Origin: Alphaproteobacteria bacterium 65-37
GTDB taxonomy: Bacteria > Pseudomonadota > Alphaproteobacteria > Reyranellales > Reyranellaceae
Direction: 5' to 3'
Assembly (NCBI GenBank): GCA_001897995.1
Contig: MKRV01000315.1
Span: 545-64,544, forward strand
DNA: 64,000 bases
Numbering within the stretch: the first letter of the stretch is position 1; the number at the start of each line of letters is the position of its first letter. Shown here piece after piece: positions 1 to 64,000 of this stretch. The notes beneath the pieces are model-generated. The model saw only the letters and a program-made list of their open reading frames with translations. It searched no databases and was not told where the DNA came from. The position numbers and the translations under genes were made by a program.

Positions 1-1204
1 CCGCGCCGCCCATGGCGCCACCGCCGCCGCCGCCGCTGGTGTCGCCGGCACCGCCGCCGAACCCGCCGGCGCCACCGGTGGTGCTGCCCCGACCGCCGCC
101 GCCACCGAAACCACCGGCATTGCCGGCGCCGGCGCTGTTGCCGCCGCCGCCGCCACCGTAACCGCCCACGCCACCGACGCCGGCGCCGCCGCCGCCGCCG
201 AAACCGCCGGCACCGGCAAGGCCGTTGATGTTGTCGCCGCCACCGCCGCCGAAGCCGCCGTTGCCGCCGCCGTTGAGGCCGCTGCCGCCGCCGCCGCCGA
301 AAGCACCGGCGCCGCCGCCGGTAGGGTTGGTGCCCTCGCCGCCGCCGAAGCCGCCACCCCCGCCGGCGTTGCCAACGCCCCCACCGGCGCCGCCGTTGGC
401 CCCGCCGGTACCACCCACCCCGTTGCCGCCGGAGCCGGTGAGACCGGCGATCGACAGCAGGCCCGCGGCGCCCGACCCGCCGGCGGCGCTGCTGCCGCTG
501 TAGCCGCCGCCGCCAGAACCGGCGCCATTACCGAAAATGCCGCCGCCGCCACTGGAGCCATTGCCAAAAATGCCGCCGCCACCGCCGACGCCGTTGCCGC
601 CGAGGCCGCCGCCAGCGGCCGCCACCGCGATGTTGCCATTGCCGCCCGTCGCCGCGTTGCCGGAGAAGCTGACGTTGGTCAGCGTCACGTCGGCCGACTG
701 GTTGACGAACAGAGCGCCGCCGGCGCCCAGACCGCCGGAGGTGTTGCCGTTGCCGCCCCGGGCGAGGCCGCTCGACAGCGTGACGTCGTTGATCGCGACC
801 TGCGGGCGGTCGGCGATGATCGAGCCCACCACGGTCCCGCTGGCCCGCGTCGCCTCGTCGACGCCAACCATGAAGATACGCTGGGTGTTGTTGCCGCTGA
901 TGGTGAAACCGTTGCCGTTGATCGTCACCGAGTTGAAGATCGGCGACAGCGGGCCCGACAGGGTGACGTTGGTCTGCAGGTTGATGATGAAGCCGCCGGG
1001 CGGCGCCACCGAGGCATTGACCTGTGCCAGCGCCGCGCTGAGCGTGCCGGCGCCGCCGGTCGCGCCGGCCGCGGTGGTGCCGCTGTCGGCGGCGACGGTG
1101 ACGTTGATCACGGTCTGCGCCTGCGCGCCGGCCGCGAGCGCTGTGAGGCTGGCGGTTACGAGCAGGGCTGCCGTCAGCCGGGGCAGATTAAGCGATAGTT
1201 GCAC
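1..1204 (-). CDS. Gly-rich secreted/surface protein, probably the passenger region of an autotransporter (5' part only; runs off the window start)
   Basis: Not in the ORF track because it has no stop inside the window. Manual translation from GTG at 1204: MQLSLNLPRLTAALLVTASLTALAAGAQA|QTVINVTVAADSG...TLSGPLSPIFNSVTINGNGFTISGNNTQRIF...GGLGAGGALFVNQSADVTLTNVSFSGNAATGGNG, then GGC-rich G/N/A repeats (GGGGIFGNG twice). The signal peptide ends in AQA. The frame stays open upstream (ATG 1342), so the start is uncertain. The Pro-rich + strand ORFs are its antisense shadow. Confidence 0.8.
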   Translation of the reverse strand, partial: MQLSLNLPRLTAALLVTASLTALAAGAQAQTVINVTVAADSGTTAAGATGGAGTLSAALAQVNASVAPPGGFIINLQTNVTLSGPLSPIFNSVTINGNGFTISGNNTQRIFMVGVDEATRASGTVVGSIIADRPQVAINDVTLSSGLARGGNGNTSGGLGAGGALFVNQSADVTLTNVSFSGNAATGGNGNIAVAAAGGGLGGNGVGGGGGIFGNGSSGGGGIFGNGAGSGGGGYSGSSAAGGSGAAGLLSIAGLTGSGGNGVGGTGGANGGAGGGVGNAGGGGGFGGGEGTNPTGGGAGAFGGGGGSGLNGGGNGGFGGGGGDNINGLAGAGGFGGGGGAGVGGVGGYGGGGGGNSAGAGNAGGFGGGGGRGSTTGGAGGFGGGAGDTSGGGGGGAMGGA

Positions 1205-1618
1205 GCCATGCCTGAACAGGCGCTGCAACACGGGATACTTCGCGTTGATTGGGGGTCCGTCGACCAACTCGCGACAACGGCGACGTCGTTCGATGCCGGG
1301 ATAGCGAGCCTCGTCGCGTCTGTTACCAGTCACGGACGACATCTGAGCATAGTCGATGTGAGCGGCGAGAGACTCGTCACCACTGCCTTGACGCGTCTGT
1401 CGCATCCCGTATCCCCCCACCCATACCCTGTCTGCATCTGCCCGCGCATTCTCCGTCGCGGTGCACTTATTATTCAATGACTATAAGGACTTGCGCAATC
1501 AAATGCGTGCGGCGAAGGCTATCGAAAGATCAAAGATTCATTAACTCGGGGACTCACGCTGGGCGCCTGCCTACGATTGATGATTTCTCGGTCATAGATC
1601 AGTTTCGTCGGGAAGCAC

Positions 1619-1865
1619 CTACCATGTCATGCGTACGTCGATGGTTCCGGCGTGAGCGTTGTCAGCGCCGCTGATGTCGCCCTCGTAGCGGAAGAACAGG
1701 GAGGAGCGCTCGTCGATCACGGTAGTGGTGTCGAACTCCAGTACCACCCCACCGATCTACACCCCGATCACCGAGCGCAACGAGCTGGTCGTCTGCTGCG
1801 CCACCGTCAGGTTCAACGAGGCCGCCCCCACTCCGTGAACCCGTTCTGTGTCGCCGAGGAGCTTG
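1619..1865 (-). pseudogene. Degenerate autotransporter beta-barrel C-terminal fragment
   Basis: Minus-strand translation: ATQNGFTE(W/G)[frameshift in a G-run near 1825-1830]AASLNLTVAQQTTSSLRSVIGV*(TAG 1757-1759)IGGVVLEFDTTTVIDERSSLFFRYEGDISGADNAHAGTIDVRMTW*. The terminal aromatic residue and alternating strands fit an autotransporter barrel end. One frameshift, one in-frame stop and an apparent internal deletion. Confidence 0.7.
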
Positions 1866-1949
1866 AAGCAGGGTTTGGAATGGCCGGCCGCCAGAAGGTA
1901 GCTGCCGGCGGTGGCTGCAAACGCTGCGACTGCCGAGATCCCGTCGGAC

Positions 1950-2302
1950 CGACCGAGGCTGTCAGCTTCGCGGCCGTCAAGGGCATCGTACATTCGCCTT
2001 CCGTAGCAGCGACCATCCTGAAACCCCAAGCCCGCGACGCCCTGTTCAACGCCATCGCAACGGCAAGGCGATGGATTGACGACCTGCGACAAGGGCGACG
2101 TGCCTCCTTCGCCGAGATTGCCCGGCAGGAAGGCCAGGTCGAACGGCATATCCGTTTGCTCGCCCCGCTCGCGTTCGTGTCGCCCCGGATCGTGTCGACA
2201 ATCGTGAAAGGCACGGCGCCGGGCAACCTTACCGTCACCGGTCTTGCCCGGGCTCCGCCGTATTCCTGGGCCGAGCAGGTCCAGGCCAGCGGCCGTCAAT
2301 AG
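1950..2302 (+). pseudogene. C-terminal remnant of a large serine recombinase (recombinase/resolvase family)
   Basis: SFAAVKGIVHSPS...ARDALFNAIATARRWIDDLRQGRRASFAEIARQEGQVERHIRLLAPLAFVSPRIVSTIVKGTAPGNLTVTGLARAPPYSWAEQ resembles the conserved tail of alphaproteobacterial island recombinases. There is no catalytic N-terminal domain upstream, and it lies about 280 bp from a tRNA 3' end. Confidence 0.75.
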
Positions 2303-2581
2303 CCAATCGACAGCACCGGCAGCTGTGGGAGCCGCGCCAACGGGCCGGCTCGAAGCGACTTCCTCGCCTGATTGCCTCGCTGCCAGTGCCCATCGGGGCC
2401 GCCTCGGTCATCGCGAAACGGATATCGAAAAAAGCGGCCAGAGACTGATGTTGGAATTGGAGCGCTCCCGCGCGCAACATCGTCAAACCGGCAGGTAAAG
2501 ACTGTCGCTGGTCGACCTAGGTCGCTGAAATCTCGCGACTTCCTCCGTATCCGGAAATCCCGTGACGACGATTGCCGCGGT

Positions 2582-2656
2582 TGGCTGGGGCGCCAGGATT
2601 CGAACCTGGGGATGGAGGAATCAAAATCCTCTGCCTTACCGCTTGGCTACGCCCCA
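2582..2656 (-). tRNA. tRNA-Gln (anticodon UUG)
   Basis: Reverse complement TGGGGCGTAGCCAAGCGGTAAGGCAGAGGATTTTGATTCCTCCATCCCCAGGTTCGAATCCTGGCGCCCCAGCCA. Acceptor stem TGGGGCG/CGCCCCA, anticodon arm GAGGA-TTTTGAT-TCCTC, TTCGAATC T-loop, encoded CCA. Confidence 0.97.
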
Positions 2657-2732
2657 GCAGGCGCCGGTTCGGGCGGGCGGGAACATAGAGGGTTGGCGCC
2701 ACGACGCAACCCCGACCGAACGGCGTCGCCGT

Positions 2733-3245
2733 TTATGCCGCGTTGGCGTGCTTCAGGGCGTCGACATGCACAAAGGCGCCGTCGGCGTAGAGCAACGGCT
2801 TGGCGTCGGCATCGAGCGCGAGATCGACGATCTCGCCGATATAGATCGTGTGCGTGCCGGCCGAAACTTTGGTCACCAGCCTGCAGTCAAACGACACCGG
2901 GCAGCCTTTCAGCACCGGCGCGCCGGTGCTCAAGGTGAACCAGTCGCCCATGTCACAGAAGCGCTCGTCCCCTTCGATGCCGTCCATGCCGGCGAAGCGC
3001 TCCGCCAGCTTGCGGTGCGGGGGCGCCAGGATGTTGACGCAGAAGACCCCTGCCTCGCCGATCGGGTCGTGGGCGCTGGCGGTCTTGTTGACGCAAATCA
3101 GGATCTGCGGCGGCTCGGCGGAAACCGAGCAGACGGCCGTGGCCGTCAGGCCGCCGCGCAGATCCCGGTGCCGGGTCGTGATCAGGGTGACGCTCGCCGC
3201 GAGGTGGCGCATGCCCTTCTTGAAGGCAGCCGCATCGATGCTCAT
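2733..3245 (-). CDS. Flavin reductase family protein (HpaC/RutF-like)
   Basis: FKKGMRHLAASVTLITT, GLTATAVCSVSAEPPQILICV, GTHTIYIGEI. Start placed at ATG 3245 (MSIDAAAF). Confidence 0.9.
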   Translation of the reverse strand: MSIDAAAFKKGMRHLAASVTLITTRHRDLRGGLTATAVCSVSAEPPQILICVNKTASAHDPIGEAGVFCVNILAPPHRKLAERFAGMDGIEGDERFCDMGDWFTLSTGAPVLKGCPVSFDCRLVTKVSAGTHTIYIGEIVDLALDADAKPLLYADGAFVHVDALKHANAA

Positions 3246-3442
3246 GGCAGCGACTCTAAAGCACGCCGCCAAGGCACGGCTACTGCAAAGAACGGTGCGA
3301 AACTCCCGCTAAACGCCCGGCCGGTCAGCGAAATCCCCAGATTTCGGTCCAAATACGCAATCACCGTGTTGCAATAAAACCTTCATCAGACTGTCGTTCT
3401 TTGCGGTTGCCCCGCCGCTTGCGGTCGCTACGGTCGGGCAGC

Positions 3443-4303
3443 ATGGCGGCGCGCAAGAATGGACTTTCCCCCGATACGGCCCCCGATGTCGCTCTGCGGC
3501 ATATCGTGACGAGCTGCCATGTCGATCTTTCGAAGTACCGGACCGTCGCTCTGGAGAGCCGCCGACCGATCGGCATTCACCAGACACGTGTCGCTTTCCG
3601 GCGCATGCGGGCGGCCTTCAGCGTGTTTCGCGACGCCGTCAACGGCCCTGACGTCCGTTCCCTGTCGGCCGAAGCCAAGTGGCTGGCGGGCGAATGTGCC
3701 CCCTCTCGCGACCTGCACGTCTTCCTGACGGAGACCGTCGAGGATGTGCCGCCCACGGTCAGCCGGATCGCCGCCCGACTTGCCGCGGTTCACCTGCAGC
3801 GCGCCCGCGCCGCCTTGTCTGGCGCGCGTTTCACGGCCTTCGACCGTCAGCTCGCCGCCTTCGCCGCCCAGCCGCCCTCGGGCCGCAACAGCCGCCTCGA
3901 GGATTTCGGCCGTGAGGTTCTCGACAAGAGGCATCGCAAGGTGGAGCGCCGGGGAGACGGCCTTGCCCACCTCGATGTCGAGGAGCTCCACGAACTTCGC
4001 ATTGCGATCAAGAAGCAGCGCTATGCCGCCACCTTCTTGCAGCCCGCCTTTGCCTCTGCGGCGACCAAGCCCTATATCGAGGCAACGGTGCGCCTGCAGG
4101 GCGCGCTCGGCGCCTTGAACGACCGTGCGGTGGCAGCCCGAATGCTGGACGACATCGCCACGGCGGCCCGACCGACGGAGGACGTCGCGGGCTCCCTCAA
4201 GGCCCTCACCAAGCAGGCGGGGAGCGGCGACAAGCGCCGCCGCCGCAAGCTGGAAGGGGCCTGGAAGGACTTCAAGAACACTGAGCGCTTCTGGCTGGCG
4301 TAA
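3443..4303 (+). CDS. CHAD domain protein
   Basis: IHQTRVAFRRMRAAF, RDLHVF, ELHELRIAIKKQRYAA, LQGALGALND are CHAD motifs. Start at ATG 3443. Confidence 0.85.
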   Translation: MAARKNGLSPDTAPDVALRHIVTSCHVDLSKYRTVALESRRPIGIHQTRVAFRRMRAAFSVFRDAVNGPDVRSLSAEAKWLAGECAPSRDLHVFLTETVEDVPPTVSRIAARLAAVHLQRARAALSGARFTAFDRQLAAFAAQPPSGRNSRLEDFGREVLDKRHRKVERRGDGLAHLDVEELHELRIAIKKQRYAATFLQPAFASAATKPYIEATVRLQGALGALNDRAVAARMLDDIATAARPTEDVAGSLKALTKQAGSGDKRRRRKLEGAWKDFKNTERFWLA

Positions 4304-4357
4304 ACATCGCTGTCATTCCGAGCGACGCGAGGAACGACACGCTTCACAGGGCCGACC

Positions 4358-5524
4358 ATGAGCGACACGCAGAACGCCGCCGAGCAGCGTATTCCCGTCA
4401 CCGTGCTGACGGGTTTCCTCGGCAGCGGCAAGACCACCCTCCTCAACAAGCTGCTGCGCCGGCCGGAGCTGGCCGACACCGCGGTGATCATCAACGAGTT
4501 CGGCGAGATCGGTCTCGACCATCTGCTGGTCGAGAAATCCGACGACGAAGGCATGGTCACCCTGAATTCGGGTTGCCTCTGCTGCACCGTTCGCGGCGAT
4601 CTCGTCCGCACCATGAGCGAGCTGTTCCTGAAGCGCTCGCGCGGCGAGGTGACGCCGTTCAAGCGCATGGTGGTGGAGACGACCGGCCTCGCCGACCCCG
4701 CCCCCATCCTGCACACGCTGATGACCGATCCGCTGCTCGCCTCGCGCTATCGTCTCGACGGCGTGGTGACCACGGTCGACGGCGTGAACGGCGAAAGCAC
4801 GCTCGACAATCACGAGGAAGCGGTGAAGCAGGCCGCCGTGGCCGATCGGCTGCTGCTGACCAAGACCGATATCAGCGAGGCCCCCAAGCTCGAGCAGCTC
4901 AAGGGCCGACTGCACCAGCTCAACCCCGGTGCGCCGTTCCAGGCCATCTCCGATGGCGAGGTCGACCCCAATGCGATCCTGAACGCCGGCCTCTACAATC
5001 CCGACACCAAGACCGCCGACGTGAAGCGCTGGCTGCACGAGGAGGCCTACGAACACGGCCATGGCGGCGGGCACCATCACCACCATGGGCACGGCCACGA
5101 TCATGGACACGGGCATGATCATGGGCACGATCATGATCACGGCCATGGCGAGCAGGATCCGCACAATCCCAACCGGCACGACGACCGCATCAAGGCCTTC
5201 TGCATGACCTTCGACGAGCCCATGAGCTGGTCGACCGTCGCCGCCGCCTTCGATGCGCTGGTGACCTATCGCGGCCCCGACCTGTTGCGCATGAAGGGCA
5301 TCCTGAACGTCAAGGACACCGACAAGCCGGTGGTCATCCACGGCGTGCAGCACGTCTTCCATCCGCCGGCGACGCTCGATGCCTGGCCCGAGGGCGACGA
5401 CCGCAAGAGCCGCGTCGTGTTCATCACGCGCGACATCGCCGAGAGCACGATCCGCAAGGTCTTCGCTTCCTTCTTCGATGCCGAGAAGAAAGGCTGGGGT
5501 CAGCCGGACGAAAAGAAGCCGTAG
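4358..5524 (+). CDS. COG0523/CobW-family GTPase metallochaperone with a His-rich insert
   Basis: GFLGSGKTT, NEFG, GCLCC (CxCC), ETTGLADP, His/Gly/Asp tract, and C-terminal LLRMKG...VIHGVQH. Confidence 0.93.
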   Translation: MSDTQNAAEQRIPVTVLTGFLGSGKTTLLNKLLRRPELADTAVIINEFGEIGLDHLLVEKSDDEGMVTLNSGCLCCTVRGDLVRTMSELFLKRSRGEVTPFKRMVVETTGLADPAPILHTLMTDPLLASRYRLDGVVTTVDGVNGESTLDNHEEAVKQAAVADRLLLTKTDISEAPKLEQLKGRLHQLNPGAPFQAISDGEVDPNAILNAGLYNPDTKTADVKRWLHEEAYEHGHGGGHHHHHGHGHDHGHGHDHGHDHDHGHGEQDPHNPNRHDDRIKAFCMTFDEPMSWSTVAAAFDALVTYRGPDLLRMKGILNVKDTDKPVVIHGVQHVFHPPATLDAWPEGDDRKSRVVFITRDIAESTIRKVFASFFDAEKKGWGQPDEKKP

Positions 5525-5560
5525 CGCGCAGCGCCGTTACTGCCAGAAAGCCGGGCCCCC

Positions 5561-6310
5561 ATGAGCCGGCACGGCGACGCAACCTATCCGCCGCTCAACA
5601 CCCTGAAGGCCGTCGCACCCGACCTCTGGATCGTGGACGGCCCGACCATCCGTTTCGGCGCCATGCCCGGCCTGAAAGTGCCGTTCCCGACCCGCATGAC
5701 GGTGATCCGGCTGGGCGACGACCTCTTCATCCATTCACCGACGCCGCTGCCCTCGTCCTTGCGGACCGAAGTCGTCGCCGCCGGCAACGTGCGCTGGATC
5801 GTCGGCCCCAACCGCATCCACTACTGGTGGATTCCCGAGTGGAAGGCGGCGTTCCCGCGGGCCGACGTCTGGCTGGCACCGCGGATCGAAGAGCAGGCGA
5901 AGGGCCATATCGCCCCGGGCTTCCGCCCGCTCGAGCGCGAAACCGGCTATCCCTGGGACAAGGCGATCGCGACCCTGCCGGTGGCCGGCAGCTACATGAC
6001 CGAGGTCGTGTTCTTCCATCACCCCAGCCGGACCTTGGTGCTGGCCGACCTCATCGAGAACTTCGAGCCGCACAAGCTGGGCTCGTTCGTGCTGCGCAGC
6101 CTGGTCAAGCTGGGCGGCGTGGCGGCACCCGACGGTCAGACGCCGCGCGACCTGCGTGCGACCTTCACCCGGCAGCGGCCTGCGATGAAGGCCGCCGTCG
6201 AAAGGATGATCAACTGGAACCCCGAGCGCGTGATCATCGCGCATGGGCGTTGGTTCGAGACCGAGGGAGCAGCCGAGCTCCGCCGGTCATTCCGCTGGCT
6301 GCTGGACTGA
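5561..6310 (+). CDS. DUF4336 domain protein (metallo-beta-lactamase-like fold)
   Basis: PFPTRMTVIRL, LFIHSP, IVGPNRIHYWWI, EVVFFHHPSRTLVLADLIENF, ERVIIAHG. Confidence 0.8.
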   Translation: MSRHGDATYPPLNTLKAVAPDLWIVDGPTIRFGAMPGLKVPFPTRMTVIRLGDDLFIHSPTPLPSSLRTEVVAAGNVRWIVGPNRIHYWWIPEWKAAFPRADVWLAPRIEEQAKGHIAPGFRPLERETGYPWDKAIATLPVAGSYMTEVVFFHHPSRTLVLADLIENFEPHKLGSFVLRSLVKLGGVAAPDGQTPRDLRATFTRQRPAMKAAVERMINWNPERVIIAHGRWFETEGAAELRRSFRWLLD

Positions 6311-9300
6311 CGCCGGCGGCGTGGTCGCGGCCTTCTTCTCGCGGTCGCGTCCCAGCGCCCGCTGCACCACCACGAAGAAGACCGGCACCATCAGCAGGGC
6401 GAGCACCACGACGGCGATCATGCCGCCCATGACGCCGGTGCCCAGCGCCTGCTGGCTCTTGCCGCCGGCACCGGTCGCGATCGCCATCGGCAGCACGCCG
6501 CAGACGAAGGCAAAGCCAGTCATGAGGATCGGCCGGAAGCGCAGCTTGCAGGCTTCGAGCGTCGCCTCGACCAGCGGCGTGCCACGAGCGCGCAGATCCT
6601 TGGCGAACTCGATGATCAGGATGGCATCTTTGGCGGCAAGACCGATGATGGTGATCAGCCCGACCGTGAAGTAGACGTCGTTCGAGAGGCCGCGCAGATT
6701 GGCCGCGACCACCGCGCCAGCCATGCCGAGCGGCACGGTCAGCAGCACGGCGATGGGAATCGTCCAGCTCTCGTAGAGGGCGGCGAGGCAGAGGAAGACG
6801 ACCAGCGCCGACAGCGCCAGCAGGAACGGCGCCTGCGACCCCGAGAGCTTCTCCTGCAGCGACTGGCCGGTCCATTCGTAGCCGAAGCCGCGCGGCAACT
6901 GGCCGGCGAGCCGCTCCATCTCCGCCAGCGCGTCGCCACTGGTATAGCCCGGCTTCGCTTCGCCGCTGATACGCACCGAGGGATAGTAGTTGAAGCCCAC
7001 GATCTGCGTCGGCCCCTTCGCCCATTCGACCGTGGCGAAGGACGAGAACGGCACGAGTTGGCCCAGCGAGTTCCTGACGTTGTACGCCAGGATGCCGTCG
7101 GGATTCATGCGGTTCGCCGCTTCGCTCTGCACGATGACGCGCTGCATGCGGCCCTGGTTGGGGAAGTCGTTGACGTAGGCCGAGCCGAGATTGGTCGATA
7201 TCGTGTTGTTGATGTCCTCGAAGGTGACGCCGAAGGCGCTCGCCTTCTCGCGGTCGATCATCAGATTGACCTGCGGCGCCGCCGGCAGACCTTCGACGTA
7301 GACGTTCTGCAGGATCGGGCTGGCATTGGCCGCGGTGACCAGCTGCTCCGCCGCCCGGTTCAACGCCGTCTGGCCTTTCTGGCCGCGGTCCTGCAGGCGG
7401 AAGCTGAAGCCGGCCGAATTGCCGAGATTGTCGATCGGCGGCGGCTGCAGGGCCGAGACCTCGGCGTCGCGGATCGAGGCCAGGTCGCGGTTGATGTCGG
7501 CGACAATGGCGGCCGCCGATTCGTTCGGCCCGCGCTCGGACCAGTCCTTCAGGGTGATGAAGGCCTGCGCCGTGTTCAGGCCCTGGCCGAGGAAGCTGTA
7601 GCCGGTGATGAAGGTGACATCCCCGACGCCAGGCTTTTCGGCCAGGTACTTCTCGACCTTCTCGACCGCGGCCTCGGTGCGGTTATACGAGGCATCCGCC
7701 GGCGTCTGCACGTCAGTGGTGATGAAGCCCTGGTCGTCGACCGGCAGAAAGCCGCCGGGCAGGCGCACGAAGGCCCAGCCCAGCGCGATCAGCAGGGCGG
7801 CGTAGATCGCCATCAGACGGCCGGTCCGTTTCAGCGACCAGCCGACGACGCCGGTATAGCGGTCGCGCACCCCATCGAGCGTGCGATTGAACAGCCCGAA
7901 CAGGCCGCGCTTGGCGTGGCCATGTCCGGCCTCCACCGGCTTCAGCAGGGTGGCGCAGAGCGCCGGCGTCAGCGACAGCGCCATCAGGGCGGAGAAGCCG
8001 ATGGCCGCCACCATGGTGACGGAGAACTGGCGATAGATGATGCCGACCGAGCCCGGGAAGAAGGCCATCGGCAGGAACACCGCAACCAGAACCAGGGTGA
8101 TGCCGACGATCGCACTGGTGATCTGGGTCATCGCCTTGCGGGTCGCCTCCTTGGGCGACAGCCCCTCCTCGGCCATGATGCGCTCGACGTTCTCGACGAC
8201 CACGATGGCATCGTCGACCAGGATGCCGATGGCCAGCACCATGCCGAACAGGGTCAGCATGTTGATCGAGTATCCCACCGCCAGAAGCGTCGCGCAGGTG
8301 CCGAGCAAGGCGACCGGCACCACGATGGTCGGAATGATGGTGTAGCGGATGTTCTGCAGGAACAGGAACATCACGATGAAGACCAGCACCACCGCCTCGA
8401 TCAGGGTGATGACGACCTTCTGGATGGAGGCCTTCACGACCGGCGTGATGTTGTAGGGGATCTGGTAGCTGATATTGGCGGGGAAGAAGCGCGACAGCTC
8501 CTTCATCTTCGCCTCGACGGCGCTGGCCGTGGCGAGCGCATTGCCGGTCGGCGACAGCAGCACCGAAAGACCCGCCGTCGGCTTGCCGTTCAGGCGGGTG
8601 GTGAACTGATAGCCCATGCCGCCGATCTCGACGCGGGCGACGTCGCGCAGCCGCACGGTCGAACCGTCCGGATTGGCGCGCAGCACGATGGCGCCGAATT
8701 CTTCGGGCGTCCCGAGCTGGCCCTTCACCAGCACGAGCGCCGACACCGGCTGCTGCGGCGTGCTGGGTTCGGCCCCGACGCTGCCCGAGGCGACCTGGGC
8801 ATTCTGGGCGTTGATCGCCCGCGTGACGTCGTCTGCCGTGAGGCCGAAACCCACCAGCTTGGAGGGATCGACCCAGACGCGCAGCGACCGCTCCGTCGAG
8901 TAGAGCGTGGCGCGGCCGACGCCCGGAATACGCCGGATCTCGCCCAGGATGTTGCGCACCATGAAGTCGCCGAGGCCAACCTCGTCGAGGCTGCCGTCGG
9001 TCGAGGTGAGCGTGATGATCTGCAGCACCGCGCTCGAGGCTTCCTCGATCAGGATGCCCTGCTGGATCACCGAGCGCGGCAGGCGTGCTTCCACGCGCTT
9101 GATGCGGTTCTGCACTTCGACCGAGGCCAGGCTGGGATCGGTGCCGGGCACGAAGTTCGCAATGATCTCGACCTGCCCGAGCGAATCGCTGGCCGACTCG
9201 AAGTTCAGGATGCCGGAAGCGCCGTTCAGCTCCTCTTCGATAAGGCGCGTCACGCTGTTGTAGAGATTCTCCGGCGACGCGCCGGGATAGCTCGTGCTCA

Positions 9301-9433
9301 CCGAGATCGAGGGCGGCGCGATGATCGGATACTGCGCAATCGCCAGCAGCGGCACGGAGATCGCACCGATCAGGCAAATGAAGAGAGCGACGACCCATGC
9401 GAAGATGGGCCGATCAATGAAGAAACTCGGCAT
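6287..9433 (-). CDS. RND efflux transporter permease (AcrB/MexB family)
   Basis: 1048 aa; FFIDRPIFAWV, QYPIIAPP, GILVDDAIVVVENVER, RFRPILMT. Confidence 0.96.
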   Translation of the reverse strand: MPSFFIDRPIFAWVVALFICLIGAISVPLLAIAQYPIIAPPSISVSTSYPGASPENLYNSVTRLIEEELNGASGILNFESASDSLGQVEIIANFVPGTDPSLASVEVQNRIKRVEARLPRSVIQQGILIEEASSAVLQIITLTSTDGSLDEVGLGDFMVRNILGEIRRIPGVGRATLYSTERSLRVWVDPSKLVGFGLTADDVTRAINAQNAQVASGSVGAEPSTPQQPVSALVLVKGQLGTPEEFGAIVLRANPDGSTVRLRDVARVEIGGMGYQFTTRLNGKPTAGLSVLLSPTGNALATASAVEAKMKELSRFFPANISYQIPYNITPVVKASIQKVVITLIEAVVLVFIVMFLFLQNIRYTIIPTIVVPVALLGTCATLLAVGYSINMLTLFGMVLAIGILVDDAIVVVENVERIMAEEGLSPKEATRKAMTQITSAIVGITLVLVAVFLPMAFFPGSVGIIYRQFSVTMVAAIGFSALMALSLTPALCATLLKPVEAGHGHAKRGLFGLFNRTLDGVRDRYTGVVGWSLKRTGRLMAIYAALLIALGWAFVRLPGGFLPVDDQGFITTDVQTPADASYNRTEAAVEKVEKYLAEKPGVGDVTFITGYSFLGQGLNTAQAFITLKDWSERGPNESAAAIVADINRDLASIRDAEVSALQPPPIDNLGNSAGFSFRLQDRGQKGQTALNRAAEQLVTAANASPILQNVYVEGLPAAPQVNLMIDREKASAFGVTFEDINNTISTNLGSAYVNDFPNQGRMQRVIVQSEAANRMNPDGILAYNVRNSLGQLVPFSSFATVEWAKGPTQIVGFNYYPSVRISGEAKPGYTSGDALAEMERLAGQLPRGFGYEWTGQSLQEKLSGSQAPFLLALSALVVFLCLAALYESWTIPIAVLLTVPLGMAGAVVAANLRGLSNDVYFTVGLITIIGLAAKDAILIIEFAKDLRARGTPLVEATLEACKLRFRPILMTGFAFVCGVLPMAIATGAGGKSQQALGTGVMGGMIAVVVLALLMVPVFFVVVQRALGRDREKKAATTPPASVQQPAE

Positions 9434-9450
9434 GTGAGATCGCTAGAACG

Positions 9451-10653
9451 TCAACGGGTAGCGCTGATGGTCTTGACCGGATTGTCGTCGTCGCTGGCTT
9501 CGGCCGACTGGCTGAACGACCGCGGCTTGACGGCGTCGCCAGCCACGAATTTCTGGAAGCCATCGACCACGACGCGATCACCCGGCTTCAGGCCGTCGAG
9601 CACCAGCCACTTGCCGTCCTGCAGTCCGCCCAGGCGAACCGGCTGGATAGCCGTGCGATTGTCGTCCTTGATCACGAACACCTCGCTGCCGCCGCCGCCG
9701 TTGCGCTGGATCGCCTGCTCCGGCAGCGTGATCGCATCGCTGTCGATACCCTGTTCGATCAGGACGCGGACATACATGCCCGGCAACAGCACCTTGTCGG
9801 GATTGAGGAACTCGCCGCGCAGGGTCACCTGGCCGGTCGACGCATCGACCCGCGCCTCCGAGAAGAGCAGCTTGCCGGTCAGCGGGTAGCGCGAGCCATC
9901 GTCGAGCAGCAGGCGGACCTTCACGGCATCGGGCGCGATGCGCTCGAGGTCGCCGGCTTCGACGGCACGGCGCAGCTTGCTGAGCTCGGCGGCCGACTGG
10001 GTGAAGTCGGCATAGATCGGATCGAGCGCCTGAATGGTCGCGAGATTGGACGTGTCGTTCTGTACGACCAGCGCGCCTTCGCTGGTGCGCGCCGCACCGA
10101 TGCGGCCGCTGATCGGGGCCCGAATGGTGGCGTATTCGAGATTGAGCTTGGCTCGCTCGACGTCGGCGGCGCGGGCTGCGACCTCGGCCTTCGCCTGGTT
10201 GACCGTGGCGACGGCGATTTCATGCTGCGCCGTCGAAATGGCCTGCGTCTTGGCAAGCGCTGCCGACCGCGTGGCCTGGGGCACGGCGAGATCAAGCGCC
10301 GCCTTGGCCTTCTCAAGAGCCGCCTCGCTCGCCTGCAATTCGACCTCGAACGGACGCGCATCGATCTGGTAGAGCGGATCGCCGATCTTGACGTCGCTGC
10401 CCTGATTGAACATGCGCGCGGTCACGATGCCGGAGACGCGCGGCCGCACGTCGGCGACGCGCGTCGGCGCCACGCGGCCCGGCAGCTCGCGCACCAGCGC
10501 GAACGGCTCGGCCTTCACCGTGACGATGCCGACATCCGGTGCGGCGGCCTTGGCCGGCGCCTCGGCCGCAGCCTTGTCATCACACGCCGCCAGGAGCGGA
10601 GCGACGGCAACCGCAACAACCGCAGCCAACCTAAAAGGCCAATGGGTACGCAT
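9451..10653 (-). CDS. RND efflux periplasmic adaptor (AcrA family), lipoprotein
   Basis: Lipobox LLAAC, VRPRVSGIV, LYQID, IRAPISGRIG, VDASTGQVTLR. Start placed at ATG 10653. Confidence 0.93.
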   Translation of the reverse strand: MRTHWPFRLAAVVAVAVAPLLAACDDKAAAEAPAKAAAPDVGIVTVKAEPFALVRELPGRVAPTRVADVRPRVSGIVTARMFNQGSDVKIGDPLYQIDARPFEVELQASEAALEKAKAALDLAVPQATRSAALAKTQAISTAQHEIAVATVNQAKAEVAARAADVERAKLNLEYATIRAPISGRIGAARTSEGALVVQNDTSNLATIQALDPIYADFTQSAAELSKLRRAVEAGDLERIAPDAVKVRLLLDDGSRYPLTGKLLFSEARVDASTGQVTLRGEFLNPDKVLLPGMYVRVLIEQGIDSDAITLPEQAIQRNGGGGSEVFVIKDDNRTAIQPVRLGGLQDGKWLVLDGLKPGDRVVVDGFQKFVAGDAVKPRSFSQSAEASDDDNPVKTISATR

Positions 10654-10933
10654 GGTCTTTCTCCGCGCTCCTACGCACAAAATTCGGCACACAACTCACC
10701 GTCCGCCCGGCCCGTTGCCGGCGCGGCCGATCAGCACAAACTTTCGATTCCCCCCACTCATCGACTGTGAATTTTCACGGCGGCCGCCGTTAAGTCCTCC
10801 GGGGTCTTTTCGCCATCGCAGTCGGTGTGACTTTCGCGATTGAATGTGGCGACAACAGGACGGGGAGTGCCACTGAACGGTAACGGCCACGTGACCTCGA
10901 CAGCATCGACGTCACGCGATCATTTGAATGAGA

Positions 10934-11518
10934 TCATGTGAGCAGGCCCATATCGACTTTCAACAGGACGAGGATGCCCAGCACCACGAAAGCTGCTGCG
11001 GCCACGGAGCGCACCAGCTTGAGCGGCACGCGTCGTGCCAGCACGTCGCCGAACAGGACCGCCGGCACATTGGCAATCATCATGCCGAGCGTCGTTCCCG
11101 CGGTGACGGCGATCAAATCATTGAAGCGTGCCGCGAGGCCCACCGTGGCGATCTGCGTCTTGTCGCCGATCTCGACCAAGAAGAAGGCGATGGTCGTCGC
11201 GATGAAGGCACCTGCAGCGCCGGCGACCTTGGGGCCTTCGTCCTCCTTGTCGGGAATCAGGCACCAGCCCGCCATGACGAGAAAGAGCACGCCCAGGATC
11301 CAGCGCATCGCGTCCGGCCCCAGCCAGCCGGCGACAGCAGCGCCTGCCCAGGCCGCCAGCGCATGGTTGGCGAGCGTCGCGACCAGGATACCGAGAATGA
11401 TTGGAACGGGGCGGCGATAGCGGCTGGCCAGGATCATGGCGAGGAGCTGTGTCTTGTCGCCGATCTCGGCGACGGCCACGAGGCCTGCTGAAACAAGGAA
11501 GGCTTCCACGAGGGGCAT
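10934..11518 (-). CDS. TMEM165/GDT1 (UPF0016) family Mn2+/Ca2+ exporter
   Basis: Two ExGDKT motifs (AEIGDKTQ and VEIGDKTQ). Start is ATG 11518 or GTG 11509. It sits downstream of a yybP-ykoY element. Confidence 0.92.
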   Translation of the reverse strand: MPLVEAFLVSAGLVAVAEIGDKTQLLAMILASRYRRPVPIILGILVATLANHALAAWAGAAVAGWLGPDAMRWILGVLFLVMAGWCLIPDKEDEGPKVAGAAGAFIATTIAFFLVEIGDKTQIATVGLAARFNDLIAVTAGTTLGMMIANVPAVLFGDVLARRVPLKLVRSVAAAAFVVLGILVLLKVDMGLLT

Positions 11519-11585
11519 CTTCGGCGGGATCGAGCGCAAACCAATGGCTTCCGGCGTCGCCCGATCCCGCGGGTGAAGACACTGG

Positions 11586-11696
11586 AAAGCCAAAGGTCTC
11601 GCCAAGCTGATCGCCGGATACGCCATAGTCCCGCAGGACCAAGTCTGTTGACGCATCCGCCTCTAAATGAGGCCGGCTACTCCCCGATGACGACGG
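11586..11696 (-). ncRNA. yybP-ykoY (Mn2+-sensing) riboswitch
   Basis: Minus strand reads GCCGTCGTCATCGGGGAGTAGCC...GCGTCAACAGACTTG...TGGCG...GGCGAGACCTTTGGC. The GGGGAGUA, CGUCAACA and GAGACC hallmarks are in the right order, directly upstream of a UPF0016 gene. Confidence 0.88.
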
Positions 11697-11971
11697 CTAA
11701 ATAGGCTCTTTCCCCGCGCGGTGCAAGCAACAGAACGTCACGCAGGCCCGGGACCGCACCGAGGGAAACACCGCCGCTTCACGATCCATGGTGCGGAATG
11801 CAGTACGTGGCGGGCCTCTCATGCTTCTCAAGCTCAGAACCCGTGCACAAACATGTCTTCTCCGGCGTGCCGTCCAGTCCGAAGATTGGGGCAACTCGCA
11901 ACCCTCGGTCGGAGCGGACAGAGCACAAGGTGGACGGACGCGATGGCTGCTTTCCAAGCAACGCAGGCACC

Positions 11972-12961
11972 ATGATGCCCCTGCTCGCCAGGCGCCGTTT
12001 TCTCGCGCTGCCGCTCGCGTCCATCGTTCTGCCGCCTCTTGCGCGCGATAGCGCGGCGCAGGCCTGGCCCGAACGGACCGTGCGCCTGGTCGTGCCCTTC
12101 CCGTCCGGCGCCGGCGCCCTCGACATCATGGCCCGCCTGCTGGTCCATCATCTCGCGCCGACGCTCGGCCAGCCCATCATCATCGACAACCGTCCGGGCG
12201 GTGGCGGCATCAAGGGAGCCGAACTCGTCATCAGATCGCCGGCCGACGGCCACACCATCCTGATGGGCAACCTCTCGCTGGTGGTGAATCCCTATCTGCT
12301 GACCGGCTTGCCCTACGACCCGGTCGCCGATTTCATGCCCGTGACGCTGATCAACCTCGCGCCGCTGGTCGTCGTCGCGCATCCGTCTTTGCCGGTGAAT
12401 TCGGTCGCCGAACTGATCGCCTTCGCCAAGGCCTGGCCCGGCCAGCTCAACTACGGATCGGGCGGCATCGGCAGCACGCCCTTCCTTGCCACCGAACTGT
12501 TCAGGTCCATGGCGGAAATCGACGTGACGCATGTCCCCTATCGTGGCGGCGCGCCGGCCCTGGCCGATCTCGTGGGCGGCCGGCTGAGCTTCATGATCGA
12601 AAGCGTGTCCGCCACCCTGGCGATGGTGAAGGCCGGCAGGCTCAAGGCGTTGGGCGTCACCGCCGATCATCGGCTGCCGCTGATGCCGGAAATCCCGACC
12701 GTGTCCGAGACAGGGTTGCCTGATTACGAAGTGGTCGGCTGGAACGGCCTGTTCGTTCCGCGCGAAACACCATCGTCGATCGTCGATCGCCTCTTTCGCG
12801 ACCTGGCGAAAATCCTGCGCAGCCCCGACGTCCGACAGGAGATGGCGGCACTGGGCGCCGAGCCCGGCGGCAATGCACCGCGCGAGTTCGCCGCCTTCGT
12901 GAGGGCGGAGGCCGAGCGCTGGGGGTCGCTCATTCAGGAAAAGGGCTTCAGGCCCGACTGA
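11972..12961 (+). CDS. Bug/TctC family tripartite tricarboxylate transporter substrate-binding protein
   Basis: WPERTVRLVVPFPSGAG, IDNRPGGGG, PADGHT, YGSGGIGS, HVPYRGGAPA. Tat-like RRR leader. Confidence 0.92.
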   Translation: MMPLLARRRFLALPLASIVLPPLARDSAAQAWPERTVRLVVPFPSGAGALDIMARLLVHHLAPTLGQPIIIDNRPGGGGIKGAELVIRSPADGHTILMGNLSLVVNPYLLTGLPYDPVADFMPVTLINLAPLVVVAHPSLPVNSVAELIAFAKAWPGQLNYGSGGIGSTPFLATELFRSMAEIDVTHVPYRGGAPALADLVGGRLSFMIESVSATLAMVKAGRLKALGVTADHRLPLMPEIPTVSETGLPDYEVVGWNGLFVPRETPSSIVDRLFRDLAKILRSPDVRQEMAALGAEPGGNAPREFAAFVRAEAERWGSLIQEKGFRPD

Positions 12962-13853
12962 CTTTCTCGGCAAGTGAAATATCGACGACATCGTCGAACG
13001 GAATGTCGCGCGACAGCACGCCGGCGGCACGCATAGCGCCGTGCAGGCGGTCGTATCCCTCGCGGCGGATCACGGGATCGCGCGCCCAGAGGCGGAGCGC
13101 CCGATAGCGATCGATGCACTCGGCGAACAGCCGTGCCGGCACATCGGGAAAGTCGCGTTGCAGCCGGTAGGCGATTTCCATGGCCGGCATGGCGGCAAAC
13201 CATTTCAAGATCTCGTTCATGCCGCGGATCATCCGGCCGAGTTCGTCGGCGCGTCCTTCGAGCACGTCGCGACGTGTGACCAGGGTCGTGTAGGCGGTGA
13301 GACCGCGACTGGCCGCTTCGTACCAGACATGGCCTGCGCCCGACGATACCAGCCGCTCGACATGGGGCTGGAAGAGCTGCACGGCGTCGACCCTGCCCTC
13401 GCGCAATGCCACCTCGTTCTCGGCCATCGTCCGGTCGCTGACCCTGTCGATCTCTGCCGGGTCAAGACCTGCATGCCGCAGGTCGCCCTGCAGGCAGATC
13501 CAGGGCGTCGGCACCTCGGACACGCTGGCAAACCGAACCGTCCGGAGATCGGCCAGGCCGAAGCCCGGCCATGGCCTTGCCCCTACGATGAAGAAGGGAT
13601 CGCGGGCAACCACGTCGCAGAAGCAGACCAGGTCGGACGCCGGCTCGGCATCGCGTAGCATCATGACCCTGAGCGGCCCGCCCCACATGACGTCGACCTC
13701 GCCGGTGCGCAGGGCCCGCGCAGCCGAGGCCGGATCGGGTGACCGCCGCAGGTCGACCTCGACCCCGGCTCGCTCGAAGGCGCCGGTTCTCACTGCCGCG
13801 TAGAATGGCGCATAGAACAGGGCACGAAAGTTCTCAGACAGTCGGATCGCCAT
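12948..13853 (-). CDS. ABC transporter substrate-binding protein (NMT1/THI5-like), orphan
   Basis: MAIRLSENFRALFYAPFY, DVMWGGP, PTPWICL, DAVQLFQP. No permease or ATPase gene is adjacent. Confidence 0.75.
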   Translation of the reverse strand: MAIRLSENFRALFYAPFYAAVRTGAFERAGVEVDLRRSPDPASAARALRTGEVDVMWGGPLRVMMLRDAEPASDLVCFCDVVARDPFFIVGARPWPGFGLADLRTVRFASVSEVPTPWICLQGDLRHAGLDPAEIDRVSDRTMAENEVALREGRVDAVQLFQPHVERLVSSGAGHVWYEAASRGLTAYTTLVTRRDVLEGRADELGRMIRGMNEILKWFAAMPAMEIAYRLQRDFPDVPARLFAECIDRYRALRLWARDPVIRREGYDRLHGAMRAAGVLSRDIPFDDVVDISLAEKVSRA

Positions 13854-13911
13854 ATCCGATCCTATCACGGGCCACCTCCCGCCGCGGCGCCCCGCGTGCT
13901 ACGCCTTGGGC

Positions 13912-16842
13912 ATGGCGAAATCCAAAGCTCCCACTGCCTCCGCAAAGATGGCTGCCCCCGGCGAGAACAAGCCGATCCGGCACCTCTACCTGATCGACGG
14001 TTCGGGCTACCTGTTCCGCGCCTATCACGCACTTCCTCCGATGACACGGCCGGACGGGACACCGATCAATGCGGTGTTCGGCTTCTGTCGCATGCTGGTG
14101 GCCGACCTGCTGGACAATCCCGAGATCGACCATATCGCCATGATCCTCGACGCCGGCAGCGTCACCTTCCGCAACAAGATCTACGACAAGTACAAGGCCA
14201 ACCGGCCGGAGCCACCGGAAGACCTGATCCCGCAATTCCCGCTGATCCGCGAGGCGGCGCGCGCCTTCAACGTCACGGTGTGCGAACTCGACGGCTACGA
14301 GGCCGACGACCTGATCGCGACTTATGCCCGCATGGCGCTCGAGGCCGGCGGCACCTGCACGATCGTGTCCTCCGACAAAGACCTGATGCAGCTCGTGCGG
14401 CCGGGCGTCGAGCTGATGGACCCGATCAAGAAAATCAAGCTGGGGCCTGAAGCGGTGTTCGAGAAGTTTGGCGTCACACCGGACAAGGTCGTCGACGTGC
14501 AGGCGCTGGCGGGTGACTCGACGGACAATGTGCCGGGCGCGCCGGGCATCGGCATTAAGACCGCAGCCCAGCTCATCAACGAGTATGGCACCCTCGAAGC
14601 GCTGCTGGAGCGTACTAAGGAGATCAAACAGCCCAAGCGACGCGAATCGCTGGAGAACAATGCCGAACTGATCCGCGTCTCCAAGCAGCTCGTGACCTTG
14701 CGCGACGACGTGCCGGCGCCGGCGGATCCCGACTCGTTCGACAAGAGGAAGCCTGACCCCAACGTGCTGCTGCCCTGGCTGGAGCAGCAAGGCTTCCGCA
14801 CCCTTCTGCAGCGCTTCACTGGCGAGCTGGGCGAGGCGACGGCACCTGTCGCGCCGACTTCTACGCCTGCGCCGGTGAAGACGGCCGAATCTGCAGCGCC
14901 CAAGACGGCAGCCCCACGCGCCAAGTCGAACCAGCCCTTCACCGCCGCCGACTACGAGTTGATCCGCGACGAGAAGCTGCTCGACGAGTGGATCGCCGAA
15001 GCGACCAAGGCGGGAACGGTGGCCTTCGACTGCGAAACCGACGGACTCGATTCCAACAATGCCGGCCTGGTCGGCGTCTCGCTCGCCCTGCTCGAAGGCC
15101 CCTGGGGCGACGTCAATTCGACCAAGCGGCGTGCCGCCTATCTGCCGGTCGCCCATCGCTCGCCGGGCAGCCCGGCGCAGGGCGCGCTCGATCTCGGTGG
15201 GCCAGGCGACGGCACGGGCGATGGCAAGATCCTGCCGGATCAGATTTCGCTCGCGACGGTGATCGCCAAGCTGAAGCCGATGCTCGAGGACCCGGCGGTG
15301 CTGAAGGTCGGCCAGAACATCAAGTACGACATGGCGGTGTTCCGCCGCCACGGCATCGAGATCGGCCCGGTCGACGACACGATGCTGATCTCCTTTGTGC
15401 TCGATGCCGGGAAGAACAATCACGGCATGGACGAGCTGGCCGAGCTGCATCTTGGCCAGAAGACCATCAAGTTCGCCGACGTGGCGGGCAGCGGTGCCAA
15501 GCAGGTGACCTTCGATAAGGTGCCGATCGACAAGGCGCGCGACTACGCCGCCGAGGATGCCGACGTTACCATGCAGCTGTGGGCGCACCTCAAGCCGCGC
15601 CTCGTCCCCGAACGCGTCACCACGGTCTACGAGACGATCGAGCGGCCGCTGATCCCGGTGCTGCTCAGCATGGAGAGCGCGGGCATCAAGGTCGATGCGT
15701 TGAAGCTCAAGAAGCTCAGCACCGATTTCGAGAAGCGCCTGGGCGAGCTCGAGGGCGAAATCCACAAGGTTGCCGGCCGCGAGTTCAATGTCGGCTCACC
15801 CAAGCAGCTCGGCGAGATCCTGTTCGACGAGCAGAAACTGCCGGGTGGCAAGCGCAACAAGAACGGCGCCTGGGCGACCGACGCGTCCGTCCTGGACGAT
15901 CTTGCCGCTCAGGGCCACGCCCTGCCGGTCAAGATTCTGGAGCACCGCCAGCTCGCCAAGCTCAAGAGCACCTACACCGACGCGCTGATGCGCGAGGTCG
16001 ATACCAGGACGAGTCGGGTGCACACCTCCTATCACATGACAGGGGCGGCGACCGGACGGCTCGCTTCGACCGACCCCAACCTGCAGAACATCCCGGTGCG
16101 CACCGAGGAGGGCCGCAAGATCCGCCAGGCCTTCATCGCCGAGAAGGGCTGCAAGCTCTTGAGTGCCGACTATTCGCAGATCGAACTCCGCCTGCTCGCC
16201 CATGTCGCCGACATCGACTCGCTGAAGCAGGCGTTCGCCCGCGGCGACGACATCCACGCCATCACCGCGTCGGAGATGTTCGGCGTGCCGGTCAAGGGCA
16301 TGGATCCGCTGATGCGCCGCCGCGCCAAGGCGATCAACTTCGGCATCATCTACGGCATCTCGGCCTTCGGCCTCGCCAACCAGCTCGGCATCGGCCAACC
16401 TGAGGCGCGCGACTACATCGCCAAATACTTCCAGCGCTATCCCGGCATCCGCGACTACATGGAGGTCACCAAGGAGTACGCGCGCAAGCACGGCTATGTG
16501 CTGACGCCGTTCGGCCGCAAGGTCCATCTGCGCTTCATCCACGACAAGAGCCAGGGCATGCGCGCCTTCGCCGAGCGCGCGGCGATCAACGCGCCCCTGC
16601 AGGGCGGCGCCGCCGACATCATCAAGCGTGCCATGATCCGCCTGCCGGCTGCCCTCACGGCGGCCAAGCTCAAGGCGCAGATGCTGCTACAAGTGCACGA
16701 CGAACTCCTGTTCGAGGTGCCCGACAAGGAAATCGACAAGACCAAGGACGTGACGCGCAAGGTGATGGAAAGCGCCGCCTCGCTCACCGTGCCCCTGGTC
16801 GTCGAGACCGGCGTCGGCGACAACTGGGCGGCGGCGCACTGA
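13912..16842 (+). CDS. polA: DNA polymerase I
   Basis: 5'-3' exonuclease (LIDGSGYLFRAYHAL, EADD, GDSTDNVPG), 3'-5' exonuclease (FDCET, QNIKYD, YAAEDAD), polymerase (DPNLQNIP, DYSQIELR, KAINFGIIYG, QVHDEL). Confidence 0.98.
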   Translation: MAKSKAPTASAKMAAPGENKPIRHLYLIDGSGYLFRAYHALPPMTRPDGTPINAVFGFCRMLVADLLDNPEIDHIAMILDAGSVTFRNKIYDKYKANRPEPPEDLIPQFPLIREAARAFNVTVCELDGYEADDLIATYARMALEAGGTCTIVSSDKDLMQLVRPGVELMDPIKKIKLGPEAVFEKFGVTPDKVVDVQALAGDSTDNVPGAPGIGIKTAAQLINEYGTLEALLERTKEIKQPKRRESLENNAELIRVSKQLVTLRDDVPAPADPDSFDKRKPDPNVLLPWLEQQGFRTLLQRFTGELGEATAPVAPTSTPAPVKTAESAAPKTAAPRAKSNQPFTAADYELIRDEKLLDEWIAEATKAGTVAFDCETDGLDSNNAGLVGVSLALLEGPWGDVNSTKRRAAYLPVAHRSPGSPAQGALDLGGPGDGTGDGKILPDQISLATVIAKLKPMLEDPAVLKVGQNIKYDMAVFRRHGIEIGPVDDTMLISFVLDAGKNNHGMDELAELHLGQKTIKFADVAGSGAKQVTFDKVPIDKARDYAAEDADVTMQLWAHLKPRLVPERVTTVYETIERPLIPVLLSMESAGIKVDALKLKKLSTDFEKRLGELEGEIHKVAGREFNVGSPKQLGEILFDEQKLPGGKRNKNGAWATDASVLDDLAAQGHALPVKILEHRQLAKLKSTYTDALMREVDTRTSRVHTSYHMTGAATGRLASTDPNLQNIPVRTEEGRKIRQAFIAEKGCKLLSADYSQIELRLLAHVADIDSLKQAFARGDDIHAITASEMFGVPVKGMDPLMRRRAKAINFGIIYGISAFGLANQLGIGQPEARDYIAKYFQRYPGIRDYMEVTKEYARKHGYVLTPFGRKVHLRFIHDKSQGMRAFAERAAINAPLQGGAADIIKRAMIRLPAALTAAKLKAQMLLQVHDELLFEVPDKEIDKTKDVTRKVMESAASLTVPLVVETGVGDNWAAAH

Positions 16843-16873
16843 TGTCGCCTTTAGCGTTCAACGGGAGTACGAA

Positions 16874-17491
16874 ATGAAGATCTGGGGCCGCGCCAATTCG
16901 ATCAACGTACAGAAGGTGCTGTGGGCCGCCGACGAGTGCGGTGTGAAGCACGAGCGCGAGGATGTCGGCGGCGCGTTCGGCGGCAACGACCAGGCCTGGT
17001 ACCTGAAGATGAATCCCAACGGGGTCGTGCCGACCATCGACGATGGCGGTTGCGTGATCTGGGAGAGCAACTCAGCGGTGCGCTATCTCGCAGCCAAGTA
17101 TGCGGCCGGGACCCTGTGGCCTGTCGATCCGGGCCAACGCAGCGAAGCCGACCGCTGGATGGACTGGCAGCTCAGCACAATCTCGGAAGCGATGCGCATC
17201 GTGTTCTGGGGCCTGGTGCGCACGCCCCTGGAGAAGCGTGACACCGCCGCGATCAAGAAGGCCGCCGACGATGCCGGCAAGCTGTTCGGCCGGCTCGATA
17301 CCTGGCTCGCCGACCGCCGTTTCGTCGCCGGCGGCCATTTCACCATGGGTGACATTCCGGTCGGCTGCTTTGCCTATCGCTGGTATGCGCTCGATATCGA
17401 ACGCCCCGACCTGAAGAACCTGCGCGCCTGGTACGAGCGGCTGGCGACACGGCCGGCCTATGCCAAGCACGTCATGATCAAGTTGACCTGA
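16874..17491 (+). CDS. Glutathione S-transferase family protein (GstB/YliJ-like)
   Basis: MKIWGRANSINVQKVLW, NPNGVVP, WESNSAVRYL, FTMGDI. Confidence 0.9.
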   Translation: MKIWGRANSINVQKVLWAADECGVKHEREDVGGAFGGNDQAWYLKMNPNGVVPTIDDGGCVIWESNSAVRYLAAKYAAGTLWPVDPGQRSEADRWMDWQLSTISEAMRIVFWGLVRTPLEKRDTAAIKKAADDAGKLFGRLDTWLADRRFVAGGHFTMGDIPVGCFAYRWYALDIERPDLKNLRAWYERLATRPAYAKHVMIKLT

Positions 17492-17610
17492 CGGACATAG
17501 CCATAGGCTTGCCTTCACCACGGGTGCAGTACGAGCGCTTGAATGGTGCGGAAGGCCGGCGTTCCATGAACAGCCCCGATCCGGGGCCTGTTCTGGAGGA
17601 GGCTACCGAC

Positions 17611-18003
17611 ATGAACTTTCGTTCGCATCTGGCGGCACTCGCGGTGATCGGCGCCCTCGCCGGCTTGTCCAGTGCGGCATTCGCCCAGCCCCAGCCGACG
17701 ACACCACCGGCAACGCGGACCACACCACCACCGCCGACGACAACGACGACACCGAAGCCGGCGGACGCCAAGGCGACGGAGGTTCTCGACCTCAACACGG
17801 CGACCAAGCAGCAGTTGATGACGCTCGACGGTATCGGCGAGGCGCGCAGCGACGCCATCATCAAGGGGCGCCCTTATCGCGCCAAGAACGAACTCGCCGA
17901 CAAGAACATCATTCCCCAAGCGGTCTACGACAAGATCAAGGATCGCATCATCGCCAAGCAGATCGCCCAGGCGCCGGCGTCGACCCCCGCCAAAAAGAAC
18001 TGA
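17611..18003 (+). CDS. Secreted ComEA-like helix-hairpin-helix DNA-binding protein
   Basis: Signal peptide, Pro/Thr linker, LDLNTATKQQLMTLDGIGEARSDAII. GGAGG RBS upstream. Confidence 0.85.
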   Translation: MNFRSHLAALAVIGALAGLSSAAFAQPQPTTPPATRTTPPPPTTTTTPKPADAKATEVLDLNTATKQQLMTLDGIGEARSDAIIKGRPYRAKNELADKNIIPQAVYDKIKDRIIAKQIAQAPASTPAKKN

Positions 18004-18017
18004 TCCAGCCAGATGAA

Positions 18018-18041
18018 AAAGGCCGGGAATTCCCGGCCTTT
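18018..18041. terminator. Bidirectional intrinsic terminator-like palindrome
   Basis: AAAGGCCGGGAATTCCCGGCCTTT is a perfect 24-bp palindrome between convergent genes. Confidence 0.75.
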
Positions 18042-18088
18042 CTCTTATCGCCTGCTGAGGCGCGTCTCTGGTGCTTTCACCGCTGCTT

Positions 18089-18421
18089 TCACTTGCCCTT
18101 CGGCAGCCTCGACAACTCAGCCAGGACAGCCCGGTCGATCACCGTGAAGAGATAGGCGTCCGGCGCCAGCGTGCAGCCGCCGCGCACCAGATAGCCGATC
18201 TGTGCACTACGCTCGTCCTCGGGGATGACGACGCCGTGCGCGCGCGCCGAATGATTCAGCAGGAAGACGGCCAGCGCCTTGCGCGGCTCGGGCGCCATGT
18301 CGTGCGCCTGCTTGCAGGTGATGTAGGCGGCCTGGTCGAAGTTGAGCGGTGCCGTCTGCGCCTGGGCGGCCGTCGAGACGGCCAGAAGAGCACCGACACC
18401 AAGAAGAAGCTTGCCGATCAT
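18089..18421 (-). CDS. Small periplasmic protein, HdeA/HdeB-like
   Basis: Signal peptide ending AQA; two Cys in ITCKQ and GGCTLAP, resembling the HdeA/B TCxE...CxxxP pattern. Confidence 0.55.
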   Translation of the reverse strand: MIGKLLLGVGALLAVSTAAQAQTAPLNFDQAAYITCKQAHDMAPEPRKALAVFLLNHSARAHGVVIPEDERSAQIGYLVRGGCTLAPDAYLFTVIDRAVLAELSRLPKGK

Positions 18422-18436
18422 GGTCTGTCCCCCCGC

Positions 18437-18652
18437 TTACTTGTTGCCGATCGCGCTGCCGGTGATGTAGCCCGCCGCGCCGCCGATCAGGCCGGCGCCG
18501 ACCACGGTGCCGAAGCTGCCGCCCGCGACCATGCCGATACCCGACCCGAGTGCCGCGCCGGTGAGGGCACCCTTCTGGCCCGTGGTCATGTTCTCGCAAC
18601 CACCAAGCATGCCCACTGCCGCGAGCAGCACGAGGACCTTCGTCTTCATCAT
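18437..18652 (-). CDS. Glycine-zipper lipoprotein (OsmB-like)
   Basis: Lipobox LGGC followed by GALTGAALGSGIG...GAGLIGGAAG. Confidence 0.85.
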   Translation of the reverse strand: MMKTKVLVLLAAVGMLGGCENMTTGQKGALTGAALGSGIGMVAGGSFGTVVGAGLIGGAAGYITGSAIGNK

Positions 18653-18678
18653 GGCTTTCTCCTACCTCAGATGCCCCC

Positions 18679-19596
18679 TCACGGAGGTGTCATGTCCGCC
18701 TTCACCCAGCCCTTGTCCGGGTTGAACGCCGCGATTGCCCCGGCCCGTTGCGCCGTCTCGGGACCGAGGTCCTGTTGGTACACGACACCTTCATAGCTCA
18801 CGATGAAGGTCATGACACCAGTGACGCCGTATTTCACAGGCCACGCGATCGCCGCGAAGCCGCCAATCATACGATTGTTCAGGATGTAGTCACGCGCGCC
18901 GCCCGGTGCCGCGGCACCCTGGGCGTAGAGCAGGCGGAAGTAATAGCCGTAATGGCCGTCGGGCGAGGCCCCATCGACCTGCGCCTTGGCGACGGCCGGG
19001 CCCAAGGGGCTCTGCGGCTCGCCGGGCTTGGTCTCCCAGTAGAGGCCGTTCTTCTGGCCAGGCGAGCTCAACAGCCGTCGGGCATAGACCGGTGAGCCGG
19101 TCTTCATCGGATCGAGGCTGGCATAGTCGCGCTGGGCATCGGCGATCGCCAGCAGGGTCTGCACCACCGCGCCTTCGTCGTGGCCGATCTGGCGCAACCG
19201 CATTTCACGCCAGCCGGCAGCGGCATCGAACCGCCATTCCGCGCCATCCTTCACGATCGGGATCGGTAGGGTCCAGCCGGCCTTGCCGGCTACGACCATC
19301 GCCTTGTCACCCGAGACCTTGACTTCGTGGGCCTCGTCCCAGGCCTTGAGATAGTTGGCGCGTCGTGCCGCGACCTGGGTCGCCGTCGTCGGCACGAACT
19401 CACGCCACTCCGGTCCGAGAAGTGAAGACAGGGCCTTTTCGTTCATGCCGCGCACGGCATCGGTGAAGGCGGCGGCCGCCGCGTCGGGCGTCGGAAAGCC
19501 CAGCACCTTGGCCGTCTGTTGGGCGACAGCGCCGCCTGACAGGCCGACGGCAATCGCCAAGGCAAGGGCTGCACGCCGAAACAAGGACATGCTCAT
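18679..19596 (-). CDS. DUF2950 family protein
   Basis: WTLPIPIVKDGAEWRFD, YARRLLSSPGQKNGLYW, GYYFRLLYAQG, GGFAAIAWPVKYGVTGVMTFIV. ATG 19596 overlaps the upstream stop (ATGA). Confidence 0.88.
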   Translation of the reverse strand: MSMSLFRRAALALAIAVGLSGGAVAQQTAKVLGFPTPDAAAAAFTDAVRGMNEKALSSLLGPEWREFVPTTATQVAARRANYLKAWDEAHEVKVSGDKAMVVAGKAGWTLPIPIVKDGAEWRFDAAAGWREMRLRQIGHDEGAVVQTLLAIADAQRDYASLDPMKTGSPVYARRLLSSPGQKNGLYWETKPGEPQSPLGPAVAKAQVDGASPDGHYGYYFRLLYAQGAAAPGGARDYILNNRMIGGFAAIAWPVKYGVTGVMTFIVSYEGVVYQQDLGPETAQRAGAIAAFNPDKGWVKADMTPP

Positions 19597-20765
19597 CGCC
19601 GGAACCCTCCGCCATGAAACCCGCCGCCGCCAAATCGATCGCCTCCCCCCCAGCTCCGGTCTCCCCAGGAGGAACGACCGCGGTCGAAGTCCCGCTGCAT
19701 GTCGTTGCCGCCGCGGTTGATGCCGTCGAAGGCATCGCCGCGGCCCCATCCTCCGCGATTCTCGGCGCCGCGATTTTCCATGCCGCGATCCTCGGCAGCG
19801 CGCGCGCCAGCCCCCTCGGGTCGCGTCGTGAAGTTGCCGCGGTTGTCGAGCTGGCCGCGAAACTGCTGGCGCTCGGTGGCGTTCGGCCAGCGCTGGCCGT
19901 ACTTCTCCCGCTCGCCGGGCGTGCGGTAGGGCACGCCGCCGCGATGCGCCGGATCGAAGTTCCAGCGACCGTCGCCATACTTGTTGGCGTCGAAATTGTT
20001 GACGCTGATGTTGGTCGCCTTGTTGACGTTCACCGTAGTGTAGCTGTTGCCCCAGGCGCCGCCGCTCCAGCCCCAGTGCCAGCCGCCGAACATCGCCGAA
20101 CCGGCCGCGACGCCCAACCCGAACATCATGCCGGTCATCAGCGCCTGGCCGTAGTTGGGTGGCGGCGGATAGTAAGGCGGCGGATAGGCCGGATAGGGCC
20201 ACGCCCCGTAGGCCCAGGCCGGGTTGTAGTACGGCACGTAGACGACTTCCGGATTGGCCGGCTCGATGACGATGGCGCTCGCGCCGTCGCTGGTCTGCTT
20301 CGTCACCTTCTGCTGCGGCGTCGACTTCAAGTTGCCGGCCGCTTCAGCCCGGGCGCGCAGGCGCTGGACGGAGGCCGCGACCTCCTTCTGCTGGCCGATC
20401 ATCGCGTCGCCGACCTTCTGGGTCCAGTCGAGCTGGTTGCTCATCATCTGCAGGGTCTGCGGAAAGGCGGTCAGCGACTTCACGCTGACGTCCCAGTCCT
20501 GATTCTTGACGGCGGCGACCGCAGCGTCACCCTTGAGGCTGGGATTGGCTTGCGACCAGCGGGCCGCCTCGACGACTTCGAGCGGATAGGTTGCCGCCAT
20601 CAGTACCTGTGCCAGCAGGGCATCGGGATAGAGGGCGATCGGCGCCAGCAGCTGATCGAGCTGCTCGTTGGTGAAGGGTTTGCTGGAGTCCTGGGCAAAG
20701 AGCGGGCGGAGGGGCGCCAGGGCGATGACGGCCGCTGACAACATAAAAAGCTTGCGCCGTTCCAT
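19593..20765 (-). CDS. DUF3300 family protein
   Basis: QLDQLLAPIALYPDALLAQVLMAATYPLEVVEAARW, WDVSVKSL, IEPANPEVVYVPYYNP; low-complexity R/G-rich tail. Confidence 0.92.
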   Translation of the reverse strand: MERRKLFMLSAAVIALAPLRPLFAQDSSKPFTNEQLDQLLAPIALYPDALLAQVLMAATYPLEVVEAARWSQANPSLKGDAAVAAVKNQDWDVSVKSLTAFPQTLQMMSNQLDWTQKVGDAMIGQQKEVAASVQRLRARAEAAGNLKSTPQQKVTKQTSDGASAIVIEPANPEVVYVPYYNPAWAYGAWPYPAYPPPYYPPPPNYGQALMTGMMFGLGVAAGSAMFGGWHWGWSGGAWGNSYTTVNVNKATNISVNNFDANKYGDGRWNFDPAHRGGVPYRTPGEREKYGQRWPNATERQQFRGQLDNRGNFTTRPEGAGARAAEDRGMENRGAENRGGWGRGDAFDGINRGGNDMQRDFDRGRSSWGDRSWGGGDRFGGGGFHGGGFRR

Positions 20766-20871
20766 GGGCCGTTCGTTCCTCCGAAAGGTCAGCCGTACAG
20801 GGGCTGCACCCTAATGGCGAATACTGCAGCGCGTCCAGCGCAGGCGCATGACAGGCCGCGATATGGCCGTT

Positions 20872-22716
20872 TCAGACGAGTCGGTAAACTTGTTCCGGCT
20901 CGTCGCGTCCCTTCACGTGGCGCAGTTCCGGCGTCGGCAGAGGGCCCAGCGTCTCGGGATTCTTCATCGCGGCAATGGTGTCGCCGCTCACCAGCACGAT
21001 CACGTCCTCGGCCTCGGTCATGAATTCCTTGCCGAGCTGCTCGAAGCGCTGCGCCACGTTCACCGTATCGCCCACTACCGTGTAGTTGACGCGGCCCGGC
21101 GCGCCGATGTTGCCGACCACCACCGGCCCGGAATGGACGCCGACACGCAGGCGCACCGGCATCTGGCCCGCCGCGGCCCTCAGCGCATTATCCTCGCGGA
21201 TCACGCGGGCCATTTCGAGAGCGGTCTTGACCGCATGGTCGGCATGGTCCTCCATCTGGAACAGGCCGCCCCAGACCGCCATCACGCAGTCGCCGATATA
21301 CTTGTCGATCACCCCCTGCTCGCTCTCGATGCAGGCGCCGAGCAGGGCGAAGTGATGGTTGAGCATCTCGGCGGTTTCCTGCTCGTGCAGCTCCTCGGCT
21401 TGCGGCGTGAAGCCCACGATGTCGGTGAACATCACCGTGACATCGCGCCGGCGCGAGACGACAGCGCCCTCTCCGAGCTCCATCAGGCGCAGCACCAGTC
21501 GGTGGGGCACGTAGGCACCGAACCATTTCAGCGCACCACGCGCCTTGTCGAGGCTGTGGCCGGCATCGTCGATCTCGCGCAGCCGCGAACGGCGATGGAA
21601 GGGCACGTCGAATTTCAACTGCTCGATCGATTCCGCGGCCGACGTGATGGTGCGGATCGAGCGGGCCATGCGCAGCCCCATGAACAGCGCCAGCAGGGCG
21701 GCAACCGCGAGAGTGATGCCGCCGACGATGGCACCGTTGGTCAACCTGTCGAGATCGCTCGTCGCCTCCTCAATCGGGAAATACTGCCCAACCAGCCACG
21801 GATCGGGGCCGAAGCGGCGCAGTTCGCGATAGACGAACACCCAGCGGTGGCCGTCGACCTCGACGATATGGCCGAGGCTGCCGAGCGCCCGGTCGATCCG
21901 CTCCGAACGAACCGGTCGACTCCAGATATGGGCCAGCACCGGATCGTCGACCTGCTTGATGGTGGGCAGCGGATGCTCTTCGGAAAGGCCGAGGCCGCGC
22001 GGATTGATCAGGCGGCGATGCGCCAGCACCTTGTCGCGGCCGACCAGGATGAAATACCGGCCATCGCCGCCGCGCGTCGGATCGCCGATCAGGTAGGAAA
22101 GGTCGCCGACCGCGACCGTGGCGATCAGGCCGCCGATGAAGGCATTGTCGATACGGCGCACCGGCGTACGGACATTGACCACCGGCTGCTTGACCGTCTC
22201 GCTCCAGAACAGGGCCCCCCAGAAGGTGTGCTGCGACAGCTGCAGCTCGCGGAAGCGTTCGAGGCCGCGCGGCGTGTCCACCAACGAGAGCGTGTCGCGA
22301 TGGATCTGCCCGTCGGGTTCGCGCACGGCGCGGTGAAGCTTGAGGTCGAGCGTGGCGAAGCCGACCGCCGAAACCGCCGGCACCTGAGCCATCATCACGG
22401 CCAGCGCCTCACGCACATCGACCGGCGATTCGATGTCGATGCGGCCGGCAGCCGCCAGCGAAGCAATCAGTTCGAGCTGTTCGCTGACCGGATCGAGACG
22501 GCTGCGCACCAGGTCGACCTGGGCATCGACGACACGGGCGGCGCGGTCGACCAGCAGGCGCTCGGCAGTCCCGGTCGCACCGGCCAGGACGAAGATGTAG
22601 GCAACGCCCGAGATCAGCGAGAGCGAAACGAAGGCAAGCACCATCGCCACGACCAGCGGCATTCGCCACAGCGATCGTTCGGTCTTTTCACTCGGTACAT
22701 CGGAGATCGGGCTCAA
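20872..22716 (-). CDS. Membrane adenylate/guanylate cyclase (periplasmic Cache-like + HAMP + class III cyclase)
   Basis: Two TM helices; VMFTDIVGFT, DKYIGDCVMA, GVHSGPVVVGNIG, YTVVGDTVNVAQR. Confidence 0.9.
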   Translation of the reverse strand: MSPISDVPSEKTERSLWRMPLVVAMVLAFVSLSLISGVAYIFVLAGATGTAERLLVDRAARVVDAQVDLVRSRLDPVSEQLELIASLAAAGRIDIESPVDVREALAVMMAQVPAVSAVGFATLDLKLHRAVREPDGQIHRDTLSLVDTPRGLERFRELQLSQHTFWGALFWSETVKQPVVNVRTPVRRIDNAFIGGLIATVAVGDLSYLIGDPTRGGDGRYFILVGRDKVLAHRRLINPRGLGLSEEHPLPTIKQVDDPVLAHIWSRPVRSERIDRALGSLGHIVEVDGHRWVFVYRELRRFGPDPWLVGQYFPIEEATSDLDRLTNGAIVGGITLAVAALLALFMGLRMARSIRTITSAAESIEQLKFDVPFHRRSRLREIDDAGHSLDKARGALKWFGAYVPHRLVLRLMELGEGAVVSRRRDVTVMFTDIVGFTPQAEELHEQETAEMLNHHFALLGACIESEQGVIDKYIGDCVMAVWGGLFQMEDHADHAVKTALEMARVIREDNALRAAAGQMPVRLRVGVHSGPVVVGNIGAPGRVNYTVVGDTVNVAQRFEQLGKEFMTEAEDVIVLVSGDTIAAMKNPETLGPLPTPELRHVKGRDEPEQVYRLV

Positions 22717-22756
22717 GCAGGGACATCATAGGATGTCCCCGCTCGATATGCGATGG

Positions 22757-22811
22757 CTCGCGCGGACAAGCCGCGGTGCCTCGCGCGGACAGTCCGCGGT
22801 GCCTCGCGCGG
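22757..22811. repeat. Short intergenic tandem repeat, 23-bp period, about 2.5 copies
   Basis: CTCGCGCGG recurs at 22757, 22780 and 22803; CCGCGGTGCCTCGCGCGG is exact at 22771 and 22794. Confidence 0.8.
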
Positions 22812-24419
<1,608 letters not shown>

Positions 24420-24688
24420 GGCGTTTCTCCTGCTTTTGCGGCTGATCCGATGAATGAACGTAATGGGGGATTACCAGCCCCCAGAAAACGTCGCAGTGAC
24501 CTTTTCGTTGCCTTTCTAAGCGCTAAAGGGACGGCCCTGACGTGGCAAGAGGCTGCGCAGAGGCTGCGACAGTTGGTGCCGAGGATCATGTGGATCGGCC
24601 TTCGCACTCGCGAAGGGCATCCCGCGGCGCGGAATCAGGTTCGGTCGCGAGAACGCCCACGAGAGCAAGTGCAGCGAAGCGACCCCCT

Positions 24689-25408
24689 TCAGGTCACAGC
24701 GCGAGCCTTCGCGACAAGTGCAACCAGGACCTTCCGAGCCTCGCCAGCCGCGGCCAGCGGCGCCTCGAAGGCAAGCCGTGCCACCTGCCCGCCCTGCCGC
24801 AGATCGAGGCCCTCCGGATCGATGCCGGTCATGTGCCAGCCTGCGCCAGCCAGCCCCAGCAACTTGCCGGCATAGAGCTGGATTGCATCGGCATGGTCCT
24901 CGTTCATATGGGTCACGATTCCGGCCTCGGCCTCGGCCAGACCCAGGGTCTGAGGCGCCGCCAGGTCCGCCCGATCGATCCAGCGGATCTTGCCGAAGCC
25001 GCCCACCAGGTGGGTCCGCTCCACGGCCACACGATAGAAGCGGAAGTCCTTGAAACCGGCATACAGGGCCGCATCGGGATGGCGGGCCAGGAAGCGGGCC
25101 TTGGTGCGCTCGTCGGCCGTCCGCTCGGCTCGCCCCAGCACGGTGACCCGCGGACCGGTCAGCGGCTGATCGAGGCCGGCCGTGCCGTCGAACAGGAGCG
25201 AAACGCGGCTGTCTGCCTGGATTGCCTTGGTATGTTCGGCGAGATCGCTCAAAAGCAGGAGGGGCGACAGATCGTGATCGACCGCGACCAGGACCAGCGA
25301 GGCATAGGGCCAGACGCCGGTTTCGCCCGGCAGGGCGCTGGCCAAGGCGGCACGGTCGAGGCCGCGAAGCAGATCGCGCACGGAGCGCGGCATGTCGTCA
25401 TGGGTCAT
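24689..25408 (-). CDS. HugZ/pyridoxamine-5'-phosphate oxidase-like protein with DUF2470
   Basis: PYASLV, LLSDLAEHTKAI, RVTVLG, YAGFKDF, LVGGFG, HMNEDHAD, GIDPEGLDL. Confidence 0.88.
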   Translation of the reverse strand: MTHDDMPRSVRDLLRGLDRAALASALPGETGVWPYASLVLVAVDHDLSPLLLLSDLAEHTKAIQADSRVSLLFDGTAGLDQPLTGPRVTVLGRAERTADERTKARFLARHPDAALYAGFKDFRFYRVAVERTHLVGGFGKIRWIDRADLAAPQTLGLAEAEAGIVTHMNEDHADAIQLYAGKLLGLAGAGWHMTGIDPEGLDLRQGGQVARLAFEAPLAAAGEARKVLVALVAKARAVT

Positions 25409-25538
25409 TTTCGGTTCAAAAAAGCCGCAATTGTTCGCTTGAGGATTACGGGCCGGGGAGGCGGCGGCGGCGGCCCGGTCTGTGATAGCATGGTCCACTG
25501 TCCGTTGTCCGCTGTGCCCCTGCAGGAGAAGCCAAGCC

Positions 25539-26234
25539 GTGCGCAAGAACATCGCCCTCGTCGACGACGACCGCAACATCCTCACCTCCGTGTCGATGCT
25601 GCTCGAAGCCGAAGGGTTCCAGATCAAGACCTACAACGACGGTGCTTCGGCGCTCGAGGGGCTGAATCAGTCGCCGCCCGATCTCGCCATCTTCGATATC
25701 AAGATGCCGCGGATGGACGGGATGGAGCTGCTGAACCGCATCCGCAAGACGCAGCAGTTCCCCGTAATCTTCCTCACCTCCAAGGACGAGGAGATCGACG
25801 AGGTGCTGGGTCTGCGCATGGGCGCCGACGATTTCATCCGCAAGCCCTTTTCGCAGCGCCTGCTGCTGGAGCGCATCCGCGCCGTGCTGCGCCGCGCCGA
25901 CGCCGGCGGCGGCAAGGGTGAGTCGGCCGCGGAGCGTATCGTGCGCGGCGAGCTGGTGCTCGATCCCAGCCGCCACCAGTGCACCTGGAAGGGCAAGGAG
26001 GTGCATCTCACGGTCACCGAATTCCTGCTGCTCAAGTCGCTGGCCGAGCGACCGGGTCACGTGAAGAACCGCGACCAGCTGATGGACGCGGCCTACGGCG
26101 AGACGATCTACGTCGACGACCGCACGATCGACAGTCACATCAAGCGAGTCCGCCGCAAGTTCCGCGAGGTCGACGGCGAGTTCGAGCAGATCGAAACGCT
26201 CTATGGCATTGGATACCGATACCGCGACTCCTGA
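25539..26234 (+). CDS. chvI: Response regulator ChvI
   Basis: [49 protein letters not shown] start with AGGAG RBS. Confidence 0.95.
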
Positions 26235-28041
26235 GCCGCGTGCGCGGCTGTCGCAGCCCCCGTCGGGGCGCCCCTCGAAGCGCCCGACTTTCGGTTCGCG
26301 GATAGCAGAGGCTATCGCCACGTCCCTGCGCCGGCTGTTCCCCGGCCGGTCGCGTGCGCCTGTGATGACGGCGGCGACGACGTCGTCGGACTCACCGTCA
26401 CTGTTGCGTCGCCGGCGCAGTGTCGACCGCAGCCATTCGCCGCTCACGCGCCGCATCCTGCTGCTCAACCTGATCCCGGTCGCGCTGCTGACCCTGGGCG
26501 CGGTCTACCTCAGCGACTACGAGGACGAGCTGATCGACACCGAGCTCGCCTCGCTTCTGGTCCAGGGCGAGATGGTGGCGGCCGGCATTGGCGAGGTCGC
26601 CGTGGTCGGCGGCGAGACCACGGTCAACCGCATGGATGCCGACGCTGCACGCCAGCTCCTGACGCGCCTGGTGCGCCCGACCGGCGTGCGGGCGCGGCTG
26701 TTCAGCGAGACCGGCGAGCTGCTGGGCGATTCGGCCGTGCTGAGCGAGGTCGGCCGCATCCATGTCGTGCCCCTGCCGCCGCCCGAGACGCCGACCGAGG
26801 CCAAGATCGACGCCGAGATCGACTGGACCGACCGGGTCGGCGACTGGATCAATCGCCAGCTGTCGCGCGTCGACCGCTATCCCGAATATGTCGAGCGGCC
26901 GGCGCCGACCCTGCGGGAGTTCCCCGAGGCGGCGAGCGCGCTACGCGGCTTCAATGCCTCGGCCGTTCGCAGCGCCGGCGACGGCCGGCTGATCCTGAGC
27001 GCCGCCGTCCCCGTCCAGCGCTACAAGCAGGTGCTGGGCGCCCTGCTGCTGACCCGCGACAATCGCGCCATCGCCGCCTCGTTGCGCGAAGTGCGCTACG
27101 ACATGCTGACCATCGCGGCGGCGGCACTCGGCATCACCGTCCTGTTGTCGCTCTACCTCGCCGGCACCATCACCCAGCCGATCGTCCGGCTGGCCCGCGC
27201 CGCCGACGAAGTGCGCCTGGCACGCGAAAGCCGACCGGCGATCCCCGATCTCGGCAAGCGCGGCGACGAGATCGGCGACCTGAACGATGCGCTGCGCTCG
27301 ATGACCGAGGCGCTCTGGCTGCGCATCAACACCATCGAGAGCTTCGCCGCGGACGTGGCGCACGAGCTCAAGAACCCCCTGACGTCGCTGCGCTCGGCAA
27401 TCGAGATGGTAGGCCGTCCCGACCTCGACCACGAGCGCCGCAGCCGGCTGATGACCATCGTGATGGACGACATCAACCGGCTGAACCGGCTGATCTCCGA
27501 CATCTCCGACGCCTCGCGCCTCGATGCCGAGCTGATGCGCGGCGAGGTGAAGCCGGTCGAGCTCGAAGCGCTGCTGCGCGACATGGTCAATCACTACGCC
27601 GCGACCGCCAACCAGAAATCGGGCGTCGAGGTCGAGTTCCGGGTCGCCGCCAACCCACCCTACGTCGCCCACGGCCATGACGGCCGCTACGGCCAGGTGT
27701 TCCGCAACGTCATCGACAACGCCCTGTCCTTCAGCCCGCAGGGCTCGCGCATCCTGGTCGAGCTCAGCCGCGAGCCGCGCAACGGCCCGTTCGTCGTCAC
27801 GATCGACGACGAAGGCCCGGGCATCCCCGAGGACAATCTCGAATCGATCTTCCAGCGTTTCTATTCGGAGCGCCCGACCGAGCATTTCGGCCAGCATTCC
27901 GGACTGGGCCTCTCGATCTGCCGCCAGATCATGGAGACCTATGGCGGCTCGATCACCGCCTCCAACCGACGGGCGCCCGACGGCAAGGTGCTGGGGTCGC
28001 GCTTCACGGTTCGCATCCCGGTCGCGACCGGCCGGAAATGA
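26203..28041 (+). CDS. chvG: Sensor histidine kinase ChvG (ExoS)
   Basis: [62 protein letters not shown]. Follows chvI. Confidence 0.93.
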
Positions 28042-28484
28042 CCACGCGCGTCCACGCGACCTCGGTCGCCCTCAAGGCGCGAAGCCGCACCTGGCAAGTC
28101 GTGCTGCTGCGTGGGCCCTCGGGCGCCGGCAAGTCCGATCTCGCGGCACGGCTGATCGAGGCCGGCGGACGGCTGGTCGCGGACGATCAGACCGAACTCA
28201 CCCGACACGGGCGACGACTGATGGCCACTTGCCCCAAGACCCTGGCCGGCCTTCTCGAAGTGCGCGGCGTCGGTATCGTGAAGCTCGGCCGCGGCCAGCT
28301 CGTCGCCCGCGCCCCGGTTGCCCTGCTGATCGACCTCGTCCCGCCGCAACGGATCGAACGCCTGCCCGAGCCGGCGCGGGAATCCCTGCTCGGCATTACC
28401 TTGCCGGTCCTCGCGCTCGCGCCGTTCGAAGCTTCCGCCAGCGCCAAGTTGCACCTTGCTCTCGGACAAATCGCGGCGGCATGA
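28038..28484 (+). CDS. hprK: HPr kinase/phosphorylase, short alphaproteobacterial form
   Basis: VHATSV, LLRGPSGAGKSDLA, LVADDQ, LLEVRGVGI. Confidence 0.92.
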   Translation: MTTRVHATSVALKARSRTWQVVLLRGPSGAGKSDLAARLIEAGGRLVADDQTELTRHGRRLMATCPKTLAGLLEVRGVGIVKLGRGQLVARAPVALLIDLVPPQRIERLPEPARESLLGITLPVLALAPFEASASAKLHLALGQIAAA

Positions 28485-29437
28485 TCCCGCCGCGATCCAT
28501 GCCGGACAACAGATCCTCCTCCCCACCCTCCCTCGCCACGCCGGCGCAAATCGAGCGCCGGCCGTTCGTCGTCGTGTCGGGCCTCTCGGGCGCCGGCCGC
28601 GTGACGGCGCTGAGCGCCCTGGCCGACATGGGCTATGTCGCCGTCGACAACATGCCGCTCTCGCTGTTCGGCGACCTGGTTCGATCGACGACCGGCAAAC
28701 CCGGCGAGGAGGCCCCGCCGCTCGCCTTCGGCATCGACACGCGCACCTTCGGTTTCGATCCCCGTGTGCTGGTCGAGCGCGTGCGCGAGCTGCGCAAGCA
28801 TCCCAGCCTTGCCGTCCGGTTGCTGTTTCTCGAAGCCGACACCGAAACGCTGCAGCGCCGCTACACCGAGTCGCGGCGCCCGCACCCCGTCGCGCCGGAT
28901 CGACCGGTGGTCGACGGCATCGAGCGGGAGCGCAGCCAGATCGGCTTCATGCGCGACCACGCCGATGTGCGGATCGATACGTCCGGCCTTTCGCCGCATC
29001 GGTTGAAACAGATTCTCACCGGACATTTTGCACTGGGTCCTGCGCCCGGAGTGCGGATTTCCGTGATGTCGTTTTCGTTCCGCCGCGGCCTGCCCCGCGA
29101 AGCCGATCTGGTATTCGATGCGCGTTTTCTGAAGAATCCGCACTACGAACCGACGCTGCGGGCCTTGACCGGGCGCGATCCGGCCGTCGCGGCCTTCGTC
29201 GCAACGGACCCCGACTATGGGCCGTTCGTCGACCGATTGAAGGCGTTGATCGGCCCGCTGCTGCCCCGTTTCGACGCCGAGGGCAAGAGCTATTTGACCA
29301 TTGCCGTCGGCTGCACGGGAGGCCGCCACCGTTCTGTGGCATTGGCCGAGGAGCTCGCAGAGTGGTTGCGAAGCGCTGGCCGCTCGGTCACTCTATCGCA
29401 CAGGGACGCTGAAGGAGCCGAAAAGGCCCACGGCTGA
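28481..29437 (+). CDS. rapZ: RNase adapter RapZ (UPF0042 P-loop protein)
   Basis: VSGLSGAGRVTAL, VDNMP, GIDTR, RRYTESRRPHP, SFSFRRGLPREADLVFDARFLKNPHY, GCTGGRHRSV. ATGA overlap with hprK. Confidence 0.93.
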   Translation: MIPPRSMPDNRSSSPPSLATPAQIERRPFVVVSGLSGAGRVTALSALADMGYVAVDNMPLSLFGDLVRSTTGKPGEEAPPLAFGIDTRTFGFDPRVLVERVRELRKHPSLAVRLLFLEADTETLQRRYTESRRPHPVAPDRPVVDGIERERSQIGFMRDHADVRIDTSGLSPHRLKQILTGHFALGPAPGVRISVMSFSFRRGLPREADLVFDARFLKNPHYEPTLRALTGRDPAVAAFVATDPDYGPFVDRLKALIGPLLPRFDAEGKSYLTIAVGCTGGRHRSVALAEELAEWLRSAGRSVTLSHRDAEGAEKAHG

Positions 29438-29453
29438 GGGTAGAGCAGACAGA

Positions 29454-29858
29454 ATGATCGGTATCGTACTGGTGACCCACGGTAACCTTGCGCAAGAGTT
29501 CCTTGCTGCGCTCGAGCATGTCGTTGGTCCGCAGCAATTCACTGCCGCCGTCTGCATCGGCGCCGACGACGACATGGAGAAGCGACGCAGCGAAATCCTC
29601 GAGCGGGCGAAAGCCTGCGACACCGGGGATGGCGTGATCGTTCTCACCGACATGTTCGGCGGCACGCCGTCGAACCTCGCCATCTCGATCATGGAGCAGG
29701 CGCGGATCGAGGTGCTGGCCGGCGTCAACCTGCCCATGCTGGTGAAGCTGGCCAGCGTGCGGACACGGCCGATCGCCGAGGCCGTGCTGATGGCCCAGGA
29801 AGCAGGCCGCAAATACATCACCGTCGCCTCGCGCATTCTGGCCAAGGAAGCTTCGTGA
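29454..29858 (+). CDS. PTS EIIA component, mannose/fructose family
   Basis: MIGIVLVTHG, LTDMFGGTPSN, GVNLPML. Confidence 0.93.
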   Translation: MIGIVLVTHGNLAQEFLAALEHVVGPQQFTAAVCIGADDDMEKRRSEILERAKACDTGDGVIVLTDMFGGTPSNLAISIMEQARIEVLAGVNLPMLVKLASVRTRPIAEAVLMAQEAGRKYITVASRILAKEAS

Positions 29859-30163
29859 GCGATAGTTCTGGTTCGACTACGGGCGCCGCCGTCGGCGCCC
29901 TGAAGCGTAGCTTGCCGATTGCCAACAAGCGTGGCCTGCATGCGCGCGCCGCCGCCAAGTTCGTACGCACCGCCGGCCAGTTCGACGCCGTCGTGCGAGT
30001 CTCCTTCAAGGGCCAGGAAGTTTCCGGCCTGTCGATCATGGGCCTGATGATGCTGGCGGCCGGTATCGGCAGCCAGATCGATCTCGTCTGCTCGGGCCGC
30101 CAGGCCGGCGACGCCATGGCCGCCCTGTCGACCCTGGTCGAGGGCAAGTTCGGCGAGGAATAG
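29855..30163 (+). CDS. ptsH: HPr/NPr phosphocarrier
   Basis: NKRGLHARAAAKFV, SIMGLMML. Confidence 0.93.
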   Translation: MSDSSGSTTGAAVGALKRSLPIANKRGLHARAAAKFVRTAGQFDAVVRVSFKGQEVSGLSIMGLMMLAAGIGSQIDLVCSGRQAGDAMAALSTLVEGKFGEE

Positions 30164-30365
30164 TCGAGGTCAGGTCCATTGTGGCGTGCGTTGGGCCACC
30201 TTTTCCTGCGGCAATAGGGCGGCATAAAGCCCCGGGAATATGGACATAAATTCTTGCTTATATGTTGATGGCACGCGTTGAGGCCCTGCCGGGCCGCTGT
30301 TATGACACGCCCGCTTTCGCATTCGCCTCGCTTTCCCAGACCGTTTGCCAGACCAGGAGCGCCAC

Positions 30366-31757
30366 ATGGCCGATTATGTCGTCAAGGATATCGGGCTCGC
30401 CGATTGGGGCCGCAAGGAACTCGACATGGCCGAGACCGAGATGCCGGGCCTCATGTCCATCCGCAAGGAATTCGGCCCCAAGAAGCCGCTGAAGGGCGCG
30501 CGCATCGCCGGGTCGCTGCACATGACCATCCAGACCGGCGTGCTGATCGAGACGCTGAAGGCGCTGGGCGCCGACGTCCGCTGGGCATCGTGCAACATCT
30601 ACTCGACGCAGGACCATGCCGCGGCCGCCATCGCCAAGGCCGGCACGCCGGTCTTCGCGATCAAGGGCGAGAGCCTCGAGGAATACTGGGACTACACCCA
30701 CAAGATCTTCGAATGGGGTGACGGCGGCGAGCCGAACATGATCCTGGACGACGGCGGCGATGCCACCCTGCTGGTCCATCTCGGCGCGCGCGCGGAGAAG
30801 GATCCGTCGTTGATCGCCAAGCCGACCAACGAGGAAGAGGAAGTCCTCTACAAGGCGATCGCCAAGACCAACAAGGAGAAGCCCGGCTGGTACGCCAAGC
30901 TCGGCGCCTCGATCAAGGGCGTCACCGAAGAGACGACCACGGGCGTGCATCGCCTCTACCAGATGGCGAAGGAAGGCAAGCTCCTGTGGCCGGCCATCAA
31001 CGTCAACGACTCGGTCACCAAGTCGAAGTTCGACAACCTCTACGGCTGCCGTGAATCGCTGGTCGACGGCATCCGCCGCGGCACCGACGTCATGATGTCG
31101 GGCAAGGTGGCGATGGTCGCGGGCTTCGGCGACGTCGGCAAGGGCTCGGCTGCGTCGCTGCGCCAGGCCGGCTGCCGCGTGATGGTCTCCGAGATCGATC
31201 CGATCTGCGCCCTGCAGGCGGCGATGGAAGGCTACGAGGTCGTGACGATGGAAGAGGCCGCGCCCAAGGCCGACATCTTCGTCACCGCGACCGGCAACGT
31301 CGACGTGCTGACGCTCGACCACATGAAGGCGATGAAGCACCGCGCCATCATCTGCAACATCGGCCACTTCGACAGCGAGATCCAGATCGCGTCCTTGCGC
31401 AATTTCAAGTGGCACAACGTGAAGCCGCAGGTCGACGAGGTCGAGTTCCCCGACGGCAAGCGCATCATCGTCCTGTCGGAAGGCCGCCTGGTGAACCTGG
31501 GCAATGCCACCGGCCATCCGAGCTTCGTGATGTCGGCCTCCTTCTCCAACCAGACCCTGGCCCAGATCGAGATCTGGACCAACCCCGGCAAGTACGAGAA
31601 GAAGGTCTACACCCTGCCGAAGGTGCTGGACGAGAAGGTCGCCGCCCTCCACCTCGAGAAGGTCGGCGCCAAGCTCACCAAGCTCCGTGCCGATCAGGCC
31701 AAGTATATCGGCGTGCCGGAGGCCGGCCCCTTCAAGGGCGACCTCTACCGCTACTAG
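30366..31757 (+). CDS. ahcY: Adenosylhomocysteinase
   Basis: [61 protein letters not shown]. Confidence 0.98.
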
Positions 31758-31814
31758 AGCAGCGTCTCACTAGCCGCCCACAGGGGCGTACATGCTAAAA
31801 GTCGGCATCGAAAG

Positions 31815-32258
31815 ATGCCGACTTTTTCTTTGCCCCTTGCCGACGAAGCCGCCACCGAGCGGCTGGGCGCCGCACTCGCCGCCCGGCTGCGGCCACGCGA
31901 CGTCGTGGCGCTCGAGGGCGGTCTCGGCGCCGGCAAGACCACGCTGGCGCGCGCCATCCTGCGCGCCGCCGCCGGCGATCCGGCGCTGATCGTGCCCAGC
32001 CCGACCTTCACCCTGGTCGAGGTCTACGAGACCCCCGCCGCGTCGTGGTGGCATTTCGATCTCTATCGCCTGGAACAGCCCGAGCAGGTCTTCGAACTGG
32101 GCTGGGAAGAAGCGCGCGCCGACGGCGTGGCGCTCGTCGAATGGGCGGAGCGGCTGGGGCCGCTCCTGCCGCGTGAACGGCTCACGGTTCGTCTCGCCAT
32201 CGCGGGCGAGGGCCGGCATGCCATCCTGGAGGGAGAAGCTCGTTTTGGCGACGTCTGA
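31815..32258 (+). CDS. tsaE: t6A biosynthesis ATPase TsaE
   Basis: LEGGLGAGKTT, VPSPTFTLV, HFDLYRL, LVEW. Confidence 0.95.
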   Translation: MPTFSLPLADEAATERLGAALAARLRPRDVVALEGGLGAGKTTLARAILRAAAGDPALIVPSPTFTLVEVYETPAASWWHFDLYRLEQPEQVFELGWEEARADGVALVEWAERLGPLLPRERLTVRLAIAGEGRHAILEGEARFGDV

Positions 32259-33249
32259 ACGCAATCGCGCGCGCGCCGAGTTCGTGGCGGCAGCCGGCTG
32301 GGGCAATGCCGGCGAACGCCTGCTGGCCGGTGACGCCTCCTTCCGCAAATACTATCGACTGACCCGGCCGCGCCAATCCGCGGTCGTCATGGATGCGCCG
32401 CCGCCGCAGGAGGACGTACGGCCGTTCGTGCGCGTCGCCCGGCACCTGATCGGCCTCGGCCTCAGCGCCCCGCAGATCCTGGCCGAGGATGCCGAGCGCG
32501 GTTTCCTGCTGCTCGAGGATTTCGGCGACGACACCTATGCGCGCGTGCTGGCGGCGGGCGGCGACGAAGGCGAACTCTATCGGCGTGCCACCGACGTGCT
32601 GGTCGAGCTCTATCGCGCCGACAACCGCTCCATCCTGCCCGTTCTCGGCGCCTATGCCGGTGATGCGCTGATCGAGGCCGCGTCACTGTTGCCGGAATGG
32701 TACCTGCCCGCCGTCACCGGCCGGCCGACGCCGTCCGAGGAGGCGGCGTGCTATGTTGCCGCCTGGCGCGAGTGTCTCGCGGCGCTGCCGGCCGGCGACG
32801 ACGCCCTGCTGCTGCGCGACTACCACAAGGACAACCTGCTCTGGCTACCCGCGCGCCCCGGCGTCAAAGCCTGCGGCCTGCTCGATTTCCAGGACGCCCA
32901 GCGCGGCCACGCCTCCTACGATCTGGTATCGCTGATCGAGGACGCGCGGCGCGACGTGGCGCCGGACGTACAGGCCGCCTGTCTCGACCGCTACATTGCG
33001 GACGCGGGTATTTCCGATGCGGCCACGTTCCGCACCGGATTTGCGCTGATGTCCGCCCAACGCCATGCCCGCATCATCGGTCTCTTCGTGCGTCTCCTGA
33101 AGCGGGACGGCAAGCCCGACTACCTGCAGCACCTGCCGCGCGTGTGGCGGATGTTCGAGAAGGCACTGACGCACGAAGCGCTGACGCCGCTGCGCCACTG
33201 GATCGACCGCCTGCTGCCGCCACCGCTTCGCCATTTCGGTGCGCCATGA
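32245..33249 (+). CDS. amgK: MurNAc/GlcNAc anomeric kinase AmgK (aminoglycoside phosphotransferase fold)
   Basis: LAGDASFRKYYRL, VVMDAPP, LLEDFGD, RDYHKDNL, LDFQDA, YDLVSL. Located between tsaE and murU. The TTG start at 32245 is inferred. Confidence 0.85.
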   Translation: MATSERNRARAEFVAAAGWGNAGERLLAGDASFRKYYRLTRPRQSAVVMDAPPPQEDVRPFVRVARHLIGLGLSAPQILAEDAERGFLLLEDFGDDTYARVLAAGGDEGELYRRATDVLVELYRADNRSILPVLGAYAGDALIEAASLLPEWYLPAVTGRPTPSEEAACYVAAWRECLAALPAGDDALLLRDYHKDNLLWLPARPGVKACGLLDFQDAQRGHASYDLVSLIEDARRDVAPDVQAACLDRYIADAGISDAATFRTGFALMSAQRHARIIGLFVRLLKRDGKPDYLQHLPRVWRMFEKALTHEALTPLRHWIDRLLPPPLRHFGAP

Positions 33250-33938
33250 TCCGGACTGCGATGATCCTGGCGGCCGGGCGCGGTGAGCGCATGCGGCCCC
33301 TCACCGACTCCACGCCCAAGCCGCTGATTCCGGTGGCCGGCCGGTCGATGCTCGAACGCTCGATGGATCGATTGCAGCGCCACGGCGTTCAGAACATCGT
33401 GGTGAACGTCCATCATCTCGGCAGCCAGATCGCCGATCGTGTCGGCGGTCGCGCCCGCATCATTCACGAGGACCGGCTGCTCGATACCGCGGGCAGCGTG
33501 CGCAACGCGCTGCCGCTGCTCGGCAACGGGCCGTTCTTCGTGCTGAACGGCGACGGGCTCTGGCGCGACGGTGAAAGCTCGATGCTGGGCCGTCTCGAAG
33601 CCGCTTGGGATCCACGACGGATGGATGCCCTTCTGCTGCTGCATCCGCAGGCCAGTGCGATCGGCCACGAGGACGGCGGACGGGGCGACTACTATCTCGA
33701 ACCCGACGGCCGGGCACGCCATCGCGGCACGGCGCAGACCGCGCCTTATCTGTTCGCCAGCGTTTCGATCTGCGATCAGCGGCTGTTCCAGGGCACGTCC
33801 GAAGGCCCGTTGTCGCTGGTGAAGCTGTGGCACCGCGCCGAGCAGGCTGGCCGGCTGCAGGCGCTGGTGCATGACGGCCAATGGTTCCATATCGGCACGC
33901 CGCAGGCGCTCGCCGAAGCAGAACGCGTGCTGGGATGA
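33246..33938 (+). CDS. murU: MurNAc-1-phosphate uridylyltransferase MurU
   Basis: AMILAAGRGERMRPLT..PKPLI, VVNVHHL, LNGD, WFHIGTP. Confidence 0.87.
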   Translation: MIRTAMILAAGRGERMRPLTDSTPKPLIPVAGRSMLERSMDRLQRHGVQNIVVNVHHLGSQIADRVGGRARIIHEDRLLDTAGSVRNALPLLGNGPFFVLNGDGLWRDGESSMLGRLEAAWDPRRMDALLLLHPQASAIGHEDGGRGDYYLEPDGRARHRGTAQTAPYLFASVSICDQRLFQGTSEGPLSLVKLWHRAEQAGRLQALVHDGQWFHIGTPQALAEAERVLG

Positions 33939-36892
33939 GCGGGATGCGGGACGGCATAACGGGCGTCTTCTCGATCGGCATCGACCGGCGCTTTGCCGAC
34001 GAGCTGGCGCGCGGCGTGCTAGCCGAACAAGGCGACGATCCGCTGGCGCTGGCGGACATGTTTATCCTGGTCCCGACCCGCCGTTCGGTGCGGGCGCTGC
34101 GCGAGGCCTTTCTGCGCGCGACCGACGGCAAGCCCACCTTACTGCCGAACATGGCTCCGCTGGGCGACGTCGACGACGGCGACTGGGAGGCCGCCTCCGG
34201 AGACGGCGCCGCCCTCGCCCTGCCGCCGGCCATCGAACCGGCCGAACGCGAAGCGCTGCTCGCCGAACTCGTCGCCCGTTTCAGGGACGATCGGGGCCAG
34301 CCGCTCGCCCAGTCGGCGGCGCAGGCGCTGAAGCTTGCCCGCGAGCTCGCGAGCCTGCTCGACGAACTGGCGATCGACGGCGTGCCGTTCGAGAAGCTGG
34401 AAGCGCTCGTCGAAGAAAATTTCGCGAGCCACTGGCTGCGCACCTTGCGCTTCCTCGCCATCGTCGGCGAGCACTGGCCGGCCATCCTGACGAACCTCGG
34501 CCGGATCGACGCACTCGACCGCCGCACGCGCCTGCTGCGCCTGCAGGCGGAACGGTGGCGCGCGACGCCCCCCGCCACCCGGATCATCGCTGCCGGTTCG
34601 ACCGGTTCACAGCCGGCGACCCGCGAGCTCCTGTCGGTGATCGCCGGCCTGCCGAACGGCGCCGTCGTGCTGCCCGGCCTCGATCGCGAGATGGACGAGG
34701 CGAGCTGGGCGGCGCTCGCCCCCAGCCATCCGCAGTTCGGCTTGCGCGAACTGTTGGCGGCGCTGAAGCAAGACCGGCAGGCCGTGCCCGACTGGCCAGG
34801 CGGCCCCGGCGATGCTGCTCGTCGGCAGTTGATCACCGAGCTGATGCGGCCAGCCGAAACCAGCGAAGGCTGGACACGTCCCAGCGCCGCGGCGCTCGAC
34901 CATGTCACGCGCGCCGACTGCGCCACCCCCCATCAGGAAGCGTCGGTGATCGCGCTGGCGATGCGGGACGCGCTCGAGACGCCGGCGCGAACGGCGGCGC
35001 TCGTGACGCCGGACCGCGATCTCGCCCGCCGTGTCGCCGCCGAGCTGCGGCGCTGGCAGATCGAGGTCGACGATTCGGCTGGCCAGTCGCTGGCCGACAG
35101 CGCGCCGGCCACCTTGCTGCGGGCGCTGGTAACGGCCGTCGATGCGGATTTTGCCCCCGTCGACCTGCTGGCGCTGCTGAAGCACCCGCTCTGCACGCTC
35201 GGCCTGTCGCGACCGGCCCTGCTCGATGCGGCGCGGCGCCTCGACCGCAAGGGCCTGCGCGGCCTCAAGCCGGCGCCGGGACTGTCGGCACTGAAAGCGC
35301 TGATCGGGGAGAAGAATTTCGGCGATCCTGCCGACCGGCGTCAGGTCGTCGACCTGATCGACCGCCTCGAGGCCGCGGTCGCCGACCTGACAGCCCCCAT
35401 GGCCGCTGGCGCCGCCCCGCATCTGCTGCTCGATGCCACGCTTGCCGCGGCGGAAAAACTCGCCCCTGTCGAAACCTTGTGGTCCGGCGAAGCGGGCGAG
35501 GCTCTGGCCGATGCGCTGGCGCGGTTGCGCATCGCCTGGACCGACCGGCCGGCGATCGCCGGCGGCGAATGGCCGGCGCTGCTCACTTCCATGCTGGCGA
35601 CCGAGACCCTCCGGCCGCGCTTCGGCCGGCATCCGCGGCTTGCGATCTGGGGTCCGCTGGAAGCCCGTCTTCAGCGCGCCGACCTGTTGATCCTGGGAGG
35701 CTTGAACGAAGGCACCTGGCCTCCCTCGGTCGAGACCGGCCCGTGGATCAACCGACCGATGCGCGACAAGCTCGGCCTGCCACAGCCCGAGCGCCGTATC
35801 GGCCTGTCGGCACACGATTTCGCCTCGGCACTTGCCGCCGAAAGAGTTCTGCTGACGCGCGCCGAGCGCGAGGGCGGTGCGCCCACCGTGCCGTCGCGCT
35901 GGCTGGCACGGCTCGATGCGCTGTTCGGCTACGATCCCGAGCGTAGTGCGGCCGCGCCAGAGTATATCCAGCGCGGACGGCACGAGCTTCTCGCCTGGGC
36001 CGATCAGCTCGACGCCGCCGATGCCTATCGGCCGCGGACGCGGCCGCTGCCGACACCGCCGCTCGAGGCCCGGCCGACGGAACTCACCGTGTCGGACGTC
36101 GAGCAGTGGCGCCGCGATCCCTACGGCCTCTATGCACGTCGCATCCTCGGCCTCAAGCCGCTCGACCCGCTGGAGCAGGAGCTCGGTGCGGCGGAGCGCG
36201 GGTCGCATCTGCACGACGCCCTGGACGAATTCCTCAAGGCCTATCCGTCAGGTGTCCTGCCATCCGATGCGTTGCGGATCTTCGAGGAGATGGGCGAGCG
36301 GCATCTGGCAACGGTTCTGGCCGCCCCGGCGGAGCGGGCCTTCTGGTGGCCGCGCTTTCAGCGCCTGGCGCACTGGTTCATCGCCGTCGAGAATGCGCGC
36401 CGCGCCGCTGGTACGCGGCTGCTGGGCGGCGAGATCGACGGCTCCCTGACCGTGGGGCCTCTCACCATCAGGGGGCGCGCCGACCGTATCGACGAGATCG
36501 AGCCCGAGGGCTGGGAGATCATCGACTACAAGACCGGCCGCGTGCCCTCGCCCAAGGAGCTCGAGGGGCTGTTCGCGCCGCAGCTTCTGCTGGAAGCGGC
36601 CATGGCCGAACAGGGCGGCTTCAGGAAGATCGACGGCAAGGCGCGGACTACGCATTTGGCCTATTGGCAGGCCAACGGCCTGGGCGATGGCGGCACCCAA
36701 AAGGAGATCAAGGAGAGCGACGCGCTGGTCGGGCAGATGATGGCGCTGGTCAGCCGCATGGTCGCGCATTTCGGCAACCCGGCAACGCCCTACGAGGCCC
36801 TGCCCTGGCCGGAGTTCGTGCCGCACTTCAACGATTATGCCCATCTCGAGCGTGCCGCCGAATGGTCGAGCTCGGGCGGATGCGACGAATGA
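33935..36892 (+). CDS. addB: Double-strand break repair protein AddB
   Basis: LVPTRRSVRAL, AAGSTGSQPAT, VVLPGLD, LVTPDRDLAR, IWGPLEARLQ, GRADRID, IIDYKTG. Confidence 0.95.
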   Translation: MSGMRDGITGVFSIGIDRRFADELARGVLAEQGDDPLALADMFILVPTRRSVRALREAFLRATDGKPTLLPNMAPLGDVDDGDWEAASGDGAALALPPAIEPAEREALLAELVARFRDDRGQPLAQSAAQALKLARELASLLDELAIDGVPFEKLEALVEENFASHWLRTLRFLAIVGEHWPAILTNLGRIDALDRRTRLLRLQAERWRATPPATRIIAAGSTGSQPATRELLSVIAGLPNGAVVLPGLDREMDEASWAALAPSHPQFGLRELLAALKQDRQAVPDWPGGPGDAARRQLITELMRPAETSEGWTRPSAAALDHVTRADCATPHQEASVIALAMRDALETPARTAALVTPDRDLARRVAAELRRWQIEVDDSAGQSLADSAPATLLRALVTAVDADFAPVDLLALLKHPLCTLGLSRPALLDAARRLDRKGLRGLKPAPGLSALKALIGEKNFGDPADRRQVVDLIDRLEAAVADLTAPMAAGAAPHLLLDATLAAAEKLAPVETLWSGEAGEALADALARLRIAWTDRPAIAGGEWPALLTSMLATETLRPRFGRHPRLAIWGPLEARLQRADLLILGGLNEGTWPPSVETGPWINRPMRDKLGLPQPERRIGLSAHDFASALAAERVLLTRAEREGGAPTVPSRWLARLDALFGYDPERSAAAPEYIQRGRHELLAWADQLDAADAYRPRTRPLPTPPLEARPTELTVSDVEQWRRDPYGLYARRILGLKPLDPLEQELGAAERGSHLHDALDEFLKAYPSGVLPSDALRIFEEMGERHLATVLAAPAERAFWWPRFQRLAHWFIAVENARRAAGTRLLGGEIDGSLTVGPLTIRGRADRIDEIEPEGWEIIDYKTGRVPSPKELEGLFAPQLLLEAAMAEQGGFRKIDGKARTTHLAYWQANGLGDGGTQKEIKESDALVGQMMALVSRMVAHFGNPATPYEALPWPEFVPHFNDYAHLERAAEWSSSGGCDE

Positions 36893-39800
36893 GCGACGCT
36901 TTCGATCCGATCGCCTACGCCACCGGCGAACAGCGCAAGGCGACGGCGCCCGGCCATTCTGCCTGGGTCGAGGCCAATGCCGGCACCGGCAAGACCAAGG
37001 TGCTGACCGATCGCGTGACGCGGCTGCTGCTGGCCGGCGTACGGCCCGAGCGCATCCTCTGCCTCACCTTCACCAAGGCGGCGGCCGCCGAGATGCGCAA
37101 TCGCCTCGCGAGCCAGCTCGGCCGCTGGGCCATGGCCGACGACGCCGAGCTGACGCAAGCCGTCGCCAGGCTGATCGACGCCGAGCCGCAGGCCGAGCAG
37201 AAGGTGCTGGCGCGCCGCCTGTTCGCGCGTGTGCTCGATGCGCCGGGCGGCATCAACATCCTCACCATCCACGCCTTCTGCCAGGCTCTGCTGAAACGCT
37301 TTCCTCTGGAAGCCGGCGTGGCGCCGGGCTTCGAGGTGATGGACGAAGCCGAGGCGGCCACCCTGCTACGTCAGGCGCAGGACGAACAGGTCGAAGCGCT
37401 CGCCGAAGCGGACGCGCCGGAAGAGCTGCGCGCCGCCCTGGCCACCGTCGCCGGCCGGGTCTCCATTGCCGAATATGCCGAACTCATGGGCAAGCTCCTC
37501 ACCGAGCGGGCCTGGATGCTGGCGCGGATCGCCAACGAGGAGGGGCTGCTACGTTTGCGCCGGCGGCTGGAGCGCCAGCTCGGCTGCGACCGTCCCTTCG
37601 ACTCGACGCCCGACGAGACGGGCGTGCGCCTTGCCGCCAAGGCTCTCGCGAACGGCGGCGGCAAGCAGGATGCGGTGCGGGCCGACAAGATCGCCGCCTG
37701 GCTGGCCGCCTCGGACCGCGACGCGGGCCTCGACGACTACGCCTCGGTCTTCTTCACCGACAAGGGCGATCTGCGCAAGACGATGGCCACCAAAGGCGCC
37801 GTCAAGCTGATGGGCGACATCGAGGCGGTCCTGCGCCGGGAAGCCGAACGCGTGGCACTTGCCGTGAACCACAAACGTGGAACGGCGCTCGTCGAACGCA
37901 CGGTGGCCCTGCTCCGGCTGGGCCTCGATATCACCGGGCGCTACAGCCGCGCCAAGGATCGACGCGCCGTGCTCGACTATGACGACCTGATCGTCGCGAC
38001 GCGACGGCTGCTCGAGGGCGCCGGCAACGCGGCCTGGGTGCTCTACAAGCTCGACGGCGGCATCGATCACGTGCTGGTCGACGAGGCGCAGGACACCAAT
38101 CCCGATCAATGGGAAGTGATCCGTCAGATCACCGAGGAATTCTTCGCCGGCGAAAGCGCGGTCGAGCGGCCGCGCACCGTCTTCGCTGTCGGCGACACCA
38201 AGCAGTCGATCTTCGGTTTCCAGCGCGCCGACCCGCGCAAGCTCGCCGAAATGCGCAATCGTTTCGCCGAGAAGAGCGAAGTGGCGCAGAAGCCCTTCGT
38301 GCCGATCCAGCTCACCGTGTCCTTCCGCTCGACGCCGGCCGTGCTCGAGGCCGTCGACTGGGTGTTCGCCGTCGACGAGGCGGCCGAAGGAGTCGCCCAG
38401 CCCGATATCGAAGTGCAGCACTTTGCCAGCCGCAACCAGGAGCCCGGTCGCGTCGAGCTGTGGCCGCTGGTCGCCGGCGCGAAGAGCGAGACCGACACGA
38501 CCGACTTCGACGCGCCGCGCGACGCTCTGCCGCCGCCGCACGACCGGCTGGCCCGCCTGATCGCTGCCCACGCCGGCAGCCTGATCGGCAAGGAGCGGCG
38601 CGCCCGCGACGGCGAGCTGCTGCATGGCGGCCATTTCATGGTGCTGGTCCGGCGCCGCAATGCCTTCGTCAATGCCCTGGTGCGTGCGCTGAAACAGGCC
38701 GGCATCGAGGTGGCCGGCGTCGATCGCCTCAATCTCGGTGAGGAGCTCGCCATTCAGGATCTGCTGGCGATGGCGCGTTTCGTGCTGCTGCCGCAGGACG
38801 ATCTCAACCTCGCCTGTCTTCTCAAGTCGCCACTGGTCGGCCTCGACGAGGAGCAGCTCTTCACCCTGGCGTGGCGGCGGAAGGGACATCTCTGGCGCGC
38901 CTTGCGTGAGCACGCAACGGGGCACGCGGCAGATCCCGCCTTCACCGCGGCGCATGGCCTGCTGTCGCAGTGGCTGGCGCGGGCCGACTTCACGACACCC
39001 TTCGATTTCTTCGCCCAGGCGCTCGGCCCCGAGGGCGGCCGGCGCCGGCTGCTCGAACGGCTGGGCCACGAGGCCTCCGATCCGATCGACGAGCTGCTGG
39101 CGCGCGCGCTGCAGTACCAGCGTGTCGAGGCGGCCTCCTTGCAGGGCTTCCTGCGCTGGTTCGAGGCGGGCGGCAGCGAGATCAAGCGCGACCTCGACGC
39201 CAACCGCCGCCGCGAGGTGCGCATCCTCACCGTGCATGCCTCGAAGGGGCTGCAGGCGCCCATCGTCTACCTGCCCGACACGACGCGCGTGCCGCGCGAT
39301 TCGGAACGCCTGCTGGCGGCGGAGGACGGCAGCGCCCGACTCTGGCTGCCGCGCACCGACGATGCCAACGAAGCAGCCCGCGAATGGCGGGCCGAGGGGC
39401 GCCGACGCGCCCTGCAGGAACAGAACCGCCTGCTCTACGTCGCCATGACCCGCGCCGAGGATCGCCTCTATGTCGGCGGCTGGATCGGCACCCGGCGGCA
39501 GGATGCAGGCTGCTGGTACGACCGGATTGCCGCCGGTCTCCAGGCCAGCAGCGAAGCGGATAGCCGCGACCGCCTGCATGCCAGGCCACGCGAGTTCGAC
39601 TTCACCGCGCTGCTGCCCGATGCCGGCTGGACCGGCGACGGCTACGAGCTCTTCAACGACGGCCACATCGCCGAGCCCGATCAGCGCGAGTTGCCGCTGG
39701 CACGGACCGCCGAGCTGCAGGACTGGGTGCGCCGGCCCGCGCCCGCCGAGCCCGATCCGCCGGCACCGCTCGCCCCCTCGCAGCCGCTGCCCGACGAAGC

Positions 39801-40383
39801 CCTGGCCGAGTCGCGTGCCTTCAGTCCATTGGCTGCCGACGATCCCCGGCGCTGGCAGCGCGGCCTGCTGCTGCACGAACTGCTGCGTCACCTGCCCGCC
39901 TTGCCGCCTGATGAAAGGCCTGAGGCGGCTCGCCGCTTCCTGGCGCAGGCCGCCCATGGCCTTGCGCCCGAGGATGTCGAGCGTTGGGCAGCAGAGGCGC
40001 TGGCCGTCACCGAGGCCCCCGAGCATGCCGCGCTGTTCGCCGAGGGCTCGCGCGCCGAGGTGCCGCTGATCGGTACCGTGCAGACACCGCGCGGCACCTT
40101 CACGGTCAGTGGCCAGGTCGACCGCCTCGCTGTTTCTGCGCGCTCCGTGCTGATCGTGGACTTCAAGACCAATCGGCCGCCGCCCCGCGCGGCCGACGAG
40201 GTGCCTCTGGCCTACCGGCGCCAGCTCGCCCTCTACCGGGCTCTCCTGCAGCGCATTTATCCGGGTCACGCCGTCCGAGCGTTTTTGCTGTGGACGGCCG
40301 CCCCCAGGTTGATGGAGATCGACCAGGAAACCCTAGAAAAATCAATGCCTTATGCTTCCACCTCCGCAATGTCGCCATCTTGA
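36889..40383 (+). CDS. addA: Double-strand break repair helicase/nuclease AddA
   Basis: WVEANAGTGKTKVLTDRV, LTFTKAAAAEM, VDEAQDT, VGDTKQSIFGFQ, TVHASKGL, YVAMTRAED, GQVDRL, VDFKTNR. Confidence 0.96.
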   Translation: MSDAFDPIAYATGEQRKATAPGHSAWVEANAGTGKTKVLTDRVTRLLLAGVRPERILCLTFTKAAAAEMRNRLASQLGRWAMADDAELTQAVARLIDAEPQAEQKVLARRLFARVLDAPGGINILTIHAFCQALLKRFPLEAGVAPGFEVMDEAEAATLLRQAQDEQVEALAEADAPEELRAALATVAGRVSIAEYAELMGKLLTERAWMLARIANEEGLLRLRRRLERQLGCDRPFDSTPDETGVRLAAKALANGGGKQDAVRADKIAAWLAASDRDAGLDDYASVFFTDKGDLRKTMATKGAVKLMGDIEAVLRREAERVALAVNHKRGTALVERTVALLRLGLDITGRYSRAKDRRAVLDYDDLIVATRRLLEGAGNAAWVLYKLDGGIDHVLVDEAQDTNPDQWEVIRQITEEFFAGESAVERPRTVFAVGDTKQSIFGFQRADPRKLAEMRNRFAEKSEVAQKPFVPIQLTVSFRSTPAVLEAVDWVFAVDEAAEGVAQPDIEVQHFASRNQEPGRVELWPLVAGAKSETDTTDFDAPRDALPPPHDRLARLIAAHAGSLIGKERRARDGELLHGGHFMVLVRRRNAFVNALVRALKQAGIEVAGVDRLNLGEELAIQDLLAMARFVLLPQDDLNLACLLKSPLVGLDEEQLFTLAWRRKGHLWRALREHATGHAADPAFTAAHGLLSQWLARADFTTPFDFFAQALGPEGGRRRLLERLGHEASDPIDELLARALQYQRVEAASLQGFLRWFEAGGSEIKRDLDANRRREVRILTVHASKGLQAPIVYLPDTTRVPRDSERLLAAEDGSARLWLPRTDDANEAAREWRAEGRRRALQEQNRLLYVAMTRAEDRLYVGGWIGTRRQDAGCWYDRIAAGLQASSEADSRDRLHARPREFDFTALLPDAGWTGDGYELFNDGHIAEPDQRELPLARTAELQDWVRRPAPAEPDPPAPLAPSQPLPDEALAESRAFSPLAADDPRRWQRGLLLHELLRHLPALPPDERPEAARRFLAQAAHGLAPEDVERWAAEALAVTEAPEHAALFAEGSRAEVPLIGTVQTPRGTFTVSGQVDRLAVSARSVLIVDFKTNRPPPRAADEVPLAYRRQLALYRALLQRIYPGHAVRAFLLWTAAPRLMEIDQETLEKSMPYASTSAMSPS

Positions 40384-40465
40384 CTTGGGGGGTCCCGGTT
40401 CCTAGCTTGAGGGCCAAGGGCGGCGCCGGCCATCCACCGGCCTCTCGCATATCCGGAGAAAACAT

Positions 40466-40783
40466 ATGACCGTCAAAGCAACCGACGCTTCCTTCGAGCA
40501 GGAAGTCCTGAAGTCTGACACGCCCGTTCTCGTCGACTTCTGGGCCGAATGGTGCGGCCCCTGCCGCATGATCGGCCCCTCCCTGGAGGACATCGCCAAG
40601 GAGATGGACGGCAAGCTCAAGGTCGTGAAGGTCAATATCGACGAAAACCCGATGGCGCCGACGCGCTACGGCGTGCGGTCGATCCCGACCCTGCTGCTGT
40701 TCAAGAACGGCCAGGTCGCAGCGACCAAGATCGGCGCGGAGCCGAAGCAGAAGCTGGTGAGCTGGATCAACACCGTCGTCTGA
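40466..40783 (+). CDS. trxA: Thioredoxin
   Basis: [16 protein letters not shown]. Confidence 0.97.
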
Positions 40784-40810
40784 GCGCCCTCATCGGATGG
40801 CGCGCACGTT

Positions 40811-42103
40811 CTAGCCGTTGCGGACCAGCACTTCGCCGGCAAGGTAGAGCGAACCACAAATGAGAACCCGCATCGGCGCGGGCTGGGTGGCCAGGAGGTC
40901 TTCCAGCGCCGCGCCGATGTCGTTTGCGGGGACGCAATCGAGACCCACATCGGCCGCCTTGGCGCAGGCCTCGTGGGGCGTGTAGGCCGCATGGCCTTCG
41001 GGGAACGGCACTGCGCGCGCGGCTGTAGCGTAGCGCGCGAGCGGCCGCAGGAAGCCCGAGGCGTCCTTGGTCGTCTGCATGGCGAAGATCAGGTAGAGCG
41101 GCAGCGCTGCCGGCTCCTTTGCCCACTCCGCCGCCATGCGGCCAAGCGCGATGCCACAATCTTCGTTGTGGCCGCCATCGAGCCAGAGTTCGCAGCCGGG
41201 CGGCAGAGAGCCTGGCAGCGGCCCCTTCGTGAGACGTTGCAGGCGCGCCGGCCACTCGACGGACGCGAGCCCCTTGCGGATCGCGGTGTTGCCAATGTCG
41301 AAGCGCGCCGCCCGCAGACGCTCGATGCAGGCGACGGCGGTCGCAGCGTTATCGATCTGATGTACCCCCACCAGCGCAGGGGCGGGCAGATCGAGCGTGA
41401 GGAGATCGCTTTCGTAGCGGAAGCCCTGCTCCTGCGGCGTCACCTGCCACTCGTGACCCATGCGGAACAAGGGCGCCGCGAGCTTGGCCGACTCGGTCTC
41501 GATTACCTGTGCACTCACCTCGCGCTGGCGGCCGATCACGGCGGGTGTCGCGCGTTTGATGATGCCCGCCTTCTCCCAGGCGATGCCTTCGAGCTTGTCG
41601 CCCAGAAAGCCCGTATGATCGTAGCCGACCGGCGTGATGGCCGACAAAGCAGGTTCGATCACGTTGGTGCTATCGAAGCGGCCACCCATGCCGACCTCGA
41701 TGATGCCGAGTTCGGCCGGCACGCGCGAGAACGCCAGGAGTGCGAGTGCCGTTGTGATGTCGAAGAAAGAAATCGGTGTGTCGCCATTGGCCTCTTCGCA
41801 TTCCGTCAGCATGTCGTCGAGGTCGTCGTCCTCGATCAGCTGACCGGCAATCCTGATCCGCTCGTTGAAGCGGACCAGATGCGGCGAGGTGTAGACGTGC
41901 ACCCGGTAGCCGGCGGCTTCGGCCATCGCCCGCAGGTAGGCGACGAGCGAGCCTTTGCCGTTGGTGCCGGCGACATGGACCAGCGGCGGCAGCTTCTTTT
42001 CGGGTGAACCCAGCGCCTTCAGCAGGCGCTCGATACGTTCCAGCCCGAGGGTGATCACCCTCGGATGGTGAGCCATCAGGCGCTGGACAATGGCGTCGCT
42101 CAC
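40811..42103 (-). CDS. folC: Folylpolyglutamate/dihydrofolate synthase
   Basis: HVAGTNGKGS, YTSPHL, IEVGMGGRFDSTN, EKAGIIK, WPARLQ, LDGGHN. Confidence 0.96.
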   Translation of the reverse strand: MSDAIVQRLMAHHPRVITLGLERIERLLKALGSPEKKLPPLVHVAGTNGKGSLVAYLRAMAEAAGYRVHVYTSPHLVRFNERIRIAGQLIEDDDLDDMLTECEEANGDTPISFFDITTALALLAFSRVPAELGIIEVGMGGRFDSTNVIEPALSAITPVGYDHTGFLGDKLEGIAWEKAGIIKRATPAVIGRQREVSAQVIETESAKLAAPLFRMGHEWQVTPQEQGFRYESDLLTLDLPAPALVGVHQIDNAATAVACIERLRAARFDIGNTAIRKGLASVEWPARLQRLTKGPLPGSLPPGCELWLDGGHNEDCGIALGRMAAEWAKEPAALPLYLIFAMQTTKDASGFLRPLARYATAARAVPFPEGHAAYTPHEACAKAADVGLDCVPANDIGAALEDLLATQPAPMRVLICGSLYLAGEVLVRNG

Positions 42104-42110
42104 CGGCGGC

Positions 42111-43001
42111 TCAGCGGCCGGCGACGGCCAGGCCGCGGCCCTCGGCGATCATCGGATCCATGAACAACGAGATCATGCGGATCAGGGTCTCGCGCATCTT
42201 GTGGCGATGCACGACGGCATCGACCATGCCGTGCTCGAACAGATACTCCGCGCGCTGGAAGCCTTCCGGCAGTTCTTGACGAATCGTGTCCTGGATGACG
42301 CGCGGACCGGCGAAACCGATCAGCGACGCCGGCTCGGCGAGATGGACGTCACCCAGCATGGCGAACGAGGCCGACACGCCGCCGGTCGTCGGATCGGTCA
42401 GCACCACGATATAGGGCAGGCCTGCCGATTTGACCTTGCGCACGGCAATGGTGGTGCGCGTGAGCTGCATCAGCGACAGGATACCCTCCTGCATGCGCGC
42501 GCCGCCCGAGGCCGAAAAGACGACCAGCGGCGCCTTGCGCGCGACGGCGAGGTCGGCGGCCATCACCAGCCCCTCGCCCACGGCCGTGCCCATCGAGCCG
42601 CCCATGAAGCCGAAATCGAGCAGCGCCACGATGCTGAGCCGGCTGCCCATCAGGCCGCTCGCGACGACCAGTGCGTCGGTCGAGCCCTGGGCGGTCGCCT
42701 GCGCCTCCTTGAGCTTGGCGTCGTAGCGCTTGGTGTCGCGGAACTTCAGCGGATCGACCGGCACGCGCGGCAGCGGGTGCAGCTCGTATTTGCCCTCGTC
42801 GAAAAGGTGCGGCAGCCGCTTCAGCGGCCGGAGCCGCATGTGGTGGCCGCAATGGTTGCAGACTTCCTGGTTGGCTTCCCAATCGCGCGTGAACAGCATC
42901 TGTTCGCACTTGGGGCACTTCACCCAGAGATTGTCCGGTGTCTCCTTGCGGGCGACCAGGGCGCGCAGCTTCGGCCGGACGAAATTGGTCAGCCAGTTCA
43001 T
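42111..43001 (-). CDS. accD: Acetyl-CoA carboxylase carboxyltransferase beta subunit
   Basis: LWVKCPKC...CNHC, FMGGSMG, SGGARMQEG, DPTTGGVSASFA, GFAGPRVI. Confidence 0.97.
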   Translation of the reverse strand: MNWLTNFVRPKLRALVARKETPDNLWVKCPKCEQMLFTRDWEANQEVCNHCGHHMRLRPLKRLPHLFDEGKYELHPLPRVPVDPLKFRDTKRYDAKLKEAQATAQGSTDALVVASGLMGSRLSIVALLDFGFMGGSMGTAVGEGLVMAADLAVARKAPLVVFSASGGARMQEGILSLMQLTRTTIAVRKVKSAGLPYIVVLTDPTTGGVSASFAMLGDVHLAEPASLIGFAGPRVIQDTIRQELPEGFQRAEYLFEHGMVDAVVHRHKMRETLIRMISLFMDPMIAEGRGLAVAGR

Positions 43002-43037
43002 GGCGGCGGTATCGCACGAATGGTCATGGCGGCCAAG

Positions 43038-44252
43038 TCAGCGCCAGAAGCCCGAGAAAGGTGCCGCGAAATCCCCAGGTTTCTTCACTTCGCAGAACGA
43101 TTTCCGCGCGCGGTAGTCGGCGCAGAGTTTCTGCGCCACTGCGGGCTCGAGATCGGCGATGATGGCGGCCTGGCGGGTCACCTTGTTGGAGGTGACCGGC
43201 AGGATGTACTCCTTGCCGAGGGTCGCGGATCCCAGGGTGCCCAGCCGCGCCTGCCCGGCGTCGAAGGCGTTTCGCGCCGTCCGCCAGTCGCCGTAGGTGC
43301 CGAGCCATACCGCATCGCCCGGCATGTCGTAACGGATGGTGCCGCACTCGCCGTAGGGCAGCACGGTTGCCGGCCCGCCTTCGCCGTCGCGCAGCTGCCA
43401 GACCTTGGGGCGGCTGCCGGCGGTCTTCAGCGCAAAGGCTTCGTCGAACAGGCGTGTCAGGAATTCGTCGCGCAGATCGGCGCGGCGGAAGCCGAACGCC
43501 ACCGCCACCAGTCGCCGCCCGTCGCGCACGGCCGTCCCTACGATGTTGAAGCCGGAGGCGCAGATGAAGCCGGTCTTCATGCCCTCGGCATAGGGCGCGT
43601 AGAGATCGAGGAACTTCAGGCCCGGACCGATCTTGGCGTTGCCGATGAAGAACTCCTGCGTCCGGAAGTAGCCGTAGTACTGCGGGAAGTCCTTGATCAG
43701 GGCGAGCGCCAGCACCGCCATGTCGCGTGCCGTCGTCATTTGGGCTGCGTCCGGAAGCCCGTTGGCATTGCGGAACTGCGTCGCCGCCATGCCGAGCCGC
43801 GCCGCGGTTTCCGTCATGCGCTGTGCGAACGCAGGTTCGGAGCCCGAGATGCGCTCGCCAAAGGCAGTCGCGACGTCATTGGCCGAGCGGGCGACCAGTG
43901 CCTGCAGCCCCTGTTCGACCGTGATCGACTGGCCGGCCGCCAGCACCAGCTTGGAGGCCGGCTTGGCGCGGGCATTCTCGCTGAAGCCCAGCGTCCCGCC
44001 GAGCTGCAGGCGACCGGCCTTCAGTTCCTCGAAGACGATGTAGATCGTCATCATCTTGGTGAGGGAAGCCGGATACCAGTAGGCACCGGCATTGCGTTCG
44101 AGCAGCACCTCGCCCGTGGCGACATCGACCGCAAGGTAGGGACCGGCTTGCACGGGCCCTGACGGCGAGGCCACGGTTGCGAGCTGGGCCTGGGCGGGGG
44201 CCGCCAGGAGGCCGAGCAGGCCGAGAACGCACGACAGGAAACGCGTTTTCAT
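43038..44252 (-). CDS. D-alanyl-D-alanine carboxypeptidase (S11) with a C-terminal SPOR-like extension
   Basis: YPASLTK (SxxK), RSAND (SxN), MKTGFICASGFN (KTG); signal peptide. Confidence 0.87.
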   Translation of the reverse strand: MKTRFLSCVLGLLGLLAAPAQAQLATVASPSGPVQAGPYLAVDVATGEVLLERNAGAYWYPASLTKMMTIYIVFEELKAGRLQLGGTLGFSENARAKPASKLVLAAGQSITVEQGLQALVARSANDVATAFGERISGSEPAFAQRMTETAARLGMAATQFRNANGLPDAAQMTTARDMAVLALALIKDFPQYYGYFRTQEFFIGNAKIGPGLKFLDLYAPYAEGMKTGFICASGFNIVGTAVRDGRRLVAVAFGFRRADLRDEFLTRLFDEAFALKTAGSRPKVWQLRDGEGGPATVLPYGECGTIRYDMPGDAVWLGTYGDWRTARNAFDAGQARLGTLGSATLGKEYILPVTSNKVTRQAAIIADLEPAVAQKLCADYRARKSFCEVKKPGDFAAPFSGFWR

Positions 44253-44338
44253 TGTCACCCACGTCCGAGGGGGCATCCGAGAAGGGGGCGACAGCATACG
44301 CCCTTCCGCACGCCGACGGGAGACGTTAGATCGGAGAG

Positions 44339-44989
44339 ATGATCAAGGTCATGATAGCTCCGGTCACCCCGTTCCAGCAGAACTGCTCCATCGTCTGGTG
44401 CGACGAGACCATGGAAGGCACCGCCGTCGATCCCGGCGGCGACTTCGACATGCTGCAGCAGGCGATCGCCGAGCAGGGCATCAAGGTCACCAAGGTGCTG
44501 CTGACCCACGGCCATGTCGACCATGCCTCGGCGGCCGGCACCATGGCCGAGCACTACGGCGTCAAGATCGAGGGGCCGCACGAAGACGACCTGTTCCTGA
44601 TCGAGGGCCTGCCCGACGCGGGCGCCAAGTACAATTTCCCCACCTACAAACCATTCGTGCCCGATCGCTGGCTGACCAACGGCGAGACCGTCGAGCTCGG
44701 CAAGCTCACCCTCGATGTCGTGCACTGCCCCGGCCACACGCCGGGCCATGTCGTGTTCGTGCACAAGCCGTCGAAGGTCGCCTTCGTGGGCGACGTGCTG
44801 TTCCGCGGCTCGATCGGCCGCACCGATTTCCCGCGCGGCAACCACGACCAGCTCCTCTCCTCCATCCGCAAGCGGCTGTGGCCGCTCGGCGACGACATCA
44901 CCTTCGTGCCCGGCCACGGCCAGACCTCGACCTTCGGCTGGGAACGCAAGACCAACCCGTTCGTGGCCGATCTGAACTTCGACGATTGA
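44339..44989 (+). CDS. MBL-fold hydrolase (YcbL/GloC-like)
   Basis: PVTPFQQNC, LLTHGHVDH, HCPGHTPGH, GDVLFRGSIGRTDFP, PGHG. Confidence 0.92.
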   Translation: MIKVMIAPVTPFQQNCSIVWCDETMEGTAVDPGGDFDMLQQAIAEQGIKVTKVLLTHGHVDHASAAGTMAEHYGVKIEGPHEDDLFLIEGLPDAGAKYNFPTYKPFVPDRWLTNGETVELGKLTLDVVHCPGHTPGHVVFVHKPSKVAFVGDVLFRGSIGRTDFPRGNHDQLLSSIRKRLWPLGDDITFVPGHGQTSTFGWERKTNPFVADLNFDD

Positions 44990-45005
44990 CGGGCAGGGTC
45001 GGCGA

Positions 45006-45602
45006 TCAAGCCGCGAGCCAGGCATTCTCCGCGCCATATGCCGCCGCAATCGCCGCTTTCAGCCAGGCTTGCTGCGATTGACTCAACAGCGGCCACGCCG
45101 CCGCGAAGTCGATCTCGTCCTTCGGGCGTGGTGCCTTGGCCTTGTAGAAGAGCTGCACCTCGGGCGCGAGGAAAGGAATGCATTGAGCGCCGCGTGTGCC
45201 GAGCTCGGCGATCGGCCGCGTGACGGCTGCGGCACGGCGTGACCGCCAAAGCGGTCCGTCACTCTCGTCGAACATCAGTTGGAAACGCCACGGTCCGCCC
45301 ACCTCACGGCACCACACGTCCGTCACATGCGACGGCAGTGCGATATCCGTCGACCAGGGACGCAAGGTCCCGGGTGGATAGGCCATCCAGCAATCCCATC
45401 TTGCGAGCAGCGCCCTCACGGCTGCTTGATCGACGCGCAGGAGAAAGACGTCGATATCGCCGTGGCACCTCAGTGGTCGGCCGACGAAATGGTCGATGGC
45501 AAAACCGCCGGCAATCCACCAGGGAAAGTCGGCCGCCGCGAAAATCTCGGCGACCGCTTGCGGCGTCAGCGGCTGCCAGGCCCGTTCATGCTCGGCGACC
45601 AC
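45006..45602 (-). CDS. Nucleotidyltransferase of the aminoglycoside-2''-adenylyltransferase/LnuA-like family
   Basis: WWIAGGFAID, RCHGDIDV, FLAPEVQLFYKAK.PRPKDEIDF. Confidence 0.8.
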   Translation of the reverse strand: MVAEHERAWQPLTPQAVAEIFAAADFPWWIAGGFAIDHFVGRPLRCHGDIDVFLLRVDQAAVRALLARWDCWMAYPPGTLRPWSTDIALPSHVTDVWCREVGGPWRFQLMFDESDGPLWRSRRAAAVTRPIAELGTRGAQCIPFLAPEVQLFYKAKAPRPKDEIDFAAAWPLLSQSQQAWLKAAIAAAYGAENAWLAA

Positions 45603-45625
45603 GACCTGCCCGATGGCCGAGCCCG

Positions 45626-46459
45626 TCAGGCCTTGCGGACGCCGCGCACGCCGTCGGCCAATGCCCGGATGTAGGCGAAGACGCCCGGCACCAGGTCGGG
45701 CTTGGCTTTTCCGTTGTCGTCGAGGCCCGCTTTCACGCGATCGACGATCGCCGAGCCCACGACCGCCGCGTCGGCGTGGCGCGCAATGGCGGCGGCCTGG
45801 TCGGGGGTCTTGATGCCGAAGCCCACGCCCACCGGCAGCTTGGTGTGGCGCTTGATGCGCTCGACGTGCGTGCGCACGGCCTCTTCAGACGCCGACTTGG
45901 TGCCGGTGATGCCCAGCACCGAGACGAAATAGACGAAGCCCGAGGCGTATTTGAGCACCGCCGGCAGGCGCTTGTCGTCGGTCGTCGGCGCCGTCAGCAG
46001 CACCGTGTCGAGGCCGTTGGCCACGGCATGCGGCTTCAGCTCGTCGGCTTCCTCGGGCGGCAGGTCGACCAGAATGAAGCCGTCGATTCCTGCGGCGGCC
46101 GCTTCCTTGCAGAAGCGCTCGGCGCCGCGCTGGTAGATCAGGTTGTAGTAGCCCATCAGCAGGATGGGCGTGTCGTTGTCGCCGGTCTCCTTGCGGAAGC
46201 GGCGCACCATGTCGAAGGTGGCATCGACGGTGATGCCGGCCTTGAGCGCGCGCTGGCCGGCGTGTTGGATCGACGGCCCGTCGGCCATCGGATCGGTGAA
46301 CGGCATGCCGAGCTCGATCAGGTCGGCGCCGGCGGCCGGCAGCCCCTTCAGGATCTGGAAGCCGACGTCGATATTGGGGTCACCGGCGGTGATATAGGTC
46401 ACCAGGCCGGCGCGCTTGTCGGCCTTGAGCTGGGCGAAGCGCTTCTCGATGCGGCTCAT
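45626..46459 (-). CDS. trpA: Tryptophan synthase alpha subunit
   Basis: MSRI..., YITAGDP, IELGMPFTDPMADGPSIQ, YFVSVLGITG, VGFGI, VVGSA. Its ATG overlaps the trpB stop. Confidence 0.97.
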   Translation of the reverse strand: MSRIEKRFAQLKADKRAGLVTYITAGDPNIDVGFQILKGLPAAGADLIELGMPFTDPMADGPSIQHAGQRALKAGITVDATFDMVRRFRKETGDNDTPILLMGYYNLIYQRGAERFCKEAAAAGIDGFILVDLPPEEADELKPHAVANGLDTVLLTAPTTDDKRLPAVLKYASGFVYFVSVLGITGTKSASEEAVRTHVERIKRHTKLPVGVGFGIKTPDQAAAIARHADAAVVGSAIVDRVKAGLDDNGKAKPDLVPGVFAYIRALADGVRGVRKA

Positions 46460-47673
46460 CAGATCTTCACTCCCAGACGCTCGGCAATCTGCGGCACGTC
46501 CTTGTCGCCGCGCCCCGAGAGGTTCATCACCAGGAGATTGTCCTTGGACAGGCTGGGCGCGAGTTTGATCGTGTGCGCCAGCGCGTGCGACGATTCGAGG
46601 GCGGGAATGATGCCTTCGAGCTTGCAGAGAAGCTGGAACGCCTCGACCGCCTCGTCGTCGGTCGCCGCGACGTACTCGACGCGCCCCTTCTCCTTCAGCC
46701 AGGCGTGCTCCGGCCCGATGCCGGGATAGTCGAGGCCGGCCGAGATCGAATGCGCCTCGGTGATCTGGCCTTCCTTGTCCTGCAGAAGATAGGTGCGATT
46801 GCCGTGCAGCACGCCGGGGCGGCCGCCGGTCAGCGACGCGGCATGCTCGCCGGTCTCGACGCCGCGGCCCGCCGCCTCGACACCGATGATGCGCACGCCC
46901 TGGTCGTCGAGGAAGGGATGGAACAGGCCCATGGCGTTCGAGCCGCCGCCGATGCAGGCCACCAGCGTGTCGGGCAGACGGCCCTCGGCCTCCATCATCT
47001 GCTTGCGCACCTCGTCGCCGATCACGCACTGGAAGTCGCGCACCATCGCCGGATAGGGATGCGGCCCCGCCACTGTGCCGATGCAGTAGAAGGTCGTCTC
47101 GCAGGTCGCCACCCAGTCGCGCAGCGCCTCGTTCATCGCGTCCTTCAGGGTCGAGGCGCCGGCCGTCACCGGCCGCACCTCGGCGCCCAGCATCTTCATG
47201 CGAAACACGTTGGGGGCCTGGCGCTCGACGTCGACCGAGCCCATGAACACCACGCAGGGAATGTCGAACAGCGCGCAGGCCGTGGCGGTGGCGACGCCAT
47301 GCTGGCCCGCCCCGGTCTCGGCGATCACCCGCGTCTTGCCCATCCGCTTGGCGAGCAGGACCTGGCCCAGCACATTGTTGATCTTGTGGCTGCCGGTGTG
47401 GTTCAGCTCGTCGCGCTTCAGGTAGATCTTGGCGCCGCCCAGCTTCCCGGTCAGACGCTCGGCGAAGTAGAGCGGGCTCGGCCGGCCGGCATATTGCGTC
47501 AGCAGATACTTCAGCTCGCCCTGGAACTGCGGGTCGACTTTGGCCTCGTTGTAGGCCTTCTCCAGCTCGAGGATCAGCGGCATCAGGGTTTCGGCGACAT
47601 AACGGCCGCCGAAAAGACCGAAATGCCCGCGTTCATCAGGGCCGGTGCGAAAACTGTTGGGCGTGCTGGACAT
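46459..47673 (-). CDS. trpB: Tryptophan synthase beta subunit
   Basis: [65 protein letters not shown]. Confidence 0.98.
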
Positions 47674-47697
47674 TGCTCTTCCTGTCGGGACGGGCGG

Positions 47698-47726
47698 TCT
47701 TAGCAATCCCGGCAGGGGTCGGTCAA
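47698..47726 (-). promoter_or_regulatory. Putative sigma70 promoter for trpBA
   Basis: Minus strand TTGACC-N17-CTAAGA, about 25 nt upstream of the trpB ATG. Confidence 0.45.
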
Positions 47727-47781
47727 AAGTCCTCGGAGAGCCCGCTCGAGCCCTCTGGGGGCCGTCCGGCCTCGCAAATCG

Positions 47782-48726
47782 TCAGCTGCGTACAATGCGG
47801 GTGCCGGCCTCGCCGGCGATGGCTCGGCCCATATTCTCGATATCGGTGATGATCCCCTCGCCGTCGCAGGCCGCGACGTAGTCCATGACCGCTGCCACCT
47901 TCGGCCCCATCGACCCCTTGCCGAACTGACCCTCGTTCATGTAGCGGGCGGCCTCGACATGAGGCAGGCGGGAGAGCCATTTGACGTCCGGCTTGCCAAA
48001 ATTGATCGCCACCTGGGGCACCGCCGTGGCGATCAGGAGCTTCCCGGCCTTGAGCTGCCGCGCGAGCAGCGACGAGGCAAGATCCTTGTCGATCACCGCC
48101 TCACGGCCCACCAGGCTGCCGGCGACGTCGGTCACCACCGGAATGCCGCCTCCGCCGCAGGCGATAACGATATGGTCGTTGTCGAGCAGGGCACGGACGG
48201 TTTCGACCTCGATCACCTCCTGCGGCTGCGGTGAGGCCACGCAACGGCGCCAGCCGCGCCCCGTCTCCTCCATCAGCGACCAGCCGTTGCGCATGGCCAG
48301 CGCCTCGGCGACGTCCTTGGTCATGATCGAGCCGATGGGCTTGGTCGGGTTGGCGAAGGCGGTGTCTGCAGGATCGACCCGCACCTGGGTGACGACAGTC
48401 GCGACCGGCTTCTTCAATCCGCGCCGGCTCAGTTCGTTGACGAAGGCGCGCTGGAACATCACGCCGATCGCCCCTTGCGTGTCGGCGGTCGCGTAATCCA
48501 TCGGCACCACCGGCACCTCGGCGGCGGCGATCTCGGAGCGGCGCAGGATGTAGCCGACCTGCGGACCATTGCCATGGGTCAGCACCACTTGCCAGCCGGC
48601 GACAGCGACATCGACCACATATTGCGCCGTGCGGGCCGCGGCCAGCGCCTGATCGGGGATCGATGTGCCGCCGCCCTCGGAGGCCAGGGCGTTGCCACCA
48701 ACCGCGATCACTGCGACGTTGCTCAT
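47782..48726 (-). CDS. arcC: Carbamate kinase
   Basis: VIAVGGNAL, LTHGNGPQVG, DTQGAIG, VVTQVRVD..D.AF.NPTKPIG, GGGGIP, EAVIDKD, GSMGPKV. Confidence 0.95.
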   Translation of the reverse strand: MSNVAVIAVGGNALASEGGGTSIPDQALAAARTAQYVVDVAVAGWQVVLTHGNGPQVGYILRRSEIAAAEVPVVPMDYATADTQGAIGVMFQRAFVNELSRRGLKKPVATVVTQVRVDPADTAFANPTKPIGSIMTKDVAEALAMRNGWSLMEETGRGWRRCVASPQPQEVIEVETVRALLDNDHIVIACGGGGIPVVTDVAGSLVGREAVIDKDLASSLLARQLKAGKLLIATAVPQVAINFGKPDVKWLSRLPHVEAARYMNEGQFGKGSMGPKVAAVMDYVAACDGEGIITDIENMGRAIAGEAGTRIVRS

Positions 48727-48736
48727 GGCGCGCTCC

Positions 48737-50149
48737 TCAAATATCGAAGGTCATGCTTGCAGCCAGCGCCGATACCGCCTGGGTGAAGCAGGCGAGCGGC
48801 GCATAGGTCAGCCCCGCACCGACCTGGCCGATACCGGCCTGGCGGTGGGCGATGCCGGTGTTGATGACCGGTTGAATGCCGGTATCGGCGACGAGACGCG
48901 CATCGATGCCCGCCGGCGAGCCGGTGAAATCGAGCGCCGGCAAGGTGAAGGCCGCATTCTGGCCGAGCGTGATGTGCAGCATGCGCAGCGTATTGGCCAG
49001 CGCATCCCGCGGCGTGCCTCCGACGAACTGCACGATGGCCGGCGCCGCCGCCATGGCGAAGCCGCCGACGCCCGCCGTTTCCGTGATGGCGCTGTCGCCG
49101 AGGTCGCGCGCGGCATCGGCCTGGCCGTAGCCGGGAAAGAACAGCCCCTCGATGAACGGCGCCTCGGCGGTGAACCAGCGGTCGAGGCCGGAAATCTTGA
49201 TCCCGAACTCGACGCCGTTGCGCGCCATCGCCGTGACCAAGGTCGAGCACGGCACACCATGGGCCGCGTCGAGCATGGCTTTGCAGGCGGCCATCGAGAG
49301 GTTGAGGAAGAAGTGATCGTTGCCGGCAACGAAGGTGAGCGTCTCCGCGACCGCCTTGGCGTCGAGCCGCTTGGAGGCGAGCGCCGTCGTGGTCAGCTTG
49401 CGGAACAACAGCGAAGAGGCGGCGGCATTGCGGTTGTGCACCTCGTCGCCCATGTGCAGCGCCTGGGCCATGATCGGCTTCAGATCCAGGCCACCCATTT
49501 CCTCGACGATCACCGCCAAGGTCGGCCCCATCCTCTCGGCCATCCATTTCAGGCGAGCGATCACGTCCGGGCCGTTGGCACCGAAGCGCAGCACCTTGCC
49601 GAGACCTTCGTTCATGTTCGAATAGGCCTCGCTGCCGGACGCCGTGTCGCGCACGATCCATACCGGCATGCTCGGGCTGGTGATGCCGGCCATCGGACCG
49701 ACAGCACGATGGTGGTGGCACGGCTCCAGACGGATGCTGCCGGCTTCGACCAGGCGGCTTGCCTCGTCGAGATTCGCGGCCCAGCCCTCGAACAGGACGG
49801 CGCCCAGCACCGCGCCCTGCTGCGGGCCGCACATGTTCTCCCACTTCACCGGCGGGCCTGAATGCAGGATGATCTTGCCGTCCATGTCCGGCAGCGCCTC
49901 ACGGGCAGTCTTGACGCCGACGAGCACCGGCTGGGCAGCGAGGAAGCGGCCATAGGCCACCTTGTTGGCCTCGGCGATGCGCGGATCGCCGGTCAGAAGC
50001 GCGAGATTCCAGGCATCCTTCGGGTTGCCTCCCGCCGGCGGCTGCCATTGCAGATCGGTGGCTTTCGCGCCCTTTTCACGGATGACGTCACCGAAGCTCG
50101 CAAGCCCGATATTGATGACGTTGAGATCCTGGCTGATGAGATCGGCCAT
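48737..50149 (-). CDS. DUF1116 protein (YahG/YlbE/AllG family)
   Basis: LNVINIG...WQPPAGGN, ILHSGPP..W..MCGPQQGA, PCHHHRAVGPMAGITSPSMP, MGDEVHNRN, NDHFFLNLSM, DLGDSAITET.G.GG, GILPVINTGI-type tail. Start is ATG 50149 or GTG 50158. Confidence 0.92.
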   Translation of the reverse strand: MADLISQDLNVINIGLASFGDVIREKGAKATDLQWQPPAGGNPKDAWNLALLTGDPRIAEANKVAYGRFLAAQPVLVGVKTAREALPDMDGKIILHSGPPVKWENMCGPQQGAVLGAVLFEGWAANLDEASRLVEAGSIRLEPCHHHRAVGPMAGITSPSMPVWIVRDTASGSEAYSNMNEGLGKVLRFGANGPDVIARLKWMAERMGPTLAVIVEEMGGLDLKPIMAQALHMGDEVHNRNAAASSLLFRKLTTTALASKRLDAKAVAETLTFVAGNDHFFLNLSMAACKAMLDAAHGVPCSTLVTAMARNGVEFGIKISGLDRWFTAEAPFIEGLFFPGYGQADAARDLGDSAITETAGVGGFAMAAAPAIVQFVGGTPRDALANTLRMLHITLGQNAAFTLPALDFTGSPAGIDARLVADTGIQPVINTGIAHRQAGIGQVGAGLTYAPLACFTQAVSALAASMTFDI

Positions 50150-50154
50150 GGCGA

Positions 50155-51714
50155 TCACCCCTTGATGTTTTCGAGAACGGCGCGAACGAGAGCGACCGCT
50201 TCGGCATTGCTGAAGGAGACATCGACACCGGCGGCCCGCAGGATCTCGGCCTGCCGGTCCATATGCTGCGGATCGGCATCGGTGCCGCAGATCTGGGCGA
50301 CGAAGACCGGCGCACCCTTTCCGCCGGCCGCGGCCCGCGCCTTTTCGATGGCCGGCGCCAGAACGCTCGCCGGATTTTCATGGGCGCCGTAGCCGAGCAC
50401 GACGTCGAGCAGGATGATCGCGGTTTCGGCGTCCGCCGATTCCTGACTGATGCGCTCCAAGCGCAGCGCCGGATCGATCATCGGGTGCGGTCTGCCGCGC
50501 GTGAAGTCGTCGTCGCCGAGATCCATGATCGTATGGCCGCTGCTCCGCCACAGATCGGGCATGCGCGCCGTCTGCTTGGTCGGCGTGTTCGATTGCAGGG
50601 CGGGCAGGACATCCTGCAACAGGATCAGCGCCTCGTAGCAGAAGGTGCCGCCGCTATAGAGGCCGCGCAGGTACTTGCGGCCCAACCCAAGTGACGCGGC
50701 AAGCCGCTTCGCCCGACCCTGCAGCTCAGCGCTGGCGCCATGGTCGGAGCGGAACGTCGCCTTGCCCGATTTCAGCGCCTCGACAGCACGCCGCGCAGCC
50801 TCCTCCAGCGTCAGCGCACAATCGAAGCCCCGTGACTCGACGTCGGCCAGCGCGGCGCCGAGGAAGCACACGACCACCGGCTTTCCGGTGGCACGGGCCG
50901 CAGCCAGCACCTTGTCCGCCACCGCCTTGGCCGGCGGCTTGGAGATCAGCACGATCACCCTGGTTTCCGGATCGCCACCGAGCTGCTTGAGAGCCGTGAG
51001 CATGGTCAGGCCGCCGACCGCTTCCGAAAGGTCGTGGCCGCCGGTGCCGATCGCCTGGGTCACCCCCTCGCCCGCCTGATGGATCAGGCAGGTCACCTGC
51101 TGCAGGCCGGTGCCCGAGGCGCCGACAACGCCGATCCCGCCCTTGCGCACCACGTTGGCGAAGGCGAGCGGCACGCCGTTGATGATTGCGGTGCCGCAGT
51201 CCGGGCCCATCACCAGAAGGTTGCGGGCATGGCCGTAGCGCTTGATGGCAATCTCCTCGTCCACCGGCACGTTGTCGGAGAAGATCATCACATCGAGGCC
51301 GAGCTTCAGCGCCTTCATCGCCTCGGCGGCAGCGAACGCACCAGGCGTCGAGATCAGCGCGAGATTGGCACCCTTGGCCTCGTCTTCGAGCGCCATGACG
51401 ATGGCCCGCGGGGGCACCTTCTGCACGGTGCCGTCACCGCCCTTGGCCTTCTCCGACAGTGCTGCCTCGGCAAAATCGAGGGCGGTTTGCAGGCTGGCCT
51501 CTTCGCCGCGCACGACGAGCAACATGTCGTTGGGGCGAGCGGCAGGCCGTTGATCTATCAACCCGGCTTCGACCATCAAATCTATGTTGGCGTCGGTTGC
51601 CATCTGGGCCGAGGCGGCCTCGATGCCGGGCAATTGCGCGATCTTGGTCGACAGCTGCATCAGCGCGACCGAGTCCCGGTACATGTTGGGGAAGAAATGA
51701 ACGAGCGGGGTCAT
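50155..51714 (-). CDS. fdrA: FdrA/YahF family acyl-CoA-synthetase-like protein
   Basis: NMYRDSVALM, ALISTPG, MIFSDNV, LVMGPDCGTAII, GASGTGLQ, GTGGHDLS, ISKPP, GLYSGGT, DLGDDDFTRGRPHPMIDP, LDVVLGYG. Confidence 0.93.
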   Translation of the reverse strand: MTPLVHFFPNMYRDSVALMQLSTKIAQLPGIEAASAQMATDANIDLMVEAGLIDQRPAARPNDMLLVVRGEEASLQTALDFAEAALSEKAKGGDGTVQKVPPRAIVMALEDEAKGANLALISTPGAFAAAEAMKALKLGLDVMIFSDNVPVDEEIAIKRYGHARNLLVMGPDCGTAIINGVPLAFANVVRKGGIGVVGASGTGLQQVTCLIHQAGEGVTQAIGTGGHDLSEAVGGLTMLTALKQLGGDPETRVIVLISKPPAKAVADKVLAAARATGKPVVVCFLGAALADVESRGFDCALTLEEAARRAVEALKSGKATFRSDHGASAELQGRAKRLAASLGLGRKYLRGLYSGGTFCYEALILLQDVLPALQSNTPTKQTARMPDLWRSSGHTIMDLGDDDFTRGRPHPMIDPALRLERISQESADAETAIILLDVVLGYGAHENPASVLAPAIEKARAAAGGKGAPVFVAQICGTDADPQHMDRQAEILRAAGVDVSFSNAEAVALVRAVLENIKG

Positions 51715-51754
51715 GGGAACTCCTCGAGAGCAGTCGGTCGCGGACCTGCTGCTC

Positions 51755-52609
51755 CTATGAGAGGGGAATGAAATCGGAATGGCCGGCGGCGAGGGCGAGG
51801 CCGGTCACGAGGCCGGCGGCCTGATCGATGCCGGAACTGTGCCCGCGCGCGGCAAGGCGTCTGAAGGCGCCGGGTATGTCGCCCTCCGGTTCGGCGATGG
51901 CCGCGAAGAATCCGTGCAGCAGACCGGTCCACCAGGGCGTGCAGGCCTGGGCGAGGTAGTCCTTGCTGGCAGACGTCGTGCGATCGAGATGCGGCATCAC
52001 CCCGCGACGCACGGTTTCGAAGCGCGCATCACCCGCGGCCGCAAGCGCGCCCAGCAAACCGCACAACAGATCGTCGCCGCTCGGCGTGAGGCCGGGGCCG
52101 AGGCCAACCAGCCGATGCAGGGCCTGATCCGCTGCTTCCCTCCGATGCAGCTTGCGGCACAGATCGGCGAAGCGCAGATACGCCGCCGTCCGCGTCATCT
52201 CTGGTGCCAATCCCCGCATCGCGGCGTCGAGGTGTGCCTTCGCCTCGAGGAGCCCCGGCCGCCAGCCGTCGGCGGGAACACAGCCCGGAAAGCTCGGCGA
52301 CTGCCACAGGGCGGCATTTCTGCGGTAGTCGATGCGGAAGCCGGAACCGGAAAGGACGCCCCGGTCTGCCGCAACGCGCCGGCCGACATGCAGGTGCGGA
52401 TGCAGCCTGCCCCACTCTCCTGCGAAGGCAGTGATGATACGCATGCCTTGCTCTTCCGACCCGGCGAGCAGAGTGAGACGGCGCCCGTCGTCGAGCGAGA
52501 CGGTGCAGGCATGGGCAAACACCGCCTCGACCGCCCCCGCGAAGGGCGAAGCCGCGATATCCGCACCGACATCTCTTGCCTGCACGTCGATCACAGCGCC
52601 CTCCGTCAC
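51755..52609 (-). CDS. DUF2877 protein (YahE/YlbF/AllH family)
   Basis: [34 protein letters not shown] 52609 overlaps the upstream TGA. Confidence 0.85.
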
Positions 52610-53271
52610 GCGATGGCGTCGATGACGGCGGTGGACGCCGCCACCCAGCCGAAGATACCGCCCTGTGCCTTGATCATTTCCAGGGCACTGCGGTTGAATT
52701 CGGGGAAATAGGAGCCGACGGCGTCCGACACCACGAGGCATTCGAAACCTCGATCATTGGCCTCGCGCACCGTGGTATTGACACAGACCTCCGTGGTCAC
52801 GCCGCAGACGATCAGGGTCCTGATGCCGCGATTGCGCAGCATCAACTCGAGATCGGTGGCGAAGAACGCGCCCTTGCCCGGCTTGTCGATCACCGGTTCG
52901 TTCGGCGCCGGATAAAGCTCGGGAATGATGTCGTGCCCCTTCTCCCCGCGGATCAGCACGCGGCCCATCGGACCCTCGTCGCCGATGCCGACCTTCAGGC
53001 CGCCCCGCGCCTTCTTCGAGGGTGGGCAATCCGTCATGTCGGGCGCATGGCCCTCGCGGGTATGAATGACGAGCATCTTCGCCTTGCGTGCTGCTTCCAA
53101 CACCGCCTTGCACGGAGCGATAGACGCGCGCAGCAGCGAGACGTCGTTGCCGAGCATGGAGCCGAAGCCGCCGGGCTCGAGGAAATCGCGCTGCATGTCG
53201 ATGATAACGAGCGCGGTGCTCGCCGGATCGAACACCAGATCGTAAGGCTCAGCCCTGAAAACCCTGGTCAT
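52606..53271 (-). CDS. Cysteine hydrolase (isochorismatase fold), triuret hydrolase TrtA-like
   Basis: Catalytic D25 (IIDMQRDF), K130 (DKPGKG) and C163 (TTEVCV). Residues F36, L40, N42, E161, Y188 and I206 match the TrtA-type rather than BiuH-type pattern as I recall it. Confidence 0.85.
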
Positions 53272-53356
53272 GACGCCCCCTCGCGTTCGGTTCGTGCGGT
53301 GCGCATTGCAAGCGGAAGGGAGCGCATCCCCTCCACGTGCTCGTTCATTTGTCCGT

Positions 53357-53737
53357 TCACTTGCCCTTGGACGCCATGTAGGCGCGCCAGTCGCCGAAGC
53401 GCGAAATGTCGACATGCTCCGGCTTGATCTTGTCCGCGGGGTACAGGATGCCGTCGACCACCCGGCCGTCGTCGAGCTTGACCGGTCCGCAGTAGAGGTG
53501 CGGCGGCTCACCGGCCTCGACCTTGGCCCAGGTCTCGTCACTCATTCTGTACATCTCGCCGGCAACCGAGACGCCGCCGCTTTCCACCTCGTGCATGCCC
53601 GGATGGACATCGTTGATGGAATAGATGCGGTAGACCGGCGCCGTGCGGAACGCGCCGAGGAATTCGGCGCCTTCCAGATTCTTGTGCAGGGCGAGCCCCT
53701 TCATCAGGGTGCCGTTGACGAACAGTGTTTTACTCAT
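53357..53737 (-). CDS. Stand-alone GGCT-fold protein resembling the allophanate hydrolase C-terminal domain
   Basis: [43 protein letters not shown], and C-terminal [11 protein letters not shown], similar to the AtzF/Dur1,2 tail DITxFGGWRAY. Confidence 0.75.
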
Positions 53738-55338
53738 GGATGCACAAGACCTTCTTCATCGTTGTCGATTGGAGACCAGCTGATGCCCTCGCCGTCCTTC
53801 AGCTGACGCCAGGCGAGGAACGTGAACAGCAATGCGGCCATGACATAGCCCGCACTCACGGCAGGCGACGCATTGATCGCAAGATGCGAACCATTGATGA
53901 AACCGAAGAACGACAACACAGCGGCGAACGAGGCAAAGACTGCGGCCCAGTTGAAGCGACGGTCGATCACGAACACCGCAATCGCACCGAGCATCAGGCC
54001 GGCGAGAACCGCTCCGCCGCCTGCAAGCTCCATGCCGTGATAGACAACGCCGTTGCTGGCCAGAGCCTTGACCGTCTCGGGCGGAACCGGGGTCGTGGCG
54101 ATACCCGCGGCGTTCAGCGCACCGGAGACCTGACCGCGCGCCCATTCGGCGATGTTCGGCACCAGCGCCAGCACGATGGCCGGCGCATGGCGCCGTGGAC
54201 AGGCCTGGAACGCCTGCGCCCCGATCACCAGACCGATGAACAGCAGGATCGGCAGGATCGCGACCAGCGGCACGACCGACAGGAAGAACGCAGCCAGGCC
54301 GAAGAAGCAGACGATGGACACGAAGATGCCGGTGAACAGCGAGTAGCCAACACGTCCGCCCATCGCTTTCCAGCCCGGATGGCCGATATAGACCGCCGGT
54401 GGGAACGGCGAGCCGAGCAGCGCGCCGACCACGCCGCCCAGTCCGTCGGCGAACAGCACGTAGCGCAGGTCGTACTCGTCGCCGCCGGCGGCCGCCGATT
54501 CGACGTTGTTCATCGCTTCGGTGAAGTTGTAGATGCCGAGCGGAATGGCGGTGACCAGCAGCGGCCAGACCTTGTCCATCGGCACCGAAAACACGTCGAA
54601 CGAGAACATCGGCAGGTGCAGCGACACCAGATCCACCGAATTGCTGACCTGCTTCGGTGCCATGAGATCGGTCCAGCCCATCCACACGCCGGTCCAGGCC
54701 ATCAGGCCGCCGAGCACGATGATGACCAGGCCACCGGGTAGGCCGAACGGCAGGCGCACGCGACCGACCCACGAGATCAGCACGATCATGAAGCAGATCA
54801 GCCCGATCCAGGCGGTGTCGAAGATCAGGAAGGCCGGGCGCATCGAGATAAAGGCGATGGAGACGCCGGCCAAGGTGCCGAGCATCGCGGCGCGCGGCGT
54901 GTATTTGCGGATCGCCGGGCCGACCAGGATGCCGCACAGCGTGATGCCGCCGACGATCATCGCCCAGATCAGACCGAGCTTCCAACCGAGGATGGCATCG
55001 TTGGTCGCGATATAGGTCGGCAGCATCACCACGAAGGTGACGATGAACATCTGCGGCACGCTCGGCCCGTAGGGCAAGGCCGCGACGTCGTTGCGGCCGT
55101 CAGCCACGCCGCGCCGGTAGGCGAGCCAGGCGTAGTAGAGATTGCCGATCGGCAACGCAATGCCGAGGGCCGGCAGGATGCGCCCAAAGACGATGTCGTT
55201 CGGTAGTTTTGCAACGCCGAGACAGAGGGAGGAAAGAACCAGGACGTTCAGAAGGACGTTGGTGAACAACCCGAAAAAGGCATTCATGTCCCCGCTCGTC
55301 CAAAGCTTGGGGCGGGTTCTAGAGACTGCGGCGTCCAT
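53734..55338 (-). CDS. Multi-TM permease, distant NCS2/AzgA (xanthine/uracil/vitamin C permease-like) family
   Basis: About 14 hydrophobic segments; GDMNAFFGLFTN, ALPYGPSVP, TPRAAMLGTLAG, NNVESAAAGGDEY, SPFPPAVYIGHPGWKAMGGRVGY. Start at ATG 55338. Confidence 0.75.
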   Translation of the reverse strand: MDAAVSRTRPKLWTSGDMNAFFGLFTNVLLNVLVLSSLCLGVAKLPNDIVFGRILPALGIALPIGNLYYAWLAYRRGVADGRNDVAALPYGPSVPQMFIVTFVVMLPTYIATNDAILGWKLGLIWAMIVGGITLCGILVGPAIRKYTPRAAMLGTLAGVSIAFISMRPAFLIFDTAWIGLICFMIVLISWVGRVRLPFGLPGGLVIIVLGGLMAWTGVWMGWTDLMAPKQVSNSVDLVSLHLPMFSFDVFSVPMDKVWPLLVTAIPLGIYNFTEAMNNVESAAAGGDEYDLRYVLFADGLGGVVGALLGSPFPPAVYIGHPGWKAMGGRVGYSLFTGIFVSIVCFFGLAAFFLSVVPLVAILPILLFIGLVIGAQAFQACPRRHAPAIVLALVPNIAEWARGQVSGALNAAGIATTPVPPETVKALASNGVVYHGMELAGGGAVLAGLMLGAIAVFVIDRRFNWAAVFASFAAVLSFFGFINGSHLAINASPAVSAGYVMAALLFTFLAWRQLKDGEGISWSPIDNDEEGLVHP

Positions 55339-56023
55339 GCCGTTTCTCCTTGTTGTCGACGCAGGAATGAGACCGTGCCAACAAATGCATGATGGTGATC
55401 TCGACGTTGTCGAGGCCGCTGGAGATGTTCTGGCGTAGCGCCTGGGCGGCCCCGGTCTCATCGCCGGCGGCGATGCGATCAAGAATGGCGGTGTGTTCGT
55501 CGCCGGTCGATTGCGCACGGGCGGTGTGCGAGAAATCGAACGCGCGGAACGCATGGAGGCGCTCGTTGATGCGCCGGATCTGCTCCATCATCAGCTGGTT
55601 GCCATGGGCCGCGACGAGGTCGGCATGGAAAGCCTCGTCGAGACTGGCAAGGGTCTGCCGGGAGAGGTCCTCGAGCTTTTCGGGGTTCGCCCACTGGTCG
55701 CGCAACCGCGCTTCGACATCCTTCGGCAAGCCGTTTCGGGCGAGCCCCCGCACCGCCTGAACCTCGATGGCGAAGCGGAACTCGTAGAGATCCTCGACGT
55801 CGGCCAGCAACAGCTGGCGCACGCGGTAGCTTTGATGCGGATCGCGCTCCAGCAAGCCTTCGGCAGCGAGTTCGGTCAGGGCCTGGCGGATCGGCGAGCG
55901 GCTGACGCCGAACTCGGCGCACAGGCTCTCCTCGGTCAGCTGATGGCGCGGCGGGTAGGACCAGTCGAGCAGCCGGCGGCGCAGCGTCAGAACGATCTGT
56001 TTAACAGCCGAGGTACGCGCCAC
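55319..56023 (-). CDS. GntR family (FCD/FadR-type) transcriptional regulator
   Basis: LTEESLCAEFGVSRSPIRQAL HTH, DLYEFRFAIE, LDEAFH, EHTAILDRI. GTG start with GAGGAGG RBS. Confidence 0.92.
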   Translation of the reverse strand: MARTSAVKQIVLTLRRRLLDWSYPPRHQLTEESLCAEFGVSRSPIRQALTELAAEGLLERDPHQSYRVRQLLLADVEDLYEFRFAIEVQAVRGLARNGLPKDVEARLRDQWANPEKLEDLSRQTLASLDEAFHADLVAAHGNQLMMEQIRRINERLHAFRAFDFSHTARAQSTGDEHTAILDRIAAGDETGAAQALRQNISSGLDNVEITIMHLLARSHSCVDNKEKRHGRRSL

Positions 56024-56073
56024 AGACCCCTCCTCGACAAAACGGCATCAGCCTCACCCCCTAATTGATGGAT

Positions 56074-56103
56074 ACTCTATTGTATTATTCTATTGTATAC
56101 AAT
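56074..56103 (-). promoter_or_regulatory. Sigma70 promoter overlapped by a GntR/FadR-type operator
   Basis: Minus strand TTGTAT-N17-TAGAGT. Perfect palindrome ATTGTATACAAT at 56092-56103 covers the -35 box, with an extra ATTGTAT half-site at 56079-56085. The patch is AT-rich. Confidence 0.75.
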
Positions 56104-56244
56104 GCAGGGAGACGAAAAATATCTATGCAGCACGCGACGGGGGCTTGCCGACGAAGGACGGCAAAACGCAACCGACGCTCAACAGGCTGGAATCATTGGT
56201 AAATAGTCGAACGAGGCGCCCGCGCGATGGCGCGAGCTACCTCC

Positions 56245-56282
56245 TTCTCCTCTCCCCGCTTCGACTATGGGGAGGAGGAGAA
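56245..56282. repeat. Imperfect inverted repeat (terminator or REP-like hairpin)
   Basis: TTCTCCTCTCCCC-N11-GGGGAGGAGGAGAA, downstream of the rid gene. Confidence 0.45.
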
Positions 56283-56337
56283 TTGCCCAAGGCCTCAGCC
56301 TCAGGCGCCTTTGAGAGAAAAATGTGCGGACGGCCGC

Positions 56338-56892
56338 TTAGCGTTTCTTCTTCCGGGCGGCCTTCTTCTTGGCCTTGGGCGCGGCTTTGCGCTTGGCGGC
56401 GGGCCGTGGTGCCGCAGCGCGGCGGGCGGGCGCGCTTTCAAGCTCGACGATCACCTCGATCTCGACTGGAATGCCGCGCGGTAGCGAGGCCATGCCAACC
56501 GCCGATCGGGCATGGCGGCCGCGCTCGCCGAACACCGTGACGAAGAGGTCGGAGCAGCCGTTGATCACTTCGGGCTGCTGGCCGAATTCGGGTACGGCAT
56601 TGACCATGCCCAGCACCTTGACCACGCGCTTCACCTTGTCGAGGTCGCCCAGCTCGGCCTTGAGCGCGGCCAGGATGCTGATGCCGACCGAGCGTGCGTG
56701 CTCATAGCCCTCCTCGACCGTGAAGTCGCGGCCGACCTTGCCGACCGGCAGCGGATGGCCCGGCAAGCCCGGGCCCTTGCCCGCCAAATACAGCAGGTTG
56801 CCGGTACGCACGGCGTTCACGTAGCTGCCCATCGGCGTCGTCGCCTTGGGCAGATCGATGCCGAGTTCCTTGAGCTTCTTTTCGACCTTCAT
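56338..56892 (-). CDS. Rid (YjgF/YER057c/UK114) family protein with a basic C-terminal tail
   Basis: GSYVNAVRTGNLLYLAG, VVKVLGMVN, INGCSDLF, GRHARSAVG..LP..PVEIE, followed by RRAAAPRPAAKRKAAPKAKKKAARKKKR. Confidence 0.92.
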   Translation of the reverse strand: MKVEKKLKELGIDLPKATTPMGSYVNAVRTGNLLYLAGKGPGLPGHPLPVGKVGRDFTVEEGYEHARSVGISILAALKAELGDLDKVKRVVKVLGMVNAVPEFGQQPEVINGCSDLFVTVFGERGRHARSAVGMASLPRGIPVEIEVIVELESAPARRAAAPRPAAKRKAAPKAKKKAARKKKR

Positions 56893-56902
56893 GGCTCCCC
56901 CT

Positions 56903-57541
56903 TCAGAGCGCCTTCACCCGGTCGAGGAAGGCGCGAATCAATTCGATTGATTTCACACCCCGGCTCACTTCGATACCAGAGGAAACGTCTACGGTCGGCG
57001 CGCCCGTGACGCGCACCGCTTCGGCGACATTGTCCGCCGTGAGACCACCGGCGAGCATCCAGGGCAGCGGCACGCTGCGGCCCGTCAGGATCGTCCAGTC
57101 GAAAGCCTTGGCATTGCCGCCGGGCAGAGCACCGCCGGCCACATCGAACATCAGCCGGTCGGCGACACCGGCATAGAGGGCGATGTCGCGCTCGACATCC
57201 TCGGGCCCCGCCACCTTGATCACCTTCATCACCGGCTTGCCGGTGCGCGCCTTGAGGGCCGCCACGCGCTCCGGCGTCTCCGAGCCGTGGAGCTGCAGCA
57301 GATCGATGGCGCCGGTCGCCAGCCGTTCGTCGATCAGCGCGTCGTCGGGATCGACGAACAGGCCGACCCTGCCGACATGCGCCGGCACCCGTGCCCCCAG
57401 CGCCCGCAGACGATCGAGCGACTCGATGTGGCGCGGCGACTTCGGAAAGGTGACGAAGCCGATCCAGCGCGCGCCGCCCGCAACGGCCGCGTCGATCGTC
57501 TCCGGCGTCGAGAGCCCGCAGATCTTGGCGTCGACCGTCAT
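56903..57541 (-). CDS. trpF: Phosphoribosylanthranilate isomerase
   Basis: AKICGLS, LLQLHGSETPERV, LMFD, GGNAKAFDW, LAGGL, VDVSSGIE. Confidence 0.96.
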   Translation of the reverse strand: MTVDAKICGLSTPETIDAAVAGGARWIGFVTFPKSPRHIESLDRLRALGARVPAHVGRVGLFVDPDDALIDERLATGAIDLLQLHGSETPERVAALKARTGKPVMKVIKVAGPEDVERDIALYAGVADRLMFDVAGGALPGGNAKAFDWTILTGRSVPLPWMLAGGLTADNVAEAVRVTGAPTVDVSSGIEVSRGVKSIELIRAFLDRVKAL

Positions 57542-58290
57542 AGGTCGTTGATGCCGGCTTCGCGCGCAATCGCCTCGGCGGCGGCGCGCGGATCGGCAGC
57601 CTGGTAGATCGGCCGGCCGACCACGAGGTGGCTGGCGCCGAGGTCGACGGCCTGGCGCGGCGTCATCGCGCGCTTCTGGTCGTTCGCGGCGCTGCCGACA
57701 GGTCGAATGCCTGGCACCATCAGCACGAACTCCGAGCCGCAGCGTTTGCGCAGCGCGGCAATCTCGTGCGGCGAGCAGATCGCCCCGTCGAGCCCGCTCT
57801 CCTGCGCCAGCGCCGCCAGCCGCACCACCTGGTCCGACGGATCGGCATCGACGCCGGTGGCTTCGAGGTCGGACCGATCGAGCGAGGTCAGCACCGTGAC
57901 GCCGAGCAGCTTGGGCCGCGGCACATTGTGCTTGGCCGCCTGCGCGGCCGCCTCTTCGGCCGCGGCCTTCATCATCTCGCGGCCGCCGCTGGCGTGGATG
58001 GTGATGTAGGTCGGCGCCAGGTCGACGACGGCGCGGATGCCGCCGGCCACCGTATTGGGGATGTCGTGCAGCTTGAGGTCGAGGAAGAAGCCGACGCCCG
58101 TCGCCCTCACCGGCGTCGGAAAGGCATACCGCACCCCTGGCGCGCCGTGGGCGAGAAAGAACTCGAGTCCCAGTTTGACACCGCCAACGGCGGGCTTCGG
58201 CCCGCCGGCGACACTCTGGATCAGCTTCGCGGCATGGACGAGATCGGTGGTGTCGATGCTGCTGTAGACGGGGTTCGAACGGGTTTTCAT
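57538..58290 (-). CDS. pyrF: Orotidine-5'-phosphate decarboxylase
   Basis: VKLGLEF, FLDLKLHDIPNTV, GVTVLTS, VPGIRP, DQKR, VVGRPI. Confidence 0.96.
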   Translation of the reverse strand: MKTRSNPVYSSIDTTDLVHAAKLIQSVAGGPKPAVGGVKLGLEFFLAHGAPGVRYAFPTPVRATGVGFFLDLKLHDIPNTVAGGIRAVVDLAPTYITIHASGGREMMKAAAEEAAAQAAKHNVPRPKLLGVTVLTSLDRSDLEATGVDADPSDQVVRLAALAQESGLDGAICSPHEIAALRKRCGSEFVLMVPGIRPVGSAANDQKRAMTPRQAVDLGASHLVVGRPIYQAADPRAAAEAIAREAGINDL

Positions 58291-58328
58291 GGCGCCGGCA
58301 ACCTAATGGCCGGGCCCCAGGCCAGCAA

Positions 58329-59813
58329 TCAGGAACTGCGCACCCGGCGCACCGCGTCCTTCCAGCCGGCGTAGCGGCGGTCGCGCGAGATCGTGTCCTC
58401 GCCCGGCCGGAACGCCCGGTCCAGGACCCAGGTCTTGGAGAGCGAATCCAGCGAAGGCCAGAGCCCGGCCTGCAGGCCCGCCAGGAAGGCGGCGCCCAGG
58501 GCCGTGGTCTCGGTCACTCGGGGGCGCTCCACCGGGGCACCAACCGTGTCGGCCAGCCGCTGCATCAGGGGATCGTTGACCACCATGCCGCCATCAACCC
58601 GCAGCTCGTCGATCTGCGCCCCGTCGCTACGCATCGCCTCGACGAGGTCGCGCGTCTGGTAGCACACCGAATCGAGGGTCGCGGCGGCGATCTCGCCGGG
58701 GCCTGAGTCGCGGGTCAGGCCGAGGATCGCGCCGCGCGCCTCGGCATCCCAGTAGGGAGCACCCAGCCCCACGAAGGCCGGCACCATGTAGACGCCGTGG
58801 ATGTCCTTGGCGCCGCGTGCCAGCGTCTCGACGTCGGCGGACTTGCTGATCAGCCGCAGCCCGTCGCGCAGCCATTGCACCGCCGCCCCGGCGATGAAGA
58901 TGCTGCCCTCCAGCGCATAGGTGCGCCGCCCGTCGAGCTGATAGGCGATGGTGGTGAGTAGCCGCGAGCGCGAATGCACCGCGAGGCTGCCGGTGTTCAG
59001 CAGCGCAAAGCAGCCCGTGCCGTAGGTTGCCTTCACCATGCCGGGACGGATGCAGGCCTGGCCGACAGTCGCGGCCTGCTGGTCGCCCGCCATACCCAGG
59101 ATCGGAACCGGTGCCCCCAGGATATCGGCCGTCGCGACGCCCAGTTCACCCGAGCAGTCGACTACCGTGGGCAGCAGCGAGGCCGGCACGCGCAGCAGCC
59201 GCATCAGCTCGGCATCCCAGGCGCCCTTGCGGATATCGAGCAGCAGCGAGCGGCTGGCGTTGGTGGCGTCGCTGGCATGCACCTTGCCGCCGGTCAGCCG
59301 CCACAGCAGGAAGCATTCGACCGTGCCGGCCGCCAATGCGCCGCGCTCGGCCGCGGCCCGCGCGCCGGCAACATGATCCAAGATCCATTCGATCTTGGTG
59401 CCGGAGAAATACGGATCGAGCAGCAGGCCGGTGCGGTCGGAGAAGATCTTCTCGTGGCCCGCCTGCTTCAGGGCCGCGCAGCGCTCGGCAGTGCGGCGAT
59501 CCTGCCAGACGATGGCGTTGTGCACCGGCTTGCCGGTGGCGCGGTCCCACACGACCGCCGTCTCGCGCTGATTGGTGATGCCGATGCCGGCCAGGGCCGA
59601 CGCCTCGAGCGAGGCTTTGGCGAGCGCGCCGCGGCAGACCTCGACGGTGGCGGACCAGATCTCTTCCGGATCGTGTTCGACCCAACCGGGCCGCGGAAAG
59701 ATCTGCGGCAGCTCTTTCTGCGCGGAAGCGATGGGCCGGCCCGAAGCGTCGAAGACGATGGCGCGGGTGCTGGTCGTGCCCTGGTCGATGGCGAGGATAT
59801 GTCGGCCGGCCAT
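58329..59813 (-). CDS. glpK: Glycerol kinase
   Basis: [70 protein letters not shown]. Confidence 0.97.
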
Positions 59814-59830
59814 CGCGCGCCCTTCAAACG

Positions 59831-60850
59831 TCAGTGGGCGCGGTCGATGGCGAAGTCGACGGCCTCCAGCATCGCGGCCTTGAGCTGCGAGTCGGGAAAG
59901 AGCCCCAGCGCGTCGCGCGCCATGGCGCCGTAATGACGGGCCCGCTCCAGGGTATCGGCCAGCGCGCCGTGGCGCTCGATCAGCGTCTGTGCCTGCTCGA
60001 GGTCGCTGTCGCGCTGGTCGAGCTTCTCGATGGTGCGCTTCCAGAATTCGCGATCGACTGCACCGCCACGCAGGAAAGACAGGATCACCGGCAGGGTAAT
60101 CTTGCCCTCGCGGAAATCGTCGCCGACCGTCTTGCCGAGCTTGGCCTCGCGGCCGGAATAGTCGAGCGCATCGTCGACCAGCTGGAAGGCGATGCCGAGA
60201 TTCATGCCGAAGCTCTCGAGCGCCACCCGCTCCGCGCCGTTGCGGCCGGCCACCATGGCGCCGACTTCGGCAGCGGCGGCGAACAGCTTGGCGGTCTTGG
60301 CCTTGATCACTTCGAGGTAGGTCGCCTCGGGCGTGCTGATGTCGCGCTGGCTGACGAGCTGCAGCACTTCGCCTTCAGCGATCGTCGAGGACGCCCGCGA
60401 CAGCACCCCCAGGATGTCGAGCGAGCCGACATCGACCATCAGCTCGAAGGAGCGCGTGAACAGGAAATCGCCGACCAGCACCGAAGCCTTGTCGCCCCAG
60501 ACGCTGTTGGCCGAGGGCTTGCCGCGGCGCAGCGTACTGACATCGACGACGTCGTCGTGCAGCAGGGTCGCCGAATGGATGAACTCGACACAGGTCGCGA
60601 GCTTGATGTGGCGGTCGCTATTCTCTGCGTAGCCGCACAGCCGGGCAGCCGCCACCGTCAGCAGCGGGCGCATGCGCTTGCCGCCGGCGCCGACGAGATG
60701 GCTGGCAAGTTCGGGAATCAGGGCGACCGGGGAGCGCATCCGGGCCAGGATTTCGCGATCGACCTGCACCATGTCATCGGCACAGAGGGCCAGCAGCGGT
60801 TCGAGACTCGGCGCCTTGCGCTTGCCCTCGAGGGAGACGACGGTTGCCAT
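59831..60850 (-). CDS. ispB: Polyprenyl (octa/decaprenyl) diphosphate synthase
   Basis: [40 protein letters not shown]. Confidence 0.93.
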
Positions 60851-60904
60851 GACGCGAGAGTAACTCTCCGGTAATGCCTGATTGTTGCGACACGATGTCG
60901 TGAG

Positions 60905-61642
60905 ATGATCACTAGCATGGAATTGGAGCCGACCGAAAACGCCCTCCTGGGGGGCCGGGTGCGCCTGCTGCAGCCCGCCCGCGGCTACCGGATCGCCGTC
61001 GACGCGGTTCTCCTGGCGGCCGCGGTCGAGGCGCGGCCGGGTGAGCGCATCCTCGACCTTGGCGCCGGGGTGGCGGCGGTGGGCCTCTGCCTCGCCACAC
61101 GAGTTGCCGGGTGCATGATTCTAGGCATCGAACTGCAGCCTGCCCTGGCCGCCCTGGCGGCTCACAATGCCGCCTTGAACAGGATCGAGGATCGCGTGCG
61201 GACCCTGCAACACGACCTGGCAGATCCCTTGCCGGCGGACCTCGGCCGTTTCGATCACGTGGCGACCAATCCCCCCTACCTGGCGGCCGCCGTGGCCGAT
61301 CCCTCGCCCAATCCGAGCAAGGCACTGGCAACCGTCGAATCGAGCGCCGACCTCGCCCGCTGGCTCGAAGTCGCCGTCGGCGCCCTCGAACCTGCAGGGG
61401 CCCTGACGGCAATTCATCGCAGCGACCGTCTCGAGGAGATCGTGACCCATCTCGCCGCTCTCGGCTGGGGCGACATCACCGTGAAGCGCCTGCCGCCGGC
61501 GGCCCGCGTGCTGGTGCGGGCTCGGCAGAGCGAGCGGCTGCTGCGCCACGAAGCACCGCCCTTTGTCCTGCATCGCACCGGCGGCGGCTACACGGAGGAA
61601 GCCGAAGCGGTGCTGCGCCACGCCCAGCCCCTCGAATTCTAA
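60905..61642 (+). CDS. tRNA1(Val) A37 N6-methyltransferase-like (TrmN6/YfiC)
   Basis: LLGGRVRLLQPARGYR...DAVLLAA, LDLGAGV, NPPY. Start is 60905 or 60917. Confidence 0.85.
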   Translation: MITSMELEPTENALLGGRVRLLQPARGYRIAVDAVLLAAAVEARPGERILDLGAGVAAVGLCLATRVAGCMILGIELQPALAALAAHNAALNRIEDRVRTLQHDLADPLPADLGRFDHVATNPPYLAAAVADPSPNPSKALATVESSADLARWLEVAVGALEPAGALTAIHRSDRLEEIVTHLAALGWGDITVKRLPPAARVLVRARQSERLLRHEAPPFVLHRTGGGYTEEAEAVLRHAQPLEF

Positions 61643-61718
61643 CCTGCAGGTTCTAGCCTGTTGGCCGCCTGTTTCAGGCCGCTTGCCTTCCCGACCCTCG
61701 GCCGCGACAGTGCCGGCC

Positions 61719-62546
61719 ATGCTGAATTGGATCAGGGATCGCTTTCGTCGTGGGCCGGTCGTGCCCGTCGTGCGTCTTTCAGGGGTCATCGCGGCGGGCG
61801 GCATGCTGGGTGGCCGCAGCCTGTCGATCGAGGCCGTGGCGCCCCTGCTGAAGCGCGCCTTCGAGATGCGCGGCGCCAAGGCCGTGGCGCTCGCACTCAA
61901 CTCGCCCGGCGGCTCGCCGGTGCAATCCTCCCTGATCGCTCAGCGCATCCGCCTGCACGCCGCGGAAAAGGGCCTGCCGGTGATCGCCTTCGTCGAGGAC
62001 GTCGCCGCGTCGGGCGGCTACTGGCTCGCCTGCGCGGCCGACGAGATCATCGTCGACCCCAGCTCGATCGTGGGCTCGATCGGCGTCATCAGCGCGGGCT
62101 TCGGTTTCCAGGACCTGCTGGCGCGCATCGGCGTCGAGCGGCGCGTGCATACGTCGGGCGAGCGCAAGGCGATGCTCGACCCTTTTCGCCCCGAGCAGGG
62201 CGACGACATCGATCGGCTGAAACGCCTGCAGGCCGAGATCCATGACGGCTTCAAGGATTGGGTACGCGAGCGTCGGGCCACGAAACTGCGCGGCGACGAG
62301 GCGATGCTCTTTTCCGGCGAGTTCTGGACGGGCAAGCGCGGCCTCGAACTCGGCCTCGCCGACGGCATGGGCGAGCTGCGCGCCACCTTGCAGGCCCGCT
62401 ACGGTGACAAGGTGCGACTGCCGGTGATCGGCCCGCGTCGCCGCCTGCTGCAGCGCTTCGGCCTCAGAACCGGTCTCGGCGAGCTGGGCCCGGCAACCGT
62501 CGCCGCCCTCGAAGAGCGCGGGCATTGGCAGAGATTCGGCCTCTAG
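61719..62546 (+). CDS. S49 family peptidase (SppA/SohB-like)
   Basis: LNSPGGSPVQS, EDVAASGGYWLACAADEI, SIVGSIGV, FSGEFWTG. Confidence 0.92.
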   Translation: MLNWIRDRFRRGPVVPVVRLSGVIAAGGMLGGRSLSIEAVAPLLKRAFEMRGAKAVALALNSPGGSPVQSSLIAQRIRLHAAEKGLPVIAFVEDVAASGGYWLACAADEIIVDPSSIVGSIGVISAGFGFQDLLARIGVERRVHTSGERKAMLDPFRPEQGDDIDRLKRLQAEIHDGFKDWVRERRATKLRGDEAMLFSGEFWTGKRGLELGLADGMGELRATLQARYGDKVRLPVIGPRRRLLQRFGLRTGLGELGPATVAALEERGHWQRFGL

Positions 62547-62557
62547 GAGATATCGAG

Positions 62558-63013
62558 ATGAACCTTCGTGACCCCGTTCGCCCCGACGACCTTGCCGCCG
62601 TGCGCCAGTGGTTCGACACGCTGTCGAAGCATTGCCGCACTGTCGACTACGAAGGCGCGCGGCCGATCTTCGCCGACGACATGATCGCCTTCGGCACCTT
62701 CACCGACTTCATGATCGGCCGTGATCTCGCTGAACAGAAGCAGTGGCGCAATGTCTGGGGAACGATCCGCGAGTTCCGCTACGACCTCGACAAGATCGAG
62801 GCCATCGTCTCGGCCGACCGGCTCACCGCCGTCGGCATGGGCGTATGGCAGTCCGACGGCTTCCATCCCAACGGCGACAAGTTCGACCGTCCGGGCCGCA
62901 CCACGGTCGTGCTCGGTCGCAAGGCCGTCGGCGATCCGTTCGTCGCCACCCATACCCACATGTCGCTGTTCCGCGGCACGCCGGACCAGAGCTACGGGAA
63001 GTTTACCAAGTGA
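62558..63013 (+). CDS. NTF2/SnoaL-like (YybH/DUF4440) protein
   Basis: AGGAG RBS; VDYEGARPIFADDMIAFGT, QWRNVW, RPGRTT, HTHMSL. Confidence 0.7.
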   Translation: MNLRDPVRPDDLAAVRQWFDTLSKHCRTVDYEGARPIFADDMIAFGTFTDFMIGRDLAEQKQWRNVWGTIREFRYDLDKIEAIVSADRLTAVGMGVWQSDGFHPNGDKFDRPGRTTVVLGRKAVGDPFVATHTHMSLFRGTPDQSYGKFTK

Positions 63014-63017
63014 CGCT

Positions 63018-63051
63018 TTCCCCGGAGCGCCAAAGAAGGCGCTCCGGGGGA
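63018..63051. terminator. GC-rich hairpin between convergent genes
   Basis: TTCCCCGGAGCGCC-AAAGAA-GGCGCTCCGGGGAA forms a 14-bp perfect stem; part of the right arm (CTCCGGGGAA) is duplicated just downstream. Confidence 0.7.
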
Positions 63052-63069
63052 AGACTCCGGGGAATGCCC

Positions 63070-63390
63070 TCAGGCCGCGGTCGAGAGCTTCAGCCCGATG
63101 ATGCCGGCCACGATCAGGCCGATCGAGACCAGCCGCCAGAAGTCGGTCGAGTCACCGAACAGGAAGATGCCGAGGATCGCCGTGCCGACCGCGCCGATGC
63201 CGGTCCACACCGCATAGCCCGTGCCGACCGGCAGGGTCTTGAGCGCAATGCCGAGCAGCACGACGCTGACGATCATCGCCGCCCCCGTCAGGACCGAGGG
63301 CACGAGGCGAGAGAAACCATCGGTATATTTCAACCCGATCGCCCAGCCGATCTCGCAGATACCGGCAACGAACAGAATAAGCCAAGCCAT
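63070..63390 (-). CDS. sugE: SMR family guanidinium exporter Gdx (SugE)
   Basis: [42 protein letters not shown]. Preceded by a guanidine-II riboswitch. Confidence 0.93.
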
Positions 63391-63410
63391 GGGACGCACC
63401 CTTTGCAAGA

Positions 63411-63462
63411 CGCCGGGTCGTCCCGACACTTGCCCGTGTAAAGGCGGGGCCGTCCCCGCCGG
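63411..63462 (-). ncRNA. Guanidine-II (mini-ykkC) riboswitch
   Basis: Minus strand GGCGGGG-ACGG-CCCCGCC, a 17-nt linker, then (GT)CGGG-ACGA-CCCG(GC). Two ACGR-tetraloop hairpins lie about 20 nt before the gdx ATG. Confidence 0.9.
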
Positions 63463-63534
63463 GCGCGCACTCAGGTAATCAATTAGGCCAGCAATGGCAA
63501 GGAGTTACATCCATGTAACCTGGGGCCTGCAACT

Positions 63535-64000
63535 TCAGGCCGGATCGAGGGCGCCCTTGCGTTCGATGATCAGCCGATACTGGTCGGGCTGTCGATGGAC
63601 AGCAAAATTGAAGGTCGTCGTCTTGTAGCTCTTGCCGGCATCGAGGTCGCAGCGGTGCACGATCAGCTCGTCGCCCTCGCCTGCGGCCCTCGCCACCACC
63701 TTGCCCGACGGCGCCACGATCATGCTGTCGGCCAGCGACGGCACGCCCTCCTCCGTCCCGCCTTTGGCGACGCCCACCACCCAGGTGCCGTTCTGATAAG
63801 CGCCCGACTGCATGGAGAGCTGGTTGTGGAACCAGGAATGCTCGTCGTGATCCGGCGCCGGCGCGTTGTGCAGCGGCGTGTTGTAGCCGAGCAGCACCAT
63901 CTCGACATTCTGCAGGCCCATCACGCGATAAGTCTCGGGCCAGCGGCGGTCGTTGCAGATGCACATCCCCATGTTGCCGCCGAACGCCTTGACCACTGGG
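63535..64000 (-). CDS. N-carbamoyl-D-amino-acid amidohydrolase (nitrilase superfamily), 3' part only
   Basis: GMCICNDRRWPETYRVMGLQ, GYNTP.HN, GAYQNGTWVVGVAKGG.EEG, IVAPSG. The start lies beyond the window end. Confidence 0.88.
   Translation of the reverse strand, partial: PVVKAFGGNMGMCICNDRRWPETYRVMGLQNVEMVLLGYNTPLHNAPAPDHDEHSWFHNQLSMQSGAYQNGTWVVGVAKGGTEEGVPSLADSMIVAPSGKVVARAAGEGDELIVHRCDLDAGKSYKTTTFNFAVHRQPDQYRLIIERKGALDPA

Follow-up and report, generated by a model that had tools for sequence, protein, structure and literature searches.

Triuret and biuret occur as contaminants of urea fertiliser and arise from the oxidation of uric acid, and the only breakdown route described for them is, to our knowledge, purely hydrolytic. 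In Herbaspirillum sp. BH-1 triuret is degraded by TrtA, TrtB, BiuH and AtzF, a route that is hydrolytic throughout and yields no ATP (PMC7948467). The 1-carboxybiuret intermediate is unstable, with a half-life of ~20 min, and mutagenesis identified F35, N41, A134, E160, Y187 and I205 as residues that distinguish TrtA from BiuH (PMC7948467). The C-terminal domain of AtzF and DUR1,2 (PF21986) is reported to carry out the second of two sequential steps from allophanate to ammonium (PMC5770610). A different kind of enzyme, the FdrA-YlbE-YlbF complex of E. coli, has been assigned to oxamic transcarbamylase by genetics and enzymology, and this oxalurate enzyme is the sole characterised member of its three-subunit family (PMC11326118). 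Clusters of the type trtA/biuH-allFGHK are on record from comammox Nitrospira and ammonia-oxidising archaea; there allFGHK was read as a separate oxalurate pathway beside the triuret genes, and a free AH_C gene was left unannotated (PMC12625717). An earlier note on the DNA analysed here knew of no described pathway with this combination; the gene set had, however, already been reported from these nitrifiers.

The window analysed is a stretch of 64,000 nucleotides from Alphaproteobacteria bacterium 65-37. On its minus strand lies an operon (47782-56023) of eight co-oriented, closely spaced genes, all of them present in the order previously proposed: GntR regulator, permease, AH_C protein, TrtA-type hydrolase, AllH, AllF, AllG and carbamate kinase. 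From the regulator to the kinase the intergenic gaps are −20, −4, +85, +11, +40, −4 and +10 nt. Seven starts were checked for Shine-Dalgarno-like purine runs and six have one, the start of the AH_C gene being without. The module is flanked on the left by a RidA/YjgF-like gene (56338-56892, minus strand) and on the right by trpB (46459-47706, minus strand), neither belonging to it. In congeners the RidA/YjgF-like gene is ~200 bp from trpB, and the eight-gene operon is a horizontally acquired insertion between the two. Compared with the Herbaspirillum sp. BH-1 pathway (PMC7948467), the first enzyme is shared, whereas TrtB, BiuH and AtzF are missing from the operon and a putatively phosphorolytic module, a kinase and a free AH_C protein are found instead. 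The gene families are shared with the comammox Nitrospira and archaeal clusters (PMC12625717) but the Nitrospira clusters, unlike the operon, have a BMP-type ABC transporter and BiuH.

The hydrolase (52606-53271, minus strand) is an isochorismatase-like cysteine hydrolase whose best match in the PDB is TrtA (6XIX, 285 bits), with BiuH at 244 bits; the identities are 61.7% to TrtA and 52.6% to BiuH. The triad D24/K129/C162 and the substrate ligands F29/K132/Q202 are all six as in 6XIX, and the TrtA residue is found at every position that discriminates TrtA from BiuH (F35/N41/A134/E160/Y187/I205, FNAEYI), making 12 of 12 catalytic and TrtA-specific residues. At the same discriminating positions the BiuH encoded on contig C260 of this genome reads YYSDTV. 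In a phylogenetic tree the hydrolase is nested in the TrtA clade, and the characterised TrtA lies inside this same clade, adjoining AllFG-linked Nitrospira sequences. The enzyme, described as TrtA-like in the earlier note, thus agrees with TrtA on every sequence feature compared; it is by sequence a member of the TrtA family and would be expected to convert triuret to 1-carboxybiuret. An assignment as BiuH was rejected, the score of 279 bits being below the cut-off of 370 for the NCBIfam equivalog NF050097.

The hydrolase gene is followed, still on the minus strand, by an AllH/YahE-like subunit (DUF2877, PF11392; 51755-52594), an AllF/FdrA/YahF-like subunit with CoA_binding and Ligase_CoA domains (50155-51714), an AllG/YahG-like subunit (DUF1116; 48737-50158) and a catabolic-type carbamate kinase (47782-48726). 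The AllH open reading frame itself spans 51755-52741; its real start is most likely the GTG at 52594, with GGAGG ahead of it, and homologues begin at residues 36-53 of the reading frame. The AllF-like protein scores 492 bits against NF004760 (cut-off 433), is 43% identical to YahF and 40% to AllF, and has the invariant PHPMID motif (H410). The AllG-like protein matches PF06545 with E=9e-94 and shares 48% identity with E. coli AllG. The kinase, the only carbamate kinase in the genome, scores 352 bits against NF009007 (cut-off 266) and 346 bits against the arcC equivalog TIGR00746, just below the cut-off of 358; it is 44% identical to YahI and 39% to AllK. All three subunits of AllFGH are thus encoded together with a carbamate kinase. 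The module is not of the characterised AllFGH type, however, nor is it YahEFG, since in the AllG tree it belongs to a third clade apart from both E. coli AllG and YahG (81/81 monophyletic, support 0.89).

E. coli K-12 AllFGH with AllK (PMC11326118) has in common with this module the FdrA, DUF1116 and DUF2877 proteins and the adjacent catabolic carbamate kinase, and the chemistry is presumed to be the same, namely N-acylurea + Pi giving an amide and carbamoyl phosphate, and from this ATP. Besides the separate clade, the differences are the gene order, H-F-G here and F-G-H in E. coli; a segment of ~50 amino acids, which forms the N-terminal part of AllG here (residues 7-49 match the FdrA C-terminus) and is fused to the C-terminus of AllF there; and the neighbours, which are not allantoin or AllD genes but TrtA, AHC or AtzF and a GntR regulator. 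The E. coli genes yahEFG and yahI, for whose products we know of no function, show the same order (DUF2877-FdrA-DUF1116-carbamate kinase) and the same domain split, and the identities for the F subunit and the kinase are slightly higher than to the All proteins. In most Enterobacteria the yah cluster also has a 38%-identical homologue of the permease between yahG and yahI. In contrast to the present clade, YahD (ankyrin) is found in 70/70 and YahJ (amidohydrolase) in 69/70 Yah loci; neither was found within 10 kb of 80 loci of our AllG clade or in the operon, and TrtA, AHC and AtzF are all absent from the Yah loci.

The permease (53734-55338, minus strand, 534 aa) gave no Pfam or NCBIfam match even at E=10, and none at that threshold to the Pfam Xan_ur_permease profile. 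JGI names it 'AGZA family xanthine/uracil permease-like'. An AF2 model (pLDDT 72) matches SVCT1, UraA and SLC26 with probability 1.0 and TM 0.45-0.6, and the fold is likely to be of the UraA type (7+7), with a distant likeness to AzgA/NCS2 transporters. Of 80 TrtA relatives, 61 have a permease homologue no more than 10 kb away, mostly adjoining the TrtA gene, and in P0062 and P0071 permease and TrtA are naturally fused. Given this tight linkage and the fusions, the permease is the probable importer of triuret.

The free-standing AH_C protein (AHC, GGACT-like; 53357-53737, minus strand) has 126 residues and matches the AtzF/DUR1,2 C-domain profile PF21986 over its full length (E=8.5e-32). It was rejected as an AtzF, having the C-domain alone (profile positions 441-563) with no amidase-signature N-domain. 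In the tree the free-standing AHC proteins group together as a single clade, distinct from the AtzF C-domains, and all occur in AllFG loci, where they replace AtzF. We know of no precedent that could be verified for the decarboxylation of allophanate, the activity proposed below for AHC. TrtB was rejected as well, AHC belonging to the AH_C/GGACT family and TrtB homologues being AtzH/HpxZ-type proteins (PMC12625717, supplementary Fig. S11). AHC may nevertheless be a functional analogue of TrtB outside the TrtB family. The short half-life of 1-carboxybiuret was counted against the pathway proposed below, and so was the point that a free decarboxylase beside TrtA is compatible with biuret, too, being the true substrate.

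The earlier note had let its proposal depend on the conservation of the TrtA-DUF1116 linkage in other genomes. This linkage is conserved in at least eight phyla, with the gene set kept while the gene order varies. Among 44 loci of this AllG clade with full flanks, which are phylogenetically non-independent and include ~17 from Nitrospira, TrtA is found in 36, carbamate kinase alongside AllG in 43 and either AtzF or AHC, never both, in 39. Allantoin or AllD genes were found in 0/80 loci of the clade as against 49/66 loci of a control set built on E. coli AllG, and in the control set TrtA, AHC, AtzF or this permease were found in 0/66. The Nitrospira loci were recovered as relatives, their AllG proteins being 62-65% identical. 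The type of transporter differs between hosts and may be this permease family, a BMP-type ABC transporter, NCS1 or NCS2. Serratia sp. H1w holds all three module types, the true All-type one next to allantoin genes, which argues for three different substrates.

The absence of allantoin genes, BiuH and AtzF, from which the earlier note had argued, is true of the window, but for BiuH and AtzF the argument fails on the genome as a whole. Contig C260 has a canonical biuret cluster of BMP-type ABC transporter, BiuH (416 bits, cut-off 370) and AtzF (790 bits). These two enzymes could complete the canonical hydrolytic route in this genome, a point also counted against the proposed pathway. The genome has urease, on contig C263, and its best match to AllD is merely 28% identical and located elsewhere. 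The comparison genomes are mostly MAGs, so absences from them are not proof, but true BiuH and AtzF are missing in four of the five genomes with exactly the same architecture (urease is present in all five), AtzF is missing in 5/5 Nitrospira genomes with AHC, and Serratia sp. H1w and Spirochaetales and Chloroflexota MAGs are without both BiuH and AtzF. In five further genomes (G006, G010, G050, G052 and G053) TrtA, AtzF, AllFG and carbamate kinase are all present, and nothing scores above cut-off as BiuH, urea carboxylase or AtzE; the sole gap, between the product of TrtA and the substrate of AtzF, is the removal of one carbamoyl group. Given these absences in other hosts, the most economical reading is that the complex acts downstream of TrtA. 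Serratia sp. H1w is urease-negative, and in such hosts urea as an end product would waste half the nitrogen, a further observation counted against the pathway.

We suggest that the operon serves the uptake and breakdown of triuret with conservation of energy as ATP, the complex carbamoylating phosphate from 1-carboxybiuret. This reading of the gene content is tentative, and we consider it nearly as likely to be right as wrong. Triuret would enter via the permease and TrtA would hydrolyse one terminal amide, giving 1-carboxybiuret and NH3. The AllH-AllF-AllG-like complex would then transfer this intermediate's terminal carbamoyl group to phosphate, giving allophanate and carbamoyl phosphate; this is the novel step, postulated by analogy with the AllFGH reaction of oxalurate + Pi to oxamate + carbamoyl phosphate. 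Carbamate kinase would form ATP and carbamate, the latter decaying to NH3 and CO2. The free AH_C protein would probably decarboxylate allophanate to urea, which the C263 urease could use; in other architectures AtzF would remove the allophanate, and the C260 AtzF could act here too. A fuller version of the proposal is more doubtful and we rate it as rather unlikely to hold: that the complex is a 1-carboxybiuret:phosphate carbamoyltransferase trapping the unstable TrtA product and AHC an allophanate decarboxylase replacing AtzF, in a BiuH/AtzF-free, ATP-yielding triuret pathway spread horizontally over at least eight phyla including comammox Nitrospira.

The same logic could apply to a different substrate of the complex, which we regard as unlikely though still worth serious consideration. 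With biuret the products would be urea and carbamoyl phosphate, AHC being a carboxybiuret decarboxylase like TrtB; with allophanate they would be carbamate and carbamoyl phosphate, perhaps formed in a second cycle following that on carboxybiuret. The AHC gene directly precedes TrtA in this operon and in close relatives, and urease is present in all genomes checked with the exact architecture, both of which are consistent with this. The lack of BiuH in most hosts would also be expected if the complex replaces BiuH, and sequential phosphorolysis would allow complete mineralisation in urease-negative Serratia sp. H1w. However, were biuret the substrate, the in-cluster AtzF of the numerous loci without AHC would have no source of allophanate, urea carboxylase being found in 0/10 and BiuH being absent from 7/10 of such genomes. 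Were it allophanate, four of the five same-architecture genomes, being without BiuH, could not make it and AtzF would be redundant where present. The strict alternation of AHC and AtzF also makes better sense if the two enzymes act on one common product. A change of substrate at the hydrolase itself, some other carbamoyl-amide (ureide) being degraded via an N-acylurea acid and carbamoyl phosphate, has a slim chance of being correct: the kind of transporter varies from host to host, it is uncertain how abundant triuret is in the environment and the identity to the one characterised TrtA is just 62%, but 6/6 of the residues that mutagenesis showed to set TrtA apart are conserved (PMC7948467) and the characterised TrtA sits within the clade beside AllFG-linked Nitrospira sequences.

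Oxalurate is another product of urate oxidation. It would be the imported substrate if two unrelated pathways were merely co-located, as in the published interpretation (PMC12625717), TrtA with or without AHC feeding the C260 BiuH and AtzF while AllHFG and carbamate kinase act as an ordinary oxamic transcarbamylase. The one characterised family member is after all an oxalurate enzyme (PMC11326118), the genome does hold BiuH and AtzF, and the identity to E. coli AllG is 48%, yet we judge this arrangement improbable. E. coli AllG lies outside the clade, the allantoin and AllD genes common in the control set are absent from its loci, and a single operon with an operator common to TrtA and AllF joins the two halves. 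Most hosts lack BiuH and AtzF, leaving TrtA without a continuation, and in Serratia sp. H1w this module comes on top of a true All-type one. It is very improbable indeed that the FdrA-like protein is an acyl-CoA synthetase with no part in carbamoyl transfer, as the automatic annotation would have it: its CoA_binding and Ligase_CoA domains and the NCBIfam name 'acyl-CoA synthetase FdrA' point that way, against which stand the oxamic transcarbamylase assignment in E. coli (PMC11326118) and the near-constant company of AllG and carbamate kinase.

If phosphorolysis of 1-carboxybiuret is correct, the three-subunit transcarbamylase family, itself a recent discovery, would gain its second substrate, and there would be an initial clue to the YahEFG-type modules, which have long been orphans. 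Functions would also follow for the free AH_C protein family and for a permease family outside Pfam. The 'allFGHK' genes of nitrifiers would then have to be reread, from scavenging of purines and oxalurate to an ATP-yielding use of urea oligomers.

Expression of the operon is probably repressed by its GntR regulator (55319-56023, minus strand; PF00392 and PF07729). The wHTH and FCD domains, and an operator of the t.GT.n.AC.a type (TTGTATACAA) conserved upstream in related loci, place it in the GntR/FadR (FCD) subfamily. Of the single promoter/operator proposed for the operon, no promoter was found by a simple sigma-70 scan, while the operator is supported by a perfect 12-bp palindrome, ATTGTATACAAT (56092-56103), its probable binding site. 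The palindrome is located 69 nt upstream of the GntR start, ends exactly where the earlier note had ended the region (56103), and is present as a single copy in the window with 0.06 expected; a second half-site, ATACAATAG, lies 13 nt downstream on the coding strand. In Rhodocyclaceae, Nitrospira, Chloroflexota and other groups, too, the first gene of the cluster encodes a GntR homologue. The sequence TGTATACA is found within 300 bp upstream of 34/56 GntR homologues in related loci (0.09 expected) and has only 5 occurrences in the 7.15-Mb genome. The same operator immediately precedes AllF in several Nitrospira loci, and it also immediately precedes TrtA-permease pairs without AllFG. Should the triuret pathway be correct, the regulator-operator pair would be a candidate triuret sensor.

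Eight minus-strand ORFs lie between 47782 and 56023, and the gene families named for them in the earlier note were all borne out. Gene 1 encodes a GntR/FCD regulator and was assigned by family match, as were the genes for the 126-aa AH_C/GGACT protein (a free-standing allophanate-hydrolase C-domain protein), the isochorismatase-family hydrolase, AllH (DUF2877), FdrA/AllF, AllG (DUF1116) and the carbamate kinase. The 534-aa membrane protein gave no Pfam or NCBIfam match even at E=10. The start of AllH was reassigned to the GTG at 52594, which has GGAGG upstream and is where the homologues begin, and the gene junctions are then -20, -4, +85, +11, +40, -4 and +10 nt. The single promoter/operator proposed previously was supported as regards the operator, a perfect palindrome, ATTGTATACAAT, being present at 56092-56103, 69 nt upstream of the regulator gene; for the promoter part, a consensus sigma-70 scan was empty. 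Neither a promoter nor a terminator was found by the sigma-70 scan between the kinase gene and trpB. The G+C content of the window is 64-72%, and a 690-aa ORF without a Pfam match at 42090-44162 (plus strand) may be an antisense artefact in high-GC DNA.

The hydrolase is, judged by its sequence, of the TrtA (triuret hydrolase) type. Its nearest solved structure is Herbaspirillum TrtA, 6XIX, at 285 bits; the biuret hydrolase (BiuH) structures score lower, 244 and 234 bits. Against the NCBIfam BiuH equivalog it reaches 279 bits, which is under the cut-off of 370. The catalytic triad and the three shared ligands all align, and all six of the residues found by mutagenesis to distinguish TrtA from BiuH (PMC7948467) are present, i.e. 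F35, N41, A134, E160, Y187 and I205. A tree of 133 sequences placed the window hydrolase inside the TrtA clade. Of the 80 closest TrtA relatives, 61 have a homologue of the membrane protein no more than 10 kb away, mostly adjoining the TrtA gene, and the proteins P0062 (771 aa, 26 contigs) and P0071 (773 aa) are natural fusions of the two, with the permease part N-terminal (64% identical) and the TrtA-type part C-terminal (77% identical). Modelled with AlphaFold (pLDDT 72), the permease resembles the UraA, SVCT1 and SLC26 transporters.

The window proteins show 40-48% identity both to E. coli AllFGH/AllK, the oxamic transcarbamylase and its kinase, and to YahEFG/YahI. The module is Yah-like in its gene order and domain split, the N-terminal ~50 residues of the window AllG being the counterpart of the E. 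coli FdrA C-terminus. Describing AllG as simply Yah-type was nevertheless only partly right, since the architecture agrees but the clade does not: placed together in one tree, 240 AllG sequences fell into three monophyletic groups, one with the window protein (the window clade), one with E. coli AllG and one with YahG. The neighbourhoods of the groups also differ. Allantoin genes were found within 10 kb of none of the 80 closest AllG relatives in the window clade (61-95% identity) and in 49 of 66 full-flank loci of the E. coli type; TrtA, AH_C, allophanate hydrolase (AtzF) and the window-type permease or GntR were found in none of those 66. YahG-type loci have YahD in 70/70 and YahJ in 69/70, with TrtA in 0/70. 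Serratia sp. H1w carries three paralogous FdrA/DUF1116/DUF2877 modules (loci L169, L209 and L283): one linked to TrtA, one of the All type linked to allantoin genes and one of the Yah type. From these comparisons the window module is a third AllFGH-like subfamily, joined to TrtA.

A 38%-identical homologue of the Pfam-less permease was also seen between yahG and yahI in 58 of the 70 YahG-type loci, including the enterobacterial clusters L263, L283, L284, L317, L324 and L331, and is missing from E. coli K-12. The K-12 yahH gene was considered as a remnant of it and rejected, no similarity between yahH and the permease having been found.

Linkage of TrtA to DUF1116 in other genomes, named in the earlier note as a test of its reading, was confirmed. 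Forty-four loci of the window AllG clade, phylogenetically non-independent, have 8 kb or more of flank on both sides; a TrtA-type gene is present in 36 of them and carbamate kinase in 43. The gene set is constant and its order variable across Alpha-, Beta-, Gamma- and Deltaproteobacteria, Nitrospirota, Chloroflexota, Actinomycetota, Firmicutes and Spirochaetota. AtzF is present in 15 of these loci and a free AH_C gene in 24, together 39 of the 44, and no locus has both. This strict alternation suggests that AtzF and the free AH_C protein would consume the same product, allophanate. According to published work, AtzF acts in two successive steps, of which the AH C-domain carries out the second (PMC5770610). 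In our sample the free AH_C proteins group in a single clade, distinct from the AtzF C-domains, and all lie in AllFG loci; no amidase of the kind expected for a split AtzF N-domain was found in the Nitrospira flanks. Identification of the 126-aa protein as 'TrtB' was rejected, as it belongs to the AH_C family; published TrtB clusters with AtzH and HpxZ (PMC12625717, supplementary Fig. S11). Where loci have only AtzF, AllFG and carbamate kinase, the recurrent neighbours are an NCS2 permease adjoining AtzF and unrelated CoA-metabolism genes, and cyanuric acid hydrolase does not recur among the annotated neighbour families.

A phosphorolytic mechanism for triuret is a well-supported hypothesis from these gene patterns rather than a demonstrated function. 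TrtA would convert triuret to 1-carboxybiuret, the AtzF of genomes G006, G010, G050, G052 and G053 would act on allophanate, and the sole gap between the two in these genomes would be the loss of one carbamoyl group. This missing step is of the type that AllFGH enzymes catalyse, as in oxalurate + Pi -> oxamate + carbamoyl phosphate (PMC11326118), and the AllFGH-like complex would fill the pathway hole. 1-Carboxybiuret is oxalurate with one inserted NH, so the chemistry would be closely analogous; the AH_C protein would then decarboxylate allophanate to urea. The substrate of the complex may instead be biuret or allophanate. The adjacency of trtA/biuH to allFGHK has been described for comammox Nitrospira and for ammonia-oxidising archaea, with allFGHK read as oxalurate catabolism (PMC12625717, 2025), and a similar island in avian pathogenic E. 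coli BEN2908 was described as pyrimidine-related (PMC12928451). No proposal of phosphorolysis for a triuret-derived compound was found in a full-text literature search.

A hydrolytic route is available to do the same job in the source genome of the window because its contig C260 encodes BiuH and AtzF along with a BMP-type ABC transporter, and its contig C263 encodes urease. The C260 genes form a canonical biuret cluster at 29600-37200 (locus L009, 5641-13143), with AtzF at 790 bits and BiuH, an isochorismatase protein that has the BiuH residues, at 416 bits. Among the comparison genomes, the majority of which are MAGs, true BiuH and AtzF are missing from four of the five with the exact window architecture (the isolates Cupriavidus agavae ASC-9842 and Uliginosibacterium sp. 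sgz301328, and two Rhodocyclaceae MAGs), all five having urease. AtzF is missing from five Nitrospira genomes carrying the free AH_C gene, BiuH and AtzF from a Chloroflexota MAG, and BiuH, AtzF and urease from Serratia sp. H1w and a Spirochaetales MAG. The ten genomes with AtzF instead of AH_C have no urea carboxylase, and BiuH is missing from seven and AtzE from nine of them.

The operator-like motif TGTATACA occurs 48 times across 2.59 Mb of related loci, 34 of these no more than 300 bp upstream of a GntR homologue, a placement with an expected count of 0.09. In loci L022, L044 and L048 it immediately precedes TrtA-permease pairs without AllFG, and in several Nitrospira loci it immediately precedes AllF; it is thus common to TrtA and AllFGH-like genes. 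Such a shared motif is hard to reconcile with two unrelated pathways. Outside the window, the only sites in the source genome are on contigs C5 (24660 and 24780), C177 (15546) and C258 (one site), and the motif is absent from C260, the biuret-cluster contig. The C5 sites, 120 bp apart, adjoin a second FCD-type GntR gene and the C177 site has an amidase gene on one side and a solute-binding-protein gene on the other; no link to the pathway was found from either.

The operon is an insertion of ~8.5 kb (47707-56337) between a RidA-like gene and trpB, with flanks at 46459-47706 (trpB side) and 56338-57541 (RidA-like side). In four of the five congeners examined ridA and trpB are adjacent, an empty site with a gap of ~200 bp in the order pyrF-trpF-ridA-trpB-trpA, and searches of 18 congeners and 12 further relatives gave no AllG homologue. 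A conserved inverted repeat, CCTGTCGGGAC...GTCCCGACAGG, is kept on the trpB side of the insertion at ~47710-47760 (minus strand), directly upstream of trpB; it was aligned with loci L175 and L177 and is a possible leader or regulatory hairpin for trpB. At the left insertion edge, 56245-56282, the stretch separating the operon from the RidA-like gene contains an imperfect inverted repeat, TTCTCCTCTCCCC / GGGAGGAGGAGAA.
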